Source of the DNA: an uncultured Victivallales bacterium
GTDB lineage: Bacteria; Verrucomicrobiota; Lentisphaeria; Victivallales; UBA1829
Assembly: GCA_934644965.1 (NCBI GenBank)
Contig: CAKUDG010000001.1
Coordinates: forward strand, 32,500-96,499
Reading direction: 5' to 3'
Length of the DNA stretch: 64,000 nt
Position numbers and translations under genes: made by a program. The notes beneath the pieces are model-generated. The model was not told the DNA's origin. It saw nothing but the letters and a program-made list of their open reading frames with translations, and ran no database searches. Shown one piece after another: positions 1 through 64,000 of this stretch. Position 1 is the first letter of the stretch. Each line of letters opens with the position of its first letter.

Positions 1-264
1 CTTTTTTCCGCAATATCAAAAAGGAATCCGGAGCTTTTCTCATTTTTTTCAGAAAAAACGCTTCCCAGCCTCTCTCTCAGAGGGCCTTCACAGAGCGGGA
101 AACGGCTGATGAAAGAAAAGATACAGAAGAGCAGAAGAACTGGGAAAGGGTTGAAGAACGCAGCGAACACCGCCGCTGGCAGAGGTGCGGAACCCGGACT
201 CCGCTCTTTTTTCTCTGAGCAGCTCTTCCGCCGCCGTCCCGCGCTGGAATGCCGGGGACGGCTC

Positions 265-2280
265 TCATTTTCCCAGACGGCGCATCGAAGCGCGCAGTTC
301 CTCTCTGGAGAGTTCAAAGGGGCTGGCGATCGCCTGCGCAACCTGACGCCAGCGGAAAAGTGCCGCCGCTCCGCCCGAAGCAAAGAGAAGCCAGCAGAAA
401 AGGACAAAGACATTCCCGTATCTTGCATAAAAGGTCGGTGTATGCTTCAGCGGGACTTCCACCATGAACTTCGCAGATGCGCTTCCCTTGATTTCAGGCA
501 TGAGGATTTCTTTGCGTCTGCGGGAATCATATTGTTTGTAAATGCAGTCCGCCAGTCTTCCGGCAGGGTCCACCAGGACGGAATAATTGGAGTTCCCGCA
601 GCGGAGCATCGGCAGACGGTTTTCCACCGCACGGAAAATCGAATTGGCAAAGTGCTGATCCGGTTCAAAACTTGTCGGATACCACGCATCGTTGGTAATG
701 ACCAGAAGCAGATTGGCCCCGGCAAGGACATGCCCGCGTGAAACGTGAGGAAAGACATCCTCATAGCAGATGGAGATCCCCGCTCGGACTCCGGGACCGA
801 CTTCCAGCGGCCGGAATCCCGGACCGGGCGTCAGATTCCGCCCCATTCCGATCCATTCGGGAAGAACGGGGAAGATCTCTCCCAGCGGAACAAATTCCCC
901 GAAAGGGACAATCCGGACCTTGGAATACCGGTCCGCAATTTCCTGCAGGGGTTCTTTCCCGGGATGCAGGAGGAGTGCGGAATTCAAGAGATCGAAATCC
1001 GTCTGGGAGCGGATTTCCCCGAAGTCCGGGCTGCCGATCAGGAAAGGAATCCCCGCTTCGTCCAGAAGGGTTTTCAGGCGTTGACGGTATTCCGCAGCAA
1101 ATACGGATCCCCCTCTGTAAGCTGTCGGGACCGCCGTTTCCGGCCAGACCAGCAGTGCCAGAGGCAGCATCTCCCCCAGACGGGCAGGATCCGAAAGCGA
1201 TTCGGACGATGGATTCTGAAGAGATTCCCCCAGAAAGTTCCGGATCTGCTCCTCCCTCCCTGCGGAACTTTTCTCCAGAAGCTCCCGGCTCAGCGAAAGA
1301 CAGGTTTCCAGAGCTTCTCTTTCCTGTCCCGGCAGCGGATCTCTTCTCTGCGTCAGATTCGGCTGGACCACCCCCACGGGGAAGAGACGCGTGTTTTCAC
1401 GGGAATATTCGCCGCGTCTTGCCTCATATTCCTCCAGTTTTCCCCGTCCGAACCAGGTGCAGAAGATGATTCCGAGGAAGGCCAGGAGCAAGGGATAAGG
1501 CCGTTTGTACTTCCCTTCTCTGGAACTCTTCCAGAATCCGTGAAGGGCGAAAAAAAGCGCCAGGTTCATGAATATCAGCAGAAAGCTCACGCCGTACACC
1601 CCGGTGTACTCGCAGATCTGGATGATGATCGCATTCTTCCATTGGGAAATCCCGAGCAGATTCCAGGGGAATCCTGTAAAAATCCAGGAACGGATCCATT
1701 CCAGGCAAACCCACCACGCCGAAAGCGAAAGCGCCGCGGCAATCTCCATCACCGGATGAAAACGGTAGAATTCCGCCATCCGTTCCGCCCCGCCCAGCCG
1801 GACCGACGGCGGATAAGCCAGATTCCGGAAGAAAAAAGGCACCAGCGCCGCCCAGAACCCCGTGAATGCCCCGAGCACCGCGGCAAAGACAAAAGGAATC
1901 AGCACAAAAATCTCCCGCAGCCAGAAACAGCCGACCAGATTCCAGACATACCCGAAAAAGAAACCGTAAACCCCCGCACGGAGAGCACTCTTCCCGCGGA
2001 TGATCCAGAAAAGCGGCAGAAGCGCAAACCATGCCGCACCATCCCAGTTGATTCCCGGATAGGCACATGCCAGCAGAACAGCAAAAAAGGAGAGTACAAG
2101 AAGTTCCAGCAGAGTCTGCCTCCAGGAAGATCGGAAGGCCAGTCTTCGCGCCGCAGACTCGGAGGCGCCTGCAGATGCGCTTGCAGATGCAACCGGAGCG
2201 GCAGAACTGGAGGCTCCGGACAGACTGGCAGACTCGGAGGGAAATGATGCAGAGGGGGTCCGGGACGACGTGCTATTCAA
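265..2280 (-). CDS. lnt: Apolipoprotein N-acyltransferase with a Ser/Ala-rich N-terminal extension
   Basis: The N-terminal half is multi-TM. The C-terminal half is a CN-hydrolase domain with 'GISICYEDVFP' (catalytic Cys context) and 'VITNDAWY'. At 671 aa it is longer than typical Lnt. Confidence 0.85.
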   Translation of the reverse strand: MNSTSSRTPSASFPSESASLSGASSSAAPVASASASAGASESAARRLAFRSSWRQTLLELLVLSFFAVLLACAYPGINWDGAAWFALLPLFWIIRGKSALRAGVYGFFFGYVWNLVGCFWLREIFVLIPFVFAAVLGAFTGFWAALVPFFFRNLAYPPSVRLGGAERMAEFYRFHPVMEIAAALSLSAWWVCLEWIRSWIFTGFPWNLLGISQWKNAIIIQICEYTGVYGVSFLLIFMNLALFFALHGFWKSSREGKYKRPYPLLLAFLGIIFCTWFGRGKLEEYEARRGEYSRENTRLFPVGVVQPNLTQRRDPLPGQEREALETCLSLSRELLEKSSAGREEQIRNFLGESLQNPSSESLSDPARLGEMLPLALLVWPETAVPTAYRGGSVFAAEYRQRLKTLLDEAGIPFLIGSPDFGEIRSQTDFDLLNSALLLHPGKEPLQEIADRYSKVRIVPFGEFVPLGEIFPVLPEWIGMGRNLTPGPGFRPLEVGPGVRAGISICYEDVFPHVSRGHVLAGANLLLVITNDAWYPTSFEPDQHFANSIFRAVENRLPMLRCGNSNYSVLVDPAGRLADCIYKQYDSRRRKEILMPEIKGSASAKFMVEVPLKHTPTFYARYGNVFVLFCWLLFASGGAAALFRWRQVAQAIASPFELSREELRASMRRLGK

Positions 2281-2350
2281 GTTTTCTCAACCTTTCTCCG
2301 ACGAAAACTCTCGTCTAATTTTCAGATTCATTGGAAAAAACAACGTTCAG

Positions 2351-2365
2351 GGTGTAATTTACACC
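2351..2365. promoter_or_regulatory. Perfect 15-bp palindrome GGTGTAAtTTACACC in the lnt/nadB divergent intergenic region (candidate operator)
   Basis: Read directly from the sequence: 7-bp arms around a single central base, 48 nt upstream of the nadB ATG. Confidence 0.3.
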
Positions 2366-2412
2366 ATGATCCGCGGAAAAAAAACGCCGGAAACTAACCG
2401 AACAGGAAAAAA

Positions 2413-4077
2413 ATGATTGCATCCAATGAAATTTTCTTCGACCATCTGGTCATCGGGAGCGGACTGGCGGGCCTCTCCACGGCATTGATGCTGGCGGAAA
2501 AAAGCAAAGGTCAGATCGCCGTCGTCACAAAAGGGGCGATCGACGATTGCAACTCAAAGCTTGCTCAGGGAGGCATTGCCTGCGTCACAGATGTCGGAGA
2601 CACCTTTGAAGAACATCTGGCCGATACGCTTGCGGCGGGAGATCACCTCTGCGACGCGGAAGCAGTCATGGCCATCATCAAAAACGGTCCGGAACGGATC
2701 CGCTGGCTCATGGAACTCGGGACTCATTTCACCACCCGCGGCGAAATGGGGGACAACAACGCCGAAAGCAGGGATGAACTGGATCTCGGCCGTGAAGGCG
2801 GACACAAAAAACGGCGCGTCATCCATGCGGGGGACATCACCGGAGCGGAAGTGGAACGCAGTCTGGTGGCGGCGTGCAGGGAAAATCCCCGGATCCATGT
2901 CTTTGAACATCATGTGGCGGTGGATCTGGTCTGTTCCTGGAGACTCGGATGGATGGGCATGAATCAGTGTCTCGGCGCCTATGTGCTAGACATCCGGAAA
3001 AACAAGGTGGAAACCTTCACCTCCCTCAGTACCACGGTGGCAACCGGCGGATGCGGAAAGGTTTATCTGTACACCAGCAATCCGGATGTGGCGTGCGGAG
3101 CGGGGGTGGCGCTCTGCTACCGTGCCTTCGCCAAGATTGCGAATATGGAATTTTATCAGTTCCATCCGACGATTCTGTATCATCCGCAGGTCAAGTCTTT
3201 TCTCATCAGCGAGGCCCTCCGCGGCGAAGGGGGAACACTCAAGATCATGAATCCGGACGGGGAACTGGTCGAATTCATGCAGAATTATCATGAAATGAAG
3301 AGCCTTGCCCCGCGCGACGTTGTGGCGCGCGCGATTGACAACGAACTCAAACGCAGCGGTCAGAACTGCGTTTATCTGGACATGCGCCATCACAGCGGAG
3401 ATTTCCTGAAGAAACGTTTCCCGAACATCTATGCAAAATGTCTGGAAGCGGGGATCGACATGGCTCAGGATCCGATTCCCGTTGTCCCCGCGGCGCATTT
3501 CAGCTGCGGCGGAGTGAAGACGGATGTCAACGGATTCACGGGAATCGACGGGCTCTACGCAGTCGGGGAAGTCGGCTGCACGGGGCTTCACGGAGCAAAC
3601 CGTCTGGCGAGCAACAGTCTTCTGGAAGCGCTGGTGGTTTCCGGGAATGCGGCAGCGCATATTGCGGAAAACGAGGATGAGCTCCGCAGCTCGCGCACGG
3701 GAAAGAAAGTGCCGCTCTGGACCTGTGGAGACGCCACAAGTTCGGATGAACAGGTGGTCATTTCCCACAACTGGGAGGAAATCCGCCGCTTCATGTGGGA
3801 CTATGTCGGAATCTACCGGACCAACAAGCGTCTGGAACGGGCAAAAAGCCGGATCAAGAACATTCAGAGGGAAATCGAAAAATACTACTGGGATTTCCAT
3901 CTGACCAAAGACCTGATCGAATTGCGCAATCTTGCCACCGTGGCACAGCTGATCATTGATTCCGCCATGAGCAGAAAGGAAAGCCGCGGTCTGCATTACA
4001 ACGCGGACTATCCCGCGCGCGATCCCGCTCTCGACGGCGTCGACACCATTATTCAGAAACCTTATTCAAGCCAGTAA
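2413..4077 (+). CDS. nadB: L-aspartate oxidase
   Basis: FAD-binding 'VIGSGLAGLSTAL', 'AQGGIA', 'HFSCGGV' and 'GANRLASNSLLE'. The length of 554 aa is typical. Confidence 0.9.
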   Translation: MIASNEIFFDHLVIGSGLAGLSTALMLAEKSKGQIAVVTKGAIDDCNSKLAQGGIACVTDVGDTFEEHLADTLAAGDHLCDAEAVMAIIKNGPERIRWLMELGTHFTTRGEMGDNNAESRDELDLGREGGHKKRRVIHAGDITGAEVERSLVAACRENPRIHVFEHHVAVDLVCSWRLGWMGMNQCLGAYVLDIRKNKVETFTSLSTTVATGGCGKVYLYTSNPDVACGAGVALCYRAFAKIANMEFYQFHPTILYHPQVKSFLISEALRGEGGTLKIMNPDGELVEFMQNYHEMKSLAPRDVVARAIDNELKRSGQNCVYLDMRHHSGDFLKKRFPNIYAKCLEAGIDMAQDPIPVVPAAHFSCGGVKTDVNGFTGIDGLYAVGEVGCTGLHGANRLASNSLLEALVVSGNAAAHIAENEDELRSSRTGKKVPLWTCGDATSSDEQVVISHNWEEIRRFMWDYVGIYRTNKRLERAKSRIKNIQREIEKYYWDFHLTKDLIELRNLATVAQLIIDSAMSRKESRGLHYNADYPARDPALDGVDTIIQKPYSSQ

Positions 4078-4097
4078 AAAACAACTTCTCCCAGGAC

Positions 4098-5396
4098 ATG
4101 AGCATCAGACCGAAAATCGCGGAACACATCGCCGCCATTGTGGCGGAACTTCAGAATGCGGGATATGAAACCTATATTGTCGGGGGAGCAGTCAGAGATT
4201 TTCTTCTGGAACGTCAGCCGAAGGATTATGATCTTTCCACATCCGCAACGCCGGAACAGATCAGAAAGGTTTTTGCCAAACGGCGCGTTCTGATTATCGG
4301 GCGGCGTTTCCGTCTTGTGCATCTGTATCACGGGAAAGACATTATTGAAATCAGCACCTTCCGCAAGCGTCCGGAGCAGAGCGCCCTGCCGGAACCGAAC
4401 GAGCGCGCAGCTCAGGCTCCTGAAAACATGATCTTCCGGGATAATGAATTCGGCACCGCCGAAGAGGACGCACAAAGACGCGATTTCACGATCAATTCCA
4501 TTTTCTACGACCCCATTCACGACAAACTCATCGACCATACCGCTTATGGAGTGAGAGACATCACTGCGGGCATCGTGCGGACCATCGGAGATCCGAAACT
4601 GCGTTTTGAGGAAGATCCCGTCCGGATTCTCCGTGCGCTCAAACTGGTCGGGCAGTACAGTTTTGTCCTGGAGAAGGAAACGGAAAAGGCTTTGCATGAC
4701 TGCATGCCCCTAATCCATCACGCCTCCCCCTCCAGAATGACCCTGGAACTCGAAAAAATCCTGAAAAATCCCTATGGCGACAGAATCCTGCCCTGTTTTC
4801 ACAAATTCGGATTCTTAACTTATTTCCTTCCTTTCCTGGAAGAGCATTACAATTCGCCGCAGCTCCGTTATGCGCTCGATCTGCTTGCAAAGCGCAACGA
4901 ACGGCTCCTCGCCGGAAAATATCGTGACAGTCTTTCCCTGGTGAATGCCATCTTCACCCTCTCCTTTGCAGAAGCGCGTCTGGGAAAAAATCCCCCCGGG
5001 AAACTCTGGGAAAACTATCCCGGAATTGAAAACGACTTCAAGGATCTGATCTCAGAAATTTTTTACCCACATATCGTTACAAAGAGAAGCACGGCCGCGG
5101 CCATCCGTTCACTTCTTTTTCAGCCGCGTTTCAAAGATCCGGAAGCGGCACAGCGTTTCACGGGAACGCACGGATATGCCACGGCAAGAGAACTCGCTGT
5201 CATCCGGAATGCCTTAGACGGCACAATTCCCGATTTCGAAGGACGCTGCCCTCTTCCAGATCCGGCCAACTCGGGCAGAAGGAAATCCCGCAGACGGGGA
5301 CGCCGCCGCCGGGGAAAAAACAAAGCACAATTCATTTCCACAGCTTCTGCCCCAGCAAATGGAAATGCAGCCGGAGCATCCCAGCAAAATCAGTGA
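4098..5396 (+). CDS. Poly(A) polymerase / CCA-adding tRNA nucleotidyltransferase family protein (PcnB-like)
   Basis: 'YIVGGAVRDFLL', 'DYDLST' and 'RRDFTINS' motifs of the nucleotidyltransferase head. The Arg-rich C-terminal tail 'RRKSRRRGRRRRGKNK' resembles PcnB. Confidence 0.75.
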   Translation: MSIRPKIAEHIAAIVAELQNAGYETYIVGGAVRDFLLERQPKDYDLSTSATPEQIRKVFAKRRVLIIGRRFRLVHLYHGKDIIEISTFRKRPEQSALPEPNERAAQAPENMIFRDNEFGTAEEDAQRRDFTINSIFYDPIHDKLIDHTAYGVRDITAGIVRTIGDPKLRFEEDPVRILRALKLVGQYSFVLEKETEKALHDCMPLIHHASPSRMTLELEKILKNPYGDRILPCFHKFGFLTYFLPFLEEHYNSPQLRYALDLLAKRNERLLAGKYRDSLSLVNAIFTLSFAEARLGKNPPGKLWENYPGIENDFKDLISEIFYPHIVTKRSTAAAIRSLLFQPRFKDPEAAQRFTGTHGYATARELAVIRNALDGTIPDFEGRCPLPDPANSGRRKSRRRGRRRRGKNKAQFISTASAPANGNAAGASQQNQ

Positions 5397-5760
5397 CCCC
5401 CCCAAAATACATCTGACTTCTCTGCCGGGTACGGACAATGGCAAAATGCTGCGGCGGGGGACGCCGCACAACCCGAGGGGGGAGAAGGGGGAAACGGTCA
5501 ATCCTGTGCGTTTTCCCCGCTTTCCCTTCTGGTCATCAATCTTTCTCTTCTGAAAAATCAAAGATAACCCGGGATGGCGCTTCCTCTGAATGTGCATGTG
5601 CCCAGCAGGCAGGGCACTCTGCGACAAGGAGGTTATATGGAGTCAGGGCTTCTCCGCGCTCTTCCCCGAAGAAACGCGTTCTGCATTGATTTTCTCCGCA
5701 GTTCCCGCATGAAAATTCAAACAGAAAGGCAAGGCGTTCTTTCAGAGAGAAGGAATCTGC

Positions 5761-6603
5761 TCAGATCCATTTCAGAATGGTTTTGGACTTTTTCCCGGAA
5801 TCCAGGCTGTCCTGTTTTGTCTCCCCTGCGTTCTTGTCTTCCTCTTCCGAAGAGGGGGAAGAAGAGGGTTTCCCGGGTTGAGCTGCTTCTTTTCCTGAAG
5901 CCTCTGCCCGTGCGGGAGTGTCGGAACCGAACGGAGCGGATTCGGCTGTTCCCTGCGGAGAAGTCTGTGCGGAAGTTTTAGCGGCCGCGGCAGGAGCGGA
6001 CTCTTTGCGCTGTTTAGAAGAAGAAGGTGTTCGCTCTTTCCCCCTGGAATCCTCTTCTCCGGAAGAAGCATCCGGGTTCTCCTTTTCCTCCTCGTCCCAT
6101 CCGGAATCCTTTTCCTCCCAATCCTCACGGGACGATTCCTTCTTGTCGGGCACGTTTTTGACGGGTTCAATATGATTGACTTCGAGATAATAGTCATTCG
6201 AGCGGATCCGTTCCTTTCCCCGTCCGCTCGAAGGAACTCTGCGCACGATAGCATAAAGCGTCACAGGAACAGGGAGCTCCGCTCTGGAAAGCAGAGAAAT
6301 AATTTCATCGGTTTTTCTGGAAACCACAAAGAATTTCCCGGATTCCTTATCCGGGATCTCTTCAATGGACAGGGAAATAAAACGATCCGCGCGAACCGCC
6401 CCTTCCAGCTTGGAAGGAATCACCGCAAGAAACTCGTTCAGCGTGGCTGTAATACATACCTTCTTGTTCCGTAAATCCTCCGGAACCAGCCTCAGTGATG
6501 TAATGTCAACATCCTTGTAGTCATAAAATTTATTCCTTTGCGCAAATCCTGGAAGACATGCCGACAGCAGAAGAAGCAGGAGAAAAACAAGTTTTTTATT
6601 CAT
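5761..6603 (-). CDS. Hypothetical lipoprotein with an acidic, low-complexity C-terminal half
   Basis: Signal peptide with lipobox 'LLLLLLSAC'. The ATG at 6603 is preferred over the TTG at 6609. No recognisable catalytic motif. Confidence 0.6.
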   Translation of the reverse strand: MNKKLVFLLLLLLSACLPGFAQRNKFYDYKDVDITSLRLVPEDLRNKKVCITATLNEFLAVIPSKLEGAVRADRFISLSIEEIPDKESGKFFVVSRKTDEIISLLSRAELPVPVTLYAIVRRVPSSGRGKERIRSNDYYLEVNHIEPVKNVPDKKESSREDWEEKDSGWDEEEKENPDASSGEEDSRGKERTPSSSKQRKESAPAAAAKTSAQTSPQGTAESAPFGSDTPARAEASGKEAAQPGKPSSSPSSEEEDKNAGETKQDSLDSGKKSKTILKWI

Positions 6604-7043
6604 ACACAATATCCTTAAAAAAAAGAACCCGGAATTTGTCTATCAGACAGGTCATTAACTGAGAAAGATAAATGCCATTTCTCATTTTTGCAAGTGAAAG
6701 ATTCCGCACATTCAATCCTTTTCAAAGGTTTTTCACATCAAAGGAAGAAAAGCCTTCACTGAAACTCAATTCCTCACTGAAAATTCCCGGGCAGGGTTCG
6801 ACATGCAGCACTTCTTTTCTCATTTCTCTCTTTTTTTTCCTCCTCCTCCCTCACGGAAACAGCAGGGGCATCCCGGAATTCATTTTCCAAGCGGCGCAAT
6901 CGCTCCGGAGGGCATTTTTCCACACCGTTTTTTCTGCAGCATCATCCGGCAGGGAAAACGGCGACAGACAAAACGGGGGCAATGGCAGACGCGGAGAAAA
7001 GCAGAGCGAAAATCTCAAACGCAAAACCAAAAACGGCGGAAAA

Positions 7044-8138
7044 TCAGAATTCTTCCTCCGGCTGTCTCCAGACGGGAGCAATTTCTGTCACTTCCAGACA
7101 GGGGCGTGAACAGTTTTTCATCCAACGCTGCACTCCGGTAATTCTCACAGCCCGGTGTTCCCAGAGATTCAGCCCGTGCGAGCCTCCGAGAATATAGGCG
7201 AATGGATACCAGGCACGGTGAATCCGGATCGCCAGGACATGAGAGAAAAAAACCGTCTTCAGCGGGCCTCCGTCCGGAAGGGGGAGAAGCACTCCTTCCA
7301 TGGAAACGTTTTTTTCCAGTCCGTCAAGGAAGGGATCCATGGCGGGAAGAAGAAAGGAATCCATTTTTTCCTCCACCACCTGCTGTGGCGGAGGCGGAGG
7401 AGGATCCGCGGTCCTCCGCTCCTCCTCCTTTCTTCCGTGAACGATGACCGCATAGGATGCAGCGGCGGAGACGGAAAGCCCTCTTTCTCCCGGGAGCCTC
7501 CGCAGAGAGGGAACGAGTCTGTCCTTCATGCCGGAAAGCTGCGGCTCATTGCTCTTTTTCTCCGCTTTCTCCTCAGGAAATTGGACATACTTTGCATTCA
7601 CATATCCGCTGAAGCCTTTGAGCGGGACAATCCGCAACCATTTCCCGCTGCGCGAATGTTCCAGCACAGTCAGCTTCCCGGCAGTGGGACCGATGCTGCC
7701 GTAGGCTTCATAAGCGACACTCGGCCCGGAACGAAGAATGCTTCCCTCCTCCGGAATCCCATCCTCGTCAAGGAAGAGAGCAGATACCCACATGACAGCG
7801 TTTTCCGGCAGAAGGATCTCCAGCCACTGCCCTTTCTCCGCGAGCACTTTCACTTCGCTTCCGGCCGACAGGAGTGCGACAGACGTTGCGGAAAGGTCGG
7901 GCCGGATACGCACATTCAAACAGTCTGGAATCGTCCTGGCAGTGACGCATTCCCTCATCAGCGGATCCTCTTTCCGGGAGGCATCTCTGTTTTCCTGTCT
8001 CTCTTTTCCCTTTTCTTCTTTCCCCTCCTCCCCCCGGGACGACGGGAGGAAAACAGAAAGGAAAAAGAAAAGGAAGAGACAGCACAGAAATTGTTTTCCC
8101 CGCCGGCTCCTCCAGCACCGTATCGGCATTCCGTGCAT
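7044..8138 (-). CDS. Membrane-anchored protein with tandem bacterial SH3-like segments
   Basis: Hydrophobic anchor 'FLCCLFLFFFLSVFL', then two SH3_3-like stretches ('CLNVRIRPDLSATSVALLSAGSEVKVL..GQWLEI' and 'ILRSGPSVAYEAYGSI..GKWLRIV'). The start is ambiguous (8216, 8138 or 8129). Confidence 0.55.
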   Translation of the reverse strand: MHGMPIRCWRSRRGKQFLCCLFLFFFLSVFLPSSRGEEGKEEKGKERQENRDASRKEDPLMRECVTARTIPDCLNVRIRPDLSATSVALLSAGSEVKVLAEKGQWLEILLPENAVMWVSALFLDEDGIPEEGSILRSGPSVAYEAYGSIGPTAGKLTVLEHSRSGKWLRIVPLKGFSGYVNAKYVQFPEEKAEKKSNEPQLSGMKDRLVPSLRRLPGERGLSVSAAASYAVIVHGRKEEERRTADPPPPPPQQVVEEKMDSFLLPAMDPFLDGLEKNVSMEGVLLPLPDGGPLKTVFFSHVLAIRIHRAWYPFAYILGGSHGLNLWEHRAVRITGVQRWMKNCSRPCLEVTEIAPVWRQPEEEF

Positions 8139-8460
8139 TCCGGACGGAGCATCGCCATTCCCCCCGGTCCCTTCTCCCTTCCCTTCGCACCTTCTCAGAA
8201 TTCTCTCTGTTCCCATTATTCCATATTCCCAACAAATTCATGCAGCTGTGTACAACAGTATATTTCTGTTATTTTTCCGTCATTGTGACCGGGTTCAGAC
8301 ACTTTGCGGCCCCCCGCGGAAAATCTATACCGGAGTGCTGAAATTTCAAAATTTTTCGCAAAAATTCCCCGCAGACGCTTTCCCAAAATCAGGCCGCGCC
8401 TCATGCGGGGACAGGAAAATCATGCGGGAACTGGAAAAGAGGAAAAGCAAAGAGTATAGT

Positions 8461-9963
8461 ATGATGACAGATGGATTCATGAACAGCGAATCTTTCCCGT
8501 TCATGATTCCCCATCCTCTTCCGGTCTTTCCCGGAGGGGGAAATCAACAGCAGCACAGGAGATGCCCGGCCATCATGGAGCGACAGAACAGGAGAATCAG
8601 CAGTGCCTGGACATGGATCCCCACACTCTATTTTGCCGAAGGAGCACCGAATGTTCTGGCCGTGACAGTTTCCTTTGTCATGCTGCTCAATCTGGGCATG
8701 GCGCTGGAATGGGCGGTTTTCTGGACTTCGCTCCTGGGACTGCCGTGGGGATTGAAACCCCTCTGGAGTCCGCTGCTCGACATGAAGGGAAGCAAACGCT
8801 CCTGGATCCTCGCGACGGAATGTCTGACAGGAGTGCTGTTGCTGCTCATAGCGTTTTCCTGTCCTCTGGGCGCATCCTTCCGGGGATTTTTCTGCATCAT
8901 AGCCCTCTTCTTCCTGATCGCGTTCACATCGGCGACCCACGACGCGGCGGCGGACGGATATTACATCATCGCTCTCAGCGAACATGACCAGGCCTTCTAT
9001 TCGGGATTGAGAAGCGCCTTCTACAAGGCGGCGGTCCTTGCCGGACAGGGAGGGCTTGTGATGCTGGCGGGAATTCTCATCGAATCGGATCTTTCCTCTT
9101 CTGCGGCCTGGATGCTCTGCATGATCGTCCCGGCGCTGTTTTTTCTGGGTTTGAGGATCTATCACGGGCATGTGCTGCCGGAACTGGAGACGGACCGTCC
9201 GGGACATCTTTCCGGAGCTTCGGGATTTCTGGAAATCATTCTTTCCTTTTTCCGGAAGAAAAAGATCGTCTCCGCACTGCTGTTTCTGCTTTTCTACCGT
9301 TTTGCGGAGGCCCAGCTGAAGGTGGCGGTGCCGTTTCTGCTGAATCCGCGTGAATCGGGAGGACTCGGACTGAGCATCGAAGAGCAGGGATTCCTTTACG
9401 GAACATGCGGGATGGCGGCGCTGATCGCAGGGGGAATCGCCGCCGGATTTCTCGTCGCCAGGGACGGCATCGGGAAATGGTTCTGGCCCATGGCGCTCGC
9501 AATCAATCTGCCCGATTTTCTTTATGTGTATCTGGCCTTCGCCATGCCGGAGAATCTCCTTGTCATCGGATCCTGCATCTTCATCGAGCAGTTCGGATAC
9601 GGGTTCGGGCTCACCGGAGCCATGCTGTTCATGGTCTTCTACACTGCGGACAGCGGCAGTTTCAAGACGAGTCATTTCGCCCTCATGACGGGAATCACTG
9701 CCATAGGACTGAGCATACCGGGGATGTTTTCCGGGCATCTCATGAAATCCATGCCGTCCTTCCTTGCCTCTCTCGGGGAGAAAATTCCAGAATGGGGCTC
9801 CTCCTCCTTCCTCGCCTTTTTCCGGGGAGGAGATGCAGACCAATACCGCATTTTCTTTCTGTGGATCGTTCTCTGCACTGCAGTATCCTTCTATACGGTT
9901 CACCTGGTCTCCAGAGGCCTGGATCCCTCGTTCGGCAAATCCCGGACAAACCCGGAACACTAG
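8461..9963 (+). CDS. ampG: AmpG-family muropeptide MFS transporter
   Basis: 'WIPTLYFAEGAPNV', 'GLPWGLKPLWSPLLD' and 'TSATHDAAADGYYI' are AmpG-like, with about 12-14 TM segments. The start is ambiguous (8422, 8461 or 8575). The 7738 start in the track overlaps the upstream gene and is rejected. Confidence 0.75.
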   Translation: MMTDGFMNSESFPFMIPHPLPVFPGGGNQQQHRRCPAIMERQNRRISSAWTWIPTLYFAEGAPNVLAVTVSFVMLLNLGMALEWAVFWTSLLGLPWGLKPLWSPLLDMKGSKRSWILATECLTGVLLLLIAFSCPLGASFRGFFCIIALFFLIAFTSATHDAAADGYYIIALSEHDQAFYSGLRSAFYKAAVLAGQGGLVMLAGILIESDLSSSAAWMLCMIVPALFFLGLRIYHGHVLPELETDRPGHLSGASGFLEIILSFFRKKKIVSALLFLLFYRFAEAQLKVAVPFLLNPRESGGLGLSIEEQGFLYGTCGMAALIAGGIAAGFLVARDGIGKWFWPMALAINLPDFLYVYLAFAMPENLLVIGSCIFIEQFGYGFGLTGAMLFMVFYTADSGSFKTSHFALMTGITAIGLSIPGMFSGHLMKSMPSFLASLGEKIPEWGSSSFLAFFRGGDADQYRIFFLWIVLCTAVSFYTVHLVSRGLDPSFGKSRTNPEH

Positions 9964-10161
9964 GGGCACTTCTGGGAAAGGGAGAAAGCATTCCCGCCAA
10001 AGGGGAAACCCGCACTTTCCCGCCCCATATTTTCCCGGCCTTTTTTCAGATAAAATTGCATTTTCCCCGCAAAAGACGACTTGACGAAAAGCCTTTTCCG
10101 CGTAATAATACTTTCGTTGCAGCAAAGTTGCGAATCAAGGGAAAGAGGAGGAAGAGAACCA

Positions 10162-13029
10162 ATGAAAAAAAATACGCTGCCTCAGATTCTGAAAGGGGAT
10201 TGGATCTGGATCGAGACTCTGAGGAAAAGATATTCCAGAACCCTGTTCCTCCGCAAGGATTTCATTCTTGATTCCGTGGTTCCCTATGCAGATTTCTACA
10301 TTTCCGCCTCGGGAGCCTATCATCTTTATGTGAACGGGGAATACATCGGATTCGGTCCCGCCTCCTCGCCTGCAGGCTGCGCCTATTGCGACAGGTATGA
10401 CATCTCCATGTATCTGCAGGGCGGAATGAACACAATCGGGATCCTCGCCTTGGATCTTGCCGCGCCGTCCTATTCCCATCTGATGAAAGACCCGGGTGTC
10501 TGGTGCCAGCTGGATATTGATGACAAGCCGCTCCTCTGGAGCAGTACAGACTGGTCCGTATTCGACGGTTCCAGCTTTGAAACCGGGACAGCCCGAAGGA
10601 ACACGGGAATCGAATTCACGGAAAAACAAATCCTCGACGCCAAACCAACAGGCTGGAACGAACCGGGATTTCAATCGAATCACTGGCGGAACGCCACGGC
10701 AGTCCGTCCGGTTACGGACATGACCATGCGTCTGCTTTCCTATCCCTGCACACCCTGTGACCTGAACCAGACGGATCTTCTGGAACTGCTCGGGCACGGA
10801 ACCTTCAAGGAGGGATACGAACATACGCATGTCTCGTTCCGGAGTCTTTCCAACATCCGCAATCCCTACGGGACATACGCGGCTCAAACCTTTTTCCGCG
10901 GAGAAAAGGATGCTGCAGTTCAGGCGGCGCTCTCCTCGGACGATCCCGTGGTCGTGTTTCTCAATGATGAACTGGTCTTCAGCAAGGGAGTGGATCTGGG
11001 AGCGCTTCATCCCGATCCCTGGAGACGCCTCTTCCCGCTGGAGTTTTCCAACATTCATTCCGCCCCACTGTTTCCTCTCCGTTTCCGTGTGAAACAGGGC
11101 TGGAACAAACTTGTTGTTCTGCAGAAGACCGATCCCGCGGGGATGGGTTTTTCCATCATCTTCCCCTCCTGGAAATCCGGCAAAGTCAAATTCAAACGGG
11201 AAGCTCTGACTGACGCCATGGCGGGATGGAAAATCGCGGGTCCCCTGAAAATGCCGATTGAAGAAGCCCTTCCCTCCATTCCCGTGGACCGGCTCGACTG
11301 CATGCCCTTCACCCCGATTCCGGAAAATATCAGCGACGCCTCCACCTGGCTGAATTCCTGTAGCTTCACTCTGAAACAGGATCCTCTCGACCTGAACAAA
11401 GGCATCGGGGAAGGCGAATTTCTCATCTACAAGCTTCCATCCCTGATGTACGGCTTCCCGGTGATCGACCTCGAAGGCCATTCCGGTGATATCGTGGACA
11501 TCACCTGCGGGCTGGAAATACGCGATTCCAAAGTCATTCCCATTGCTCCCGAACTCGGACGGAACACCGACACATTCGTTTTGTCGGAAGGGTCCTGCCA
11601 TGCCATGCGTCTGTTCCCGCGCGGGGCGCGTTATCTCATGCTCTCCGTCCGGAAAGCCAGGAATAAAATCAAGTTCGCAGCCGTCCGTTTCGCCATTTTC
11701 ATGAGAGATTCTCTGAAGGAAAACGATTTTGAATGTTCAGACCCGGTTTTCAACGAGATCTGGAAAATTTCCATGGAATCGCTCAAACAAAGCAGCAATC
11801 TCTCTTTTCTGGACAATCCCTGCGGAAAACGCTGTCAGTCGATTCTGGAATCCATGATTCAATCCCTGGCGTCCTTCTATATGCTGGGAGACACCCGTCT
11901 TTCGGAGAAGGCGATTCTGGAATTCGCATCCGCGCAGATCGAAACCGGAAACATCCCGGATATCGCGACTTCCGACCTGGCAAAATTCCTTCCCGATTAC
12001 GCTCTGCTCTGGCCCATCTGGCTGAATTATCACTGGAATTTCAGCGGGGACGCCGCCTTCCGGGATAAAATGCTCCAGCATCTTGATCTGCTGATCGCGT
12101 GTCTGCGCAGACTCATCGGGCAAGACGGTCTGCTGCATTCCGCAGCCGGAGAAGGTGTCCGCATCCACTCGTATCTCACGGATGTCATCGGAATTGAACG
12201 GGAAGGAGTCATTACTGCGCTGAACGCCCTTTTCTGCCGTTCCATTCTTTCTTCCGCAAGCCTTTACGAAGCGGCGGAGCAGCAGGTCAAGGCGGTCGAA
12301 ACACGGAAACTCGCAGAAGAAAACGCAAACGCCATCAGGAAACTTGTTTTCGACAAGAAAAGCTGTCTCTTCGCCGACTGTGTACGGGACGGGAAGAAAT
12401 CCGAAACCGCCTCCGCCCAGACCAATCTTCTGGCGCTTCTTTCGGGCACGGCGCCCGCCGAATGCCTGGACGTCATTCTGAAAACCTTTGTTTCCGAATC
12501 CATGATCCGCGGCTGTGAAGCCTCTTCCATGTTCAACATTTTCATTCTGGAAACCCTGTTTTCCTTCGGACGCGGCGAACAGGCCTTCCGTCTGATCCGC
12601 AACACCTACATTGAAAAGAAACAGGCGGAGGAAAATTACGGAGGCTCCGCCGGAACTCCGGCTCAGCAGCAGGAAAACACCCTCCTCAAAGGGGAAAGAG
12701 AAGACAGCAGCGAACATGCCGGAAGAATCATTCCGGGCATCTTCCTGATCCGGGAACTCCTCGGGATCCGGCCGGCGGTCCCGGGACTTTCCCAGGTTTA
12801 TTTCAACCCTGCGATTCATGTTGTTTCTCATGCAAAAGGGCACATTTCGACGCCTTACGGAAAAATTTTCATCGAATGGTCCTACAAGGCCGGAGAACTC
12901 AACGTCGTGGCCGACGCCAATTATCCGCTCGACATCGCTCCGGATTTCCCGCCTGAACTTCTGGAACACTGCACGTTCCAGCTCGGGAATTCCGTCAGCG
13001 TTCTGATGCCGGGCGACGATTCCCTTTAA
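10162..13029 (+). CDS. Alpha-L-rhamnosidase-like (GH78-type) six-hairpin glycoside hydrolase
   Basis: N-terminus 'GDWIWIE..FLRKDF..FYISASGAYHLYVNGEYIGFGP' and C-terminal 'LIRELLGIRPAVPGLSQVYFNP' resemble bacterial rhamnosidase N and six-hairpin domains. An AGGAGG RBS precedes the ATG at 10162. Confidence 0.6.
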   Translation: MKKNTLPQILKGDWIWIETLRKRYSRTLFLRKDFILDSVVPYADFYISASGAYHLYVNGEYIGFGPASSPAGCAYCDRYDISMYLQGGMNTIGILALDLAAPSYSHLMKDPGVWCQLDIDDKPLLWSSTDWSVFDGSSFETGTARRNTGIEFTEKQILDAKPTGWNEPGFQSNHWRNATAVRPVTDMTMRLLSYPCTPCDLNQTDLLELLGHGTFKEGYEHTHVSFRSLSNIRNPYGTYAAQTFFRGEKDAAVQAALSSDDPVVVFLNDELVFSKGVDLGALHPDPWRRLFPLEFSNIHSAPLFPLRFRVKQGWNKLVVLQKTDPAGMGFSIIFPSWKSGKVKFKREALTDAMAGWKIAGPLKMPIEEALPSIPVDRLDCMPFTPIPENISDASTWLNSCSFTLKQDPLDLNKGIGEGEFLIYKLPSLMYGFPVIDLEGHSGDIVDITCGLEIRDSKVIPIAPELGRNTDTFVLSEGSCHAMRLFPRGARYLMLSVRKARNKIKFAAVRFAIFMRDSLKENDFECSDPVFNEIWKISMESLKQSSNLSFLDNPCGKRCQSILESMIQSLASFYMLGDTRLSEKAILEFASAQIETGNIPDIATSDLAKFLPDYALLWPIWLNYHWNFSGDAAFRDKMLQHLDLLIACLRRLIGQDGLLHSAAGEGVRIHSYLTDVIGIEREGVITALNALFCRSILSSASLYEAAEQQVKAVETRKLAEENANAIRKLVFDKKSCLFADCVRDGKKSETASAQTNLLALLSGTAPAECLDVILKTFVSESMIRGCEASSMFNIFILETLFSFGRGEQAFRLIRNTYIEKKQAEENYGGSAGTPAQQQENTLLKGEREDSSEHAGRIIPGIFLIRELLGIRPAVPGLSQVYFNPAIHVVSHAKGHISTPYGKIFIEWSYKAGELNVVADANYPLDIAPDFPPELLEHCTFQLGNSVSVLMPGDDSL

Positions 13030-13063
13030 GTTAAGATATCCATCACAAGGAGGTTTTTTCCCC

Positions 13064-14017
13064 GTGTCTCTGATTTCCAACACGGAAGCACTTGAGCTGC
13101 TTCAGGACAACAACTGCCCGGGCGTCACATCCCGTTTTCTGGATCTTCTTTCCCGCGCATGCGCCGCAAGGGAACTTCATAGCGGGCAGAAGATCGAAAT
13201 GTGTTCCATCGTCAATGCCCGATGCGGCAACTGCACGGAAAACTGCGCTTTCTGTGCACAGTCCGCGCGCTCGAAGGCCCCCATCCGTACATGGGACATC
13301 CTCAGTGCGGATGAAATCGTCAAAGGAGCGGAAAACGCCTCGAAGGCCGGTGCCCGGCGCTACGGGATCGTCACGTCCGGACGCTCCGTCGGAAAAGGGA
13401 AGGAACTCGACGTCCTCTGCGACGCCATCCAACGCATCCGGAAGAATCTGGACATCCTCCCCTGCGCCTCTCTCGGAATCCTTTCTGAAGAGGTCCTGCT
13501 CATTCTCAAGGAAGCTGGACTCGAACGCTATCATCATAATCTGGAGACTGCAGAATCCTTTTTCCCCTCCGTCTGCTCCACAAGAAAGTATGAGGATCAG
13601 ACACGGACCGTCAAACTGGCAAAAAAAGCGGGACTTTCCGTCTGTTCCGGAGGCATCTTCGGACTCGGAGAGTCCAACGAACAGAGGATTGAACTGCTCG
13701 ACTGCATCCGTTCACTCGAAGTGGATTCCGTCCCGATCAACTTCCTGAACGCCATCCCGGGAACCCTGCTCGAACATGCCAGAGCGTTGACGCCTTCGGA
13801 ATGTCTGCGAATCATCGCGGTCGCAAAGCTCATGATGCCTTCCGTTTCCATCCGGATCTGCGGAGGAAGAGAAAAGAATCTCCGAGATTTCCAGTCCTGG
13901 ATCTTCGCCGCCGGCGCAGACAGTTTCATGACCGGCGGATATCTCGTCACACCGGGAAGAGACGGCTCCAGCGATCTGCAGATGATCCGTGATGCCGCCA
14001 TGATTCTGCTCCGGTAG
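13064..14017 (+). CDS. bioB: Biotin synthase (radical SAM)
   Basis: 'CTENCAFC' CxxxCxxC motif, 'YHHNLET', 'CSGGIFGLGES'. GTG start. 317 aa. Confidence 0.9.
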   Translation: MSLISNTEALELLQDNNCPGVTSRFLDLLSRACAARELHSGQKIEMCSIVNARCGNCTENCAFCAQSARSKAPIRTWDILSADEIVKGAENASKAGARRYGIVTSGRSVGKGKELDVLCDAIQRIRKNLDILPCASLGILSEEVLLILKEAGLERYHHNLETAESFFPSVCSTRKYEDQTRTVKLAKKAGLSVCSGGIFGLGESNEQRIELLDCIRSLEVDSVPINFLNAIPGTLLEHARALTPSECLRIIAVAKLMMPSVSIRICGGREKNLRDFQSWIFAAGADSFMTGGYLVTPGRDGSSDLQMIRDAAMILLR

Positions 14018-14184
14018 CAGGGGAAAAGTCGGAAGAAGCGCCTTTTCGCTCTCCCTCCTTCTCCTCACTCTTCTCCTCCGGCTTCTCCAGATTCATCCGG
14101 GGAAATTTCCCTCATCATGCATCGGAAGGGGAAAAAGAAAAAAGGAAGAAGACGCGATCCGGACCGGAGCCCTCTCTTCGGCAA

Positions 14185-15045
14185 TTATTTTCCTGCCCCT
14201 TCTTCTCCCCCTGCGGCGGCTGCGGAGGCCGCCGCGGCGGCGGCAGGAAGCGGACGCATATACATGGTCACGCGCGTTCCCTGTTTCGAGGGCACTGTCC
14301 CGACAAGCATCAGGGAGGGGGGAGATTCCCGCATAAAAAATTCTCCCCCGGCGCCCGGAGTCCCGTCTTTGGATTCAGAAGAGACCGGAATCCAGCTGGA
14401 GGCCTTCAGATTTCCTGTCAGTTCAGCAAGCACCTGTTCTCTTCCGTAAGGGGAGGAAAAGACTCCATAGGTGGCGCTCCGCTTCGGGAAACGCATGGAC
14501 AGCAGATCATACGAGCCTGCGGGAAGAGGGAATTCCCCCGGCCAGTCCGAATTCTGCTTCACGCGGGAGGGAGAGGAGGAGGAAGGCAGATCCATCGTGA
14601 ATTGAAGAAGCGGCGCGACACCTGGCATGGCCAGAAGAAAGAGACGGCGCCGTTTCCCGTTTTCCATGGTCTGTTCCATCAGAATGGAGTACTCGTTCGC
14701 CGCCATGGGTGCATCCGGGAAAGAGCTTCTGAGCAGCCGGACCGCGTCCGAAACCGGCAGTTCCACCAGCGCGATGTTCAGTTTCAGACGCTCCCCGTTG
14801 ATGATCACATCCTCGTCCCAGAACTTCTTCGGCTCCAGAATCGCGGAGAGATCCGCGGGTGTCCGCCCGCCGGACGCAGCCGTCCCATTCTCCCCAAAGG
14901 GCCAGAGGGAAAAGACATCCGCCTTCGCTGCAGATGATGCAATACAGAAGAAAAACAGAAGGAGAAGGATTCTCCCGACCGCAGCAGAAGAAGGGGAAAA
15001 CACATGATGTCCCCTTTCTCTCTCTTGTTCAGTATACTTTCTCAT
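14185..15045 (-). CDS. Hypothetical secreted protein (last gene of the ABC-2 operon)
   Basis: N-terminal signal/anchor 'ILLLLFFFCIASSAAKA' and a poly-Ala C-terminal tail. No known motif. Confidence 0.5.
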   Translation of the reverse strand: MRKYTEQERERGHHVFSPSSAAVGRILLLLFFFCIASSAAKADVFSLWPFGENGTAASGGRTPADLSAILEPKKFWDEDVIINGERLKLNIALVELPVSDAVRLLRSSFPDAPMAANEYSILMEQTMENGKRRRLFLLAMPGVAPLLQFTMDLPSSSSPSRVKQNSDWPGEFPLPAGSYDLLSMRFPKRSATYGVFSSPYGREQVLAELTGNLKASSWIPVSSESKDGTPGAGGEFFMRESPPSLMLVGTVPSKQGTRVTMYMRPLPAAAAAASAAAAGGEEGAGK

Positions 15046-15204
15046 TTCAACCTCAGTCCCGGATTGTTGTTCCTCCGTATCCGTTTTCTATCATGTCCGG
15101 AGCATCATCGTGCCCGGACCGCATTTCACTTGCTGCATTCACAGTCCGCCATCATATACCAGGACGTTATCTTTTGCAATTCTTCCATATTCACGTTTTC
15201 TCAT

Positions 15205-16011
15205 TCAGCGTCGGGAAGGCATGAAATCCATGTGTTCCAGGCGCAGGGCGGCAATGGAAAGAAAGATTGCCGCTATGGAGAGAGAATACACCGTCAGCGC
15301 AAATGCAACAAGCCCGATCCCATTGAAATTCGTGAAATAAAACAAGTAATTCGGAAAGAAGTAATAAAAAAAGCCCACAGCCGATTCCGCTTCCGCAGCA
15401 AAATTCGCCGGCAGCATCGCCACCACTATCGGATAACATGCGAAAAATAGGGAAAACACCAGATAAATCACCGCAAAAATCAAAGCCGCAAGATCCCCCA
15501 TGAAGCACGAAAACGTTATAATGACCGCCACAAACGGGAAAAATGCCAGAAGCAGCTGAAACTGACGGAACATCAGACCGGGTGAATACCATTGCCCGGT
15601 CCCGAAATAATGTGCCAGATAGATCACAATCTCGGAAAGAGTGAAGAATATAACGCACATGATGATCACACCGAAATATTTGCCGAGAAGATAGCGCCAT
15701 CTCTGCAGCGGCTTGGAAAGAAGGAGGAAAATCAGCCCACTGGAAATGTCCCGCGGGATTTCAGCCGCGCCGGAGAAAGAGGCCAGGATCACACTGATTG
15801 CAAACGCGAAACAACTGCCCGTCAGAATTCCATAGCCTCCCTGATCCGAAACCAGCTGCGCCAGAATGGAATCCGAGGACACCTGGGCAGACACAGGATC
15901 CAGATCAGATACCATGCAGGAAAGAAGAAGCACGATCAGAAGCATGAGAAAGAACGCAGGTTCCTTCATTTTTCGAAGTGTCAGTTCCGTGATGGCCAGC
16001 ATGTGAATCAT
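15205..16011 (-). CDS. ABC-2-type transporter permease-like membrane protein
   Basis: About 6 TM segments. The architecture and length are typical of ABC-2 / NosY-like permeases. Operon context with an ABC ATPase. Confidence 0.6.
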   Translation of the reverse strand: MIHMLAITELTLRKMKEPAFFLMLLIVLLLSCMVSDLDPVSAQVSSDSILAQLVSDQGGYGILTGSCFAFAISVILASFSGAAEIPRDISSGLIFLLLSKPLQRWRYLLGKYFGVIIMCVIFFTLSEIVIYLAHYFGTGQWYSPGLMFRQFQLLLAFFPFVAVIITFSCFMGDLAALIFAVIYLVFSLFFACYPIVVAMLPANFAAEAESAVGFFYYFFPNYLFYFTNFNGIGLVAFALTVYSLSIAAIFLSIAALRLEHMDFMPSRR

Positions 16012-16208
16012 CCGCCTTCTGTTTTTTTTGGGGGGGGTCTCCCGGAAAAAGGAGTTTCTCCATTTTTTTTAAGGAGGGGAAGAAGCCTCTTTCCCATCCT
16101 GTTCCGATTGTTTTTCCCTGCTGAACGTATTTCCCATTTTACAACCTGAGAAGTGTTTTCTCCGGAGTTGCATCCGGGACTTTTTTTCTGCCCGGCTGCT
16201 TATTTCTT

Positions 16209-16925
16209 TTACCTGGGAGGCTCCGCCGCCTCCAGAGCCGCATTCAGAAAATCCTGAAGCGACTGCTGATAGAAGACTTCATCCGCAATCTTCCTGACCC
16301 GATCCGCATCGTCAAAACGCTTCAGACGGCGCAGCCCCTTTTCAAGTTCCTCATACAGGATCACGTAATCGCGGAATTCAGCTTCCTCCTCCGAAAGCGG
16401 CATGAGGAAAACCACTTTTTCCTCGTCTGAAGGCGAAGGCTTGCGGGAGGAGAATTGATTGTAAGCGGAAATCCAGGCGTTGAATTTTTCCATTCCGCCT
16501 ATTTTGCCCGTGTATTCATGGAAACGGGAAAGGGAGACCCGGTCGGACTCATTCCCGTTGAACATGAAATAAACATACGCGCGGTATGCACCGGGCTCAT
16601 CCGGATAATTCTTCAGAATCTCCCCGTAGACGGCAACGCGTTCGGCGGAATCGCGCGTAAGTTCCGCAATGGACGTCATCAATCCCAGCCGTTCCGACAC
16701 TGTACTGGAGGCGGCAAGACGGCTTTTCAGATTCGTCATCAGAATTCTGTGATTGATCTTGTCCTGCGTGCCGGAAGGCAGACGGGCAATCATGGATTCG
16801 AGCGTCACAGTATTCGGTCGGATCTTTGAAACCACCCCCTGCCGGAGAAGAAATTCAGAGGCGAAATAAGCAAAAAACACTCCCGCAGTCAAACAGTAAA
16901 TCCATGTTTTCCCGTATTTCGCCAT
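16209..16925 (-). CDS. Hypothetical single-pass membrane protein
   Basis: N-terminal TM 'WIYCLTAGVFFAYFASEFLL' followed by a soluble helical domain. No known motif. Confidence 0.5.
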   Translation of the reverse strand: MAKYGKTWIYCLTAGVFFAYFASEFLLRQGVVSKIRPNTVTLESMIARLPSGTQDKINHRILMTNLKSRLAASSTVSERLGLMTSIAELTRDSAERVAVYGEILKNYPDEPGAYRAYVYFMFNGNESDRVSLSRFHEYTGKIGGMEKFNAWISAYNQFSSRKPSPSDEEKVVFLMPLSEEEAEFRDYVILYEELEKGLRRLKRFDDADRVRKIADEVFYQQSLQDFLNAALEAAEPPR

Positions 16926-16961
16926 TTCCCCTTTTCTCCGCCTCCTGCCGAATGGACTTCC

Positions 16962-18005
16962 TCACTCGGATTTTCCACGCTCCTCTTCCACCTTCCAGCC
17001 GCAGGTGGAACAGAATTTGGCTCCTGGAACAAGGACCGAAGCACATTTGACGCAGACACCCCAGACGCGTTTCAGCTCCGCTCCACAGTGCGTACAGAAT
17101 TTCTGCCCTGCGGAAGAAGGATGAAGACAGGATTCGCAAAGATTGTGATCTGCAAAAACCTCTTTCTTGATTTTGGCAATGAGGGCAATCGTTTCAGGCG
17201 AAACTTCAATGCGCTCCCCGTTGAGATCGGTGGGATTCTTCGCCTCCTGAATCGCGGAAAGCAAACGCTCGCGGACATCCGGGATCAGCGGGGAATAATA
17301 TGGCTCCACTGTGGTCAGAGTCTGCTGAAGGGGCTGTTCAGTCACGTTTGGAAGACCGGAGGCTCTCTTCCATTCCCCGTACAGAATGGCGAGTTTGGCA
17401 TAAAATTCCCGGTCGGGAGCATTGCCTTTGGCCTCATCCTTCACCCGGGCGCGAATGTAATTACTTACGATATGGGGTTTCGGCGTGCCGTTGCAGCGCT
17501 CCAGGGCCATCCGGAAGTAATGGGCGGCCTTCTTGAAATCTGGCTGCATCAGGATCTTGTCCGGATTTTCAATGTCGTACACCGGACGGGAATAGACAAA
17601 TCCCGTATAAAAAGGAATATCCGGATTGTTTTTCAGATATTCGATTTCACAGGCCTGATTCAGAAATTCCAGGGTCTTCTGGGGATTCGCGTTCAGAATG
17701 AAGGGAACGGCATCCTGATAAAGACGATCGAAATTGGGATCGAGACTCACCAGCTTCTCCAGCATTTTCGACACCTCGTCCACATTCGTGGAATCCACCG
17801 CCGGAAGATTCCCCAGATAATTGATGAGACGCATCCATTCCACGTCTGAATAAAACTTGTGAAGCCCCGCCACAGGCGCCTTCGTCAGCAGATCCCGGTC
17901 CGCGGAAATCTCCGACTGCATTCCCGACAGGCGCAGCGCCAGCAGAGAAGCCGCAGCCAGTGCCGCCAGCATCACGACAATTTGAATCAGCAAATCTTTT
18001 TTCAT
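16962..18005 (-). CDS. Membrane-anchored helical-repeat protein with a C-terminal double zinc ribbon
   Basis: N-terminal TM 'LLIQIVVMLAALAAASLLAL'. The C-terminus has four CxxC pairs ('CESC','CTHC','CVKC','CSTC'). Confidence 0.6.
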   Translation of the reverse strand: MKKDLLIQIVVMLAALAAASLLALRLSGMQSEISADRDLLTKAPVAGLHKFYSDVEWMRLINYLGNLPAVDSTNVDEVSKMLEKLVSLDPNFDRLYQDAVPFILNANPQKTLEFLNQACEIEYLKNNPDIPFYTGFVYSRPVYDIENPDKILMQPDFKKAAHYFRMALERCNGTPKPHIVSNYIRARVKDEAKGNAPDREFYAKLAILYGEWKRASGLPNVTEQPLQQTLTTVEPYYSPLIPDVRERLLSAIQEAKNPTDLNGERIEVSPETIALIAKIKKEVFADHNLCESCLHPSSAGQKFCTHCGAELKRVWGVCVKCASVLVPGAKFCSTCGWKVEEERGKSE

Positions 18006-18032
18006 GATGAAACACTCTCTCCTTCCCTGCTC

Positions 18033-18761
18033 TTATCGAATATCCCTGAAGCGGAAGATAATGCTCGCAAGCATCAGCGCGAATACCGCATAAGCGATTC
18101 CCCACAGCGTCACCAGCCCCACATAGCTCCAGGGCACCGCAATCTCATACACCGCATGACTCTTGAAATTGAAAAGATCCAGATTCATCAGCACTCCCCC
18201 GTTCAAGACCGGAATGCTGATGTTGTATGTCGAAAACGAAAGCCAGATCGCGATCAGCGTGACCACAGGCGCCAGCATTTCCGGCAGAATCACAGAAAAC
18301 AGCACCGCTACAGCCGCCATCGGAACTATGCTCAGAATCAGCAGAAGCTGTGCTATGACGAAAGAAAGGGTAATCTCTTCGTTGAAGGCAAAATGATAAA
18401 TCCCGAAAGCACCCAGCGCAATCAGAATGCAGATGACAAAACCTGTCACGCAGACTCCGATCATTTTCCCAAAAATATACTGGGTCCGCCCCAGAGACTT
18501 CGTCAGCAGCGTGGATGCCACGCCGTCCTTCAGCTCTCGCGGAATCTCAAAGGTGATCGAAATCACCGCCAGCACCGCAGCAATCTGATTCAGAAGAAGC
18601 GACGCATCCACCATCAGCGTCCTTTCCCTGTTCAGACTGATCACATCATAATTCCATGTACTGGCAATCAGCAGCCACACACACAGAATCAGGAAATACA
18701 CCACCTTCATCCGGAGCACGGCCCGCCACGTACTGCCCGCAATCGCCATTACTTCATTCAT
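18033..18761 (-). CDS. ABC-2-type transporter permease-like membrane protein
   Basis: Six predicted TM segments. It is adjacent to an ABC ATPase on the same strand. Confidence 0.65.
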   Translation of the reverse strand: MNEVMAIAGSTWRAVLRMKVVYFLILCVWLLIASTWNYDVISLNRERTLMVDASLLLNQIAAVLAVISITFEIPRELKDGVASTLLTKSLGRTQYIFGKMIGVCVTGFVICILIALGAFGIYHFAFNEEITLSFVIAQLLLILSIVPMAAVAVLFSVILPEMLAPVVTLIAIWLSFSTYNISIPVLNGGVLMNLDLFNFKSHAVYEIAVPWSYVGLVTLWGIAYAVFALMLASIIFRFRDIR

Positions 18762-18953
18762 AGCACACTCTCTTCTCCCTTCGGGTTCGTTCAGTGAGTT
18801 TGTTTTCCAAAAATTCCAACTTTATAATATCCGTAAGATCCGTCCTTCCCCGGAACAGGCGCTTTTGCTTCCTTCTGGCGGAGGATGGACAACATCCTCG
18901 GCAGGGAAAAGATAAGCGCGCTGCGCAGCTTGTCTGGAGAAATACGCTCCTTC

Positions 18954-19907
18954 TTATTCCTCTTTCTGATGTTCCGCATCATTTTGTTCAATGGTATGAA
19001 AGAAAAAGTTCTCCAGGGATTCCGCAGCGGCCGAACGAATGATTTTCCCGGGAAAACGATCGGAAAGGCGTTTGATTTTCTCCTCCGTCTCCCAGGAGAT
19101 CTTCCGGAAGGAAAGTTTCCAGTCTCCGGATGAGTTTTTCACACTTTCCGAAGCATCGGACATCAGTTCCTTGACAGCGTCATCGCAGGAATGGATCTCC
19201 AGAACCGTTCCGGATTCCGGCAGAAGGTCCTTCAAACTCCCGGAACAAAGCAGACGGCCCTTGTTCAGAATGGCGATATGATCGCAGATTTCCTGCACGT
19301 CGGAAAGAATGTGGCTGCTGAAAAACACCGTCGCATTCCGGCTGCTCTGGGAAGAGATGATCTCCTTGAGTTCCTGCCGCCCATAGGGATCCAGTCCCGG
19401 CAGGGGTTCGTCGAGAATCAGCAGTTCCGGGTAGTTGAGGATGGCCTGCGCAATCCCGATCCGCTGGAGCATGCCGCGGGAGAAGGAGCCGAGCTTCGAC
19501 TTCGCATGTTTCGTCATTTTCACGATTTCAAGCGCTTCCTGAATCCGGTCGCGGCGCAAAGAAGAGGGAATTTTCAGAAGTTTCGCACAGATGGAGAGAA
19601 ATTCCACGGCACTCAGCTGCGGACTGAAGGATGGAGTGTCCGGAAGAAAACCGATGCGGCTTTTCACTTCCACATCATCTGCCGGACGCCCCAGCACCAT
19701 CGCGCTGCCGGCCGTCGGCTTGATAAGATCCATCAGGAGTTTGATTGTCGTTGTTTTCCCGGCTCCGTTCGGCCCCAGAAAACCGAATACGGCACCCCGG
19801 GGGATGTCGATGGTCAGTTCCGACAAGGCCGCGTTCCGGCTCCGGAACAGAAACATCCCGTATTTTTTTGTCAGTCCCCTGGTGGAAATCACAAAGTCGT
19901 CATTCAT
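18954..19907 (-). CDS. ABC transporter ATP-binding protein (ABC-2 type, with C-terminal accessory domain)
   Basis: Walker A 'GPNGAGKTT', signature 'FSRGMLQR', Walker B 'LILDEPLPGLD'. Confidence 0.9.
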   Translation of the reverse strand: MNDDFVISTRGLTKKYGMFLFRSRNAALSELTIDIPRGAVFGFLGPNGAGKTTTIKLLMDLIKPTAGSAMVLGRPADDVEVKSRIGFLPDTPSFSPQLSAVEFLSICAKLLKIPSSLRRDRIQEALEIVKMTKHAKSKLGSFSRGMLQRIGIAQAILNYPELLILDEPLPGLDPYGRQELKEIISSQSSRNATVFFSSHILSDVQEICDHIAILNKGRLLCSGSLKDLLPESGTVLEIHSCDDAVKELMSDASESVKNSSGDWKLSFRKISWETEEKIKRLSDRFPGKIIRSAAAESLENFFFHTIEQNDAEHQKEE

Positions 19908-19978
19908 GCAGGATCCATTCCTTTCCGCCTGTTTCCGCGGCCATCCAAAAAAAATCCTTTTTGAGCTTCACAGTGAGT

Positions 19979-20007
19979 AATATACAGCGTTTTTTCCCTC
20001 CCTGCAA
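19979..20007 (-). promoter_or_regulatory. Sigma70-like promoter TTGCAG-17-TATATT for the ABC-2 operon
   Basis: Read on the minus strand. The -35 box is at 20002-20007 and the -10 box at 19979-19984, about 70 nt upstream of the ATPase start. It lies 12 nt after the hisC stop. Confidence 0.35.
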
Positions 20008-20018
20008 GTGCAAGTAAG

Positions 20019-21086
20019 TCAGCTGTAGAGTTTCTCCGTCAGGGAAACGAGATCCGCCATTTCGCCTGTCGTCCCGACCGTGATCCGGACATAGCGCCCC
20101 GTCACCGGGCCGGGGAAATAACGGACCAGGACATCATGCTCCCGGAGAGAGCGGAAATATTTTTCTCCGTCTCCATCCGGAGGCGAGGCAAAGACGAAAT
20201 TCGTTTCCGTATCCGTCATTGTGAATCCCAGTTCCCAGAGTCCGAGGCTGAGCATTTCCCGCGCCAGCTTCACTTTCGCCACACAGTCCTGGAAATAGGC
20301 GCGGTCCCAGAGCGAGGCCAGGGCCAGTTTCTGCGTCAGCATGGACACATTGTAGGAATCCTTCACCTTCATCATTCCTTCAATGATTTTTTCATGAGCG
20401 ACGGCGTATCCGAAGCGCAGCCCCGCCAGGGAACGGCTTTTGGAAAAGGTCCGGCTCAGGATCAGGTTGGGATATTCCTTCAGCAGATCCGCGCAGTTGT
20501 CGCGGGCGAAATCGGCATAGGCTTCATCAATCAGGACGATTCCCTGAAAATTCTCACAGATTTCCGCGATCCGTTCTTTCGGGAAGCTGTTGCCCGTCGG
20601 CGCATTCGGACGGGCGATCATGAGCAGGAACGCTCCTTCCGCCTGTTTCTCCAGATTCTCCGGCAAAGAAAAATCATCGTTGAGCGGGATCCGGATACAG
20701 GGCGCGCCCTGGATTTCCGCCAGAGAAGGATACAGGGAATAGGAGGGGTCCAGACACGCCATGGGACGCCCTGGCCCGCAGAAACAGCGCATTGCAATAT
20801 TCAAAATGTCGTCCGACCCGTTCCCTGCAATCACATTTTCATACGTCATCCCGAATGCGGCGCCGATTTCCGCCCGCAGTTCGGTTGCCAGCGGGTCCGG
20901 ATACAGGCGCAGCCGTCCGTAATCAAATTCCTGGAGCGTGCGGAGCACTCCCGGCGAAGGCGGATACGGATTCTCATTCGTGTTCAGCTTGACGATGTTC
21001 CGGGCTTTCGGCTGTTCGCCTGGCACATACCCGCTCATTGCCTCGATTTCAGGTCTGAAAAAAGAGACATATTCCTTCATTTTCAT
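20019..21086 (-). CDS. hisC: Histidinol-phosphate aminotransferase
   Basis: 'FSKSRSLAGLRFGY' PLP-lysine motif and 'NENPYPPSP'. The internal start 'MKMKEY' overlaps the hisD stop in an ATGA junction. The longer 455-aa ORF is rejected. Confidence 0.9.
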   Translation of the reverse strand: MKMKEYVSFFRPEIEAMSGYVPGEQPKARNIVKLNTNENPYPPSPGVLRTLQEFDYGRLRLYPDPLATELRAEIGAAFGMTYENVIAGNGSDDILNIAMRCFCGPGRPMACLDPSYSLYPSLAEIQGAPCIRIPLNDDFSLPENLEKQAEGAFLLMIARPNAPTGNSFPKERIAEICENFQGIVLIDEAYADFARDNCADLLKEYPNLILSRTFSKSRSLAGLRFGYAVAHEKIIEGMMKVKDSYNVSMLTQKLALASLWDRAYFQDCVAKVKLAREMLSLGLWELGFTMTDTETNFVFASPPDGDGEKYFRSLREHDVLVRYFPGPVTGRYVRITVGTTGEMADLVSLTEKLYS

Positions 21087-22381
21087 TTTGCCCGTTCCCT
21101 TCTGATGGAGGCGCTTCGCCCGTGTGCGTCCAGCCCCTCCATTGCCGCAAATTGTTCGATGCTGTCTATTTCCGCCATCAGGGCATTCCTTGTATACTGG
21201 ATCAGGCTGCTCCGGCGCATGAAATCGGCTCCGGTGATGCCGTGGAAGAACTTCGCCGTCCCCGCGGTGGGGAGCACATGACTCGGTCCGGCGGTGAAGT
21301 CGCCGCAGGGTTCCGGGGTCCACGGGCCCAGGAAGATGGCTCCCGCCGCCTTGACCTTCCCGGCCACGGCTCCCGGATTCGCACAATGTATTTCCAGATG
21401 TTCCGGCGCATAATTCCCGGCGATTTCCGCCGCATCGTCCATTCCTGCGGCTTCTATCAGGAAGACTCCGTTGGAGAGAACTTTGGTCACGGGGCCCTGA
21501 CGGCTCAGCAGTCTGGACTGCTTCTCCAGTTCCTTCCGCACTTTCTCAAGCATTCCCGCGCAATCGGAGACCAGAACCGCCTGTTCCAGACCGCTCCCGT
21601 GCTCCGCCTGCGACAGCATGTCTGCCGCGATCAGAGCCGGATCCGCCTGTCCGTCCGCAATGACCATGATTTCGGAAGGACCCGCCACCATGTCCACCGC
21701 CACTGTCCCGAAGACCAGTTTCTTGGCCGCGGCCACATAGGCGTTCCCGGGGCCGACAATCTTTTCCACACGCGGAATGCTTTCCGTCCCATAGGCAAGC
21801 GCGGCTATGGCATAGGCTCCGCCGATCCTGTAAATTTCCGTTGCGCCGGCGGCATGGAGAGCATACAATGTCGCAGGATTGACCATCCCGTTTTTCATCG
21901 GGGGAGTGGCCGCCACGATTTCCCGTACACCTGCCGCCCGGGCAATTGCCACAGTATGGAGCGCAGTTGACACCAGCGGCGCGGTCCCTCCGGGGATATA
22001 GCAGCCCACACGCTGCATGGGGGTGAAGCGCTCTCCCTGCATCACTCCGGGACGCGGACGGAATGTCCAGTTCTTCGGAACGGTCCGTTTCGCAAAGGTC
22101 CGGATATTCGAAAGCGCCTGACGCAGAGCCTTTTTCATGGCGGGAGACACCGCCCCGGATGCAGAGCGGATTTCCTCTTCTGAAACCCTGAAGCGTTCCG
22201 GAGTCAAATCCACCCCGTCAAACTTTTTCAGGAAGAACCGCACTGCGGAATCCCCCTTCAGACGTACACTCTCCACAATTTCCAATACGGATTTCTCAAT
22301 TTCCGGGGGGCAGGCAGGCCGATTGTAAAGCGCCTTCAGCGCATTTTCATAATTCTTGTCTTTTCTGCGAATCAGTTTCAT
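21083..22381 (-). CDS. hisD: Histidinol dehydrogenase
   Basis: 'GPSEIMVIAD', 'LSQAEHG' and 'APEHLEI' are conserved HisD blocks. The start is at 22381 (MKLIRRK) or 22408. Confidence 0.9.
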   Translation of the reverse strand: MKLIRRKDKNYENALKALYNRPACPPEIEKSVLEIVESVRLKGDSAVRFFLKKFDGVDLTPERFRVSEEEIRSASGAVSPAMKKALRQALSNIRTFAKRTVPKNWTFRPRPGVMQGERFTPMQRVGCYIPGGTAPLVSTALHTVAIARAAGVREIVAATPPMKNGMVNPATLYALHAAGATEIYRIGGAYAIAALAYGTESIPRVEKIVGPGNAYVAAAKKLVFGTVAVDMVAGPSEIMVIADGQADPALIAADMLSQAEHGSGLEQAVLVSDCAGMLEKVRKELEKQSRLLSRQGPVTKVLSNGVFLIEAAGMDDAAEIAGNYAPEHLEIHCANPGAVAGKVKAAGAIFLGPWTPEPCGDFTAGPSHVLPTAGTAKFFHGITGADFMRRSSLIQYTRNALMAEIDSIEQFAAMEGLDAHGRSASIRRERAK

Positions 22382-22447
22382 TTTCCGTTCCTTATTCTGG
22401 CACAGCATCCCCGGGATGCTTCTTTCTCCTTAGATTAACAGAATATT

Positions 22448-22475
22448 ATTATAATACGGGATCTGTGATTTTCCA
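22448..22475 (-). promoter_or_regulatory. Candidate promoter TGGAAA-16-TATAAT upstream of hisD
   Basis: Read on the minus strand, inside the AT-rich patch 'TATTATAATAATATT'. Confidence 0.3.
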
Positions 22476-22658
22476 GTCCTGGGTGAGCCAAAGTCGTGGA
22501 AAGGCGGTGGAACGGCGGCGTGAAGTAGGGTGCGGGGGGAAGAAACGATCGTTCCGTTTTTCCCTCCCCTGCTGACAATAAGACAACTGCGGAGAAGAAA
22601 ACACGAAAGCTGTACACATTTCCCAAAAGGTTTTCCGTCCCCGGCGTTCAGGCTCTGT

Positions 22659-23588
22659 TCAGACTCTCTTCAGGCTCCGGTCAGATCCGGTCAAGCTCTG
22701 CGGGGTCCTCTCTCCGCTGGAAACGGGAAGTTTGCGGAGTTCGCCTAGAAGCTCCTCCATCAGTTCCTCGGGAGCCGAGGCGCCGGAAGCAATTCCCAAA
22801 GTCTTCACTCCGTCGAGGAATGCCGGATCCAGCGCGGAGGCACAGGGAATCAGAACGGAACACTTCCCGGCTGCGGAGACCAGTTCGGCAAGACGGCGGG
22901 AGTTGGAACTCTTCTCAGAGCCGATGACGATGACGGCGTCGCAAACCGAGGCCAGACGCCGGACCGCCTCCTGACGCTCCTCCGTCGCATGACAGACATT
23001 CGCCCCCGCCAGCAGATCCGGAATCTTCTCCTTCAGAATCGCCGTCATATCGGCGATTTCGCCCGCATTGAGCGTGGTCTGGGAGAGACACGCATAACGT
23101 TTCCCCGGATCAGGACGGAACGCACAGGCCTCCTCCGGTGTTTCGATCAGATGCGATTCCCCTTTGATTCTCCCCAGAATTCCCTCCACTTCCCGGTGTC
23201 CGTGCTTTCCGAAGAGCAGGATCACAAAACCCGATTCGGAAAGAGCCGCGGCACGCCGATGGACCGCCTTCACCAAAGGACAGGTGGCATCTATCACAGT
23301 CAGGCAGGCCCGCCTGGCCCGCGCCTCGACTTCGGCGGAAACCCCATGGGCGCTGAGGATCAGCGTCCCTTCCGGAGGCGCCTCCTCGGGAGTTTCGATG
23401 ATCCGGACACCTCTTGATTTCAGTCCGTTCACCACATGTTCGTTATGAACAATCTCATGCAGGATGCAGACGGGAGGAGCCGCCTGCCCTCCGGCAAGGA
23501 CTTGATCGACCATTTCAAGTGCTCTGCGCACTCCGCTGCAGAAGCCGCGTGGTTCGGCAAGAAGAATCTTTTCCGGAGGCATCGTCAT
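22659..23588 (-). CDS. ispH: 4-hydroxy-3-methylbut-2-enyl diphosphate reductase
   Basis: 'PRGFCSGVRRA', 'HEIVHN', 'ATCPLV' and 'SSNSRRL' blocks. The internal start 'MTMPPEK' makes a 4-nt overlap with the upstream trmO-like gene. Confidence 0.9.
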   Translation of the reverse strand: MTMPPEKILLAEPRGFCSGVRRALEMVDQVLAGGQAAPPVCILHEIVHNEHVVNGLKSRGVRIIETPEEAPPEGTLILSAHGVSAEVEARARRACLTVIDATCPLVKAVHRRAAALSESGFVILLFGKHGHREVEGILGRIKGESHLIETPEEACAFRPDPGKRYACLSQTTLNAGEIADMTAILKEKIPDLLAGANVCHATEERQEAVRRLASVCDAVIVIGSEKSSNSRRLAELVSAAGKCSVLIPCASALDPAFLDGVKTLGIASGASAPEELMEELLGELRKLPVSSGERTPQSLTGSDRSLKRV

Positions 23589-24523
23589 GTTTTTTCCCCC
23601 TTCTCCTCCGCGGCGGATTCCCGGAGCTTCTCCGCATCGTTGTAATGATCGCGGCCGTTTTTCCCGCGGGAAGCGTTGCATTCTGTTCCGAAGCGGGTGC
23701 GGAAGGCGCGGTGGAAATCCTTGTCGGCATACCGGTCCTTTGCTCCGCGCAGGAGCTCTTCCTCCCGGTAATGGGATTCGACTCCATGGATGCGGACGAT
23801 GCGCCTTTCCTCTTCCAGGGAAAAGATCACTCTCCAGGTTCTGCATCCGAGCGAATACCAGTCCGGGGGCGCCGCGGCGTCTTCCTCCGCCAGAGGAGCC
23901 ACCCGTTTCCGGCTGCGGTCCAGGGGACGGTATTTCATCTGGACATTGCAGAAATTGAAAAGATCCAGCCCTGCATGATCGCGCAGCCATTCGGCCCGTT
24001 CGTGCGCCGCCGGATCAAAGATGATTTCCCAGACAGGCTCCTGAGCAATGAGATCCCGCCATCCTGCGGCGGATCCGGGGAAGGAATCGGCTTCGGGAAT
24101 ATAGGGTTTGATGTCGAGGACGGGTGTGGCGTCCAGAATGTCCGAGTTGCGGATGAGCAGCCCGTTCCTTTCCACCGAAAGGAGTTCCACGCAGCTGATT
24201 CCGATGGGATTCGGACGATGCGGGGAACGCGTTGCAAAGACGCTGTAGCGTCTTCCGTCCGGTGTCAGAGGAGGACGCACCTTCGGGCGCCACGTCTCGT
24301 TCAGATGGAAACAGAAGATCACCCAGATCCGCTCAAACCCCTTCAGATCCTCCGCCGCAACGTCGTAGTGATATCCGGAGACGAACTCAATAAAGGCAGG
24401 CATCCCGGAGGAAAAGGGCGCCTGCCTGGGCGCTTCAAAGCGATAGCGTGCCTTCGTCCGCAGATACCCGATGGGAGTGAAGCGGAACAATTCCGGCTGC
24501 TCAGAGGATGCGTCGGAGGGCAT
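23585..24523 (-). CDS. trmO: tRNA (t6A37) methyltransferase TrmO/TsaA family protein
   Basis: 'FATRSPHRPNPIGIS' and 'LDATPVLDIKPYIP' are typical of the YaeB/TrmO fold. A C-terminal extension is present. Confidence 0.8.
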   Translation of the reverse strand: MPSDASSEQPELFRFTPIGYLRTKARYRFEAPRQAPFSSGMPAFIEFVSGYHYDVAAEDLKGFERIWVIFCFHLNETWRPKVRPPLTPDGRRYSVFATRSPHRPNPIGISCVELLSVERNGLLIRNSDILDATPVLDIKPYIPEADSFPGSAAGWRDLIAQEPVWEIIFDPAAHERAEWLRDHAGLDLFNFCNVQMKYRPLDRSRKRVAPLAEEDAAAPPDWYSLGCRTWRVIFSLEEERRIVRIHGVESHYREEELLRGAKDRYADKDFHRAFRTRFGTECNASRGKNGRDHYNDAEKLRESAAEEKGEKT

Positions 24524-24527
24524 CGGC

Positions 24528-25298
24528 TCAGGATTCGCAGTGGTTCTTCGTCAGATAGTCGAAACTCATCTTCAGAGACTTGAACGGATCGAAACGGCAG
24601 ACGTCCTCTTCCACAATGAACCACTTGCACCCGGATTTCTCCGCCGCGGGAATGATTTTCGACCAGTTCAGATTCCCGTATCCGATTTCCATCATGGAAA
24701 CCGCGCCCTTCCAGATCCCGTAATCCTTCAGATGCAGCAGGGGAAGGCGTTTGTGAAGTTTTCTGCACCATTCCACGCAGTCGCCTCCGCCGAACTGGAC
24801 CCAGTAGGTGTCGATTTCCCCCATGAATTTTTTCGGATCGGTATTTTCGTAAATGATGTCCAGACCGAGTTTTCCGTCCTTGAACTTCACGAATTCCGCC
24901 GCGTGGTTGTGGTAGCAGAAGACGATTCCGGCCGAAGCAAAGACCTCAGCTGCCCGGTTCAGTCGCCGGGCCAGTTTTCTGTAGTCCGCCGCGGTGGCGG
25001 GAGCAGTGTGCGGCCACGGATATGCCGTATAGCGGCAGTTCAGAATCTGAAGACGTTCCACCACTTTTTCCGGAGTGTCGAGCACTTCATCGCCGCCGTC
25101 ATGCGACGCACAGACAGTCAGGCCCTCCCCATCCAGAATCTTTGCCAGTTCCCGATAGTCAATGGGCCCAAGTCCGGAAATCTGGACCGCGCGGTACCCG
25201 ATTTTCCGGATCTTCTTCAGGGTTGCGGCCACATCCGACGGGGTTTTCGTGAATTCTCTGACGGTGTAAAGCTGTGCGGCAATCTGCTCTTTCTTCAT
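24528..25298 (-). CDS. Sugar phosphate isomerase/epimerase (xylose isomerase-like TIM barrel)
   Basis: The length and pattern 'AAQLYTVRE..LKKIRKIGYRAVQ' plus 'YHNH' and 'HLKD' match the metal-ligand context of this family. Confidence 0.75.
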   Translation of the reverse strand: MKKEQIAAQLYTVREFTKTPSDVAATLKKIRKIGYRAVQISGLGPIDYRELAKILDGEGLTVCASHDGGDEVLDTPEKVVERLQILNCRYTAYPWPHTAPATAADYRKLARRLNRAAEVFASAGIVFCYHNHAAEFVKFKDGKLGLDIIYENTDPKKFMGEIDTYWVQFGGGDCVEWCRKLHKRLPLLHLKDYGIWKGAVSMMEIGYGNLNWSKIIPAAEKSGCKWFIVEEDVCRFDPFKSLKMSFDYLTKNHCES

Positions 25299-25762
25299 TT
25301 CTGCGCATCCTTCTGGCTATTGACTGTTGCTGACATTTTTCGGCTCCGGCCGGAAATTCTTCCGAAGTCTCTGAGAATTCCCGTCTCCGGCAGGCGGACA
25401 AGCTTTCCGCCGTACTTTCTTCCATGCGTTCTTTCAACGCGTCCTTAACAATACGTCTGTTTAATGTACGTTTTTCCCGGCGTATTGCAAACCGTTTTCT
25501 CCGTTATTTTTCAGGAAACGGACTTGCTCCGGATGCACGGTCATGGCATATTATCCCAGCCCGGAGCGGAGGGCGGCGGAGGGGGGGAGCAGGAATCCTT
25601 CTCCGTCTCCGCAGCATTCCCGGCCCCGTCCGCAAGAAAGGGAGGGGACAGAAACCGGGAAAGAAAAAGACGGACGGAGAGGGGAGGAAATCCTCTCCGC
25701 CTTTGGATGGATTCCAATTCAGATTCATATTTATCCCAAGGACCAAGGAGCGAAGAGACATC

Positions 25763-26686
25763 ATGAAGGACCTCATCATCATCGGAGGCGGCGCCGCCGG
25801 ACTCACCGCGGCGATCTATGCGGCCAGAGCGGGACTTGCGCCCCTGCAAATCACAGGCGCCCTCCCCGGCGGACTCCTCACGCAGACCACCGACGTGGAA
25901 AACTATCCCGGTTTCCCGGATGCGGTCAACGGATACGAACTCATGTTCCGTTTCCAGAATCAGGCGGCGAAATTCGGCACGGAAACACTCAACGGGATCG
26001 TCGAATCCGCCGTGCTGAAGGATGGAGGACCGCACGAAATCAAACTCACGGACGGGCAGACTCTGCTCTGCAGGGCGCTGATCATCGCCACAGGAGCATC
26101 TCCGCGATGGCTCGGGCTGGAGTCGGAACAGAAATTCCTGACCAAAGGAGTCTCCGCGTGTGCAACGTGTGACGGGGCCTTCTTCCGCGGCGTTCCCGTC
26201 GTTGTCGTCGGCGGCGGAGACACCGCCATGGAGGAAGCCAACTTCCTGACCCGTTTTGCCTCCAAAGTCCATATCGTCCACCGCCGCGACCAGTTCCGCG
26301 CATCGAAAATCATGGCCGAACGCACCCTTGCCAATCCGAAGATCGAAGTACACTGGAATTCCACGGTCGAGGAAATCCTCGGAAAAGACGAGGTTGATGC
26401 CGTGAGAATCCGGAATGTCCTGACGGGCGCCGAAAGTCTCATCGAATGCAAGGGCTATTTCGCCGCTCTCGGACATGCTCCAAGTACCGCGCCTTTCCGC
26501 GGGCAGATCGAACTCGACGACGCAGGATTCATCGTCCTGAAGCCGCGCAGTTCCGAGACCAGTGTCGACGGCGTCTTTGCGGCTGGCGACTGTGCCGATC
26601 CCGTCTATCGTCAGGCGATCACCGCCTCCGGCATGGGCTGCCGCGCCGCCATCGATGCCGCCAGATGGCTCGAAGCCAGAGCCTGA
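25763..26686 (+). CDS. trxB: Thioredoxin-disulfide reductase
   Basis: 'IIIGGGAAGLTAAIYAAR', redox-active 'CATCDG', 'VVGGGDTAMEEA', 'GVFAAGD'. The AAGGAG RBS precedes the ATG at 25763. Confidence 0.9.
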   Translation: MKDLIIIGGGAAGLTAAIYAARAGLAPLQITGALPGGLLTQTTDVENYPGFPDAVNGYELMFRFQNQAAKFGTETLNGIVESAVLKDGGPHEIKLTDGQTLLCRALIIATGASPRWLGLESEQKFLTKGVSACATCDGAFFRGVPVVVVGGGDTAMEEANFLTRFASKVHIVHRRDQFRASKIMAERTLANPKIEVHWNSTVEEILGKDEVDAVRIRNVLTGAESLIECKGYFAALGHAPSTAPFRGQIELDDAGFIVLKPRSSETSVDGVFAAGDCADPVYRQAITASGMGCRAAIDAARWLEARA

Positions 26687-26739
26687 TCCGCCGGAATTCT
26701 CCCTTTCATCCAGACTCGCGCAGGCGCAGCCGTATATGT

Positions 26740-28038
26740 ATGATGAAAAGCCGTTATGATGTCATTGTCTGCGGGAGCGGTCCTGCTGGTCTTTCCGCCG
26801 CAGTCGCCGCTTCCGCACCATGGGACGACGGGGGGGAAGAAGGAAGAAGAAGAAGAACAGCGGTTCTTCTGGCGGAGCGTCTCGGCCGCTTCGGTGGGAA
26901 GCTCCCTGCCAGCGGCGGAGGGCGCTGCAACTTTTCCAATCTCCTCGCCCCCGTTCCTTTCATGGAGGCTTTCGGGAGAAACGGCCGCTTCATGACCGAG
27001 TCGCTCAGAACGGCTCCAAGGGAATGGCTCTGCGATTTCCTGAAAGAAAGAGGCGTCGTCCCGGAAGCGGCAGACGGATTTCATTATTTCCCCCGCAGCG
27101 GAAGGGCAACAGACATCCTGGACGTTTTTCTCAGAACGGCAGAAGAGAACGGCACGGAATGCCGGCTGAACGACGAAGCGGAAGAACTGATTCTGGAAAA
27201 CGGAAGCATTTCTGCCGTCCGATTCCGTTCCGGAGAGACGCTTTCCTGCCGGAGCGTCGTCCTTGCCTGCGGCGGCACCGCCATGCCAGCTCTCGGAGGG
27301 ACGGATTCGGGGCTGAAACTGGCGAAGAGCATCGGACATGACATTGTCACACCCCTGCCCGCCATGGCGCCGATCTGCCTGCGGGAAGACTGGGTGAAAC
27401 GTCTCAGCGGGATTTCTCTTCCGGATGTCCGGCTTTCCTTCTCCTCCGGGAGGCTGCATTCCGCCGCAAGGGGCGAACTGCTTTTCACTCATGAGGGTTT
27501 CTCCGGACCGGCGGCAATCAATCTTTCTGCAGAAGCGGCAGAGGTTTTCCGGAAAAAGGGCGCTCTCTCGATCCGCCTCAGCTTCCACGCCGCCATGACC
27601 CCGGAAAAATGGGCGGAGGAACTGGGGAAAAGGAAATCTCAGGATCCAGCAAAACAGATCAAAACCGTTCTCTCCGCTTTCCTTCCCCGTTCGCTGGCGG
27701 AGGCCGTCACTGCGGAAACAGACCTCTCAGGGAGGATCATGCGTGATCTCCCGCCCCGCGAGCTGGAACGGCTGATCCGCTTCCTCTGCTCCGCGGAATT
27801 CCATGTCGAAAGAAACGCGCCCATGGAAAAGGCCATGGCGATGAAGGGCGGGGTGTCTCTCCGGGAAGTCGATCCGAAACGTCTGGAAAGCCGTCTGGTC
27901 AAGGGGGTCTTCTTTGCCGGGGAACTGCTTGATCTCACTGGACCGTGCGGAGGATACAATATCCAGTTCGCCTTCTCTTCCGGGCGTCTCGCCGGAATTT
28001 GTGCGGCGGAAAACGCCGCCGGGTCTTCCTGCTCCTGA
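26740..28038 (+). CDS. BaiN/HI0933-family NAD(P)/FAD-dependent oxidoreductase
   Basis: 'YDVIVCGSGPAGLSAA', 'GGGRCNFSN' and the C-terminal 'GGYNIQFAFSSG' are hallmarks of the family. Confidence 0.8.
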   Translation: MMKSRYDVIVCGSGPAGLSAAVAASAPWDDGGEEGRRRRTAVLLAERLGRFGGKLPASGGGRCNFSNLLAPVPFMEAFGRNGRFMTESLRTAPREWLCDFLKERGVVPEAADGFHYFPRSGRATDILDVFLRTAEENGTECRLNDEAEELILENGSISAVRFRSGETLSCRSVVLACGGTAMPALGGTDSGLKLAKSIGHDIVTPLPAMAPICLREDWVKRLSGISLPDVRLSFSSGRLHSAARGELLFTHEGFSGPAAINLSAEAAEVFRKKGALSIRLSFHAAMTPEKWAEELGKRKSQDPAKQIKTVLSAFLPRSLAEAVTAETDLSGRIMRDLPPRELERLIRFLCSAEFHVERNAPMEKAMAMKGGVSLREVDPKRLESRLVKGVFFAGELLDLTGPCGGYNIQFAFSSGRLAGICAAENAAGSSCS

Positions 28039-28081
28039 GTTCCTGCTGCCGAGTTCCTGCTCCTGAGTTCCTGCTGCCGAG
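28026..28081. repeat. Tandem repeat, 4 x 14 bp (TTCCTGCTCCTGAG / TTCCTGCTGCCGAG alternating)
   Basis: Read directly from the sequence. It straddles the stop codon (28036-28038) of the BaiN-like gene. Confidence 0.9.
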
Positions 28082-28266
28082 CCTCCGGAATCCGCAGTCC
28101 GGTTTGACGGGGACATGAATACGCGAGCCTGGTCTCTTTTTTCCTTTCCACAGGTCATCCTCCGGGAAGAACACGGGGGTGGGACACCCATTCATCTTGC
28201 TGTTTCTGTCCCCGGGGGGGGGAAGGAAGATTCCCGGGAGTGAAAGGGTGGAGGAGACTCCCCCTC

Positions 28267-29760
28267 CTACGGGGAAATCCCTTTCCGCGCCTCTTCCTGA
28301 CTCAGCAGGATCAGGAGCGTCTTCTGCATTTCCTCATCCGGATAACGCTTCAGGAGTTCCGCGGCGGCTTCAAACTTCCTCATGTTCAGGAAGGAGAAGA
28401 AGAGGAAATTCCGTGCGGAGGAGACTCCGTAAAGATCTTCCATCTGCCAGCGGACGAGAGCGCTGTCCGGCGCCCGTTCAAACTCACGGCAGAAGAAGTT
28501 GTTCCAGACCGAATTGCGGAATTTCAGGAACTTGTCTCCGGTGATATGCGGTTCCCAGGCAATGCACCACGGCTCATACGCCCCCAGAGACGACGTGAAC
28601 ACCCCCCATCCCACACAAAAGACAAAGCAGATGCAGCGGAACGATTTCGACCATCCTCCCAGATCCAGCGCCGCATAATAAAACAGCAGAGGAATCAGCG
28701 GGATGAAATACCGGAACCCGAAACTCCATCCCCCGTATTCCATCGTGACAAGCCAGTACAGGATCATCACCGCCCCCGCAGAACACAGCATCATGCAACG
28801 CAGAGGATCCGTCCTGAAAAATCCCTTTTTCAAAATCCCGGGTAACACAAACAGCAACGCCGGCATGTAAAAGAAAATGCCTTTGAAGCCGAATGTGGAA
28901 TGGAAAATATATGTCGGGACCGCCGCGGCCCGCAGCAGAACCTTGTGCGTATGTGTCCAGTAGAGCGGGAACGGAGATCCGTACGCAAGGACGTTGATCC
29001 CGAGACAAAGAAAAATCACTCCCCACGCTCCCGCCGCATAACAGAGCGCCTCCGTCATTCTCTCCCATGCCGGACGCTCCTTCCTCCGGCGGAACAGAAT
29101 CCAGAAAAAGGAACTGATCCCGAACACTCCCCCGAAAATATAATCCTGATTCAGCAGCAGTCCGCAGAGCACCCCCGCTCCGAGAGCCAGCATCCGGGTC
29201 AGGCCTTTTTCCTCTCCCCGGCTGAAAAGCAGCAGAAGCAGAAAAAGAGTCAGGGCGGCGGGCGTGTGATTGTTGATCGTCACGGAATAACTGAAAATCA
29301 TGGTGGAAAAAATCACCGCAAGAGAAGAAAACACGCGGTATCCTTCCCCGGAAGAAGGCAGTCGTCTGCTCATCAGACGGTAGAAAAACGCATACAAAAG
29401 AAAATTCAGCGAATAAAAACACACAAAATGAATCAGAAAAAGAGTCAGGTGATAGTGTTCTGGAAATCCGATCCCCGTCAAATGACGCAGCAGAAAGTAA
29501 AAACACGCCGCCCAGAGCTGGATCAGCAGTGGCTTGTCGCTGTATGCGTGTCCCTCCAGAAGCACTTTATCCACCGCGCCGAAACGCGACCGGTCAATGG
29601 CAAAGGTCCCGTAATCGACCAGGGATTCCACTGTTGCCATCCGCGAAGATTCAATCCCTGACAGCGTCACTTCATCCTTCACATACACCAGGCCGAAGAG
29701 CAGAATCAGCACCAGTCCGGAGGCAAAGAGGTGTTTCCTGAAGAAGTTCATGATTTCCAT
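28267..29760 (-). CDS. GT39/ArnT-like (PMT_2-type) membrane glycosyltransferase
   Basis: Polytopic protein with N-terminal 'ESSRMATVESLVDYGTFAID....HAYSDKPLL', resembling 4-amino-4-deoxy-L-arabinose / dolichyl-phosphate-mannose transferase-like proteins. The start is set at 'MEIMNFF'. Confidence 0.6.
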   Translation of the reverse strand: MEIMNFFRKHLFASGLVLILLFGLVYVKDEVTLSGIESSRMATVESLVDYGTFAIDRSRFGAVDKVLLEGHAYSDKPLLIQLWAACFYFLLRHLTGIGFPEHYHLTLFLIHFVCFYSLNFLLYAFFYRLMSRRLPSSGEGYRVFSSLAVIFSTMIFSYSVTINNHTPAALTLFLLLLLFSRGEEKGLTRMLALGAGVLCGLLLNQDYIFGGVFGISSFFWILFRRRKERPAWERMTEALCYAAGAWGVIFLCLGINVLAYGSPFPLYWTHTHKVLLRAAAVPTYIFHSTFGFKGIFFYMPALLFVLPGILKKGFFRTDPLRCMMLCSAGAVMILYWLVTMEYGGWSFGFRYFIPLIPLLFYYAALDLGGWSKSFRCICFVFCVGWGVFTSSLGAYEPWCIAWEPHITGDKFLKFRNSVWNNFFCREFERAPDSALVRWQMEDLYGVSSARNFLFFSFLNMRKFEAAAELLKRYPDEEMQKTLLILLSQEEARKGISP

Positions 29761-30161
29761 TGTCACGGACACGCTTTCTCCTCTTTTTCCACTTTCTTTA
29801 TCTGTCTCTCTCCGGACTTTCCCCCCCTGTATCCCTCTCCCGAATCCCTCTTTCTTCAGAATGGTGTTTTTCCGGGCCTCCGCTTTCAGAGTGGTGTTTC
29901 CTGCCGTTTTTCCCCGGCTCCGCCCTGCCCTTCCTTCCATTTTCGCGGAATGGGGGAGCGTGAAAGAGTGAAAAAGCGCGGATATCAGTTTTTTTAACCA
30001 TAAACGAGGATATGGAAATGTCAAGGGAAAACGGGGGGATTCCCCCGGAGCAAATCATTCATTTCTCACCAGCGGAGAAGCCGGAAGGAGGAAAAAAGGG
30101 AGGGGGGACTGGAAAGAAGGAAGCCCCCTGACGAGAGAAGAGCTTCCAGAAGGAAGTCAGC

Positions 30162-31065
30162 TCAGCGCAGAGAGACTGCGGCAGCGCGTCCGGAAACGCC
30201 GGAACGCTCCGCTGCGTCAAGCATCGCCATCACTTCAAGGGAGTCGAGCGGATCGACCGGCTGAACGCCGTCGCGGATGAAGCGGACAATCTGCCGCAGC
30301 AGCATGGCATAGAAGGGGATCCTTCCGCTCACATTGGCAAGAGCCAGCTCTCTATCCCCGTCCCGGATCAGGGCGCCGTACTGTGACGAACCGCGCCGGA
30401 GCTCGACGCTTGCATTCCGTCCGTCTGAATAGGACACGAGAGCCATCCCCCCCCCCCCTTCTTCCCCCGATCATCTCCACCATGGCCGCCCCTCTGCCCA
30501 TAATCCTTTCCAGCATTTCAAACGCATGCACCCCGTACCAGACCAGAGACGATCCCGACGCTGCCACACCGAGAGGCCCCCACACAGACACCGATTCCGG
30601 ACACACCCCCTTCTTCAAAGCCTCCTCCAGATCCACATCAAAACGCAATGCCGAAGACGTGAAGAAACGAATCTTCTTCTCCTCCGCAATCCGGAGAATT
30701 TCCAGCGGATGATCCAGCGTATCCGCAAAAGGCTTGTCCAGAAAAATCGGTTTCCCGAGTTCCGCGGCACGGCGGAAATACTCCAGATGGAGCGAAGGGT
30801 CATTGATTTCCAGAAGAATGGCGTCGCAGTCGGCAACGGCTTTGTCAAAATCCTCCGTCACAGTCACTCCGATGCTTTCCAGGTAGGCCTGTCTCTGATC
30901 CAGTCCCTTCCGGTTCTGGAACGGGGTTTCAAAACGCAGGCAGCTTACGGCGCGGAGTTCCGGAACCCGTTCGGAAACGGGCGTCGCAGGATCCTGCATC
31001 AGCTGCGGGAAGGCAACGGCATGACTTGTGTCAAGGCCTATCAGTGCGGTTTTGATCGTTTTCAT
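30162..31065 (-). pseudogene. Gfo/Idh/MocA-family oxidoreductase interrupted by a frameshift in a G12 (C12 on +) homopolymer
   Basis: The N-terminal ORF (30352-31065) has Rossmann-type 'IKTALIGLDTSHA'. The C-terminal continuation (30162-30446) is in another frame. The junction lies exactly at the C12 run 30447-30458. Removing one base gives '..IGGRRGGGMALVSYSDGR..'. Confidence 0.7.
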
Positions 31066-31174
31066 GACAATACAGTCTTCCTCTCATGTGATGGCTGTTT
31101 TTCTCAAGCGGGGGAGCCCCCCCTTTCTGCGGAGCGGAACTCCGCAGGGACGGGCGGGCAGCAGTCCTCCCGAT

Positions 31175-31885
31175 TCACGGGAGCTCAAGTCTCGGAAGCG
31201 GATTCTGGCGGTGGGCTTCTTCCAGCACCCGGACCTGACGGCGGACTTCCTCAAGACGGATATCCGCTTCAGCCCCCTCCTTGAGCACCGCAAAGAAATT
31301 GGAATAGGCGGCTCGGCTTAAAAGAAGGAAAGTATCGGTTTTTCCATCGTGTTCAGGAGGGGTCCAGGATTCCGTCTGCCAGGGCAGGAGCTCCGAACAG
31401 TAGCTGCGTTTGAGGCTCCACTCCTTCCAGAATGTCTGTTTCGGAGCATCCGCGGGGAAGAAATATTTCCATTTCAGTCCGGAAGGTCCGCCCGTCAGGC
31501 CTCCGCAGGTTCCCTGAATGCTGTACTGATCGCCCTCCGGCCAGGCCAGAAAACTGCTGATCTGGATTTCGATGAGCGGACAGCCCTCTCCATAAAGACT
31601 CAGCAGGCAGAAGTTGTCCGCATCGCCTCCGAGTCCGTGATGGCGCGCCGCCATATGGCAGAACACTTCCGGATCCTTTTCCCCGAACAGCACAATGGCC
31701 TGATCCAGAGGATGCGGAGAGGGGGGAAAGATTCCGTATTGTTCCTTCCATCTTTTTTCTCTTGCGAAAGCGGGGGAGAGGAAAGCCCCTGCCGTCTCTC
31801 CCCGTACCGTTCCTCCGGGGACTTCTTTTCTCCCGCGCTTCCCCCGGATGATCCGCCTCCTGGGAAAGCCGCTCATTTTCCGCAC
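31175..31885 (-). pseudogene. Truncated Gfo/Idh/MocA-family oxidoreductase (C-terminal domain only)
   Basis: 'HPLDQAIVLFG....YSIQGTCGGL' matches the dimerisation/C-terminal domain. There is no Rossmann N-domain, and only 128 bp remain before the upstream regulator gene. Confidence 0.45.
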
Positions 31886-32013
31886 ACGGAAAACTGCGGA
31901 CGGGGAAAAGAGAGATCAATCACGCTGAAAATCCACTCTGAAATCCGCACGGAAAAATCCGGGAGGAGGGGGAACGCCCTGCGGGAAAATATTCTCCGGC
32001 AGGATCCGGAGGA

Positions 32014-33015
32014 TCAGGTTTCTCCGTTCCGGCGGAGAGGAAAGATCAGACATCCTTCTCCCGCTTCGTTTCCCCCGAGAAGGAGGCGGCGGAGTTTTTC
32101 GGCCGCCCGCCGGAACAGGCGGTCATGATCCTGCAGGAAACTGGTGACTTCCACCCCCCAGACATTCCGTTCCAGGTCATTGTCGAAATCGCTGTACAGC
32201 ACATTCCTTCCCCAGCGGATCCCTTCGCGGCGCAGTCCCCAGCGCATGACGCTTCCCGTATGAGACAAAGAATCGGAAAGAATCAGCAGCGGAGACTCTA
32301 CATTTCCGTCTGGAGAATTCTCCGGTTCAGGCAGCCGGGCTTCGAGTTCGGCCAATTTGCCCTCGAAATCCGAAGGAAGGGTCAGGACACGGTAAAAAGA
32401 GCTCGCTTCCCGGCAGGCTTCCATGAAGCCGTCGAAGCGGTACGCAGTCACCTCGGAATGCTGTTCGGAGCGGAGGAAGACGGCCTGCGCTCCGGGATGA
32501 TCCCTCAGGCGCTCCGCCGTGATTTCACGGTACGCGGCAAAGTGATCGGTCGAGACAAACGGAACTCCCGGAATCACCCGGTTGATCAGCACCTGCGGAA
32601 TCCGGGAACCCATCGACTCGATCGCGGCATACAGATGCCGTTCCGGACGAAGCCAGAGCAAACCGTCGAAGTCAAAGAGCCTGTCCAGGGAACCGGGCGT
32701 TTCAAAATCCCTTCCCGGCAGAATCGTCAGATCGAATCCGCTGCCGCGGAACGAATCCGGATCGCCTCCGCCGATCAGCGCCACGCGGAACAGACGGCCC
32801 AGAGTCGGCGCAACATAGGTTCCGGATCCGCGCCGACTGTTCAGCTTTCCTTTCTGCACCAGGGTCCGCACCGCATGGTCGAGTGTCGCCCGCGCCACCT
32901 GGAATTCCTTCATCAGCAATGTCCTTGGAGGAAGCGGCGCGTTCTCCGGATAGATTCCTTCCCGGATCCGGCGTTCCAGTTCCGCCGCAATCTCCCGAAA
33001 CGGCTGTCCGCTCAT
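32014..33015 (-). CDS. GntR-family transcriptional regulator with a periplasmic-binding-protein-like sugar-binding domain
   Basis: wHTH 'LPPRTLLMKEFQVARATLDHAVRTLVQKGKLNSRRGSGTYV' followed by a LacI/PBP-like C-terminal domain. Confidence 0.75.
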   Translation of the reverse strand: MSGQPFREIAAELERRIREGIYPENAPLPPRTLLMKEFQVARATLDHAVRTLVQKGKLNSRRGSGTYVAPTLGRLFRVALIGGGDPDSFRGSGFDLTILPGRDFETPGSLDRLFDFDGLLWLRPERHLYAAIESMGSRIPQVLINRVIPGVPFVSTDHFAAYREITAERLRDHPGAQAVFLRSEQHSEVTAYRFDGFMEACREASSFYRVLTLPSDFEGKLAELEARLPEPENSPDGNVESPLLILSDSLSHTGSVMRWGLRREGIRWGRNVLYSDFDNDLERNVWGVEVTSFLQDHDRLFRRAAEKLRRLLLGGNEAGEGCLIFPLRRNGET

Positions 33016-33291
33016 GGAAAAACATCTCCTCTTGTCTTTTGCCTTCAAATCAGACTGGTTTTCTTAATAAAATATAATTTGACTAGTCATATTTTCAAGA
33101 AAAGTTTTCTCTTCCCAATCAAAAAAAACGGGAATTTTTCCAGGTTTTGCTTTCCTTCCCGGGAGGTCGGTCCTTCCCTGTTTTTCCTTCCCGGCGAGGA
33201 AGCGGCTCATTTCCTTCCGCATTCAGCCGGAAGGTGAAGAACGGGTGTGACTGCAGCGCAGTTCTCCGGAAAGAGAATCCCCGGACAAATC

Positions 33292-34386
33292 TCAAGGATG
33301 GCTGTGGCGGTGATGCGTATCCGGAGTATGGGCATGCGTATGGACACAGGGCGCGTGGACATGTTCATGCGCATGCCATCCCGTCACCGGGGGCACATGC
33401 ACATGCGTATGATGCAGATCCGGATGCCGGTGGGCGTGATTGTGAGACAAGGCCTCATGACGGTGTTCATGAGAGTGTTTCTCATGGACCGCCAGCCAGA
33501 CGCCCCATGCCATGAGCAGCACCGCCGGCAGAAAATTCCACGAAGGAATTTCCTGGAGGATCAGCATGGAAAGAAGCACCCCCAGGAAAGGAGCCGCCGC
33601 ATAATACGCACTCGTCCTCGCTGCGCCGAGATGCCGCTGCGCCTTGACATAGCAGAAGATGCTCAGCCCGTATGCGACGAATCCCAGCAGCAGAGATGCA
33701 AGGATCCCGCTGAACGAATCCGGCAGAGGATCCTTCAGGAGCCACGCCAGCGCCAGAGCCGTCCCTCCGGACCCGAATCCCTTGACGACGACAATCTGCG
33801 CCGGAGATTTTTCCGACATGTTCCTCGTGCAGTTGTTCTCCAGCCCCCAGCATCCGCATGCCGCAAGGACCAGCAGTGATCCGTATGAAAAGTTCCATCC
33901 CCCTCCTCCTCCTCCCTCCCCCGCGGCGGAAAAGTCCACGCTGAGCAGCAGACTTGCCGCCGTAATCACCCCAAGGGAAAGCCACATGCGTTTCCCCACA
34001 GCCTCGTGAAAAAGACAGAACGCGGCAAGCGACGTCGCCGCCATCTCAAAATTCAGCAGCAGAGACGCATTCGCCGCTGAAGTCAACTTCAGCCCCAGCA
34101 TCAGCAGCAGAGGCGCCAGCACATCCAGAAGAATCATGGAAACCGTCCAGGGCATTTCTTTCCGCGAAAGCGGCGCCTCCTTCTTCCTTTCGTCGGTCAA
34201 ACGTTCCAGCAGAAACATCCCCACCCCCGCCCCCAGATACAGGAACGCCACCATGAACAGCGGGGATATCCCCCGGAGAAGAAGAGACTTTGAAAGCGGT
34301 GCATTCAGTCCGAAGAGAAACGCGGCCAGCAACACCGCCAGCACCGGGGATCGGCAGCATTCCGGCAAGGATGAAAAGATTTTCAT
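33292..34386 (-). CDS. DMT/EamA-family transporter with a His-rich C-terminal tail
   Basis: About 10 TM segments in two EamA-like halves. The last ~64 aa contain more than 20 His ('HEKHSHEHRHEALSHNHAHRHPDLHHTHVHV...HTHAHTPDTHHRHSHP'). Confidence 0.75.
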   Translation of the reverse strand: MKIFSSLPECCRSPVLAVLLAAFLFGLNAPLSKSLLLRGISPLFMVAFLYLGAGVGMFLLERLTDERKKEAPLSRKEMPWTVSMILLDVLAPLLLMLGLKLTSAANASLLLNFEMAATSLAAFCLFHEAVGKRMWLSLGVITAASLLLSVDFSAAGEGGGGGGWNFSYGSLLVLAACGCWGLENNCTRNMSEKSPAQIVVVKGFGSGGTALALAWLLKDPLPDSFSGILASLLLGFVAYGLSIFCYVKAQRHLGAARTSAYYAAAPFLGVLLSMLILQEIPSWNFLPAVLLMAWGVWLAVHEKHSHEHRHEALSHNHAHRHPDLHHTHVHVPPVTGWHAHEHVHAPCVHTHAHTPDTHHRHSHP

Positions 34387-34531
34387 TTTTACAGACAGCG
34401 CTCCGGGTGAGTTTTTTTCATTTTCTGCAATCCTCCGTTCTTCAAGGGATCCTTTTCCCAACGCCCCCTTCCCCCGCCCACATCCGGTTCCCCGCCGGAG
34501 CAGAGAAAGGAATGAAATCAGAGATCAAAGA

Positions 34532-37500
34532 TCAGCTGAAATCCAGAGACTCCCACTTTTTCTCAAGCACGGCGGGAGAGGATTTGAGCGGGCCCTTCAG
34601 TTCAGGCGTATACGCCGCGATTCTGGCCTCCTCCAGCAGCAGGAAGTATTCCCGGAAGGATTCGTTCCGCTGTTCCCATCCGGGAGAACTTTCAGCCAGC
34701 AGACGGAATTTCCGGAGATACGGCGTAACGGCTTCCCCCTTGGCTTCGTCCTTCGCCGGAGAAGAGTTGACCGCACGCTCCAGACGCAGATTCAGAGAAC
34801 GGAAATAACGGCCATAATTCTCCACGGCCTGCGGAGTTTTCAAAAAGCCATTCCGGAAAAGGAAATCCATCTGTTCCCGGACATCCCTCCCGGTAAAGGA
34901 ATCCTCCGGGATTTTTTCCAGCTTCTTCACCAGGGAGGCATGGAGTTCCAGAATCCGTGAAAGGAGTCTCATGCGCTCTGAAACGATTCCTGCGAGTCCG
35001 TCGCGCGAGTTTTCGAGAAGCGATTCCCATGTTTCCGCGGAACGGATTTCCCACGGATCCCTGCCAAAAGATTCAAAGACGGCACTTTGAAGCAGATCCT
35101 CCCGCCAGTCGGAATAAGCGGAGAAGAAAGTTCTCTCCATATTTTTCCCGGGAGACTTCAGAAGCGAGCTAAGATGCCGGATCAGCGGAGCAAAGGAGAG
35201 CGAATACAGGCGGAAAAGGCCCTTGCGGTGACTGGCCTGCGCATCGCCTCGCTTCAGGAACAGCGCCCGGCCGACAGCTTCTTCCGATTCCTCCGTCAAT
35301 GCCAGCCAGGCTTTTTTCCCGTTTCCGGAAGGCAGTTCGATCCATTCGGGCATGCTTCCTCCGGGGCCGGGTCCTCCCGGCCAGGTCTTCCAGCCGGAAA
35401 GAGACCACTCCCCCGCGGTTTTGATCCCGGGGGAAAGACGGTTCGGGATTTCCTTTTCCGGGGGATAGTCCAGAAGGATCTTCCGGACTTCCCCGTGTGC
35501 TCCGGTCAGGGCAAGTTTCATCCTGAGATATCCCGGCAGTTCCAGAGAATCAAAACAAGAGGGGGTCAGAGACGTCCCGTAATTTCCGTTCAGAAATTCG
35601 CAGAGTGCCTCCGGGAAAGGCTGCCCTGTAAAGATCTCCCCTTCCCGGAACGCCCGCAGCAGAGCCTCCGCACAGTCGGAGAGCGGATTCAGTTCCCTGC
35701 GCACGGCCTTCGGAAGCGAGCGCAGATAAAATTCCGCCTTCCACAGAAGAAAACCCGGAACCAGATAATCGGGAAAGTGACGGTCCGGAAGATTCAGACG
35801 GTCCTCCGGAATGAAGACGGTGATCCCGTCATTTTCCTCCCCGGGATCAAAAACATAGGAAAGACGCATGGATTCGCCGCAGGAAACAATCCGGTCCGGG
35901 AACTCGGCCGCTTCCGGGATCCGGACTCCGGGACAGAGGATATCTTCCTGCGCAGGAGTGTAATCCCGGCGGGAGGCAAGCCAGTCGCGCCGGAGAGCGT
36001 CCAGAGAACTGAGTCCGGGGGGCAGAAGCGTTTCCAGGTGATGCGCAAGCGCTTCTTCGTCAAGCAGGGCACCGGGACGGCGCATGCGGATTTCGAGTGT
36101 GCGGAGTCTGCCCGTCAGGCTCCGGAAGCGATCGAGCCAGGATCCGGGCAGGACGGCCCGTCCGGAAACGAGGGCCTCCCGGATAAACACCGTGCGGGCC
36201 GCTCCGGGATCAATGGACGAGTAATGTCTCCTGCGCCCGGGATGGACCAGAATCTGTCCCGCGGTCACTCTTTCCCGGGCATAGACGAATCCGCTTTTTT
36301 CATCCCAGGCGATCTGGTCGTAACTCCGTTTGCAGAGATGCGGCGCAGCCTCCTCCAGCCAGAGCGGATCCGCCTCCGCGTTGCAACGGGAAAACACGCG
36401 CGAGGTTTCCACACGCGCAAAAAACAGAATGTGCCGCGGCGGATTCCGGCGCGCTGCCAGCCCCGAACCGGGAAACAGCACAGACTTCCTGCCCGACATA
36501 TCCGAATACAGCTTCTCCTCCTGGCGGTAAACGGCCATCTGACGTGGAATCCCGCACAGAAGCGCCTTGTGCACCGCATCATAATCAATCTTCTCAGGAT
36601 CCGGCACATCAGCCGGCGATGGCGGACGCCCTCCCCTGCCCTCCAGCAGCTCCGCAAGATCCTCCGCAAGATCGCTCCATTCCCGGAGACGCCGATAATT
36701 CAGATAGTGCTCCTTCGCAAAACGCCGCAGCGCCTGACGGGATCCGTTCTTTTCCCTCAGCACCCCGCACAGCGCGTCCCAGAGCTTCAGCGCTGAAAGA
36801 AAATCCGAACGATCCGAACGGAAGCGCCTCTGTGCCTCATCCGCCGCCTTCGCATGTTCAAACGGTCGCTCACGGGGATCCTGAATCGAAAGAAATGCAC
36901 AGATCACCAGCAGTTCCGCAGAGACCTTCCGGCGAAGCGATTCCAGAAGAATCCTGCCCAGATGCGGATCCAGCGGAAGAGCGGCAAGCTCGCGCCCGGT
37001 TTGCGTCAGACGGCCGTCGGCGTCGAAGGCATGGAGATCCTCCAGAGTCCGGACTCCCTCCCGGATCTGCGCGGGGGAAGGAGGGTCTACGAAGGGAAAC
37101 GTCTCCACCCCCGGCAGACGCAGCGCCGCCATCTGAAGAATCACGCCCGCCAGGGAGGAACGGCGGATTTCCGGATCCGTGTACTCAGGCGCGGCGGCAA
37201 GAGCCTCTTCCGAATACAAATGCACGCAGACACCGTCGCGGAGACGGCCGCAGCGCCCGCGGCGCTGACGCGCGCTCGCACGGGAGACAAATTCCACGCG
37301 CAGCTCCTGAATCCGCGTCCCGGGATTGTAGCGGCTCAGACGCACCAGCCCGGAATCAATCACAAAACGGATCCCCGGAATCGTGAGAGACGTTTCCGCC
37401 ACATTGGTCGAAAGAATAATCCTCCGTTTATTCCCGCGCTGGAAAATGCGTTCCTGTTCTCCAGAGCTCAGCCGGCCGTAGAGGGGAAGAATTTCCGTCT

Positions 37501-38530
37501 GCGGAAGGCCCCGCCCGTTCAGAAGTTCCGCAACGGAGCGGATTTCGCGTTCCCCGGGCAGAAAGACTAGAATGTCGCCGCGCGGATCAAGCTCCTCCAG
37601 AAACGCCGCCGCGCGGGAAACGCTTTCGGGAAGATCTTCCTCCTCCTCCGGTTCCAGGTAACAGTCCTCCACAGGGTACAGGCGTCCTTCCACTTCTATG
37701 ACAGGCGCCCCGCCGAAAAAATCTGAAAGGCGTTCCGCATCCAGTGTCGCCGAGGAAATGATCACGCGCAGGTCCTTCCGCCGCGGCAGAAGCAGTTTCA
37801 GATATCCCAGAAGAAAATCAATGTTCAGGGTGCGTTCATGGACTTCATCCAGAATGATGCAGTCATACTGTCTCAGGGCGGGATCATCGCGGATTTCCGC
37901 CAGAAGGATGCCGTCGGTCATGAATTTGACAACGGTCGAATCACATGTCCGGTCGTCAAAGCGCACCTGGTAGCCGATTTCCTTTCCGCATTCGCATCCG
38001 CATTCCCCGGAAAGTCTCCGGGCGAGCGCGGACGCGGCAATCCTTCTCGGCTGCGTGCATCCGATCCGCCCTCTTCTTCCATACCCGCTCTTCAAAGCCA
38101 CTTTCGGCAGCTGCGTGGTTTTCCCGGATCCCGTGGCTCCGCAGACGATCACCACTGAATTCGTTTTGAGCGCCTCGCCGATTTCAGAAGCTTTCGCCGA
38201 AACGGGCAGTTCCTCCGGAAATTCGCATTTCAATTTCTCCGCATGAGGGAAGAGCGAGCGTTCCGCCGCACGTTCCAGAGAGGAAAGGAAACGGACCGTC
38301 TCCTCCGTGGAGAAAAGGCCGGATGCGGCACCGGGCCCGGTGGCGCCTTTCCCGGAGGAGAATTTCTTCCATTTCCGGTACTGCGGCAAAAAACGGGTGC
38401 GGTCCGTATAACGGAGTCTGTCCCACAGGGAGAGGATCTTCCTGCGGGTCTGACCCGGATTGCCGAAGCCTGCAGCGCCGCTGCTGCAAGGAGGGGTCTC
38501 ATGTGCTGCTGAGAAAGGGCCTGTTGACAT
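34532..38530 (-). CDS. hrpA: ATP-dependent RNA helicase HrpA (DEAH-box)
   Basis: 'GATGSGKTTQLPK', 'DEVHERTLNIDFLL', 'SATL' and 'TNVAETSLTIPG', with a long HA2/OB and C-terminal domain. The start is likely 'MSTGPF' (38530). Confidence 0.9.
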   Translation of the reverse strand: MSTGPFSAAHETPPCSSGAAGFGNPGQTRRKILSLWDRLRYTDRTRFLPQYRKWKKFSSGKGATGPGAASGLFSTEETVRFLSSLERAAERSLFPHAEKLKCEFPEELPVSAKASEIGEALKTNSVVIVCGATGSGKTTQLPKVALKSGYGRRGRIGCTQPRRIAASALARRLSGECGCECGKEIGYQVRFDDRTCDSTVVKFMTDGILLAEIRDDPALRQYDCIILDEVHERTLNIDFLLGYLKLLLPRRKDLRVIISSATLDAERLSDFFGGAPVIEVEGRLYPVEDCYLEPEEEEDLPESVSRAAAFLEELDPRGDILVFLPGEREIRSVAELLNGRGLPQTEILPLYGRLSSGEQERIFQRGNKRRIILSTNVAETSLTIPGIRFVIDSGLVRLSRYNPGTRIQELRVEFVSRASARQRRGRCGRLRDGVCVHLYSEEALAAAPEYTDPEIRRSSLAGVILQMAALRLPGVETFPFVDPPSPAQIREGVRTLEDLHAFDADGRLTQTGRELAALPLDPHLGRILLESLRRKVSAELLVICAFLSIQDPRERPFEHAKAADEAQRRFRSDRSDFLSALKLWDALCGVLREKNGSRQALRRFAKEHYLNYRRLREWSDLAEDLAELLEGRGGRPPSPADVPDPEKIDYDAVHKALLCGIPRQMAVYRQEEKLYSDMSGRKSVLFPGSGLAARRNPPRHILFFARVETSRVFSRCNAEADPLWLEEAAPHLCKRSYDQIAWDEKSGFVYARERVTAGQILVHPGRRRHYSSIDPGAARTVFIREALVSGRAVLPGSWLDRFRSLTGRLRTLEIRMRRPGALLDEEALAHHLETLLPPGLSSLDALRRDWLASRRDYTPAQEDILCPGVRIPEAAEFPDRIVSCGESMRLSYVFDPGEENDGITVFIPEDRLNLPDRHFPDYLVPGFLLWKAEFYLRSLPKAVRRELNPLSDCAEALLRAFREGEIFTGQPFPEALCEFLNGNYGTSLTPSCFDSLELPGYLRMKLALTGAHGEVRKILLDYPPEKEIPNRLSPGIKTAGEWSLSGWKTWPGGPGPGGSMPEWIELPSGNGKKAWLALTEESEEAVGRALFLKRGDAQASHRKGLFRLYSLSFAPLIRHLSSLLKSPGKNMERTFFSAYSDWREDLLQSAVFESFGRDPWEIRSAETWESLLENSRDGLAGIVSERMRLLSRILELHASLVKKLEKIPEDSFTGRDVREQMDFLFRNGFLKTPQAVENYGRYFRSLNLRLERAVNSSPAKDEAKGEAVTPYLRKFRLLAESSPGWEQRNESFREYFLLLEEARIAAYTPELKGPLKSSPAVLEKKWESLDFS

Positions 38531-38629
38531 GGATTCCTGGACTCGCCGTCGTGATGGACTGAAAAAAAGGGAAGAAAATATAACACGTCCGGCGCGACTC
38601 CGCAAGCGGCGGAATGGGGAAAGAGCGTT

Positions 38630-39448
38630 CTATTTCTTCTCCAGATTAAATATGTTGCTGACGGAGTTGGACGTGATTCCGGATCCCCAGAAATGACGGG
38701 CGACGGTCGTGGAAGACTCATTCACATAATGTCCATCGTAAAAGATCAGATTGTGGGTTTTGGAACGATGGCGCCCGATGGTGAAATCCTTTTTGAAATC
38801 GTCTTCAGACGTGTCCGTAAGTTTACTCGGCTGGACATCATATCCGCCGGGGACCACGGTCCAGTTACCCGCGACCTCAAAAAAATTCACCGTCGTCCCG
38901 GGAAATTTCATCGTCGAGGTACCACGGGTATACTTGCCTGTATTCGAATTCGGAATATACATCACATTGGAACTGTTGCAGCGGTAGTGTCCCCGCTGAT
39001 AATAGATTGTCGCATTCTGAAGACTCATCGGGGAGGAGGGACAACTGAAAACCGGGCTGATTTTTCTGGTTTTGGGATCTTTCGGAATATCCCTTCCCAG
39101 TGACCCCGAATCCAGATGCAGGTAGTCTCCGATCTTCTTGTACCAGTAGTTCCGGCCGGCTCCCCAGCCGTCAATGTCGTCACAATACGGCAGGAACACT
39201 CCGAAATCATTCAGATAGTTCTGGGAAAGAAGGTACATCTGTTTCATATTGTTCGAGCAACTGATCATTCGGGCGGTTTCCTTTGCCGAACTCAGTGCGG
39301 GCAGAAGAAGCGATGCCAGAATCGCTATGATCGCTATCACCACCAGAAGCTCGATCAGCGTAAAGCAATGAGGACCTCTCCCCTCCCCCGGGGGAAACAC
39401 GCGTACGGACAAACCATTTTCCCTGTCAGAACAGATCGCAACTTTCAT
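38630..39448 (-). CDS. Prepilin-type N-terminal cleavage/methylation domain protein (DUF1559 / H-X9-DG-like family)
   Basis: '[25 protein letters not shown]' class-III signal (no Gly immediately before the Phe here) and the C-terminal '[14 protein letters not shown]'. Confidence 0.8.
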
Positions 39449-39492
39449 TCTGCATTCTCCTGAAATAGATGGCAAACTTTTGAGTTTCATTC

Positions 39493-40269
39493 TTATTCGT
39501 AAATCGGCATACCTGTGCTCAGTGTCCCGTAAACCATGTCCCCTCTGGAAAGCCAGCTGCCAGGAGTCGGCATGGGAACAGTCCCCACATGAAAATCCGC
39601 ATACAGAAGATTCGCCGACAGCACATGACGGTGATATCCGACTCGGCATGGGGACCCGTTCACCATCGTTTCCGACGCACGGACAATATATGCCGACTGC
39701 GGCGTGTTCACATAGATCGGATTCCCCAGCCCGTCCTTGGCTCCGTCACAGAGCACCAGAGTCCGGGTCGGCTGTTTCAGGCGCGTCAGCGGAACGGCAT
39801 ACATCTTGAGGGCAATCCCCTGATTCAAACTGCTGTAGGCAACACTGAAAGTATAAACATCTATCATTGCGGTCGTCTTCGGCGCGGAAGGGCAGGAAGC
39901 AACTCTAGACAATGTTGCCTTAGGCAGATATTCCTCCATGAAAACATCCGGATTGGGATAACGAAACGTCCCCCCAGCGTTCTTGTATTCAGGCTGAAAA
40001 GGAACGACATAGGCATTGTAGTCGTTTGCATAGATCGCCTCGATCTGCCCAATCTGCTTCATATTGGACATGCACTGTGTCCTTCTGGCCATTTCACGCG
40101 CATTGCCCAGCGCGGGAAGAAGCATCGCCGCCAGAATCGCAATGATCGCTATCACCACCAGAAGCTCAATCAGCGTGAAAGCCTTCCCCGGGGAAAACGG
40201 TTTTTCGTCCCGTTTCCTCTTCCTCTGCAATTCCGCTTTGAAAAAAATTCTGCTGTTCATGATCCTCAT
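39493..40269 (-). CDS. Prepilin-type N-terminal cleavage/methylation domain protein (paralogue)
   Basis: '[27 protein letters not shown]' and the C-terminal '[13 protein letters not shown]' (H-X9-DF variant). Confidence 0.8.
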
Positions 40270-40350
40270 TGTCCGTTTCCCATTCAGACTATCAGACTCA
40301 ACTCCGACCCGCTTCCACCCGGCGGCTTCCGTTTTCTTCCAATTCAAGAT

Positions 40351-41367
40351 TCAAAGCATCTCAGACGCTGAAAGCGATTCCACCGATTCTCTTTTCATAT
40401 AACTGCACGGAATGCGCACACAGGGGCGGTATTCCCTTTTCTTCATCAAATCCAGCAATTCCGCTGCCAGTGCGGAAGCGATTTCCCTTTTCGGCAGATC
40501 AATGCTGCTCAGGGATGGAACCGTGTATCCGGCAGACGCCGTATTGTCGTAACCGGCGACTGCCATATCGTCCGGAACCTTCACTCCCGTTTCGTGACAG
40601 GCCCTGAGCACTCCCCGGGCGATCTCGTCATTGTAACAGAACACGCAGTCGGCCTTTTCTCCCATCGTCTGAAGGAACTGCTTCATTCCCCGGTATCCGC
40701 CCTGCACGTCCGCACTCACTCGGATGTGGCGGATCGCAACGGATCTCTTTTCCCATTCCCGCGCATACACGCGGCAACGGTGAATCTCCGCAGACGGCGC
40801 CAGAAGAAGCGGACGGCTCTGTCCGGAAAGGCAGAAACTGTCCACCATCTCCGCTATGGCAGCGGAAGGATCCGAACGCACGGAACGGATCCAGGGGACC
40901 TGCTGTTCCTCCTCCCCGACTTCATCCCCGTCAAACAACACCAAAGGAAAGGAGGCGGAACGGTTCTCCGAAAGCCAGATCTCCCGGCTCCAGCCGAACG
41001 CCACAGCGCCTGCCACATTCAGCTGACGCAGCAGTCTTACCGCCTCCCGCGTCTCCTCATCGCTGTTGCTTTCCGATACATACACAATGTATCCGTGCAT
41101 ACGGAACTGCTGCAAAAGTTCGTGGAACAAGCTCGAAAAAAACGGATTTTCCATCGAAGGAAACAAAATGCCGATCAGATTGGTCTTCCCGTGACGCAGC
41201 ATCCGCCCCGCAAGCCCCGGCTGATAACCGCATTCCTCCGCAAAGCGAAGCACTTTTTCCGTCACTTCCCGCGAAATCCGGGATTCCCCCTTCAAGGCCA
41301 TGGAGACTGTCGCCTGAGAAAGATTCAGGGCTTCGGCTATCTGTTTCTGGTTCATCTGAGCGGGCAT
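40351..41367 (-). CDS. LacI-family transcriptional regulator
   Basis: N-terminal HTH 'QKQIAEALNLSQATVSMALKG' and a PBP-type sugar-binding core. Confidence 0.85.
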   Translation of the reverse strand: MPAQMNQKQIAEALNLSQATVSMALKGESRISREVTEKVLRFAEECGYQPGLAGRMLRHGKTNLIGILFPSMENPFFSSLFHELLQQFRMHGYIVYVSESNSDEETREAVRLLRQLNVAGAVAFGWSREIWLSENRSASFPLVLFDGDEVGEEEQQVPWIRSVRSDPSAAIAEMVDSFCLSGQSRPLLLAPSAEIHRCRVYAREWEKRSVAIRHIRVSADVQGGYRGMKQFLQTMGEKADCVFCYNDEIARGVLRACHETGVKVPDDMAVAGYDNTASAGYTVPSLSSIDLPKREIASALAAELLDLMKKREYRPCVRIPCSYMKRESVESLSASEML

Positions 41368-41379
41368 CCTGTCTTTTTT

Positions 41380-41395
41380 ATTTATACGTATAAAT
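41380..41395. promoter_or_regulatory. Perfect 16-bp palindrome ATTTATACGTATAAAT with a central CG (LacI-type operator candidate)
   Basis: Read directly from the sequence. It lies 13 nt upstream of the lacI-family ATG and abuts the -10 box. Confidence 0.4.
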
Positions 41396-41422
41396 TATAC
41401 TGCATTTTCTTTCCTCTGTCAA
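41394..41422 (-). promoter_or_regulatory. Consensus sigma70-type promoter TTGACA-17-TATAAT for the LacI-family gene
   Basis: On the minus strand: 'TTGACAgaggaaagaaaatgcagTATAAT'. Both hexamers match the consensus. Confidence 0.5.
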
Positions 41423-41452
41423 TACCCCTTATCAGCTTCCAATCAAAAAGAA

Positions 41453-41467
41453 ATGTTTTTCAAACAT
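41453..41467. promoter_or_regulatory. Inverted repeat ATGTTT-ttc-AAACAT upstream of the LacI promoter
   Basis: Read directly from the sequence: 6-bp arms with a 3-nt spacer. Confidence 0.25.
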
Positions 41468-41652
41468 GGTTTTTGGAAAAGAGATTCTCCCATTGTCTTC
41501 TCAGGGAACGGGCAGAGTTCATTTCTTCTCTTTCTGTCTGAAATGGTTGCAGAATGCCGTTTTCGTTCCGTCCTGCTGTTGCGGCGGCGGGCGGGGTGAG
41601 AGGGATCTCAAGAGGGAAAAAAGGGGGCGGGAGAGGCCAGGATAGTGAGGGG

Positions 41653-41708
41653 AAAAAAAATAAAATGCCCGGAACCGGAGAAGGGGAAATGCTTCATCCA
41701 GTCCCGGG
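41653..41708 (-). terminator. Probable intrinsic terminator of the lipoprotein gene
   Basis: On the minus strand: an imperfect GC-rich hairpin (CCCGGGACTGG ... CCGGTTCCGGGC) followed by 'ATTTTATTTTTTTT', about 30 nt after the stop at 41740. Confidence 0.45.
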
Positions 41709-41739
41709 ATTCTGTTTTTACTGTTTGTGAAGGAAAAGA

Positions 41740-42183
41740 TTATTTCACATCCTTGAGAACGCCGGGAAAACCGGTCGCCTTGCAGTTGATGGTCTTGAAG
41801 ACAAAGTAGTCATTCGTGTTGATAACATACTTTGCGCCAAGCAGCATATCGGAATTTGCCGTCTTGCAGGCATTGTAGACGGCTCCCTGCTTCGCGACAG
41901 CAAGAGGATCGATGGTCAGAAGAAACGAGTTGTTGTTCTCCCTCATCACAAAGGAATCATCAGCAAAATTGGAAACGCCCCATGTGAAAATCCCGAACAA
42001 ACTGTAAATCGTGGCTTCGCCGGAAGCCGCAGCCGCCTTTTTCTCAATGACAGCCTCATATTTCTTTTCCACGGTGACTTCCGGAGCATAAGCCCCCTGA
42101 CTCGTGTTCCTTGTGGCACAGCCGCTCATAAGCACCGATGCGAGAACAGCACTTCCGGCCAACAACAGCACACTCTTTTTCAT
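41740..42183 (-). CDS. Small lipoprotein, function unknown
   Basis: Signal peptide with lipobox 'VLMSGC'. 147 aa. Confidence 0.65.
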   Translation of the reverse strand: MKKSVLLLAGSAVLASVLMSGCATRNTSQGAYAPEVTVEKKYEAVIEKKAAAASGEATIYSLFGIFTWGVSNFADDSFVMRENNNSFLLTIDPLAVAKQGAVYNACKTANSDMLLGAKYVINTNDYFVFKTINCKATGFPGVLKDVK

Positions 42184-42312
42184 TTTCTGACACTCCTTTG
42201 CGTCAAGTTTCTATTCTGAATCCGGGCGAATCCCGGGTCAGGTCTGGGCACACGGAAATATGAAGTCCTTCCATGGATAGGAGGGGAATCCCCCTTACAC
42301 CTTACACTTCCC

Positions 42313-42340
42313 TTGACTCATTATTCCCGCTATGTACAAT
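42313..42340 (+). promoter_or_regulatory. Orphan sigma70-like promoter TTGACT-16-TACAAT
   Basis: Read directly from the sequence. No convincing ORF follows for about 660 nt. Confidence 0.3.
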
Positions 42341-42877
42341 TGAATATCAATCCTGAAAAAAACTCCTCTTCAGCTTCATTTGGATCCCCCTTCGGAAGAT
42401 TTCTCAGAGCGTCTACTTCCGTGCCTTGTTTCCGCACCCGCTTCTTTTCAGCATCCCCCCTGCCCCCCGCAGTTTTCACCACCTGCAGTTTTCCCCTTCT
42501 GCAAAGCAAAGGGACGGGACACAGGAAGATGAAAAAGATCCCGGACCCTTTCTGCCCGCTTTTTCCCTTTTGCACGGAAAGAAGAGAAAGAACTGATATC
42601 GGGTATTGTATATCAGGAAAAAAATTTTTCACTCCCCCCGGGAAAAAAACTTTCCCTTTTTTTATTTTCTTTTATTACTCCTGTTATTTCCGTTGACGCT
42701 TTCCTGCCGCCAGGATTCAGAAGGCATACGGACTTCACGTCACCCACTTTCATGTTTGACTGTACTCTTTTCCCTTCTTTCAGGGGGGGAAACCGCCTTC
42801 CACAGCATCCGTTTTTCGGGAAATCGCAAAAGAAAGAAGGGAGAGGGGGGAGAGAATGCGTCTTTATTCTTTTCCGC

Positions 42878-42906
42878 TTGAATTCATCAGGCCTTCCCGA
42901 TATAAT
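42878..42906 (+). promoter_or_regulatory. Sigma70-like promoter TTGAAT-17-TATAAT for the 43007 gene
   Basis: Read directly from the sequence, about 100 nt upstream of the ATG at 43007, which has an AGGAG RBS. Confidence 0.4.
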
Positions 42907-43006
42907 AATAAAGCATCCTGTCTTCAAAAAACATCCTGACCGGCAGATGAAGGGGGAAGAGAGGGAAGAAAAACCTATTAGGAACCGAAAACGAGGAGAA
43001 AAACTG

Positions 43007-43819
43007 ATGGTGAACAGAAATCTCTGGGTCTGGGGCTATGTCATGGACCGGATCCCCGGGAAGGTGCCGTTCCTTCCCTTTCAAAGTTACTGCAGTCTGG
43101 AAACGGCCTGTTCCTATTTCGGGGCGGAGAACGCCGTTTTTATGAATTCAACGCATTCGATGGAGAGTCTGAATGACCAACTGTTCGGCTATTTGAAAAA
43201 TTGCAGGCAAGTCGTCTGCGGGCTCGAACACGGGCACTATCTGGAGGCGGCTGAAAGAGTCAGTGACTTTTCTCTCAGTCATCCCAATGTGGAGGGCGCA
43301 GTCATCGACGATTTCCTGGACGAGGTCGGAGACTATTACAAAGGTCCCAGCGCCGGCATGCCTCCCGAAGAACTCAAAGCCATCCAGCAGGCGCTCAAAA
43401 AACACAATCCCGCACTGAAACTCTACGTTGTCCGCTACACCAGACAGTCAAAAGAGGATCTTCTTCCCTATCTGGATTATTTCGACGTCCTCAATCTCTG
43501 GGTCTGGCATTCGACCCGCGACTTCTGGGAAGCCTCCTATCTGGACGAAATCGCAAAATTCCGGAAACTCTACCGCAAACCCATTATGCAGGGCCTTTTC
43601 ATTCATCATTACGGATTCTGCGACAACGAACAGCCTCCCATGGATCCCGAACTCATGAACATCCAGTGCGAACGCATCGGGGCGGAACTCAGGCAGGGAC
43701 ACATCGATTCCTGGTGCCTTCTTCAGAACGGCTGGCTTTCCCTCCCCTCCCACCGCGCAACGGTGAAGGTTCTGAAGGACTATCTCGACTGGCATTACGG
43801 AACCACCACATTCCGTTAA
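43007..43819 (+). CDS. Hypothetical cytoplasmic protein (270 aa)
   Basis: Good RBS (AGGAG at 42994-42998) and a non-repetitive, globular-looking sequence. I recognise no motif. The upstream 85 codons of the track ORF are rejected. Confidence 0.55.
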   Translation: MVNRNLWVWGYVMDRIPGKVPFLPFQSYCSLETACSYFGAENAVFMNSTHSMESLNDQLFGYLKNCRQVVCGLEHGHYLEAAERVSDFSLSHPNVEGAVIDDFLDEVGDYYKGPSAGMPPEELKAIQQALKKHNPALKLYVVRYTRQSKEDLLPYLDYFDVLNLWVWHSTRDFWEASYLDEIAKFRKLYRKPIMQGLFIHHYGFCDNEQPPMDPELMNIQCERIGAELRQGHIDSWCLLQNGWLSLPSHRATVKVLKDYLDWHYGTTTFR

Positions 43820-43963
43820 AGACAGAAGAAATCCCTTCTTCTCTTCGCGCTCCTCCCTCCCATTTCTTCCCCCCCTCCTCTTACTTTTCCTCCCGCCGTT
43901 TTGTCTATCTCGCGGATGAGGAAGGGGGGGAAGCCGTTTTTTTACGCCCGCGGGCACAAGCTG

Positions 43964-44761
43964 TCAGAGTTTGCGGTATACTCTGACATAGTCGATTTCA
44001 AAATCCTTCGGATAAACGAGATCCGGATCCACATTGCCGATCCAGCCGGAATACTGGAAAAGAGCGAGCAGAATGAACATTTTTTCCTGAGGTGTGGGCC
44101 CCTTCCAGATTTTTATGACATTGCCGTCGAAATACCATCGGATACAGCCTTCCTCCCATTCCATGGCCCAGACATGGAAGTCGTTGGAAACATCGACGGG
44201 AAGGGGATGAAGGAAATGGGCGTCTTCTGTGAAATGAACGTTCAGGTCCACCTTGCTTTCCGTATCGGAAACATAGCGGCCCTGCTGCTCGAAGATGTCG
44301 ATTTCCAGGACGCCTTCACCGACGGTTTTCCTTCTTCCGTCAATGGTGTATTCCTGTTTGGCGGGATCAACCTGGTGAAGCCAGAAAGCGCTCAGAAGAC
44401 CCTCTCCGCGCGGAATCCGGCAGCGGACTTCAAAGAGGCCGTATTTCTGGGAAAATTTTTCCAGAATGCAGTACTGATCCGGGGTGGCGCCGATCCGGTG
44501 GTCGGATGTGGTGACACAGCTCACGCACTGATGACTCTTTCCCGGACGAAACGGAAGTGTTTCGGAAATACGCAGTTTCAGGAGACTGTCTTCGATCACG
44601 TAATGCGCATTGTGATCCACCCATCGCTGAGGAAGTCCGCAGCGCTTGAGGTATTCCACGCGCCCGGAACGATAGGCGGGATACCAGTAGATGTCGTTCA
44701 GCTGAGGACGGTCAAATTCATCATGGAACGTCAGTTCCCAGCCAGGTTTTTCCCAGTCCAT
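43964..44761 (-). CDS. Glycoside hydrolase family 16 (beta-glucanase/laminarinase-like)
   Basis: Catalytic 'EIDIFE' (ExDxxE), 'FHDEFD' and 'DFHVWAMEWEEGCIRWYFDG'. There is no signal peptide from the start 'MDWEKPGW'. Confidence 0.8.
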   Translation of the reverse strand: MDWEKPGWELTFHDEFDRPQLNDIYWYPAYRSGRVEYLKRCGLPQRWVDHNAHYVIEDSLLKLRISETLPFRPGKSHQCVSCVTTSDHRIGATPDQYCILEKFSQKYGLFEVRCRIPRGEGLLSAFWLHQVDPAKQEYTIDGRRKTVGEGVLEIDIFEQQGRYVSDTESKVDLNVHFTEDAHFLHPLPVDVSNDFHVWAMEWEEGCIRWYFDGNVIKIWKGPTPQEKMFILLALFQYSGWIGNVDPDLVYPKDFEIDYVRVYRKL

Positions 44762-45348
44762 TCTGTTTCTTCTCCCTGATTTCAAATTCAATGATTGCGT
44801 TCGCATGCCTTTCCCCATTTTTGTCTTTGCCATGCATCCTGAAGGAACGCATATTCTGCGGAATCCGCATGCGGTCCGATCCGGGTCGGCAGGAAGGGGG
44901 AGGAGAAAGCTCCGGGGTGCGTATCTTCCACTCCGGCAGTCCTGCAGAGGGAAAATGAGGATCCGTCCCCAATCATCTTCCGGATCATTTTTCATCTCCA
45001 TGACAGAACTTTTCAGGGAGTATAATTTCACAGAAGAAAAAGTCAATACTGATTTTGAAAATCGGACTAAAATCCTGAACTTCAGTCTTTCTCTTTTTCT
45101 CTCTCAGAATCCGAAGATGATTCCGTCTTTCTCTCTCTCCTCCGCCTTTTCCTTTTGCGCAACTACTTGCAGGCGATTCTGAAAATTTTCCTGTCATCGT
45201 TGCACTTCTGCTTTTTCCTCTGTACTTTTCCCGGACGATTCCCACCCGTGAATTCCTCCGATTCTCTCAGGAAGATTCCTCTTCCGATTGAAAATTGAAA
45301 AAAGCGTGCGGAAAAACCGGAAAAGGAATATTTTTATTTTTATAACAG

Positions 45349-45377
45349 TTGACTTTATAGCTGTTGTATTGTATAAT
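45349..45377 (+). promoter_or_regulatory. Near-consensus promoter TTGACT-17-TATAAT upstream of the MarR-headed cluster, with a flanking inverted repeat
   Basis: Read directly from the sequence. AACAG (45344-45348) and CTGTT (45361-45365) bracket the -35 box. The implied 5' UTR is about 145 nt. Confidence 0.5.
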
Positions 45378-45527
45378 TATCATCAAAACAGGGAAAGGAT
45401 CGGGCAGGAGCCGATGCTCCAGGAGAAGAATTCCCCTCTCCGGAGAAATCCTTCTCCAGCGCCGCTTCTTCTTCCATCTGAGTGAAGAAGAGGAGAAAAC
45501 ACAGGAAACACGGAAGGAGAACTGCAG

Positions 45528-45986
45528 ATGATTTTCAATTCAGACAACCGTTTTGAAGACAAAGAACACGAGGCGTTGATGGGACTCTGGTGGTCCGGAG
45601 TTCTCTTGAAACGGGAATCCAAAAAATTCTTCAAGGGACGAACCTTTTCCGAATCACAGTTCAACGTGCTGATGTCGCTGAAATATGCGGACCGGGATCT
45701 GTCGCAACAGGATCTGAGCCGGCGTCTTCTGGTGGACAAGTCCAATTTGACCGGTTTGATCGACACGCTGGAGGAACTGGATTTTGTCCGTCGGCGGAAG
45801 GAACCGCAGGACCGCCGTTTTCATCGGCTGGAACTGACGGAAAAAGGTAGGATGTTTCTACAAGGGATCGAACCGGCATACTGGGAGCTGGTCCATCGGA
45901 TCATGTCTGTCTTCAGGGAGGACGAAATCTGCCGGATAACCGAATACATGGTCCGGCTCCAGGAAGGACTGGAAAAAGATGAATGA
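45528..45986 (+). CDS. MarR-family transcriptional regulator
   Basis: wHTH 'LSQQDLSRRLLVDKSNLTGLIDTLEELDFVRRRKEPQDRRFHRLELTEKG'. The RBS GGAAGGAG precedes the ATG. Confidence 0.85.
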   Translation: MIFNSDNRFEDKEHEALMGLWWSGVLLKRESKKFFKGRTFSESQFNVLMSLKYADRDLSQQDLSRRLLVDKSNLTGLIDTLEELDFVRRRKEPQDRRFHRLELTEKGRMFLQGIEPAYWELVHRIMSVFREDEICRITEYMVRLQEGLEKDE

Positions 45987-47346
45987 ATTCTGCGTCAGGG
46001 AAGCGATGCGCCGCGTCGCCGCGAGTCTTGCCGCCGTCCCCGCAGCCCGATGCAGTTCTGAGACGATGCGCTTCGGGGATGGAAAACGAAGCAGTGCGGG
46101 AAAGAGTTCGGAAGCAACGGGAAAGGAAGGGAAGAACTTATTCATCGCACTTTTCCGAACTTTTGTTTTCCTCCGGCCTTCGGGAACGGAGGAATATCTG
46201 AATCCAGCTGGAGCGGAAAAAACGGCGGGGACTCCTTCCCTCCCGCGGAGGAAAGAGAGTCTGTGGAGCTTCCTTTACTATTATCTGCGTTCCATGCGTC
46301 TCTATTATGCGTTTGTGACGGGTTCCACCACAGCCGCCGGGATTCTTGCCGCCCATGTTGTTGAGCCTGTTCCGGGATCTACGGCGGAGGGTGGCTGCGG
46401 ATTTGCGTTTTTTTCACTGCCTGCAGTACGCGAGTGTCTTGCTCTGGTCATCGGATTCCTCGCATGGGGAGTGAATCAGATATTCAACGACTACGGAAAC
46501 CGGAAGGAGGATGCCAGGAATGCACCGGACCGGCCCATGGTGAACGGAAATCTGCCCGTGTTCCCGGCGCTGCTTTTATCGTGCGTTCTGATGCTTGTTT
46601 TTGCTGCGGCGATCTTCCTGGCGGCACCAGGAGCGTTGATCTTTCTCATTTGCGGGGCGCTTCTGAATCTTCTGTACAATTTCGGGAAGAAGATTCCGAT
46701 AGCGGGATGCGTACTTTACGGGCTTTCCATTTCCATGTGCTATTTTTTTGGTTTTTTTGCGGCCGGCGGGAGGAATTTCAATTTTTCCGGAGGAGGCGGA
46801 TACGGGATGGGCACATGGATTCCGGAAGGGATGATTTTCCCATGGATGATCTGCATCATTCTGCATGCGTCGATGTGCTATTTCAGCTGTTTCAAGGATA
46901 TGGAGGGTGACCGTGCGGTGGGAATACGGTCTATCCCGGTGATTTTTGGATACCGGAAGGCACTTCTGGGGGGAATGATTCTGGAAGGTCTGCTCCTTCT
47001 GAGCTTCGGAATCATTGCAGCTGCGGGTTTGCCGGGGGGAGCAGTATCCGGGGGGAAGGCGCCGGACGGCATGGAGGGGACGGCGGCCGCCGCCTCCGTA
47101 TGGATCGCTTTCTGCGCATGGGCGATAACGCTTCAGGAAGCGCTCCGGCTTCTGTTCCTTCTGAGGCGGAAGCGTTTGCATGAGGCGACCTGCGCGAACT
47201 GCCGGAACTGTGTTGCGCAAATGCTGCTGCTCTGCTGTCTCGGCATGGAAACGACATGGGAAAAACTGACCGTGCTTGCTGCGATTCCGTTTTCACTGAT
47301 GATGATTCAACTTCTTTTCGGGTGGTACGGAAATGAAAAGGAATAA
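45979..47346 (+). CDS. UbiA-superfamily prenyltransferase, ChlG/DGGGPS-like
   Basis: 'NQIFNDYGNRKEDARNAPDRPMVNG' and 'FKDMEGDRAVGIRSIPVIFG' match the two Asp-rich motifs of chlorophyll-synthase / digeranylgeranylglyceryl-phosphate-synthase-type enzymes. About 8-9 TM segments. The start is ambiguous (45979, 46006 or 46066). Confidence 0.8.
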   Translation: MNEFCVREAMRRVAASLAAVPAARCSSETMRFGDGKRSSAGKSSEATGKEGKNLFIALFRTFVFLRPSGTEEYLNPAGAEKTAGTPSLPRRKESLWSFLYYYLRSMRLYYAFVTGSTTAAGILAAHVVEPVPGSTAEGGCGFAFFSLPAVRECLALVIGFLAWGVNQIFNDYGNRKEDARNAPDRPMVNGNLPVFPALLLSCVLMLVFAAAIFLAAPGALIFLICGALLNLLYNFGKKIPIAGCVLYGLSISMCYFFGFFAAGGRNFNFSGGGGYGMGTWIPEGMIFPWMICIILHASMCYFSCFKDMEGDRAVGIRSIPVIFGYRKALLGGMILEGLLLLSFGIIAAAGLPGGAVSGGKAPDGMEGTAAAASVWIAFCAWAITLQEALRLLFLLRRKRLHEATCANCRNCVAQMLLLCCLGMETTWEKLTVLAAIPFSLMMIQLLFGWYGNEKE

Positions 47347-48673
47347 ATTTCTTACGGGGGCAGAAAAAGCGGCATTGTATTTGCGGATCTCGCTTGACTG
47401 CGCATGGCGTCTGAAGTCGCCGCGGACACTGTTCCGTGCGGCGGGATTCACGAAGGTGTTTTTCCGGCACAAGGTGCGCCGTCTGCCGGGGGGAAGGTAC
47501 AAGCTGGACTTCTACATGCCGGCCTATCCTTCGGACGCGTTTTTCAGGGCTATGGAAGACAAACTTCTCTGGCGTCCGCCGAGGCCGATCTCGGTGGTGC
47601 TTTCGATCACGAAGGCATGCGTCTGCCGCTGTCCGCACTGCTATCAGCGGCAGGATCCGGCGGAGGAACTCCAGCTGGACAGGCTCCTTCAAAACGTCCG
47701 AGAGCTCCGGGATTTCGGGATATCCGCCTGGGCCGTCGAAGGGGGAGAGCCGCTGCTGAAATTCGAGCGTCTGGCAGCGGTTCTCCGGGAACTTGCCGGA
47801 CAGGAAGTCTGGGTGAATTCCAACGGTTTTTCCGCAACGGACGAAAAAATTTCCATCATGTCGGAACTGGGCGTGACGGGCGTCATGAGTTCCATCCACT
47901 CCCCCGACCCGGAAACACACGATGCCTTCACCGGAGTCCCGGGCTCCCATGAACAGGCCCTGCTCTTTCTGGAAAAATGCCGCCGGAAAGGCATGCTCAC
48001 CGGATTCAATACCGTACTCGGGGATGAAGCCGTTCTTTCCGGAGGCATTGAAAAAATCATGGTCCTCGCCGAAGAACGGGAGGTGGACTATGTTCAGCTG
48101 ATCCATCCCAAACCGAGCGGACGGTGGCTCGGGAGAAATTTGGAAAGTGCTCTTTCCTCCGAAGCCGTCCAAAGGGCCTGCGAAGCGCAGATCCGATACA
48201 ATTCTGGGAAGGAAAAACACTCTCCGATCCTGACGGCGCAGGTTTTTGAGGAATCCCCGGAAATGCTCGGCTGCTGCGGAGGCGGAATCGACCGCTTTTA
48301 CATCGGAGCGGCGGGAGACGTTCAGCCATGCGAATTCGTCAATCTCTCTTTCGGCAATCTGAAGGACGTCTCATTCAGGACCGCCTTTGAAAGAATGCGC
48401 GAGGCCTTCCCAGTCCCCTGCTGCGAATGGATCTGCCGGACGCGCGCCCCTGAAATCGCCGCGGCGGCGGAGAAACTGGCAGAGGAACGGAACCATGCGC
48501 AAGCAGCTTGTAAAAGAGGAGAAAAAACAGATGCCCGGCCCCCCCAGGGAACGGAAAGCGGCAGGACTGTTCTTCCGCTCCCCTGGGAAAAGACACGTGA
48601 CCTCGTTGCGAAATGGAAAAAGCAAAGCGGCACCCCGACTCCGCTCTATCAGAAAATGGGGATTTACCGATGA
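47333..48673 (+). CDS. Radical SAM enzyme with a SPASM/twitch-like auxiliary Cys cluster
   Basis: 'CVCRCPHC' contains CxxxCxxC. The downstream Cys-rich region is 'LGCCGGGIDRFYIGAAGDVQPCEF....PVPCCEWICR'. The C-terminus is basic and low-complexity. Confidence 0.8.
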   Translation: MKRNKFLTGAEKAALYLRISLDCAWRLKSPRTLFRAAGFTKVFFRHKVRRLPGGRYKLDFYMPAYPSDAFFRAMEDKLLWRPPRPISVVLSITKACVCRCPHCYQRQDPAEELQLDRLLQNVRELRDFGISAWAVEGGEPLLKFERLAAVLRELAGQEVWVNSNGFSATDEKISIMSELGVTGVMSSIHSPDPETHDAFTGVPGSHEQALLFLEKCRRKGMLTGFNTVLGDEAVLSGGIEKIMVLAEEREVDYVQLIHPKPSGRWLGRNLESALSSEAVQRACEAQIRYNSGKEKHSPILTAQVFEESPEMLGCCGGGIDRFYIGAAGDVQPCEFVNLSFGNLKDVSFRTAFERMREAFPVPCCEWICRTRAPEIAAAAEKLAEERNHAQAACKRGEKTDARPPQGTESGRTVLPLPWEKTRDLVAKWKKQSGTPTPLYQKMGIYR

Positions 48674-49596
48674 AACGATATCTGATTCTGGTCAATCCCT
48701 CCTCCGGCGGGGGCAGGTCTCTGAGTCTGTGGGCGCGTTTTGCCCGGAGGCTTCCGAATTCGGAAAGCGTGATTCTGCACAGCATTGAGGAAGCCTCCGA
48801 ACGAGCGGAGGAGGCCGCGGAAAAGGGAACGGCGGACGCCGTCATCGCACTGGGGGGAGACGGAACCATCCACGCGGTCGCCAACGGTCTTCTCCGCAGT
48901 TCCCGCGGCGGCGGCAGCGACGGCGACGGAGCTTCCCTCCTTCCCCTCGGAGTCCTCTACGGCGGCACCAGTCCTGATTTCTGCCGCTTTCACGGAATTC
49001 CGCTGGATCCCGAAGCCGCGCTGGAAGTCATTCTTGCAGGGCATGCGGAAAGGGTTGAAGTTCTTCAGATTGAGCACAACGGGAAGATCCGGCGCGTTCT
49101 CTGCTCCTGCAATTTCGGGATGGGCGCGGATGTGGCGCAGCAGGCCAATACCCTGCGCCGTTTCTGCGGGGACCGGACGGGAACACTGCTCGCATTGATC
49201 CGGAATCTTCTGAAAAGTCCGGAATACGATTATATGCTCAACGGCCGTCCTCTGAAACACTGCAACCACCTGCTCATCACACGGATGCCGTACATCGCAG
49301 GAGGTCTGAAAATTGCGCTTCCGCCGCTGAAGGAAGAGGAATATCTGCTCTGGCATCTGCGGAATCATTCCTTTCTGAACTGGCTGGGACTTCTGGGGAA
49401 ATTCTACCGTGGAGCCCCCTGCGGAGAAAGTGCGGTCTGTTCGGGGATGCTGGAAATCGACACCCTCCCCCCCGGAGCTGACGGAGGAAAAATCGAATAT
49501 GACGGAGATCCCCGGGGAACACTCCCCGCAAGGATCTCTCCCTCGGAACGGAAACTTCTTCTTCTCAAACCAGGAACAAATGAGAGGCAGTCATGA
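48670..49596 (+). CDS. Diacylglycerol-kinase-fold lipid kinase (DAGK_cat / YegS-BmrU-like)
   Basis: 'YLILVNPSSGGGRS' and 'IALGGDGTIHAVANGL'. An ATGA overlap links it to the upstream gene. Confidence 0.8.
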   Translation: MKRYLILVNPSSGGGRSLSLWARFARRLPNSESVILHSIEEASERAEEAAEKGTADAVIALGGDGTIHAVANGLLRSSRGGGSDGDGASLLPLGVLYGGTSPDFCRFHGIPLDPEAALEVILAGHAERVEVLQIEHNGKIRRVLCSCNFGMGADVAQQANTLRRFCGDRTGTLLALIRNLLKSPEYDYMLNGRPLKHCNHLLITRMPYIAGGLKIALPPLKEEEYLLWHLRNHSFLNWLGLLGKFYRGAPCGESAVCSGMLEIDTLPPGADGGKIEYDGDPRGTLPARISPSERKLLLLKPGTNERQS

Positions 49597-50537
49597 ACGA
49601 ATCCCGGTATATCCGGCTCTTTTCCGGAATTCACGGAAGCACGCCCTATCTCGCGGACGCGGAAATCATGGCCCGTCCGGACGGATTTGCCTTGTTCTCC
49701 ATCGACAGTTTTTCCGAAGAGGAAGACTTCTTCCGGAACACTCCCCCCGGCATCATCGGGCACAACATGGCCGCCGCGGTCTGTTCCGACCTTCTGGCAT
49801 GCGGAGTCCGGCCGGAACTGCTGCTCCAGGCATGGAACATCGATGAATCACGGGGGGAGGACTACTACCGGAGGATCGCAGACGGCATTGAAGAAGTGCT
49901 GCGCCATTACAGAGCGTTCTCTCCCGGCGGCGACACGGGATCTGCAAAGCAGTGGAACTACACCGCTGCCGCAATCGCCCACAGCGCTTCCGCACCCGTG
50001 CGGCGCAGGACTTCCAGACGCGTTCCGTTCGATCTGTATCTTTCCGGCGGACTCGGGACAACGAATCTGGCAGTGTTCCTGGGCTCTCCGCTTCCGGAAA
50101 TCCCCCTGCGCGAGCCCGTGCCTCCGGACGCGCTCTTCGGAACCGACACCAGCGGAGGATTTTTCGATGCTCTGGAGAACTTCCGCCGTGTCAACCGCGG
50201 GATGAGACTCTGCATCGATCTGGAGCGGGTTCTTGCCCCGGAACTCCGCACGCAGTGCCCTCCGGGAATTTCCAGTGCGTATTTCACACTGATCGGAGGC
50301 GCGGGCGAATATGAACTGCTCTTCGCTGTCGAACAGGGGACGGAACTTCCCGGAATGATCCACATCGGGGAAGGCGATTTCAGAAAGGACGATGATCCTC
50401 GGAACGAGATCACCTTTCTGGAAGGGGGAAGCCCTCTTGGAAGCATGAAAACCCCTCCGCCGGATTACCGGGACATTCCCCCGGAACGATATCTGCAGGA
50501 AACCGGAAACTATTTCAAGGAGGTGCTGGAAGAATGA
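49593..50537 (+). CDS. AIR-synthase-related (PurM/ThiL/HypE-fold) ATP-utilising protein
   Basis: 'FSIDSFSEEEDFF...IGHNMAAAVCSDLLACGVRPELLL' fits the PurM-like N-domain pattern. There are ATGA overlaps at both ends. Confidence 0.65.
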   Translation: MNESRYIRLFSGIHGSTPYLADAEIMARPDGFALFSIDSFSEEEDFFRNTPPGIIGHNMAAAVCSDLLACGVRPELLLQAWNIDESRGEDYYRRIADGIEEVLRHYRAFSPGGDTGSAKQWNYTAAAIAHSASAPVRRRTSRRVPFDLYLSGGLGTTNLAVFLGSPLPEIPLREPVPPDALFGTDTSGGFFDALENFRRVNRGMRLCIDLERVLAPELRTQCPPGISSAYFTLIGGAGEYELLFAVEQGTELPGMIHIGEGDFRKDDDPRNEITFLEGGSPLGSMKTPPPDYRDIPPERYLQETGNYFKEVLEE

Positions 50538-51850
50538 CGAAATCCCTGTTTGAAAAATGTTTTGCATACGGTTCAGGAGGCATCGAAGAAAAGGCGGAAC
50601 TTCTGGAGAAGGAGCTCAAACGGAATCCGCCGTCGTACTACGAAGGGCTGCAGATGGTGCTGCTGGAAGGAGTGAAACCGGTCACGAAAGTCCGCACGCC
50701 CTCCGGAGAAGTCCGGGACATGCTGATGTTCGGGAGCAATTCCTTTCTGAATCTGAATCATCATCCCCGGGTGCTCGAAGCAGGACGCCGCGCCGCGGAA
50801 CGCTTCGGCTCCGGAAACGGATCGCCCCCGCTCTATGCCGGACAGACCGTGATCCATGAAGAACTGGAGGAGGAACTGGCCCGTTTCTGCGGGACGGAAG
50901 CGGCAGTCCTCTTTCCGGCGGGATACAGCGGGAATCTGGGCGTGCTTTCCGGACTCTGCCGGAGCGGAGACACCATCTGCTGCGACGCTGACAACCATGC
51001 CTCGCTTTTCGACGGAGTCCGTCTTTCGGGCGCCACTTTTCTTCCGTACCCCCATTTGAAGCCTCGCCGTCTGGAACAACGTCTGCTGCAGAGGGAGGCA
51101 TCCGACCACAGCCCGTCATCAGGCGGCCCCTCCCCCCTCTCCGGACACGGGGAGAAAACGGAAACGGGAAAAAATTCCGGCGGACTCCTGATCGTTTCGG
51201 ACGGAGTGTTTTCCATGGAAGGCAGTCTTGCTCCCGTGGATGAACTGGTCCGCCTGAAAGAACGCTTCGGAGCCTTCCTGATGATCGACGACGCACACGG
51301 ATTCTGGGCCGTCGGCCCCGACGGCGCCGGCACGGCCGCCTGTTTCGGACTCCGGGACAAAGTTGACCTGCACTACGGCACCTTCAGCAAAGCGCTGGGC
51401 CAGACGGGAGGATTCGCGGCAGGGAAAAAATCCGTCATCAACTATCTGCGCTATTATGCCAGAAGCTGTTTTTTTTCGAGCGGGATTGCGGCAGTTTCCG
51501 CGGCGGAGATTCTCGAATCCGTCAGAATCGTCCGGGAGGAGCCGGAACATCTGGAAAGGCTCCGCCGCAACCGGGACTTCTTCCAGAAGGAGCTCGAAGA
51601 CGCCGGATTCAACACCCTGAACAGCCGTTCGGCAATTCTGCCGCTTCTGGTCGGGGACGAGGAAAAACTCGGGCTGTTCCAGAAAGATCTCTTCCGCGCG
51701 GGGATCTTCTCCAATATCGGGACAACGCCCGCGGTGAGTGCGAGAAAGTGCCGTCTCCGGCTGAATGTCATGGCCACTCATTCGCGGGAACAGCTTGCGC
51801 GCGCGGCGGAAATTCTTCTCGAAATCGGGAAGAAATATGAAATAGTGTGA
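50534..51850 (+). CDS. Alpha-oxoamine synthase family PLP enzyme (Spt/BioF/Kbl/CqsA-like)
   Basis: 'FGSNSFLNLNHHPRV', 'AGYSGNLGVLSGL', 'DDAHGF' and the PLP-lysine context 'GTFSKALG'. It carries a roughly 35-aa Ser/Gly/Pro-rich insertion. Confidence 0.85.
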   Translation: MTKSLFEKCFAYGSGGIEEKAELLEKELKRNPPSYYEGLQMVLLEGVKPVTKVRTPSGEVRDMLMFGSNSFLNLNHHPRVLEAGRRAAERFGSGNGSPPLYAGQTVIHEELEEELARFCGTEAAVLFPAGYSGNLGVLSGLCRSGDTICCDADNHASLFDGVRLSGATFLPYPHLKPRRLEQRLLQREASDHSPSSGGPSPLSGHGEKTETGKNSGGLLIVSDGVFSMEGSLAPVDELVRLKERFGAFLMIDDAHGFWAVGPDGAGTAACFGLRDKVDLHYGTFSKALGQTGGFAAGKKSVINYLRYYARSCFFSSGIAAVSAAEILESVRIVREEPEHLERLRRNRDFFQKELEDAGFNTLNSRSAILPLLVGDEEKLGLFQKDLFRAGIFSNIGTTPAVSARKCRLRLNVMATHSREQLARAAEILLEIGKKYEIV

Positions 51851-51985
51851 TCAGGGGAGAGCAGATCAGAGAAATTTTGTGATTTTTTGATTCTGCCATT
51901 AGAGCATTTTGTCGTCCGCTCCTGCTTCCGGCACGGGCACAGAGAGTTCATCCACAGCACACATCTTCATTTTCATTCTGGAGAA

Positions 51986-52011
51986 GGAAAAAGAGAAAGG
52001 AAAAAGAGAAA
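51986..52011. repeat. Purine-rich 13-bp tandem duplication (GGAAAAAGAGAAA x2) immediately upstream of the SDR RBS
   Basis: Read directly from the sequence. It is followed by GGAG and the ATG at 52025. Confidence 0.8.
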
Positions 52012-52024
52012 GGAGTTCCTTGCC

Positions 52025-52993
52025 ATGAATCGGGTTCTCATTACCGGAGCGGGGGGCTATATCGGATCCAACGCGGCTCTGTATTTTCTGCAAAAAGGCT
52101 GCCGCGTCACGGGAATGATTCACCGGGAAGCGGCGCCGCGGCGTCTGGAAGGCACCGGGATCGAACTGGAAAAGGCGGAATTGTGCGATCCAGGCTCGCT
52201 GGAACGGCTCTTTGATCACAGGACCTACGACTTTGTGATCCATATTGCCGCCCGCGCCGGCGACACGGGAAGGGACGAAGTGTTCCGGAAAGTGAATTAT
52301 GAAGCCGTCCGGCAGCTTGCACTCCTGAGCATGAAACACCATGTGAAACGCTTCGTCTACCTTTCCACTTCAGACGTCTACGGGCTGCACGACTTCCATG
52401 GGGAAGGCGAGGACGATCTTCCCCTGGACCATTCCGCCCGTCATCCATACCCGAAATACAAAATTCTTTCCGAGGAATGGCTTCGCGCGAATCTTCCGCA
52501 GGAACGTTTCTCCTGCGTTCGTCCCTGCGTGGTCTGGGGGAACGGGGACAGCACCATCACTCCGAGAGCAATCGCCTTTCTGAAACGTTCCCCCTTCGTC
52601 TTTCACTTCGGGACCTGGAAAGGGGAGAACCGCTGGCCGCTTGCGCATGTGGAAAATGTCTGCCGGACTCTTTTCGCCGCGATGATCCTGCCGGAAGCAG
52701 GCGGGAGGGGCGTCACCGTTCTCGACAGCAGGCGGACCTCGCTCCGGGAGTTCTACCATGCAGTCGCGGAGAAATATCTGCCGGGGAAAACGCTCCGGGA
52801 AATTTCTCTTCCGCTCTGGAGCATTCTTCCGGCGGCATGGTTTTCCAGCACATTCTCCGGGGACAAGGCGCTCTTCGATCCCACGCTCTACTCTCTTGCC
52901 ACCATCACGCATCATCTGGATTTCAGCAACGCCCGGATGCTCGAATGGCTGAGAAAGGCGGGAACGGAAGAAGAAAAAGACGGCACTTTCTGA
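52025..52993 (+). CDS. NAD-dependent epimerase/dehydratase-family (extended SDR) protein
   Basis: 'VLITGAGGYIGSN' Rossmann motif and 'YPKYK' (YxxxK). Confidence 0.8.
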   Translation: MNRVLITGAGGYIGSNAALYFLQKGCRVTGMIHREAAPRRLEGTGIELEKAELCDPGSLERLFDHRTYDFVIHIAARAGDTGRDEVFRKVNYEAVRQLALLSMKHHVKRFVYLSTSDVYGLHDFHGEGEDDLPLDHSARHPYPKYKILSEEWLRANLPQERFSCVRPCVVWGNGDSTITPRAIAFLKRSPFVFHFGTWKGENRWPLAHVENVCRTLFAAMILPEAGGRGVTVLDSRRTSLREFYHAVAEKYLPGKTLREISLPLWSILPAAWFSSTFSGDKALFDPTLYSLATITHHLDFSNARMLEWLRKAGTEEEKDGTF

Positions 52994-53067
52994 ACAACAG
53001 GCGCAGTCTCCGGAAATTTCCGGAATTTTCCGGGAGAATGTTCAAGAGTCAGGAGAAACGCTTCTTT

Positions 53068-56000
53068 TTACAGAGCAGCGGTCTTCTTCCGGATCCGGGA
53101 ATCGAAGAGTTCGCGGATCTTTCTCAGAGTGCGGAACAGCAGATGACGCCGGGGCTTCGCCGTGTCATGCACGAAAATGAAATAGAGCGCCGGAATCACA
53201 TACAAAGTCAGGAACGAGGCGATCGTGAGTCCGCCGACGACGCCCATCCCGCAGCTGGAACGCAGTTCCGACCCCAGACCCGTCCCGAGCGCCATGGGAA
53301 GCATCCCCGCGACAGACGCGATACTCGTCATCACAATCGGGCGGAATTTGGACTGAGTCGCCATCAGCATGGCCTTGTGAGTCGTCACGCCGGACTTCAC
53401 AAGCGTGGCGCATTCATCCATGATCAGAATGGCGTTGTTCACCACGATACCGATCATCATCACACCGCCGAGCAGGCCCATCATGGACATGGACATGCCC
53501 GTTGCCCAGAGCGTCACATACATCCCGAGGAAGCCGAGCGGCACCGTGAACATGATCAGGAAAGGACGCGTCCAGGATTCCATGATGGCGGCGATCAGCA
53601 GATACGTCAGGACCGTGGCGAGCAGAATCACCTGCAGAAATTCCGTTGCGGTCTCGTTCATGAGTTCCACGTTTCCGCTCATGCGGACACCATATCCGGG
53701 AGGGAGGGCCTCCTGAGCCATTTTCCCGATCTGTTCGGAAACGGGGCCGAGAGCCATTCCGGGGGCGGTGTTGGCATAGAGCCACATGGTCCGGACCTTG
53801 TCATAACGGTTGACGACAACCGGACGGGTGTCCTCGGTAATTTCGGCAAGGGCTTCGGCGCCGAGGGGATTGTTGTCCTTGACGGCGGGAGAGGCCTGGC
53901 GGAGCTGTTCTTCACCATATTCCTTCTGGTTTTTGACGCGGATGTCGAAGGTGCGGGCTCCGGAGCGGTAGTCACCGACTTCAATGCCGTCGAGAGCCCC
54001 CAGAAGATATTCGTAGAGCTCGTTTGCCGACATGTCGAGATTCTGCAGCACGGTTCTGCGTGGCGTGATGTTGATATTCGGTTTCCGTTCGCGCCGGCTG
54101 GAGTCAAGGTCCCGCGTGATTCCGAGTGCGGGAAGGTTTTCCATCACCTTCATTTCGGCCTGTTCCAGGACTTCCAGATCGGTGCCGTTCATGACGCAGC
54201 GGATTTCCGCGCCGCTGCCGCCGAAGGTGGCGGGAATGGAAAGGGTGACGCGGCAGTTGTCCAGATAGGAGAGTTCGTCACGGAGCATGGCCTGAAGGGC
54301 GTAGATGGATTCCTCGCGTTCAAATTTGTCGGTGGTGCGCAGATTGATCTGGCCGATGTAGACGGCGGAGCTGACCTGTCCGCTCCCCCCGTCGGAATCG
54401 CCGACGGAAATGGACATCCCGCGGATGAAATCGAATTTTTTCAGATGATCCGCCGCTTCCAGAATCAGTTTGTTGGTAGTCTCAAGATTATAATTGGTCG
54501 GGAACTCGAATTTGATGCGGATTTCCCCCTGGTCGCAGAAGGGAAGGAAGGAGAGTCCGACCTGGGGCACAATCCAGAGGACGGTCCCGAGAGAAAGCAG
54601 AATCACCGCAAGCATCAGGGACTTCGGATGGCGTGAAGTCCATTCGATGCTTCTGTCGAATTTTCGGCAGAGCCAGTCGTATCCGGTGTCCCAGGGCAGG
54701 AAGAGGCGCTGGAGGAAGGATTTCTCCTGAAGTCCGGAATGACTTTTCTTCTTCAGGAGCACGCACGCCAGAATCGGAGTCAGAGTGAAGCTGATGAAAA
54801 GCGACACCAGGGTTGCGCCGACCATCACGCCTGCGAAAGGCACCATCATCTGCCCGATGCGGCTGTTCATCATCATGACGGGGACAAAAACCACCACATT
54901 GGTCAGAGCGCTGGCCGAAACGGCCGCGATGACTTCCCCCGTCCCGTGCTCCGCGGCATTCCGGATGGATTCGCCCCGGTCCAGATGCTTGAAGATGTTT
55001 TCGATCACCACGATGGAGTTCGTCACCAGCACGCCCACGGAACAGCCCAGGGAAAGAAGGGTCATGATGTTGAAGGAATACTGGAAATACTCCATGACCG
55101 CGAAGGTCACGATCACCGAAATCGGCATCGAAATCATCACGATGAAAGTGGAACGCGGTTCATGCAGGAAGAGGAAGAGCAGCACGGCGGTCAGAATGAT
55201 TCCGGTGATGATGCTGCTCCAGGCGTCGTCGACGGAGGCCTGAATGAATGCGCCCGAATCGGTGAACCAGACGAGTTTCATCCCGGTGGGCAGTTCGCCG
55301 TTCCGGACCATGGCGTCGAAACGCTCTCGAATGCCGCGGATGACTTCAATGGCGTTGGCTTCGCCTTTCTTGACAATGCGGAAACGGGCGGCGGGTTCAC
55401 CGTTCACATAGGCTTTGCTGCGGACTTCGCGGCTCATGAACTTGACTTCCGCAACGTCCCGCAGATAGATGCGCTTGCCTTTGAATTTGCCGACTTCGAG
55501 GGAGCGGATCTGTTCAAAATCCTTGAAGTCGCCGTCGAAGGTGACGTTCTTTTCCATCCGGTCGAACTGAATTCTGCCGAGAGGCTCGCGGATGTTGTTT
55601 TCCCGGAGCTTGTTCACGACGTCGTTGATGGAAAGGTTCATGGCGGTCAGCTTTGCGCGGTCGAGGAGCACATGGATCTGCATTTCGTTGGCGCCGTAGA
55701 CGCGGACTTCACCGACTCCGGGAACGGAGGAGAAACGGTCCGCAATCACATCATCGGCGTAGTCGTAAAGATCGTCCTGTGTGCGGTCGCCGACGAGAAA
55801 GGCCTGGACGACTGTGGTGGCGTTGGTGTCGATTTTCCGGATTGTCGGCTCATCGGCACCGTCGGGGAGATTCTCCCGGATGCGGTTCAGGGCCTCCCGG
55901 ATGTCGGTCGCGGCGACATCCACATCAATGCCCATATTGAATTCCAGCTGAATCCGGGCCTCGTCCTCGATGGAAACGCTGGTGATGTGTTTGATTCCGT

Positions 56001-56223
56001 CGAGAGAGGAAACCGCGTCTTCGATTCTCTTGGCGATTTCCACTTCAATTTCCATCGGGCTGGCGCCCTGATATTCGCAGCGGACCAGCACCACGGGCAC
56101 TTCCATGTTCGGGAGAAGGTCGATGCTGATTTCCGGATAGGAATTCACTCCGATCATGACCAGAATGATAATCAGCGCCGTCATCGCGATCGGACGCTGG
56201 ACAGACCATTTGCTTAAAAACAT
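53068..56223 (-). CDS. RND efflux transporter permease (AcrB/HAE1-like)
   Basis: 1051 aa and 12 TM segments with two large periplasmic loops. The start 'MFLSKWSVQRPIAMTALIIILV' is typical. Confidence 0.9.
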   Translation of the reverse strand: MFLSKWSVQRPIAMTALIIILVMIGVNSYPEISIDLLPNMEVPVVLVRCEYQGASPMEIEVEIAKRIEDAVSSLDGIKHITSVSIEDEARIQLEFNMGIDVDVAATDIREALNRIRENLPDGADEPTIRKIDTNATTVVQAFLVGDRTQDDLYDYADDVIADRFSSVPGVGEVRVYGANEMQIHVLLDRAKLTAMNLSINDVVNKLRENNIREPLGRIQFDRMEKNVTFDGDFKDFEQIRSLEVGKFKGKRIYLRDVAEVKFMSREVRSKAYVNGEPAARFRIVKKGEANAIEVIRGIRERFDAMVRNGELPTGMKLVWFTDSGAFIQASVDDAWSSIITGIILTAVLLFLFLHEPRSTFIVMISMPISVIVTFAVMEYFQYSFNIMTLLSLGCSVGVLVTNSIVVIENIFKHLDRGESIRNAAEHGTGEVIAAVSASALTNVVVFVPVMMMNSRIGQMMVPFAGVMVGATLVSLFISFTLTPILACVLLKKKSHSGLQEKSFLQRLFLPWDTGYDWLCRKFDRSIEWTSRHPKSLMLAVILLSLGTVLWIVPQVGLSFLPFCDQGEIRIKFEFPTNYNLETTNKLILEAADHLKKFDFIRGMSISVGDSDGGSGQVSSAVYIGQINLRTTDKFEREESIYALQAMLRDELSYLDNCRVTLSIPATFGGSGAEIRCVMNGTDLEVLEQAEMKVMENLPALGITRDLDSSRRERKPNINITPRRTVLQNLDMSANELYEYLLGALDGIEVGDYRSGARTFDIRVKNQKEYGEEQLRQASPAVKDNNPLGAEALAEITEDTRPVVVNRYDKVRTMWLYANTAPGMALGPVSEQIGKMAQEALPPGYGVRMSGNVELMNETATEFLQVILLATVLTYLLIAAIMESWTRPFLIMFTVPLGFLGMYVTLWATGMSMSMMGLLGGVMMIGIVVNNAILIMDECATLVKSGVTTHKAMLMATQSKFRPIVMTSIASVAGMLPMALGTGLGSELRSSCGMGVVGGLTIASFLTLYVIPALYFIFVHDTAKPRRHLLFRTLRKIRELFDSRIRKKTAAL

Positions 56224-56261
56224 GCGGACTTTTCCTCCTTCATCATTACAGTTGATCGGTC

Positions 56262-57446
56262 TCAGTCTTCTTCATTGGCGATGCGGAGAAGCGAACCATT
56301 GTTGACGAAGGTCTGCCCGGTCACGACGAAACGTTCCCCGAGAAGTCCGGAAGCATTGACGACTTCACAGTATTTCCCGTCCACGATCCCGCGCACGACG
56401 TCGAAACTCTTTGCCCGGTTCCCGGAATCGACGGCATAGACGATGTAACGGTCATTGGCGCGCAGAAGCAGCGCATCGACAGGCAGCCCGTAGGCTTCCT
56501 TTTCCTCAAGGATGATGTTCATGTCGCAGAGCGTCCCGCTCACGAGACGCGTCCCCGGGGGAACCAGCGCCTTCATCTTGAATGTGCGGCTTTCCGGATC
56601 AATGCTGGGAGCCTTGTAGGTGATGACGCCCTTCCCCTTGATCTGACCGTCAAGGGAAAATTCCACCGGGGTTTTCCCCGCCTGAATCAGATCGTAGTAG
56701 ACCGAACTGATGTAACAGATCACTTCCAGATTCTTCTGATTTTCCAGTTTCAGAATGTTCTGTCCTGCGGAGACATATTCATTTTCCTCCACATATTTAT
56801 CCACCACGATGCAGTCGAACGGAGCCACGAGAACGGAATCCGCCAGATTCTTCTGCGCAATCACCAGATTCCCCTGGGCCTGCTTCAGCTGAGCCTCGGC
56901 ATTGGTGATCGCGGCCTGCGCTGCTTTGACTTCGGTCTGCGCCTTCTTATAGGCGGTCTCATAGGATTCAAAATCCGCCTGGCTGGTCACCTTGGAACGC
57001 CAGAGGCTCAGATAACGTTCATAGTCCACTCTTGCTTTCCGACCTGAGATCTCCGCATTTTCCAGAGCGATTTTTGAACTTTCCAGTTCCGCCTGCTTGA
57101 CTTTGATTTCATCTTCGCAGACCGTCACCTGATTTTTGAGGATCTGGCGGTCAATTCCGAAGAGGGTGTCCCCCTTCTTCCTCCGATCTCCCTCATCGAC
57201 TTTGAGCAGTTCCAGCGTCCCGCTGATCTTGGCGGAAATGGTGGCGTACTCCACCGGATAGACCGTCCCCTGAACGGGAATCTGTCTGCGGAAAACCCGC
57301 TTTTTAAGCGGTTCCAGCGTGACGCGGGTTTCCCGTTCCCCGACTTTCTTCGAGTCATCCTTTGAACATCCGCTCCCAGTCGTCAGCGTAAAGATCAGAA
57401 TCCCAGCCAGGACAAATGAAACATACACTCCATGGTACTTCTTCAT
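56262..57446 (-). CDS. RND efflux periplasmic adaptor (membrane fusion protein, HlyD family)
   Basis: Lipoprotein-like 'LTTGSGC' N-terminus, a coiled-coil hairpin region and beta-barrel domains. It lies directly upstream of the RND permease. Confidence 0.85.
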   Translation of the reverse strand: MKKYHGVYVSFVLAGILIFTLTTGSGCSKDDSKKVGERETRVTLEPLKKRVFRRQIPVQGTVYPVEYATISAKISGTLELLKVDEGDRRKKGDTLFGIDRQILKNQVTVCEDEIKVKQAELESSKIALENAEISGRKARVDYERYLSLWRSKVTSQADFESYETAYKKAQTEVKAAQAAITNAEAQLKQAQGNLVIAQKNLADSVLVAPFDCIVVDKYVEENEYVSAGQNILKLENQKNLEVICYISSVYYDLIQAGKTPVEFSLDGQIKGKGVITYKAPSIDPESRTFKMKALVPPGTRLVSGTLCDMNIILEEKEAYGLPVDALLLRANDRYIVYAVDSGNRAKSFDVVRGIVDGKYCEVVNASGLLGERFVVTGQTFVNNGSLLRIANEED

Positions 57447-57618
57447 GCGCTTGTCTTCCTTCTCTCTCCGGAAAAAATTCCGGAACAGTCTCTCGTATTT
57501 CCTGTATTCCATACTTTCATTGTATGGCTTGTTGGACAGCGCAAGATACCGCCGGGCCGCTCAAGTGCAACAGTCCTGACAAAATTTTGACAAAATACTG
57601 ATTTCAGTTCGACAAAGT

Positions 57619-59448
57619 CTACTGAGAGAGGGGCAGGACAAGATGAAATCCGCTTCCCCCTCCAGGTTCCGAATGCAGCGACACCGTCCCGCGGTGATAG
57701 ATCGCGATCTGTCTGACAATGGCCAGACCAATGCCGCTCCCGCTCCCTTTCCGTTTCCCGGAGGGAACTCGGTAGAAGCGATTGAAAATCCGGGCCTGGT
57801 GCTCGGGAGCGATTCCGCAGCCGTCGTCTTCGACGCAGAAATCAATTTTCTCCCCGTCACGGACGGCGGAAACCGTGATATTCTTCGCTCCGCTGTGAAG
57901 AATCGCGTTGGAAATCAGGTTGTTCAGAGCCTGCTGAAGCAGAAGGGCGTCTCCTGAGAACTCGACGGAATCGCAGCGCCCGATCCGGAGTTCCATCTTG
58001 GCATTCTGCGCGGCATGGCGGGAAACTTCCACGGTACTGCGCAGAACTGCGGAACTCTGCAGAGGGAGGAAACTGTCTTCGGAACTCATCCGGCTCATGG
58101 TTTCGAGGGAAGTCAGGGTCAGGAAGTTCTGCAGAAGAGTATGGAGCCGTTCGGACTGGAGGGTCAGAGTTTCGATGCAGCGCGCCCGGTAATCGGAGTT
58201 GTCCAGCGCGCCGTTATGAATGGCGTCGACGGCTCCGATGATGCCGGTGAGCGGAGTTTTCATTTCGTGGGAAATGGCGGCGATGAAATCGCTCCGGTAG
58301 GATTCCAGTTTCCGGATGTCCGAAAGATCGGTTGCGGAGATCAGGTAATAGCGGCCGTTTTCCCGGGTGAAGGAAACGGTGTGGACCAGAAGCTGAAATG
58401 TCTGTTCCCCCCGCCGGAAGGTGATTTCGCCGGAGCCGGAGGCGTGTTCCTCCGCCTGCCGGATGAAATCGCGCAGTTCCTCCGGACAGACGGGAAATGA
58501 AGAATCTGAAGAATCTGAAGAATCCGGAGAATCCGGAGAATCCGCGTTCTCCGGAAAAGAAGCGCTGTGTTTCTTCCCTGAACAGACGCCGAAAAAGAGA
58601 AGTTCCGCAGTGCGGTTCCACTGGCGTACACGGTAAGTTGCGTCCACAAGAAGAACGGCTTCGGTCAGGGCGTTGAGGATGGCTTCGCGCTCATGGGCTC
58701 CGTCGCGAAGGGAAAGGATCTGTTTTTTCAGCTGTTCGGTCAGGGACTGAAGACAAAGCGCCGTTTCACGGATCAGCCCTTTTTTCGGCACGTAGACCGG
58801 ATATTCCAGCTCCCCCGACGCAATCTTGGACATGCTTGCAAAAAGACTGTTCAACGGCGCATAAATCCGGCAGGTGAAATACATGACCAGAACCAGCGCC
58901 GCAAGGATTCCCAGAAAACTCAGTCCGAGAATGCCCAGACGGGTCTGACGCATCAGCATCGTCATGCCGGAGCATCTGGAGGCCATCACCAGAACATAGT
59001 CCTGCCCCCTCGCCTGGAAACGGACCGAATGATACACCATGAACGCCCCCAGACTCCGATCGAATTTGATCAGCACGTTTTCCTCATGATTCGCCTTGAA
59101 CATATCCCTGATCTCCGGTTCGCTGATATGTTCGGCGAGATAAGCGGGGACTCCCTGTGTCTGAAGAACCACGCCTCTGCCGGGAGCGATGATTTTGACA
59201 ATCATCGGATTGGGCCCGTGACTGCCGCTGGAAAGCATTTTCTGCATCTTGTCGAGCTGATCCGATTCCAGAAGATCCCGGAACAGACGCACCAGGTAAA
59301 AATTATTCCGTTTCGTCTCCTCTTCGAGTTCACGCGAATAGGCCTTCTGAAAGTTCGTGAACTGTATCACCAGCAGCAGAATCGAAAGAAAAAGTATGCC
59401 GCCGATGACGGACAGGACAAAAAGAAGAACCGTGTCCTGACGCTTCAT
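57619..59448 (-). CDS. Sensor histidine kinase (TM-HAMP-PAS-HisKA-HATPase)
   Basis: H-box 'FIAAISHEMKTPLTGIIG', N-box 'LNNLISNAILHS' and G-box 'GSGSGIGLAIV'. Confidence 0.85.
   Translation of the reverse strand: MKRQDTVLLFVLSVIGGILFLSILLLVIQFTNFQKAYSRELEEETKRNNFYLVRLFRDLLESDQLDKMQKMLSSGSHGPNPMIVKIIAPGRGVVLQTQGVPAYLAEHISEPEIRDMFKANHEENVLIKFDRSLGAFMVYHSVRFQARGQDYVLVMASRCSGMTMLMRQTRLGILGLSFLGILAALVLVMYFTCRIYAPLNSLFASMSKIASGELEYPVYVPKKGLIRETALCLQSLTEQLKKQILSLRDGAHEREAILNALTEAVLLVDATYRVRQWNRTAELLFFGVCSGKKHSASFPENADSPDSPDSSDSSDSSFPVCPEELRDFIRQAEEHASGSGEITFRRGEQTFQLLVHTVSFTRENGRYYLISATDLSDIRKLESYRSDFIAAISHEMKTPLTGIIGAVDAIHNGALDNSDYRARCIETLTLQSERLHTLLQNFLTLTSLETMSRMSSEDSFLPLQSSAVLRSTVEVSRHAAQNAKMELRIGRCDSVEFSGDALLLQQALNNLISNAILHSGAKNITVSAVRDGEKIDFCVEDDGCGIAPEHQARIFNRFYRVPSGKRKGSGSGIGLAIVRQIAIYHRGTVSLHSEPGGGSGFHLVLPLSQ
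58499..58543. repeat. In-frame 9-bp tandem repeat x5 inside the histidine kinase gene
   Basis: GAAGAATCT x2, GAAGAATCC, GGAGAATCC x2. On the minus strand it encodes 'SPDSPDSSDSSDSS'. Confidence 0.9.
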
Positions 59449-59452
59449 GGAT

Positions 59453-60151
59453 TCATTCCCCGGAAATCCGATAGCCTACGCCACGGATGGTTTCAATGTG
59501 ATCGGACCAGTCGCCGAGTTTCTTGCGGAGATTGACCATGTGCATGTCGATGGCACGGGCGGTCACGGAATAATTGTCGCCCTTCACTTCGCGGATGATC
59601 TGGTTCCGGGTGAAGACACGCCCGGGATTCGCGGCAAGAAGGGCGAGTGTTTTGAATTCGTCGGCGGTCAGCATGAGATTTTGTCCGCCCAGAGTCGCAT
59701 GATAGGTCAGGAGATCCATGGACAGGGCGCCGAGAAGAATGATGCCCGGAGAATCCTCAGAACTTTTCATCCGGGAATCCTTCTTCCGGAGCTGAACAGC
59801 GATCCGGGCGGCAAGAACTTTGCTGCTGTAGGGTTTGACTATGTAATCGTCCGCACCCATTTCCAGTCCGAGGACAACGTCGTTTTCCTCGCCTTTGGCC
59901 GTCAGCATGATGATCGGGATCCCGGAGAGTGCGGGGGTGTTCTTCAGATTCCGGCAGACCGTCAGACCATCGATATCGGGAAGCATGATGTCGAGGAGGA
60001 TCAGGTCCGGAATCAGGCGGGCGGCCATGGCCAGGCCCTCCTTCCCGTCAGACGCGCAGTAGACTTGCTGGAATCCGTTCATATTCAGATTCATTTTCGT
60101 CATGTCGCAAATGGAGGCGTCGTCTTCGATCATCAGAATTTTCGGGTTCAT
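59453..60151 (-). CDS. OmpR-family response regulator
   Basis: Receiver 'ILMIEDD...DLILLDIMLPDIDG' and a winged-helix output 'RVFTRNQI...VTARAIDMHMVNLRKKL..IETIRGVGY'. Confidence 0.9.
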   Translation of the reverse strand: MNPKILMIEDDASICDMTKMNLNMNGFQQVYCASDGKEGLAMAARLIPDLILLDIMLPDIDGLTVCRNLKNTPALSGIPIIMLTAKGEENDVVLGLEMGADDYIVKPYSSKVLAARIAVQLRKKDSRMKSSEDSPGIILLGALSMDLLTYHATLGGQNLMLTADEFKTLALLAANPGRVFTRNQIIREVKGDNYSVTARAIDMHMVNLRKKLGDWSDHIETIRGVGYRISGE

Positions 60152-60286
60152 GGCACGGCCTTTTTCCTGTCTGTCTTTCTTTCCCCCTTCTTCCTCATCT
60201 TTCTATTCTCCTCATTTCATTTTCTCCGCCTCCCGTTTTCTCCCGGTGTGCTTCGCGGAAGCGACGAAGGAGAGGGAGAAAAAGAA

Positions 60287-61153
60287 TCACGGATTCATAT
60301 ACGGAGTATACACATATCCATCTGTCCGGGAACGCGTAATCTTCCCGACTCCCGGAAACGGCAGATGCATTCCCGCAACGGGCTTGGCAGAACGCTCGCT
60401 CAGGTCATAGAAACGCCGACGGGCGGAAACGGCCTTTTCCGGATCCATGTCATACGTCGCGGAGATTTCCGGGCGGGCAAACTGTACGGCGGCGGCGTGA
60501 AGAAGATCTCCCAGGATCAGAAACGAATCGCTTTCATAGACGGTATGTCCGGGCGTATGCCCGGAAGCGTCCAGCGCCCTGATGCCGGGAAGGGGCTCCT
60601 CTCCGAAACGGAATGTTATCACGCGGCCGTCATAGGCCTTGAGGACAGTTCTTGCGCGGTCTCCGCCCGCGGAAGCGGGCGCGTTGTTCTGCCAGTATTC
60701 CTGCTCCGGAGCGGACACGTACAGTTTCGCCGCGGGGAAGAAGGCTTTCCCTTCCGAGTCGATCAATCCGCCGATATGGTCTCCATGCATGTGAGTCAGG
60801 AGAACTGCACTGATCTTTTCCGGAGCTATTCCCGCACGTTTCAATTCCTTCTCCATGGATCCGCGTCCGCTTCCGTAACCCGCATCCACCAGGACAGTCT
60901 GCCCGTCCCCACGCTTCAGAAGAAACACATTCACCGAGGCAGGCGCCTGGCGGCCTCCGGCAAGACGGACAAATTCTTTTTCCGGAAGAGCGGGAAACAG
61001 TTCTCTGCGCATCGTGGAAGACGCATCCTGCAACGCTGTCAGAGTCCATTCCCCGAAACGGAATTCCCGCATTTTCTTTTCATCCTTTTCCGTTCCCATG
61101 CCGGAATGAACGATCGACAGCATGGCAAGACCTGTCAACAGCCATTTCTTCAT
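60287..61153 (-). CDS. Secreted MBL-fold metallo-hydrolase
   Basis: 'THMHGDHIGG' (HxHxDH) and 'ASGHTPGH'. A signal peptide follows the start 'MKKWLLTGLAMLSIV'. Confidence 0.8.
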   Translation of the reverse strand: MKKWLLTGLAMLSIVHSGMGTEKDEKKMREFRFGEWTLTALQDASSTMRRELFPALPEKEFVRLAGGRQAPASVNVFLLKRGDGQTVLVDAGYGSGRGSMEKELKRAGIAPEKISAVLLTHMHGDHIGGLIDSEGKAFFPAAKLYVSAPEQEYWQNNAPASAGGDRARTVLKAYDGRVITFRFGEEPLPGIRALDASGHTPGHTVYESDSFLILGDLLHAAAVQFARPEISATYDMDPEKAVSARRRFYDLSERSAKPVAGMHLPFPGVGKITRSRTDGYVYTPYMNP

Positions 61154-61566
61154 AAGGCAGCTCCTTCTTCTTCGTCGTCTGATGTTGAACCGTTCCCCGG
61201 GAAAAGGTGTCCGCGGCATAGGGCTGTTCCTGCGCGGCGGAGGTCTTTTCCCGGACATCCGGAGAAATCCGGCTTCCGCGTGCGGAATATAACATGAGTG
61301 GAAAAAGAATTCAAATCCCTGTTTTCTCAATACATTTCCTCTGCCGGACACACGGGGAAGGAGCCGGAAGCGGCATCATCACCCGCCGCTCCGGCGCAAA
61401 ACGACGCGGGAAGGAAGGGAAAGGCTCCGGCGCAGGGGAAGATTTCCCGGATTCAGATCTCGCCATGAAATTGTTTTCTTCCGCCGTTTTCGGGATCCAC
61501 AGTTATCCCTCATTTCCGTTGTCCGCGCGGACTGCGGCAGCGAATCCGGCTTCAGGCCCAGACGGA

Positions 61567-62916
61567 TCATGGGGTCATCACGGAAGTCAAGTCCTGCCGT
61601 TCTTCGTAAGACTTGTAGAAAAGGAAGTAGACCGCAAGATAGCCGAGCAGCATCAGCAGCGGGAGGCCTGCCATCGTCAGGCGGATCACCCATTTGCCCT
61701 GATCGGTCAACGGGACGTCCGGAGTATACTTTGCAAGCGAGAGCCCGACTCCGATCAGGAATCCGCTCAGCGCCCCAGCAAGCTTTACCACGAAAGTCTG
61801 TGTGGAAAAGATAATGCTTTCATTGCGTGTTCCGAATTTTTTCTCACCATAGTCCACGCCGTTTGCGAGCAGGACGGTCAGGATCGGCAGCAGCAGCCCC
61901 GTGGAAATGCCGAAAAAGATGCTGGCCAGAGATGTCGTGAGGAAATTGAAATCGGGCAGCAGGAAGATCATCAGGCAGGTCAGCACAGCACACAGGGACG
62001 AGATGCCGATAATCCAGTCCCTCCGGATGAAACGGGCCAGGATCGGATAACAGAAGATCCCGACAATCTGGGAAAAGCTGTAGGCGGAAAGAAACGGCGC
62101 CACCAGTTTTTCATTCCCGATGACATTCTTGAAGAAATACACCCCGACTCCGCCATTGAACTGCAGCATCAGATTGAACAATATGGAAATAAACAGAATG
62201 CTCATCACCTGCTCATTCATGAACAGGACTCTGAGCATCTGTCCGGGGGAAGTCTTTTCCATTTTTTTCCCGGATTCCGCCGCATGTGCCGCCGGCAGCG
62301 CGCAAACCGTGATGCCTGTACAGACGACAAAAAGCACAGCGACAATCAAGGCCACCAGCGCATACCCTTTCGCCGGAGACCCTCCTCCCAGGAATTGGAC
62401 TGCGCCGAGCACAGTTGCCCCGATCACCATCCACGCCGCACTGGCAAAGAGTCTGGGGATGGCCGAGACCTGATCGCGTTCCTCCGGGGTGTTCCCGAGG
62501 TCCGGGATCATGGACCAGTATGGGATGTCCATGATGGTGTAGGTCAGTCCCCAGAGGATGTACGTAATTGTCGCATAAATGACCATGCCCCGCGGGGAAA
62601 GATCAAATTTCAGAAAAAGCGCAATCAGGACAATGGCGTTGAGCACTGTCCCGATCACGAGCCAGGGTTTGAACTTCCCGTATTTTGATCGGGTGTTGTC
62701 CACTACAAGTCCCATGACGGGATCGTTGACGGCGTCAAAAATTCGCGCCGCAAGAAAAATGATCCCGACATGAACCGGATCAATCCTGCAGACATCGGTA
62801 AAGTACACCATGCAGAAAGTTGCCACCAGTCCGTAGACAAGATCCTTCCCGAACGCCCCCATTCCGAACGAAAGTTTCTGCGGCCAGGAAAGTTTCTGAT
62901 CCATACTGTCATCCAC
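61567..62916 (-). CDS. Glycoside-pentoside-hexuronide (GPH):cation symporter family MFS transporter (MelB-like)
   Basis: 'KLSFGMGAFGKDLVYG', 'YFTDV' and 'LAARIFDAVNDPVMG...TRSKYGKFKPW' are the GPH signature. Confidence 0.85.
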   Translation of the reverse strand: MDDSMDQKLSWPQKLSFGMGAFGKDLVYGLVATFCMVYFTDVCRIDPVHVGIIFLAARIFDAVNDPVMGLVVDNTRSKYGKFKPWLVIGTVLNAIVLIALFLKFDLSPRGMVIYATITYILWGLTYTIMDIPYWSMIPDLGNTPEERDQVSAIPRLFASAAWMVIGATVLGAVQFLGGGSPAKGYALVALIVAVLFVVCTGITVCALPAAHAAESGKKMEKTSPGQMLRVLFMNEQVMSILFISILFNLMLQFNGGVGVYFFKNVIGNEKLVAPFLSAYSFSQIVGIFCYPILARFIRRDWIIGISSLCAVLTCLMIFLLPDFNFLTTSLASIFFGISTGLLLPILTVLLANGVDYGEKKFGTRNESIIFSTQTFVVKLAGALSGFLIGVGLSLAKYTPDVPLTDQGKWVIRLTMAGLPLLMLLGYLAVYFLFYKSYEERQDLTSVMTP

Positions 62917-63510
62917 CCTTCAATTTTTATGTGTCATTTTGCTTTCCCGGCGTTTTCCCATGAAACTTTAAACTTCATCCCCTTTCCCGTGATTTGCAAG
63001 ACGGAAGAAAAAACCGATGAAACAATATCGGAGGAAAGAAGGGATCCGTTCTTCCCCGCTCCCGCGGACAGAAAGCCATGGGAATCCTTTTCCTCCGCCA
63101 TGCTCCGATCTCTCATCCGCCCCTCCCCTCTTCTTTCCTTCTTTTCCGGAGAAGCCGCCTCCCTATTCCTTTTCTTTCCCATTCCTCTTTTCCTGACCCT
63201 TCCCGATTTGCCACGGGATTCATATCCGGGGCGGCGTTTGTTTCTTTTGTTTCTCCCATTTCTCCCGAAGAACCGTCGTCTTCCCGGTACTGCGGGAACT
63301 CTGCGAAGGAGGCTGTAGCCCGGGTAAAAGATATTCTCCTCCGAGGCATGCTCACCCCGCAAGACCGCAGGACAGTCCATTCCTCTATTGCATTGGATTG
63401 AAAAGAGTTGATCCCAGAAATGAGATCCTTCACCTTCCATTCACGATGGCAACGCATTCAGCACGGGATCGGAGAAACAGAGGGGACTGCGACAAGAGAG
63501 AATCCCGCTT

Positions 63511-64000
63511 TCACATTCTGATGAGACAGCGTCCTGCAATTTTCCCGGATTTCAGATCCTCCAATGCCGAATTGATCTCCTGAAGCGGATATTCAGCGGA
63601 AATCAGGGAATCGAGCTCCAGAATGCCGGCGCGATACAATTTGATATAGCGGGGAATGTCTTCCTGCGGAAGCGTCTCTCCGCCGAAGGAGCCGGTGATT
63701 GATTTCCCGAAATGAAGGGGAAGAGAATAAATGTGGATATCGTCTCCCTGTCTGGGGACGCCGACAAGCACAACCCTGCCATGGGGCCCGACCGCGGCAT
63801 ATCCGGAGGAGATCACATCCGGGTTGCCAGTGTTGTCAATGAAAACATCCGGATACGGATCGGCGATTTTTCTGATCGCGGCGAAGGCGTCTTCCTTGTC
63901 TGCATTGACAAGATGAGTCGCGCCGAAACGGGCTGCCAGTTCCAGACGGTTGTCAAAAAGATCGACCGCGATCACCGGCCATGCGCCGGCCAGCCTGGCG
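63511..64000 (-). CDS. Zinc-type alcohol dehydrogenase / MDR-family oxidoreductase, C-terminal part (partial, runs off the window)
   Basis: The cofactor-domain pattern is 'IAVDLFDNRLELAARFGATHLVN....DVFIDNTGN....GRVVLVGVP'. The reading frame stays open to position 64000. Confidence 0.7.
   Translation of the reverse strand, partial: ARLAGAWPVIAVDLFDNRLELAARFGATHLVNADKEDAFAAIRKIADPYPDVFIDNTGNPDVISSGYAAVGPHGRVVLVGVPRQGDDIHIYSLPLHFGKSITGSFGGETLPQEDIPRYIKLYRAGILELDSLISAEYPLQEINSALEDLKSGKIAGRCLIRM

Follow-up and report, generated by a model that had tools for sequence, protein, structure and literature searches.

Archaeal ether lipids are made by GGGPS and then by the UbiA-family enzyme DGGGPS, after which the radical SAM enzymes Tes/GDGT-MAS and GrsA/B act. 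In phytol salvage, the phytol kinase VTE5 and the phytyl-phosphate kinase VTE6 carry the alcohol through the phosphate to the diphosphate donor. The ceramide pathway of Caulobacter crescentus and E. coli BL21 comprises Spt, AcpR, AasR, CerR/'epi', bCerS/YghO and CpgB, and the dihydrosphingosine kinase of P. gingivalis offers a further comparison for its kinase step. In Caulobacter the reductase, CC_1164, is of the epimerase/dehydrogenase type (PMC9386255) and the ceramide kinase, CpgB, has an LCB5/DAG-kinase domain (PMC10331486); an earlier sequence-only reading of the present region had described this pairing with Spt correctly. CpgB and dhSphK1, which phosphorylate sphingolipids in bacteria, are members of the DAGK_cat family; the bacterial lipids that kinases of this family are documented to act on comprise DAG, PG, ceramide and dihydrosphingosine (PMC10331486).

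Here we describe an operon in a 64-kb window (the whole stretch of DNA that was analysed) from an uncultured Victivallales bacterium. We propose that the region is a self-contained cassette with which anaerobic PVC bacteria synthesise a lipid. It matches no studied pathway: the sequence-only reading knew of no characterised pathway with this gene set, and a full-text literature search likewise found no description of the cassette. All seven open reading frames listed in that reading were found at its coordinates (Table 1), and Pfam returns the domains it had named: MarR, UbiA, Radical_SAM, DAGK_cat, AIRS, Aminotran_1_2 and Epimerase.

Table 1. Features of the cassette region, numbered from the first nucleotide of the window.
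Feature	Position	Strand	Support
Palindromic operator AACAGTTG-ACTTTA-TAGCTGTT, over the -35 hexamer	45344..45365	.	conserved in MarR-bearing relatives
Sigma-70-type promoter TTGACT-17-TATAAT	45349..45377	+	11/12 match
MarR-family regulator, 152 aa	45528..45986	+	PF01047, 52.9 bits
UbiA-superfamily membrane prenyltransferase, ChlG/DGGGPS-like	45979..47346	+	PF01040, 86.4 bits
Radical SAM enzyme	47333..48673	+	PF04055, 68.8 bits
Soluble DAGK_cat-fold lipid kinase, GGDG motif	48670..49596	+	PF00781, 82.6 bits
PurM-superfamily ATP-dependent enzyme, ThiL-like fold; signature gene of the cassette	49593..50537	+	PF00586, 44.2 bits
Alpha-oxoamine synthase (AONS), PLP, TFSK lysine motif	50534..51850	+	PF00155, 156.9 bits
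13-nt tandem repeat, GGAAAAAGAGAAA x2, AONS-SDR spacer	51986..52011	+	relatives compared
Extended SDR, epimerase/3-beta-HSD fold, TGxxGxxG + YxxxK	52025..52993	+	PF01370, 106.7 bits

The six enzymes form a genuine, densely packed operon. The UbiA and radical SAM genes overlap by 14 nt, ATGA overlaps of 4 nt join radical SAM to kinase, kinase to ThiL-like gene and ThiL-like gene to AONS, and a 174-nt gap separates AONS from SDR. These overlaps stand as first described, whereas the 8-nt overlap claimed between MarR and UbiA is doubtful, depending as it does on the ATG at 45979 being the UbiA start. In 47 of 47 UbiA homologs the N-terminus lies just ahead of a conserved FLYYYLRSMRLYY helix; in the window this helix is preceded by an in-frame CTG at 46261, itself preceded by GGAGGA at 46247-46252, and the roughly 94 codons upstream of ~46261 are open yet without conservation. 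Because homologous UbiA proteins start about 94 codons downstream, translational coupling of MarR and UbiA is open to question. Public gene callers start UbiA at the ATG at 46294, which cuts into the conserved helix. The GGAAAAAGAGAAA repeat, directly 5' of the SDR ribosome-binding site, differs in copy number between strains: two intact copies are found in the window, L001 and L003, and one in L002, with a spacer 13 nt shorter, while L004-L006 carry point variants.

The promoter reported by the sequence-only reading is present, and is the top site of the 8.3 kb scanned (45000-53300). Its position and both hexamers are kept upstream of MarR in L008, L009, L025, L079, L011 and L013. The inverted repeat described at its -35 box is weak in the window alone (perfect arms of 5 nt, nothing reported at 6 nt or more) but is borne out by comparison, since an 8-6-8 palindrome, AACAGTTG-N6-CAACTGTT, covers the -35 box in all six MarR-bearing relatives. 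One clade (L079, L011, L013) has the compensatory form AATAGTTG-N6-CAACTATT (C>T / G>A), and the window copy has two mismatches in its right arm. A single copy of the motif is present in the 64-kb window, where 0.00 would be expected by chance, and it is presumed to be the MarR binding site. MarR itself is not the conserved cluster head that it had been taken for: only 4 of the 35 loci with enough upstream sequence have it, and it is a lineage-specific addition. We propose that in this Lentisphaeria lineage the cassette came under a MarR-type, operator-controlled promoter.

Chance juxtaposition, against which conserved synteny had been suggested as a check, is not borne out. The same-strand order UbiA, radical SAM, DAGK-type kinase, ThiL-like enzyme, in some loci AONS, then SDR was found in 71 loci, far past close relatives, in Lentisphaerae/Victivallales, Kiritimatiellia, other Verrucomicrobiota, Planctomycetota and one member of the Armatimonadia. 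The carriers are about 70 species, by record titles from anaerobic gut, rumen and sediment and also from groundwater, springs and digesters, and the flanks of the cassette are unrelated among loci. Given the ThiL-like gene, the kinase co-occurs in 46/48 loci, radical SAM in 42/44, UbiA in 37/39, SDR in 40/47 and AONS in 26/31. AONS is thus absent from 5 of 31 loci with ample flanking sequence and SDR from 7 of 47, and these gaps suggest that the four-gene core of UbiA, radical SAM, kinase and ThiL-like enzyme may act on a substrate made elsewhere. Accessory genes for flavin reductases, an Fd-nitroreductase at 16 loci and an OYE at 7, are compatible with C=C reduction or electron supply.

Among solved structures the UbiA protein is nearest to chlorophyll synthase (E 4e-8) and then to DGGGPS (E 1e-4). 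By type it is closest to the O-prenylating ChlG/DGGGPS group, with NCBIfam scores far below the cutoffs (ChlG 53.9 vs 313 bits; DGGGPS 42.9 vs 296). Both Asp-rich motifs are retained; motif 1 is variable at its middle Asp, which is N in the window. The SPASM domain ascribed to the radical SAM enzyme did not hold up, with a Pfam score of 19.9 against a gathering score of 21.5 and three to four conserved C-terminal cysteines. Its invariant cysteines are C96/C100/C103 plus C314/C333/C368, and an N-terminal domain of about 85 aa is also conserved. The C-terminal domain looks like a twitch-like domain with a single auxiliary cluster, not a full SPASM. The fold search was non-diagnostic, with generic matches at TM 0.5 or less; the peptide maturases SkfB and PqqE are among the enzyme's closest relatives of solved structure. 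Natural UbiA-radical SAM fusions occur in at least 17 protein clusters, the P0175 fusion having been verified, and are a Rosetta-stone link between the two enzymes.

For the kinase, the best NCBIfam models are YegS/BmrU-type lipid kinases, every one below cutoff; among solved structures it is related to YegS, DgkB and sphingosine kinase 1. The protein first called AIR-synthase-like does have the AIRS Pfam domain, but its fold is specifically ThiL-like by Foldseek: the AF2 model (pLDDT 92.3) matches A. aeolicus ThiL best (TM 0.71-0.72, E 3e-21), with HypE, SelD and PurL ranking behind. It has in common with ThiL the fold and the N-terminal Mg-ATP-binding Asp residues, invariant D38 and D66 aligning with ThiL D43 and D71. 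Unlike ThiL, it reads D-T-S-G-G at the D-x-S-D-G motif and sits in a lipid cassette without thi genes. With the ThiL model of NCBIfam it scores 60.8 bits where the cutoff is 184, and it is about 20% identical to ThiL. Public records frequently annotate it as 'thiamine monophosphate kinase', which is probably wrong.

The window AONS scores 320 bits with the Spt(CFB) model, 317 with bioF and 289 with Kbl, all below cutoff, and its weakest AONS match is CqsA (181 bits). Among solved proteins it comes closest to S. multivorum SPT (260 bits); it is 30% identical to E. coli BL21 Spt and has a low-complexity insert at residues ~185-215. It is the lineage native to the cassette and stands at equal distance from Spt, BioF and Kbl; the type-C AONS leans to Kbl/BioF (394 vs 361). 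A function as BioF was ruled out, L041 having a separate BioW-BioF fusion. Kiritimatiellia cassettes have, in place of this AONS, an Spt-type gene directly upstream of UbiA, which scores 500 bits with the CFB-type Spt model against 341 with bioF, and 408 bits with the characterised Sphingobacterium SPT against 233 with Kbl. It shares 33-36% identity with the window AONS whereas the other cassette proteins share 44-62%, which argues for non-orthologous replacement and so for functional equivalence; a true Spt-type enzyme in this position ties the cassette to sphingoid-base synthesis. The best NCBIfam models for the SDR are the OleD 2-alkyl-3-oxoalkanoate reductase (76.6) and HpnA (67.9), both far below cutoff. 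It is closest to lipid 3-oxo reductases (OleD, HpnA, 3-beta-HSD) and is presumed to be a 3-keto reductase; a CerR-type ortholog was rejected at 24% identity to the E. coli BL21 'epi'.

The sequence-only reading had found neither a ceramide synthase nor an ACP nor a precursor-peptide gene, and we agree. Homologs of the bCerS/YghO acyltransferase, AcpR (dedicated ACP) and AasR (acyl-ACP synthetase) are in neither the window nor any of the loci, and no conserved small ORF was found, so the cassette cannot be classed as a canonical ceramide locus or as a RiPP locus. It also encodes no polyprenyl-diphosphate synthase. Its catalytic motifs are intact. No cassette protein, MarR included, reaches an NCBIfam family-specific (equivalog) cutoff, so each substrate assignment is by analogy only.

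These observations support the earlier interpretation of a pathway built on amino-acid/acyl condensation, and from them we infer the substrates, the sequence of reactions and what they finally yield. Our working choice, held at somewhat under even confidence, is a prenylated, phosphorylated sphingoid-type lipid. The AONS would join an amino acid, most likely L-serine, to a long-chain acyl thioester, and the SDR would turn the resulting 3-keto long-chain base into a sphinganine-type amino alcohol. The DAGK-fold kinase would then place a phosphate on the 1-hydroxyl, with bacterial dihydrosphingosine and ceramide kinases as precedents. UbiA would attach an isoprenoid chain at a free oxygen (or the nitrogen) of the phospho-amino-alcohol, much as DGGGPS does with geranylgeranylglyceryl phosphate, and this second hydrophobic chain would take the role of the N-acyl group in ceramide. 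The radical SAM enzyme, coupled or fused to UbiA, would tailor the prenylated lipid, and the ThiL-like enzyme with ATP would convert the phosphate monoester to a diphosphate, as head group or an activated form thereof. We know of no UbiA enzyme that prenylates a sphingoid phosphate, and of no ThiL-like enzyme with a lipid phosphate as substrate. Counted against this product are the equidistance of the AONS, the AONS and SDR gaps, the lack of a prenyl-diphosphate synthase and an SDR that is no CerR ortholog. If true, it would be a new membrane lipid, with a sphingolipid-type backbone joined to an isoprenoid chain.

The two ATP-dependent enzymes might instead supply the prenyl donor, the kinase making a prenyl phosphate and the ThiL-like enzyme a prenyl diphosphate, which UbiA would transfer to an unphosphorylated amino alcohol. 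This would resemble the VTE5/VTE6 salvage that feeds chlorophyll and tocopherol synthases, and the product would still be a prenylated AONS-derived lipid. We regard it as unlikely. The only known chemistry of ThiL, the closest fold, is conversion of a phosphate monoester to a diphosphate; UbiA enzymes require a diphosphate donor, and the cassette has no synthase for one; and UbiA, radical SAM, kinase and ThiL-like genes hold together most tightly and vary least, with AONS and SDR more peripheral. However, prenols are not known as substrates of any DAGK_cat-family kinase, and the carriers already produce polyprenyl diphosphates de novo for the cell wall. Many carriers come from the rumen or gut, phytol-rich habitats, but others come from groundwater, springs and digesters. 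A stand-alone ThiL-like homolog in L034 lies one gene from dxs, the first MEP isoprenoid gene, but this is one case and dxs is also thiamine-related.

Rather less probable is a diffusible signal or specialised metabolite. Its precursor would be an alpha-amino or alpha-hydroxy ketone of short or medium chain length from a CqsA/LqsA-like AONS; reduction, phosphorylation and prenylation would follow, and MarR would be the sensor. The autoinducer synthases CqsA and LqsA do belong to the AONS family, but CqsA at 181 bits is the weakest AONS model (Spt 320) and the Kiritimatiellia replacement is of true Spt type. The ligand-responsive type of repressor with its conserved operator, and the RND efflux pump and two-component system adjoining the operon in the window, would suit such a signal, yet MarR is in only 4 of 35 loci and those neighbours are not conserved; the membrane UbiA, lipid-kinase fold and lipid-type SDR suggest a hydrophobic, membrane-resident substrate. 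We consider it improbable that this is an ordinary ceramide or ceramide-phosphate locus with its ceramide synthase elsewhere, despite the Spt-like AONS, epimerase-fold reductase and DAGK-fold kinase common to the Caulobacter/E. coli BL21 system. The supposed passengers (UbiA, radical SAM and ThiL-like enzyme, for quinone, cofactor and thiamine) are the most conserved members, overlapped or fused with each other and the kinase, with no further quinone or thiamine genes alongside; bCerS, AcpR and AasR are in no locus, the SDR is no CerR ortholog, and the ThiL-like protein falls well short of true ThiL (60.8 vs 184). Finally, sub-threshold scores for ChlG (53.9 bits), AhbD (79), ALAS (191) and pVip (32), and the relation of the radical SAM enzyme to SkfB and PqqE, might suggest a tetrapyrrole, quinone or cofactor pathway (ALA-synthase-like AONS, ChlG/heme-O-synthase-like UbiA, AhbD/NirJ-like radical SAM), a RiPP or a viperin-like antiviral system. 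This we judge very improbable indeed: the scores are far below cutoff and reflect generic cores only, the PADLOC match is confined to the radical SAM core, just three to four auxiliary cysteines are conserved, no HemB/C/D, Mqn or precursor-peptide genes or conserved small ORF are found, and the kinases, SDR and Spt-type AONS would be left unexplained.

The proposed prenylated, phosphorylated sphingoid-type lipid has partial counterparts in each of the known systems. Like the ceramide pathway, the cassette is a clustered operon with an AONS-family enzyme, an extended SDR and a soluble DAGK_cat-fold kinase, and one variant has a true Spt-type enzyme. It differs in having no N-acyltransferase, dedicated ACP or acyl-ACP synthetase, in an SDR only 24% identical to 'epi' and a window AONS under all Spt cutoffs, and in its UbiA, radical SAM and ThiL-like enzymes, which are in no known sphingolipid pathway. 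In capnine/sulfonolipid synthesis (CapA, the AONS CapB and the reductase CapC), an AONS and an NAD(P)H reductase similarly yield a long-chain amino alcohol-type base, and CapB is among the solved AONS relatives (191-201 bits, weaker than Spt); the cassette has no cysteate synthase, and capnine synthesis has no kinases, UbiA or radical SAM enzyme. ChlG/BchG with VTE5/VTE6 offers the closest solved UbiA relative, ChlG, and two ATP-dependent enzymes adjoin the prenyltransferase here, but the cassette kinases (DAGK_cat and PurM/ThiL) are unrelated to the plant membrane CTP-dependent kinases, there is no tetrapyrrole context and the ChlG model reaches 53.9 against a cutoff of 313.

Compared with archaeal ether-lipid synthesis, the cassette has no GGGPS, G1PDH or CarS genes, its UbiA scores 42.9 against the DGGGPS cutoff of 296, and sequence and fold comparison detected no specific relation of its radical SAM enzyme to solved GDGT-MAS. 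The UbiA-radical SAM fusion, frequent in cassettes, is to our knowledge not known in archaea. The backbone would be an AONS-made amino alcohol, where the archaeal one is glycerol-1-phosphate. The likeness is in the logic of assembly: in both, a DGGGPS/ChlG-like UbiA enzyme presumably O-prenylates a phosphorylated one-chain backbone, and a radical SAM enzyme would then act on the lipid.

All seven co-directional open reading frames described in the sequence-only reading were found again at the coordinates listed in the table, and each of the domains assigned to them (MarR, UbiA, Radical_SAM, DAGK_cat, AIRS, Aminotran_1_2 and Epimerase) was recovered. The junction sequences bear out the overlaps between the biosynthetic genes, which are 14 nt at the UbiA/radical SAM (rSAM) junction and 4 nt, each an ATGA, at the rSAM/DAGK, DAGK/AIRS and AIRS/alpha-oxoamine synthase (AONS) junctions; a 174-nt spacer separates AONS from SDR. 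No cassette gene has a paralog elsewhere in the 64-kb window, and none of the cassette proteins reaches a family-specific (equivalog) NCBIfam cutoff.

The cassette is conserved well beyond this genome. All 264 homologs of the AIRS-like protein come from PVC metagenome-assembled genomes (MAGs), and 71 loci were recovered when 185,579 species genomes were scanned with a profile. By record title, about 30 of these are Lentisphaerae/Victivallales (one a MAG labelled Victivallis vadensis), 16 Kiritimatiellia, 10 other Verrucomicrobiota, 4 Planctomycetota (Thermoguttaceae, Planctomycetaceae) and 1 Armatimonadia, with 10 unclassified; the sources are mainly rumen, gut and faeces, and also digesters, groundwater and springs. 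When the window proteins were searched against the loci with tblastn, the same gene order and strand were seen almost everywhere. Among loci whose flanks are long enough to tell, DAGK is found with the AIRS-like gene in 46 of 48, rSAM in 42 of 44, UbiA in 37 of 39, SDR in 40 of 47 and AONS in 26 of 31. When all flanking ORFs were clustered, no neighbour outside the cassette recurred widely, so that its surroundings are unrelated from locus to locus; with synteny kept across 71 such loci, chance juxtaposition of its genes was rejected. GC content and skew are unremarkable, and we rejected a recent horizontal island in the window. Three MAGs each have two cassette-bearing contigs (L043/L047, L018/L061 and L040/L058), which could reflect duplication of the cassette or a bin that mixes strains.

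Three arrangements can be distinguished. Type A, that of the window, runs UbiA-rSAM-DAGK-AIRS-AONS-SDR. Type B, mostly from Kiritimatiellia, has a different AONS directly upstream of UbiA, often with AAA_14/DUF4143 ATPase genes inserted at the DAGK-AIRS junction. Type C is divergent (30-45% identity) and carries an OYE-type flavin reductase between AIRS and AONS. A 2x[4Fe-4S]-ferredoxin-nitroreductase fusion follows SDR in 16 loci of types A and B; neither kind of flavin reductase is present in the window. The inserted ATPases, several different proteins of 381-467 aa, share the same junction in L023, L028, L030, L033, L035, L037, L039 and L040, which suggests a recurrent insertion hot spot for possibly selfish genes, and we judged these Kiritimatiellia inserts unrelated to the pathway. 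One small clade (L079, L080, L011, L013 and L010) has six further translationally coupled genes in the operon. The proteins they encode have no Pfam or NCBIfam match and may serve in export or assembly of the cassette's product; being limited to that clade, they are uninformative about the core. The GDSL gene at the cassette end of four related Victivallaceae/Lentisphaeria loci may be a lipid-related accessory. The efflux and signalling genes convergent with the window cassette are not conserved beside it in other species.

Features of the window and of cassette-bearing loci in other genomes (numbers prefixed L)
Feature	Location	Strand	Remarks
GH16 glycoside hydrolase gene	window 43964-45046	-	just upstream of cassette promoter
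Putative MarR operator	window 45344-45365		palindrome overlapping -35 box
Promoter TTGACT-17-TATAAT	window 45349-45377		
MarR	window 45528-45986	+	
UbiA	window 45979-47346	+	
rSAM	window 47333-48673	+	
DAGK-type kinase	window 48670-49596	+	
AIRS-like (ThiL-like)	window 49593-50537	+	
AONS	window 50534-51850	+	
13-nt tandem repeat (GGAAAAAGAGAAA x2)	window 51986-52011		AONS-SDR spacer, directly upstream of SDR ribosome-binding site
SDR	window 52025-52993	+	
Efflux and signalling genes	window 53068-61200	-	RND efflux pump (ACR_tran, 1051 aa), membrane-fusion protein, HisKA sensor kinase, OmpR-type response regulator, metallo-beta-lactamase-fold protein also matching the Anti-Pycsar Apyc1 family
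Stand-alone ThiL-like gene	L034 9995-14489		49% identical to the window's, one gene from dxs (DXP synthase)
BioW-BioF fusion	L041 14053-16050	-	665 aa; pimeloyl-CoA synthetase + 8-amino-7-oxononanoate synthase; about 2 kb from cassette
GDSL-family lipase/acylhydrolase gene	L045 12668-13354		after ferredoxin-nitroreductase; homologs in L046, L048, L049
Six extra genes	L079 5515-9091 and 14247-18187		779-aa secreted; 183-aa lipoprotein-like; 230-aa; 398-aa; two multi-pass membrane proteins, 319 and 277 aa

Upstream of MarR, the proposed promoter matches consensus at 11 of 12 positions and is the best site in the region scanned. The inverted repeat said to bracket its -35 box is trivial in the window alone, where the perfect arms are 5 nt, and proves real by comparison with relatives: in every MarR-bearing relative TTGACT is overlain at the same position by AACAGTTG-N6-CAACTGTT or by its compensatory form AATAGTTG-N6-CAACTATT, an 8-6-8 palindrome that is kept in 7 loci with compensatory changes. 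The 64 kb contain this motif a single time, against 0.00 expected. With a winged-helix MarR protein (PF01047, 52.9 bits) and a palindrome over its own promoter, this is a predicted MarR-type autoregulated operon; a site across the -35 box, like that of the predicted operator, is what repression by occlusion would lead one to expect. Between MarR and SDR there is no convincing internal promoter or terminator on the + strand, and terminator-like matches are fewer than in shuffled controls, so that a single transcript from about 45384 to about 53000, derepressed by a ligand, is the simplest model. MarR accompanies the AIRS-like gene in only 4 of 35 loci with enough flanking sequence; together with the operator-promoter it is confined to the window's clade and one neighbouring clade, and by this distribution it is an add-on to the cassette in this lineage. 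The GH16 gene is present in the window and in the conspecific strains L001, L003 and L006, while an approximately 1.2-kb stretch holding it is missing from L002, L004 and L005; this is an indel polymorphism adjoining the operator/promoter.

The 8-nt MarR/UbiA overlap holds if ATG 45979 is the UbiA start. However, homologous UbiAs start later, each with its N-terminus directly before a conserved helix, FLYYYLRSMRLYY. In the window this helix is preceded by an in-frame CTG at 46261, with GGAGGA 9 nt upstream of it; public gene calls begin UbiA at ATG 46294, which cuts into the helix. Since the 94 codons upstream of the conserved start are an open but unconserved frame, translational coupling of MarR and UbiA is unproven. 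At the far end of the operon, the GGAAAAAGAGAAA repeat varies among the conspecific strains (L001-L006, at about 11450-11490): L002 has a single copy, and L004-L006 carry point variants. Such variation could affect SDR translation or spacing. We also saw low-complexity insertions (Gly, Ser, Pro, Lys) in window-lineage AONS (residues about 185-215) and rSAM (about 399-426), and in Gly-rich loops of UbiA, which the homologs lack.

The window AONS is equidistant from three families in NCBIfam (serine palmitoyltransferase, Spt, 320 bits; BioF 317; Kbl 289), and falls below the Spt cutoffs (SerpalmtaseCFB 320.4 vs 640, BetaP 261.7 vs 500, AlphaP 199.3 vs 670). Its best solved relative is the S. multivorum SPT (260 bits). 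The type-B AONS lies closer to sphingoid-base enzymes: it scores 500 bits with the CFB-type Spt model (near but below the 640 cutoff) vs 341 for BioF, and 408 bits, at roughly 50% identity, to the characterised S. multivorum SPT, where Sphingomonas SPT gives 262 and Kbl 233. To the window AONS it shows no more than 33-36% identity, as against 44-62% for the other cassette proteins of those loci. This low identity, together with its different position, marks the type-B AONS as a non-orthologous replacement of the window type, which implies that both fill one role in the cassette. A biotin BioF was rejected, since the window AONS scores 317.5 bits against TIGR00858 (cutoff 426.45) and a separate, genuine BioW-BioF fusion lies near the L041 cassette; the window cassette has no biotin (bio) gene context. 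The SDR is an extended SDR (PF01370), weakly nearest to the lipid 3-oxo reductases OleD, HpnA and 3-beta-HSD.

The UbiA protein (PF01040, 86.4 bits) is a multi-pass membrane protein with two Asp-rich motifs (NDxxDxxxD, DxxxD) and belongs to the UbiA superfamily. Across 48 sequences the conserved forms are [N/S]D-xx-[D/N/G]-xx-ED...NAPxRP and KD-xx-GD; the middle Asp position of motif 1 varies and is Asn in the window. The nearest relatives are chlorophyll synthase and DGGGPS, two enzymes that transfer prenyl groups to oxygen nucleophiles, at scores below the specific cutoffs (PRK12882, DGGGPS, 42.9 vs 296; PRK07566, ChlG, 53.9 vs 313; TIGR02056, 32.4 vs 436). The rSAM protein (PF04055, 68.8 bits) has a partial TIM barrel and a CX3CX2C motif, C96-X3-C100-X2-C103, invariant in 24 sequences, and is a member of the radical SAM superfamily with a conserved 85-residue N-terminal domain. 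The SPASM domain previously assigned to it does not stand: the Pfam score of 19.9 bits is below the 21.5 cutoff and the seven-cysteine, two-cluster motif is absent. In agreement with that score, only C314, C333, C368 and usually C363 are conserved in the C-terminal part, probably enough for one auxiliary cluster. The AF2 model (pLDDT 87.5) has the rSAM fold, and Foldseek returned SkfB, BlsE, SuiB, DesII, anSME, MoaA and viperin, none of them above TM 0.5, which makes the fold non-diagnostic; these are generic twitch/SPASM enzymes, a profile search against the PDB gave the like, and we drew no function from them. Natural UbiA-rSAM fusions make up at least 17 clusters (90% identity) among 507 rSAM homologs; each is one polypeptide, 665-753 aa long, in which PF01040 precedes PF04055. 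In one verified fusion protein (P0175), residues 3-224 align with the window UbiA and residues 302-715 with the window rSAM. Because of these fusions, UbiA and rSAM almost certainly catalyse consecutive steps on one membrane-bound substrate.

The kinase has a DAGK_cat domain (82.6 bits) with a GGDG motif, and YegS, DgkB and sphingosine kinase 1 are distant relatives. The label AIR-synthase-like is right as to the AIRS domain; the fold, however, is nearest A. aeolicus ThiL (TM 0.71-0.72, E 3e-21; AF2 model pLDDT 92.3), ahead of HypE, SelD and PurL, and two residues invariant in the family, D38 and D66, fall opposite D43 and D71 of ThiL in the alignment. At 60.8 bits against TIGR01379 (cutoff 184.15), with PDB sequence E-values of about 1e-3, the public label of thiamine monophosphate kinase is unlikely to be right. 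We rejected a true ThiL on this score and on gene context, which is the lipid cassette in 69 of 71 loci, not thiamine genes. The L034 copy has no other cassette gene within 10 kb; dxs has ties to both isoprenoid and thiamine precursor metabolism.

The best-supported reading is that the cassette makes a prenylated sphingoid-type lipid. The genomic facts are solid, and from them we infer the chemistry. AONS and SDR would yield a long-chain amino alcohol, which the DAGK-fold kinase would phosphorylate, a step with precedent in two bacterial sphingolipid systems. By analogy, the ChlG/DGGGPS-type UbiA would add an isoprenoid chain in place of the missing N-acyl chain; DGGGPS acts on a 1-phospho backbone already carrying one chain. 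The rSAM, fused or coupled to UbiA, would tailor the prenylated product, the ThiL-like enzyme would turn the phosphate into a diphosphate, and the accessory flavin reductases may reduce C=C bonds or supply electrons. In the main rival reading the product class is unchanged, and the two ATP enzymes would act, as in phytol salvage, to produce the prenyl diphosphate that serves as donor. In its favour, conversion of a monophosphate to a diphosphate is exactly what ThiL does, the four genes UbiA-rSAM-DAGK-ThiL-like form the least variable block, and a stand-alone ThiL-like homolog lies near dxs; against it, we know of no DAGK_cat enzyme that phosphorylates prenols.

Other readings fare worse. A diffusible signal and an ordinary ceramide locus with unrelated passenger genes are both poorly supported. 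So is a cofactor or tetrapyrrole pathway: tetrapyrrole and quinone readings drew only generic sub-threshold matches, and their companion genes are absent. A RiPP locus is poorly supported as well, with no precursor ORF, no conserved small ORF in the cassette and a sub-threshold SPASM domain, as is a defence system, for which PADLOC offered prokaryotic viperin (pVip) at 32.5 bits over the rSAM core only (residues 88-228) and no match for any other cassette protein.

Within the prenylated sphingoid reading, we tentatively raise, as a rather doubtful possibility, a new membrane-lipid class with a sphingoid backbone built by the Spt-like enzyme, an ether-linked isoprenoid set by UbiA, rSAM remodelling and a diphosphate head from the ThiL-like enzyme. 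Its amino-alcohol backbone would be of bacterial or eukaryotic style, and its isoprenoid ether of archaeal style through the DGGGPS/ChlG-like UbiA. If true, this hybrid would be a third route to a two-chain amphiphile beside glycerolipids and ceramides, and with it a ThiL-family enzyme and a UbiA-rSAM fusion would each have a lipid substrate for the first time. Sphingolipids of gut commensals modulate host immunity and outer-membrane integrity. The cassette carriers, Victivallales and Kiritimatiellia with their relatives, occur widely in anoxic environments and in the guts of humans, ruminants and other animals, and their lipids have hardly been studied. Sphingoid-base enzymes, an archaeal-type prenyltransferase and an rSAM in one conserved cassette predict a new lipid class and offer a testable handle of six genes, together with a likely role for a whole protein family now mis-annotated as thiamine monophosphate kinase. 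The natural UbiA-rSAM fusion is of interest for radical lipid chemistry, and the cassette bears on the lipid divide, that is, on how isoprenoid ether chemistry occurs in Bacteria; its products are possible new lipid biomarkers for anaerobic PVC bacteria.

Among the closest known systems is the bacterial ceramide pathway. What the sequence-only reading said of Caulobacter agrees with the literature. Besides Spt, that system depends on an ACP and an acyl-ACP synthetase, a reductase of the epimerase/dehydrogenase type and an N-acyltransferase (PMC9386255). Its ceramide kinase, CpgB, has an LCB5/DAG-kinase domain, and a dihydrosphingosine kinase has also been described from bacteria (PMC10331486). 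As reference genes we used the homologs from E. coli BL21(DE3). The window SDR shares the fold of BL21 'epi' at 24% identity over 186 aa (pairwise E 2e-8), a generic extended-SDR relationship to the CerR type and not orthology, and identity to BL21 Spt is 30% for the window AONS and 36% for the type-B AONS. The absence of a ceramide synthase was borne out by BL21 YghO (bCerS), which had no tblastn match at E 1e-3 or better in the 64-kb window and about 80 loci (each +/-10 kb), and that of a dedicated ACP and acyl-ACP synthetase of the Rhodobacteria type by AcpR and AasR, without match in the window or any locus. Spt-like genes have been counted before in Planctomycetota and Verrucomicrobiota MAGs, without this cassette context (PMC11334938). 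Full-text literature searches gave no description of the cassette, in line with the earlier statement that no characterised pathway has this gene set, nor of a prenylated sphingoid lipid. Three enzyme families are common to the cassette and the ceramide pathway. Unlike the canonical pathway, however, the cassette has an AONS that reaches no curated Spt family cutoff, and in place of the defining N-acylation step it has a UbiA, an rSAM and a ThiL-like enzyme. The cassette could be a variant of bacterial sphingolipid-type biosynthesis not described before, and its product a new lipid class.
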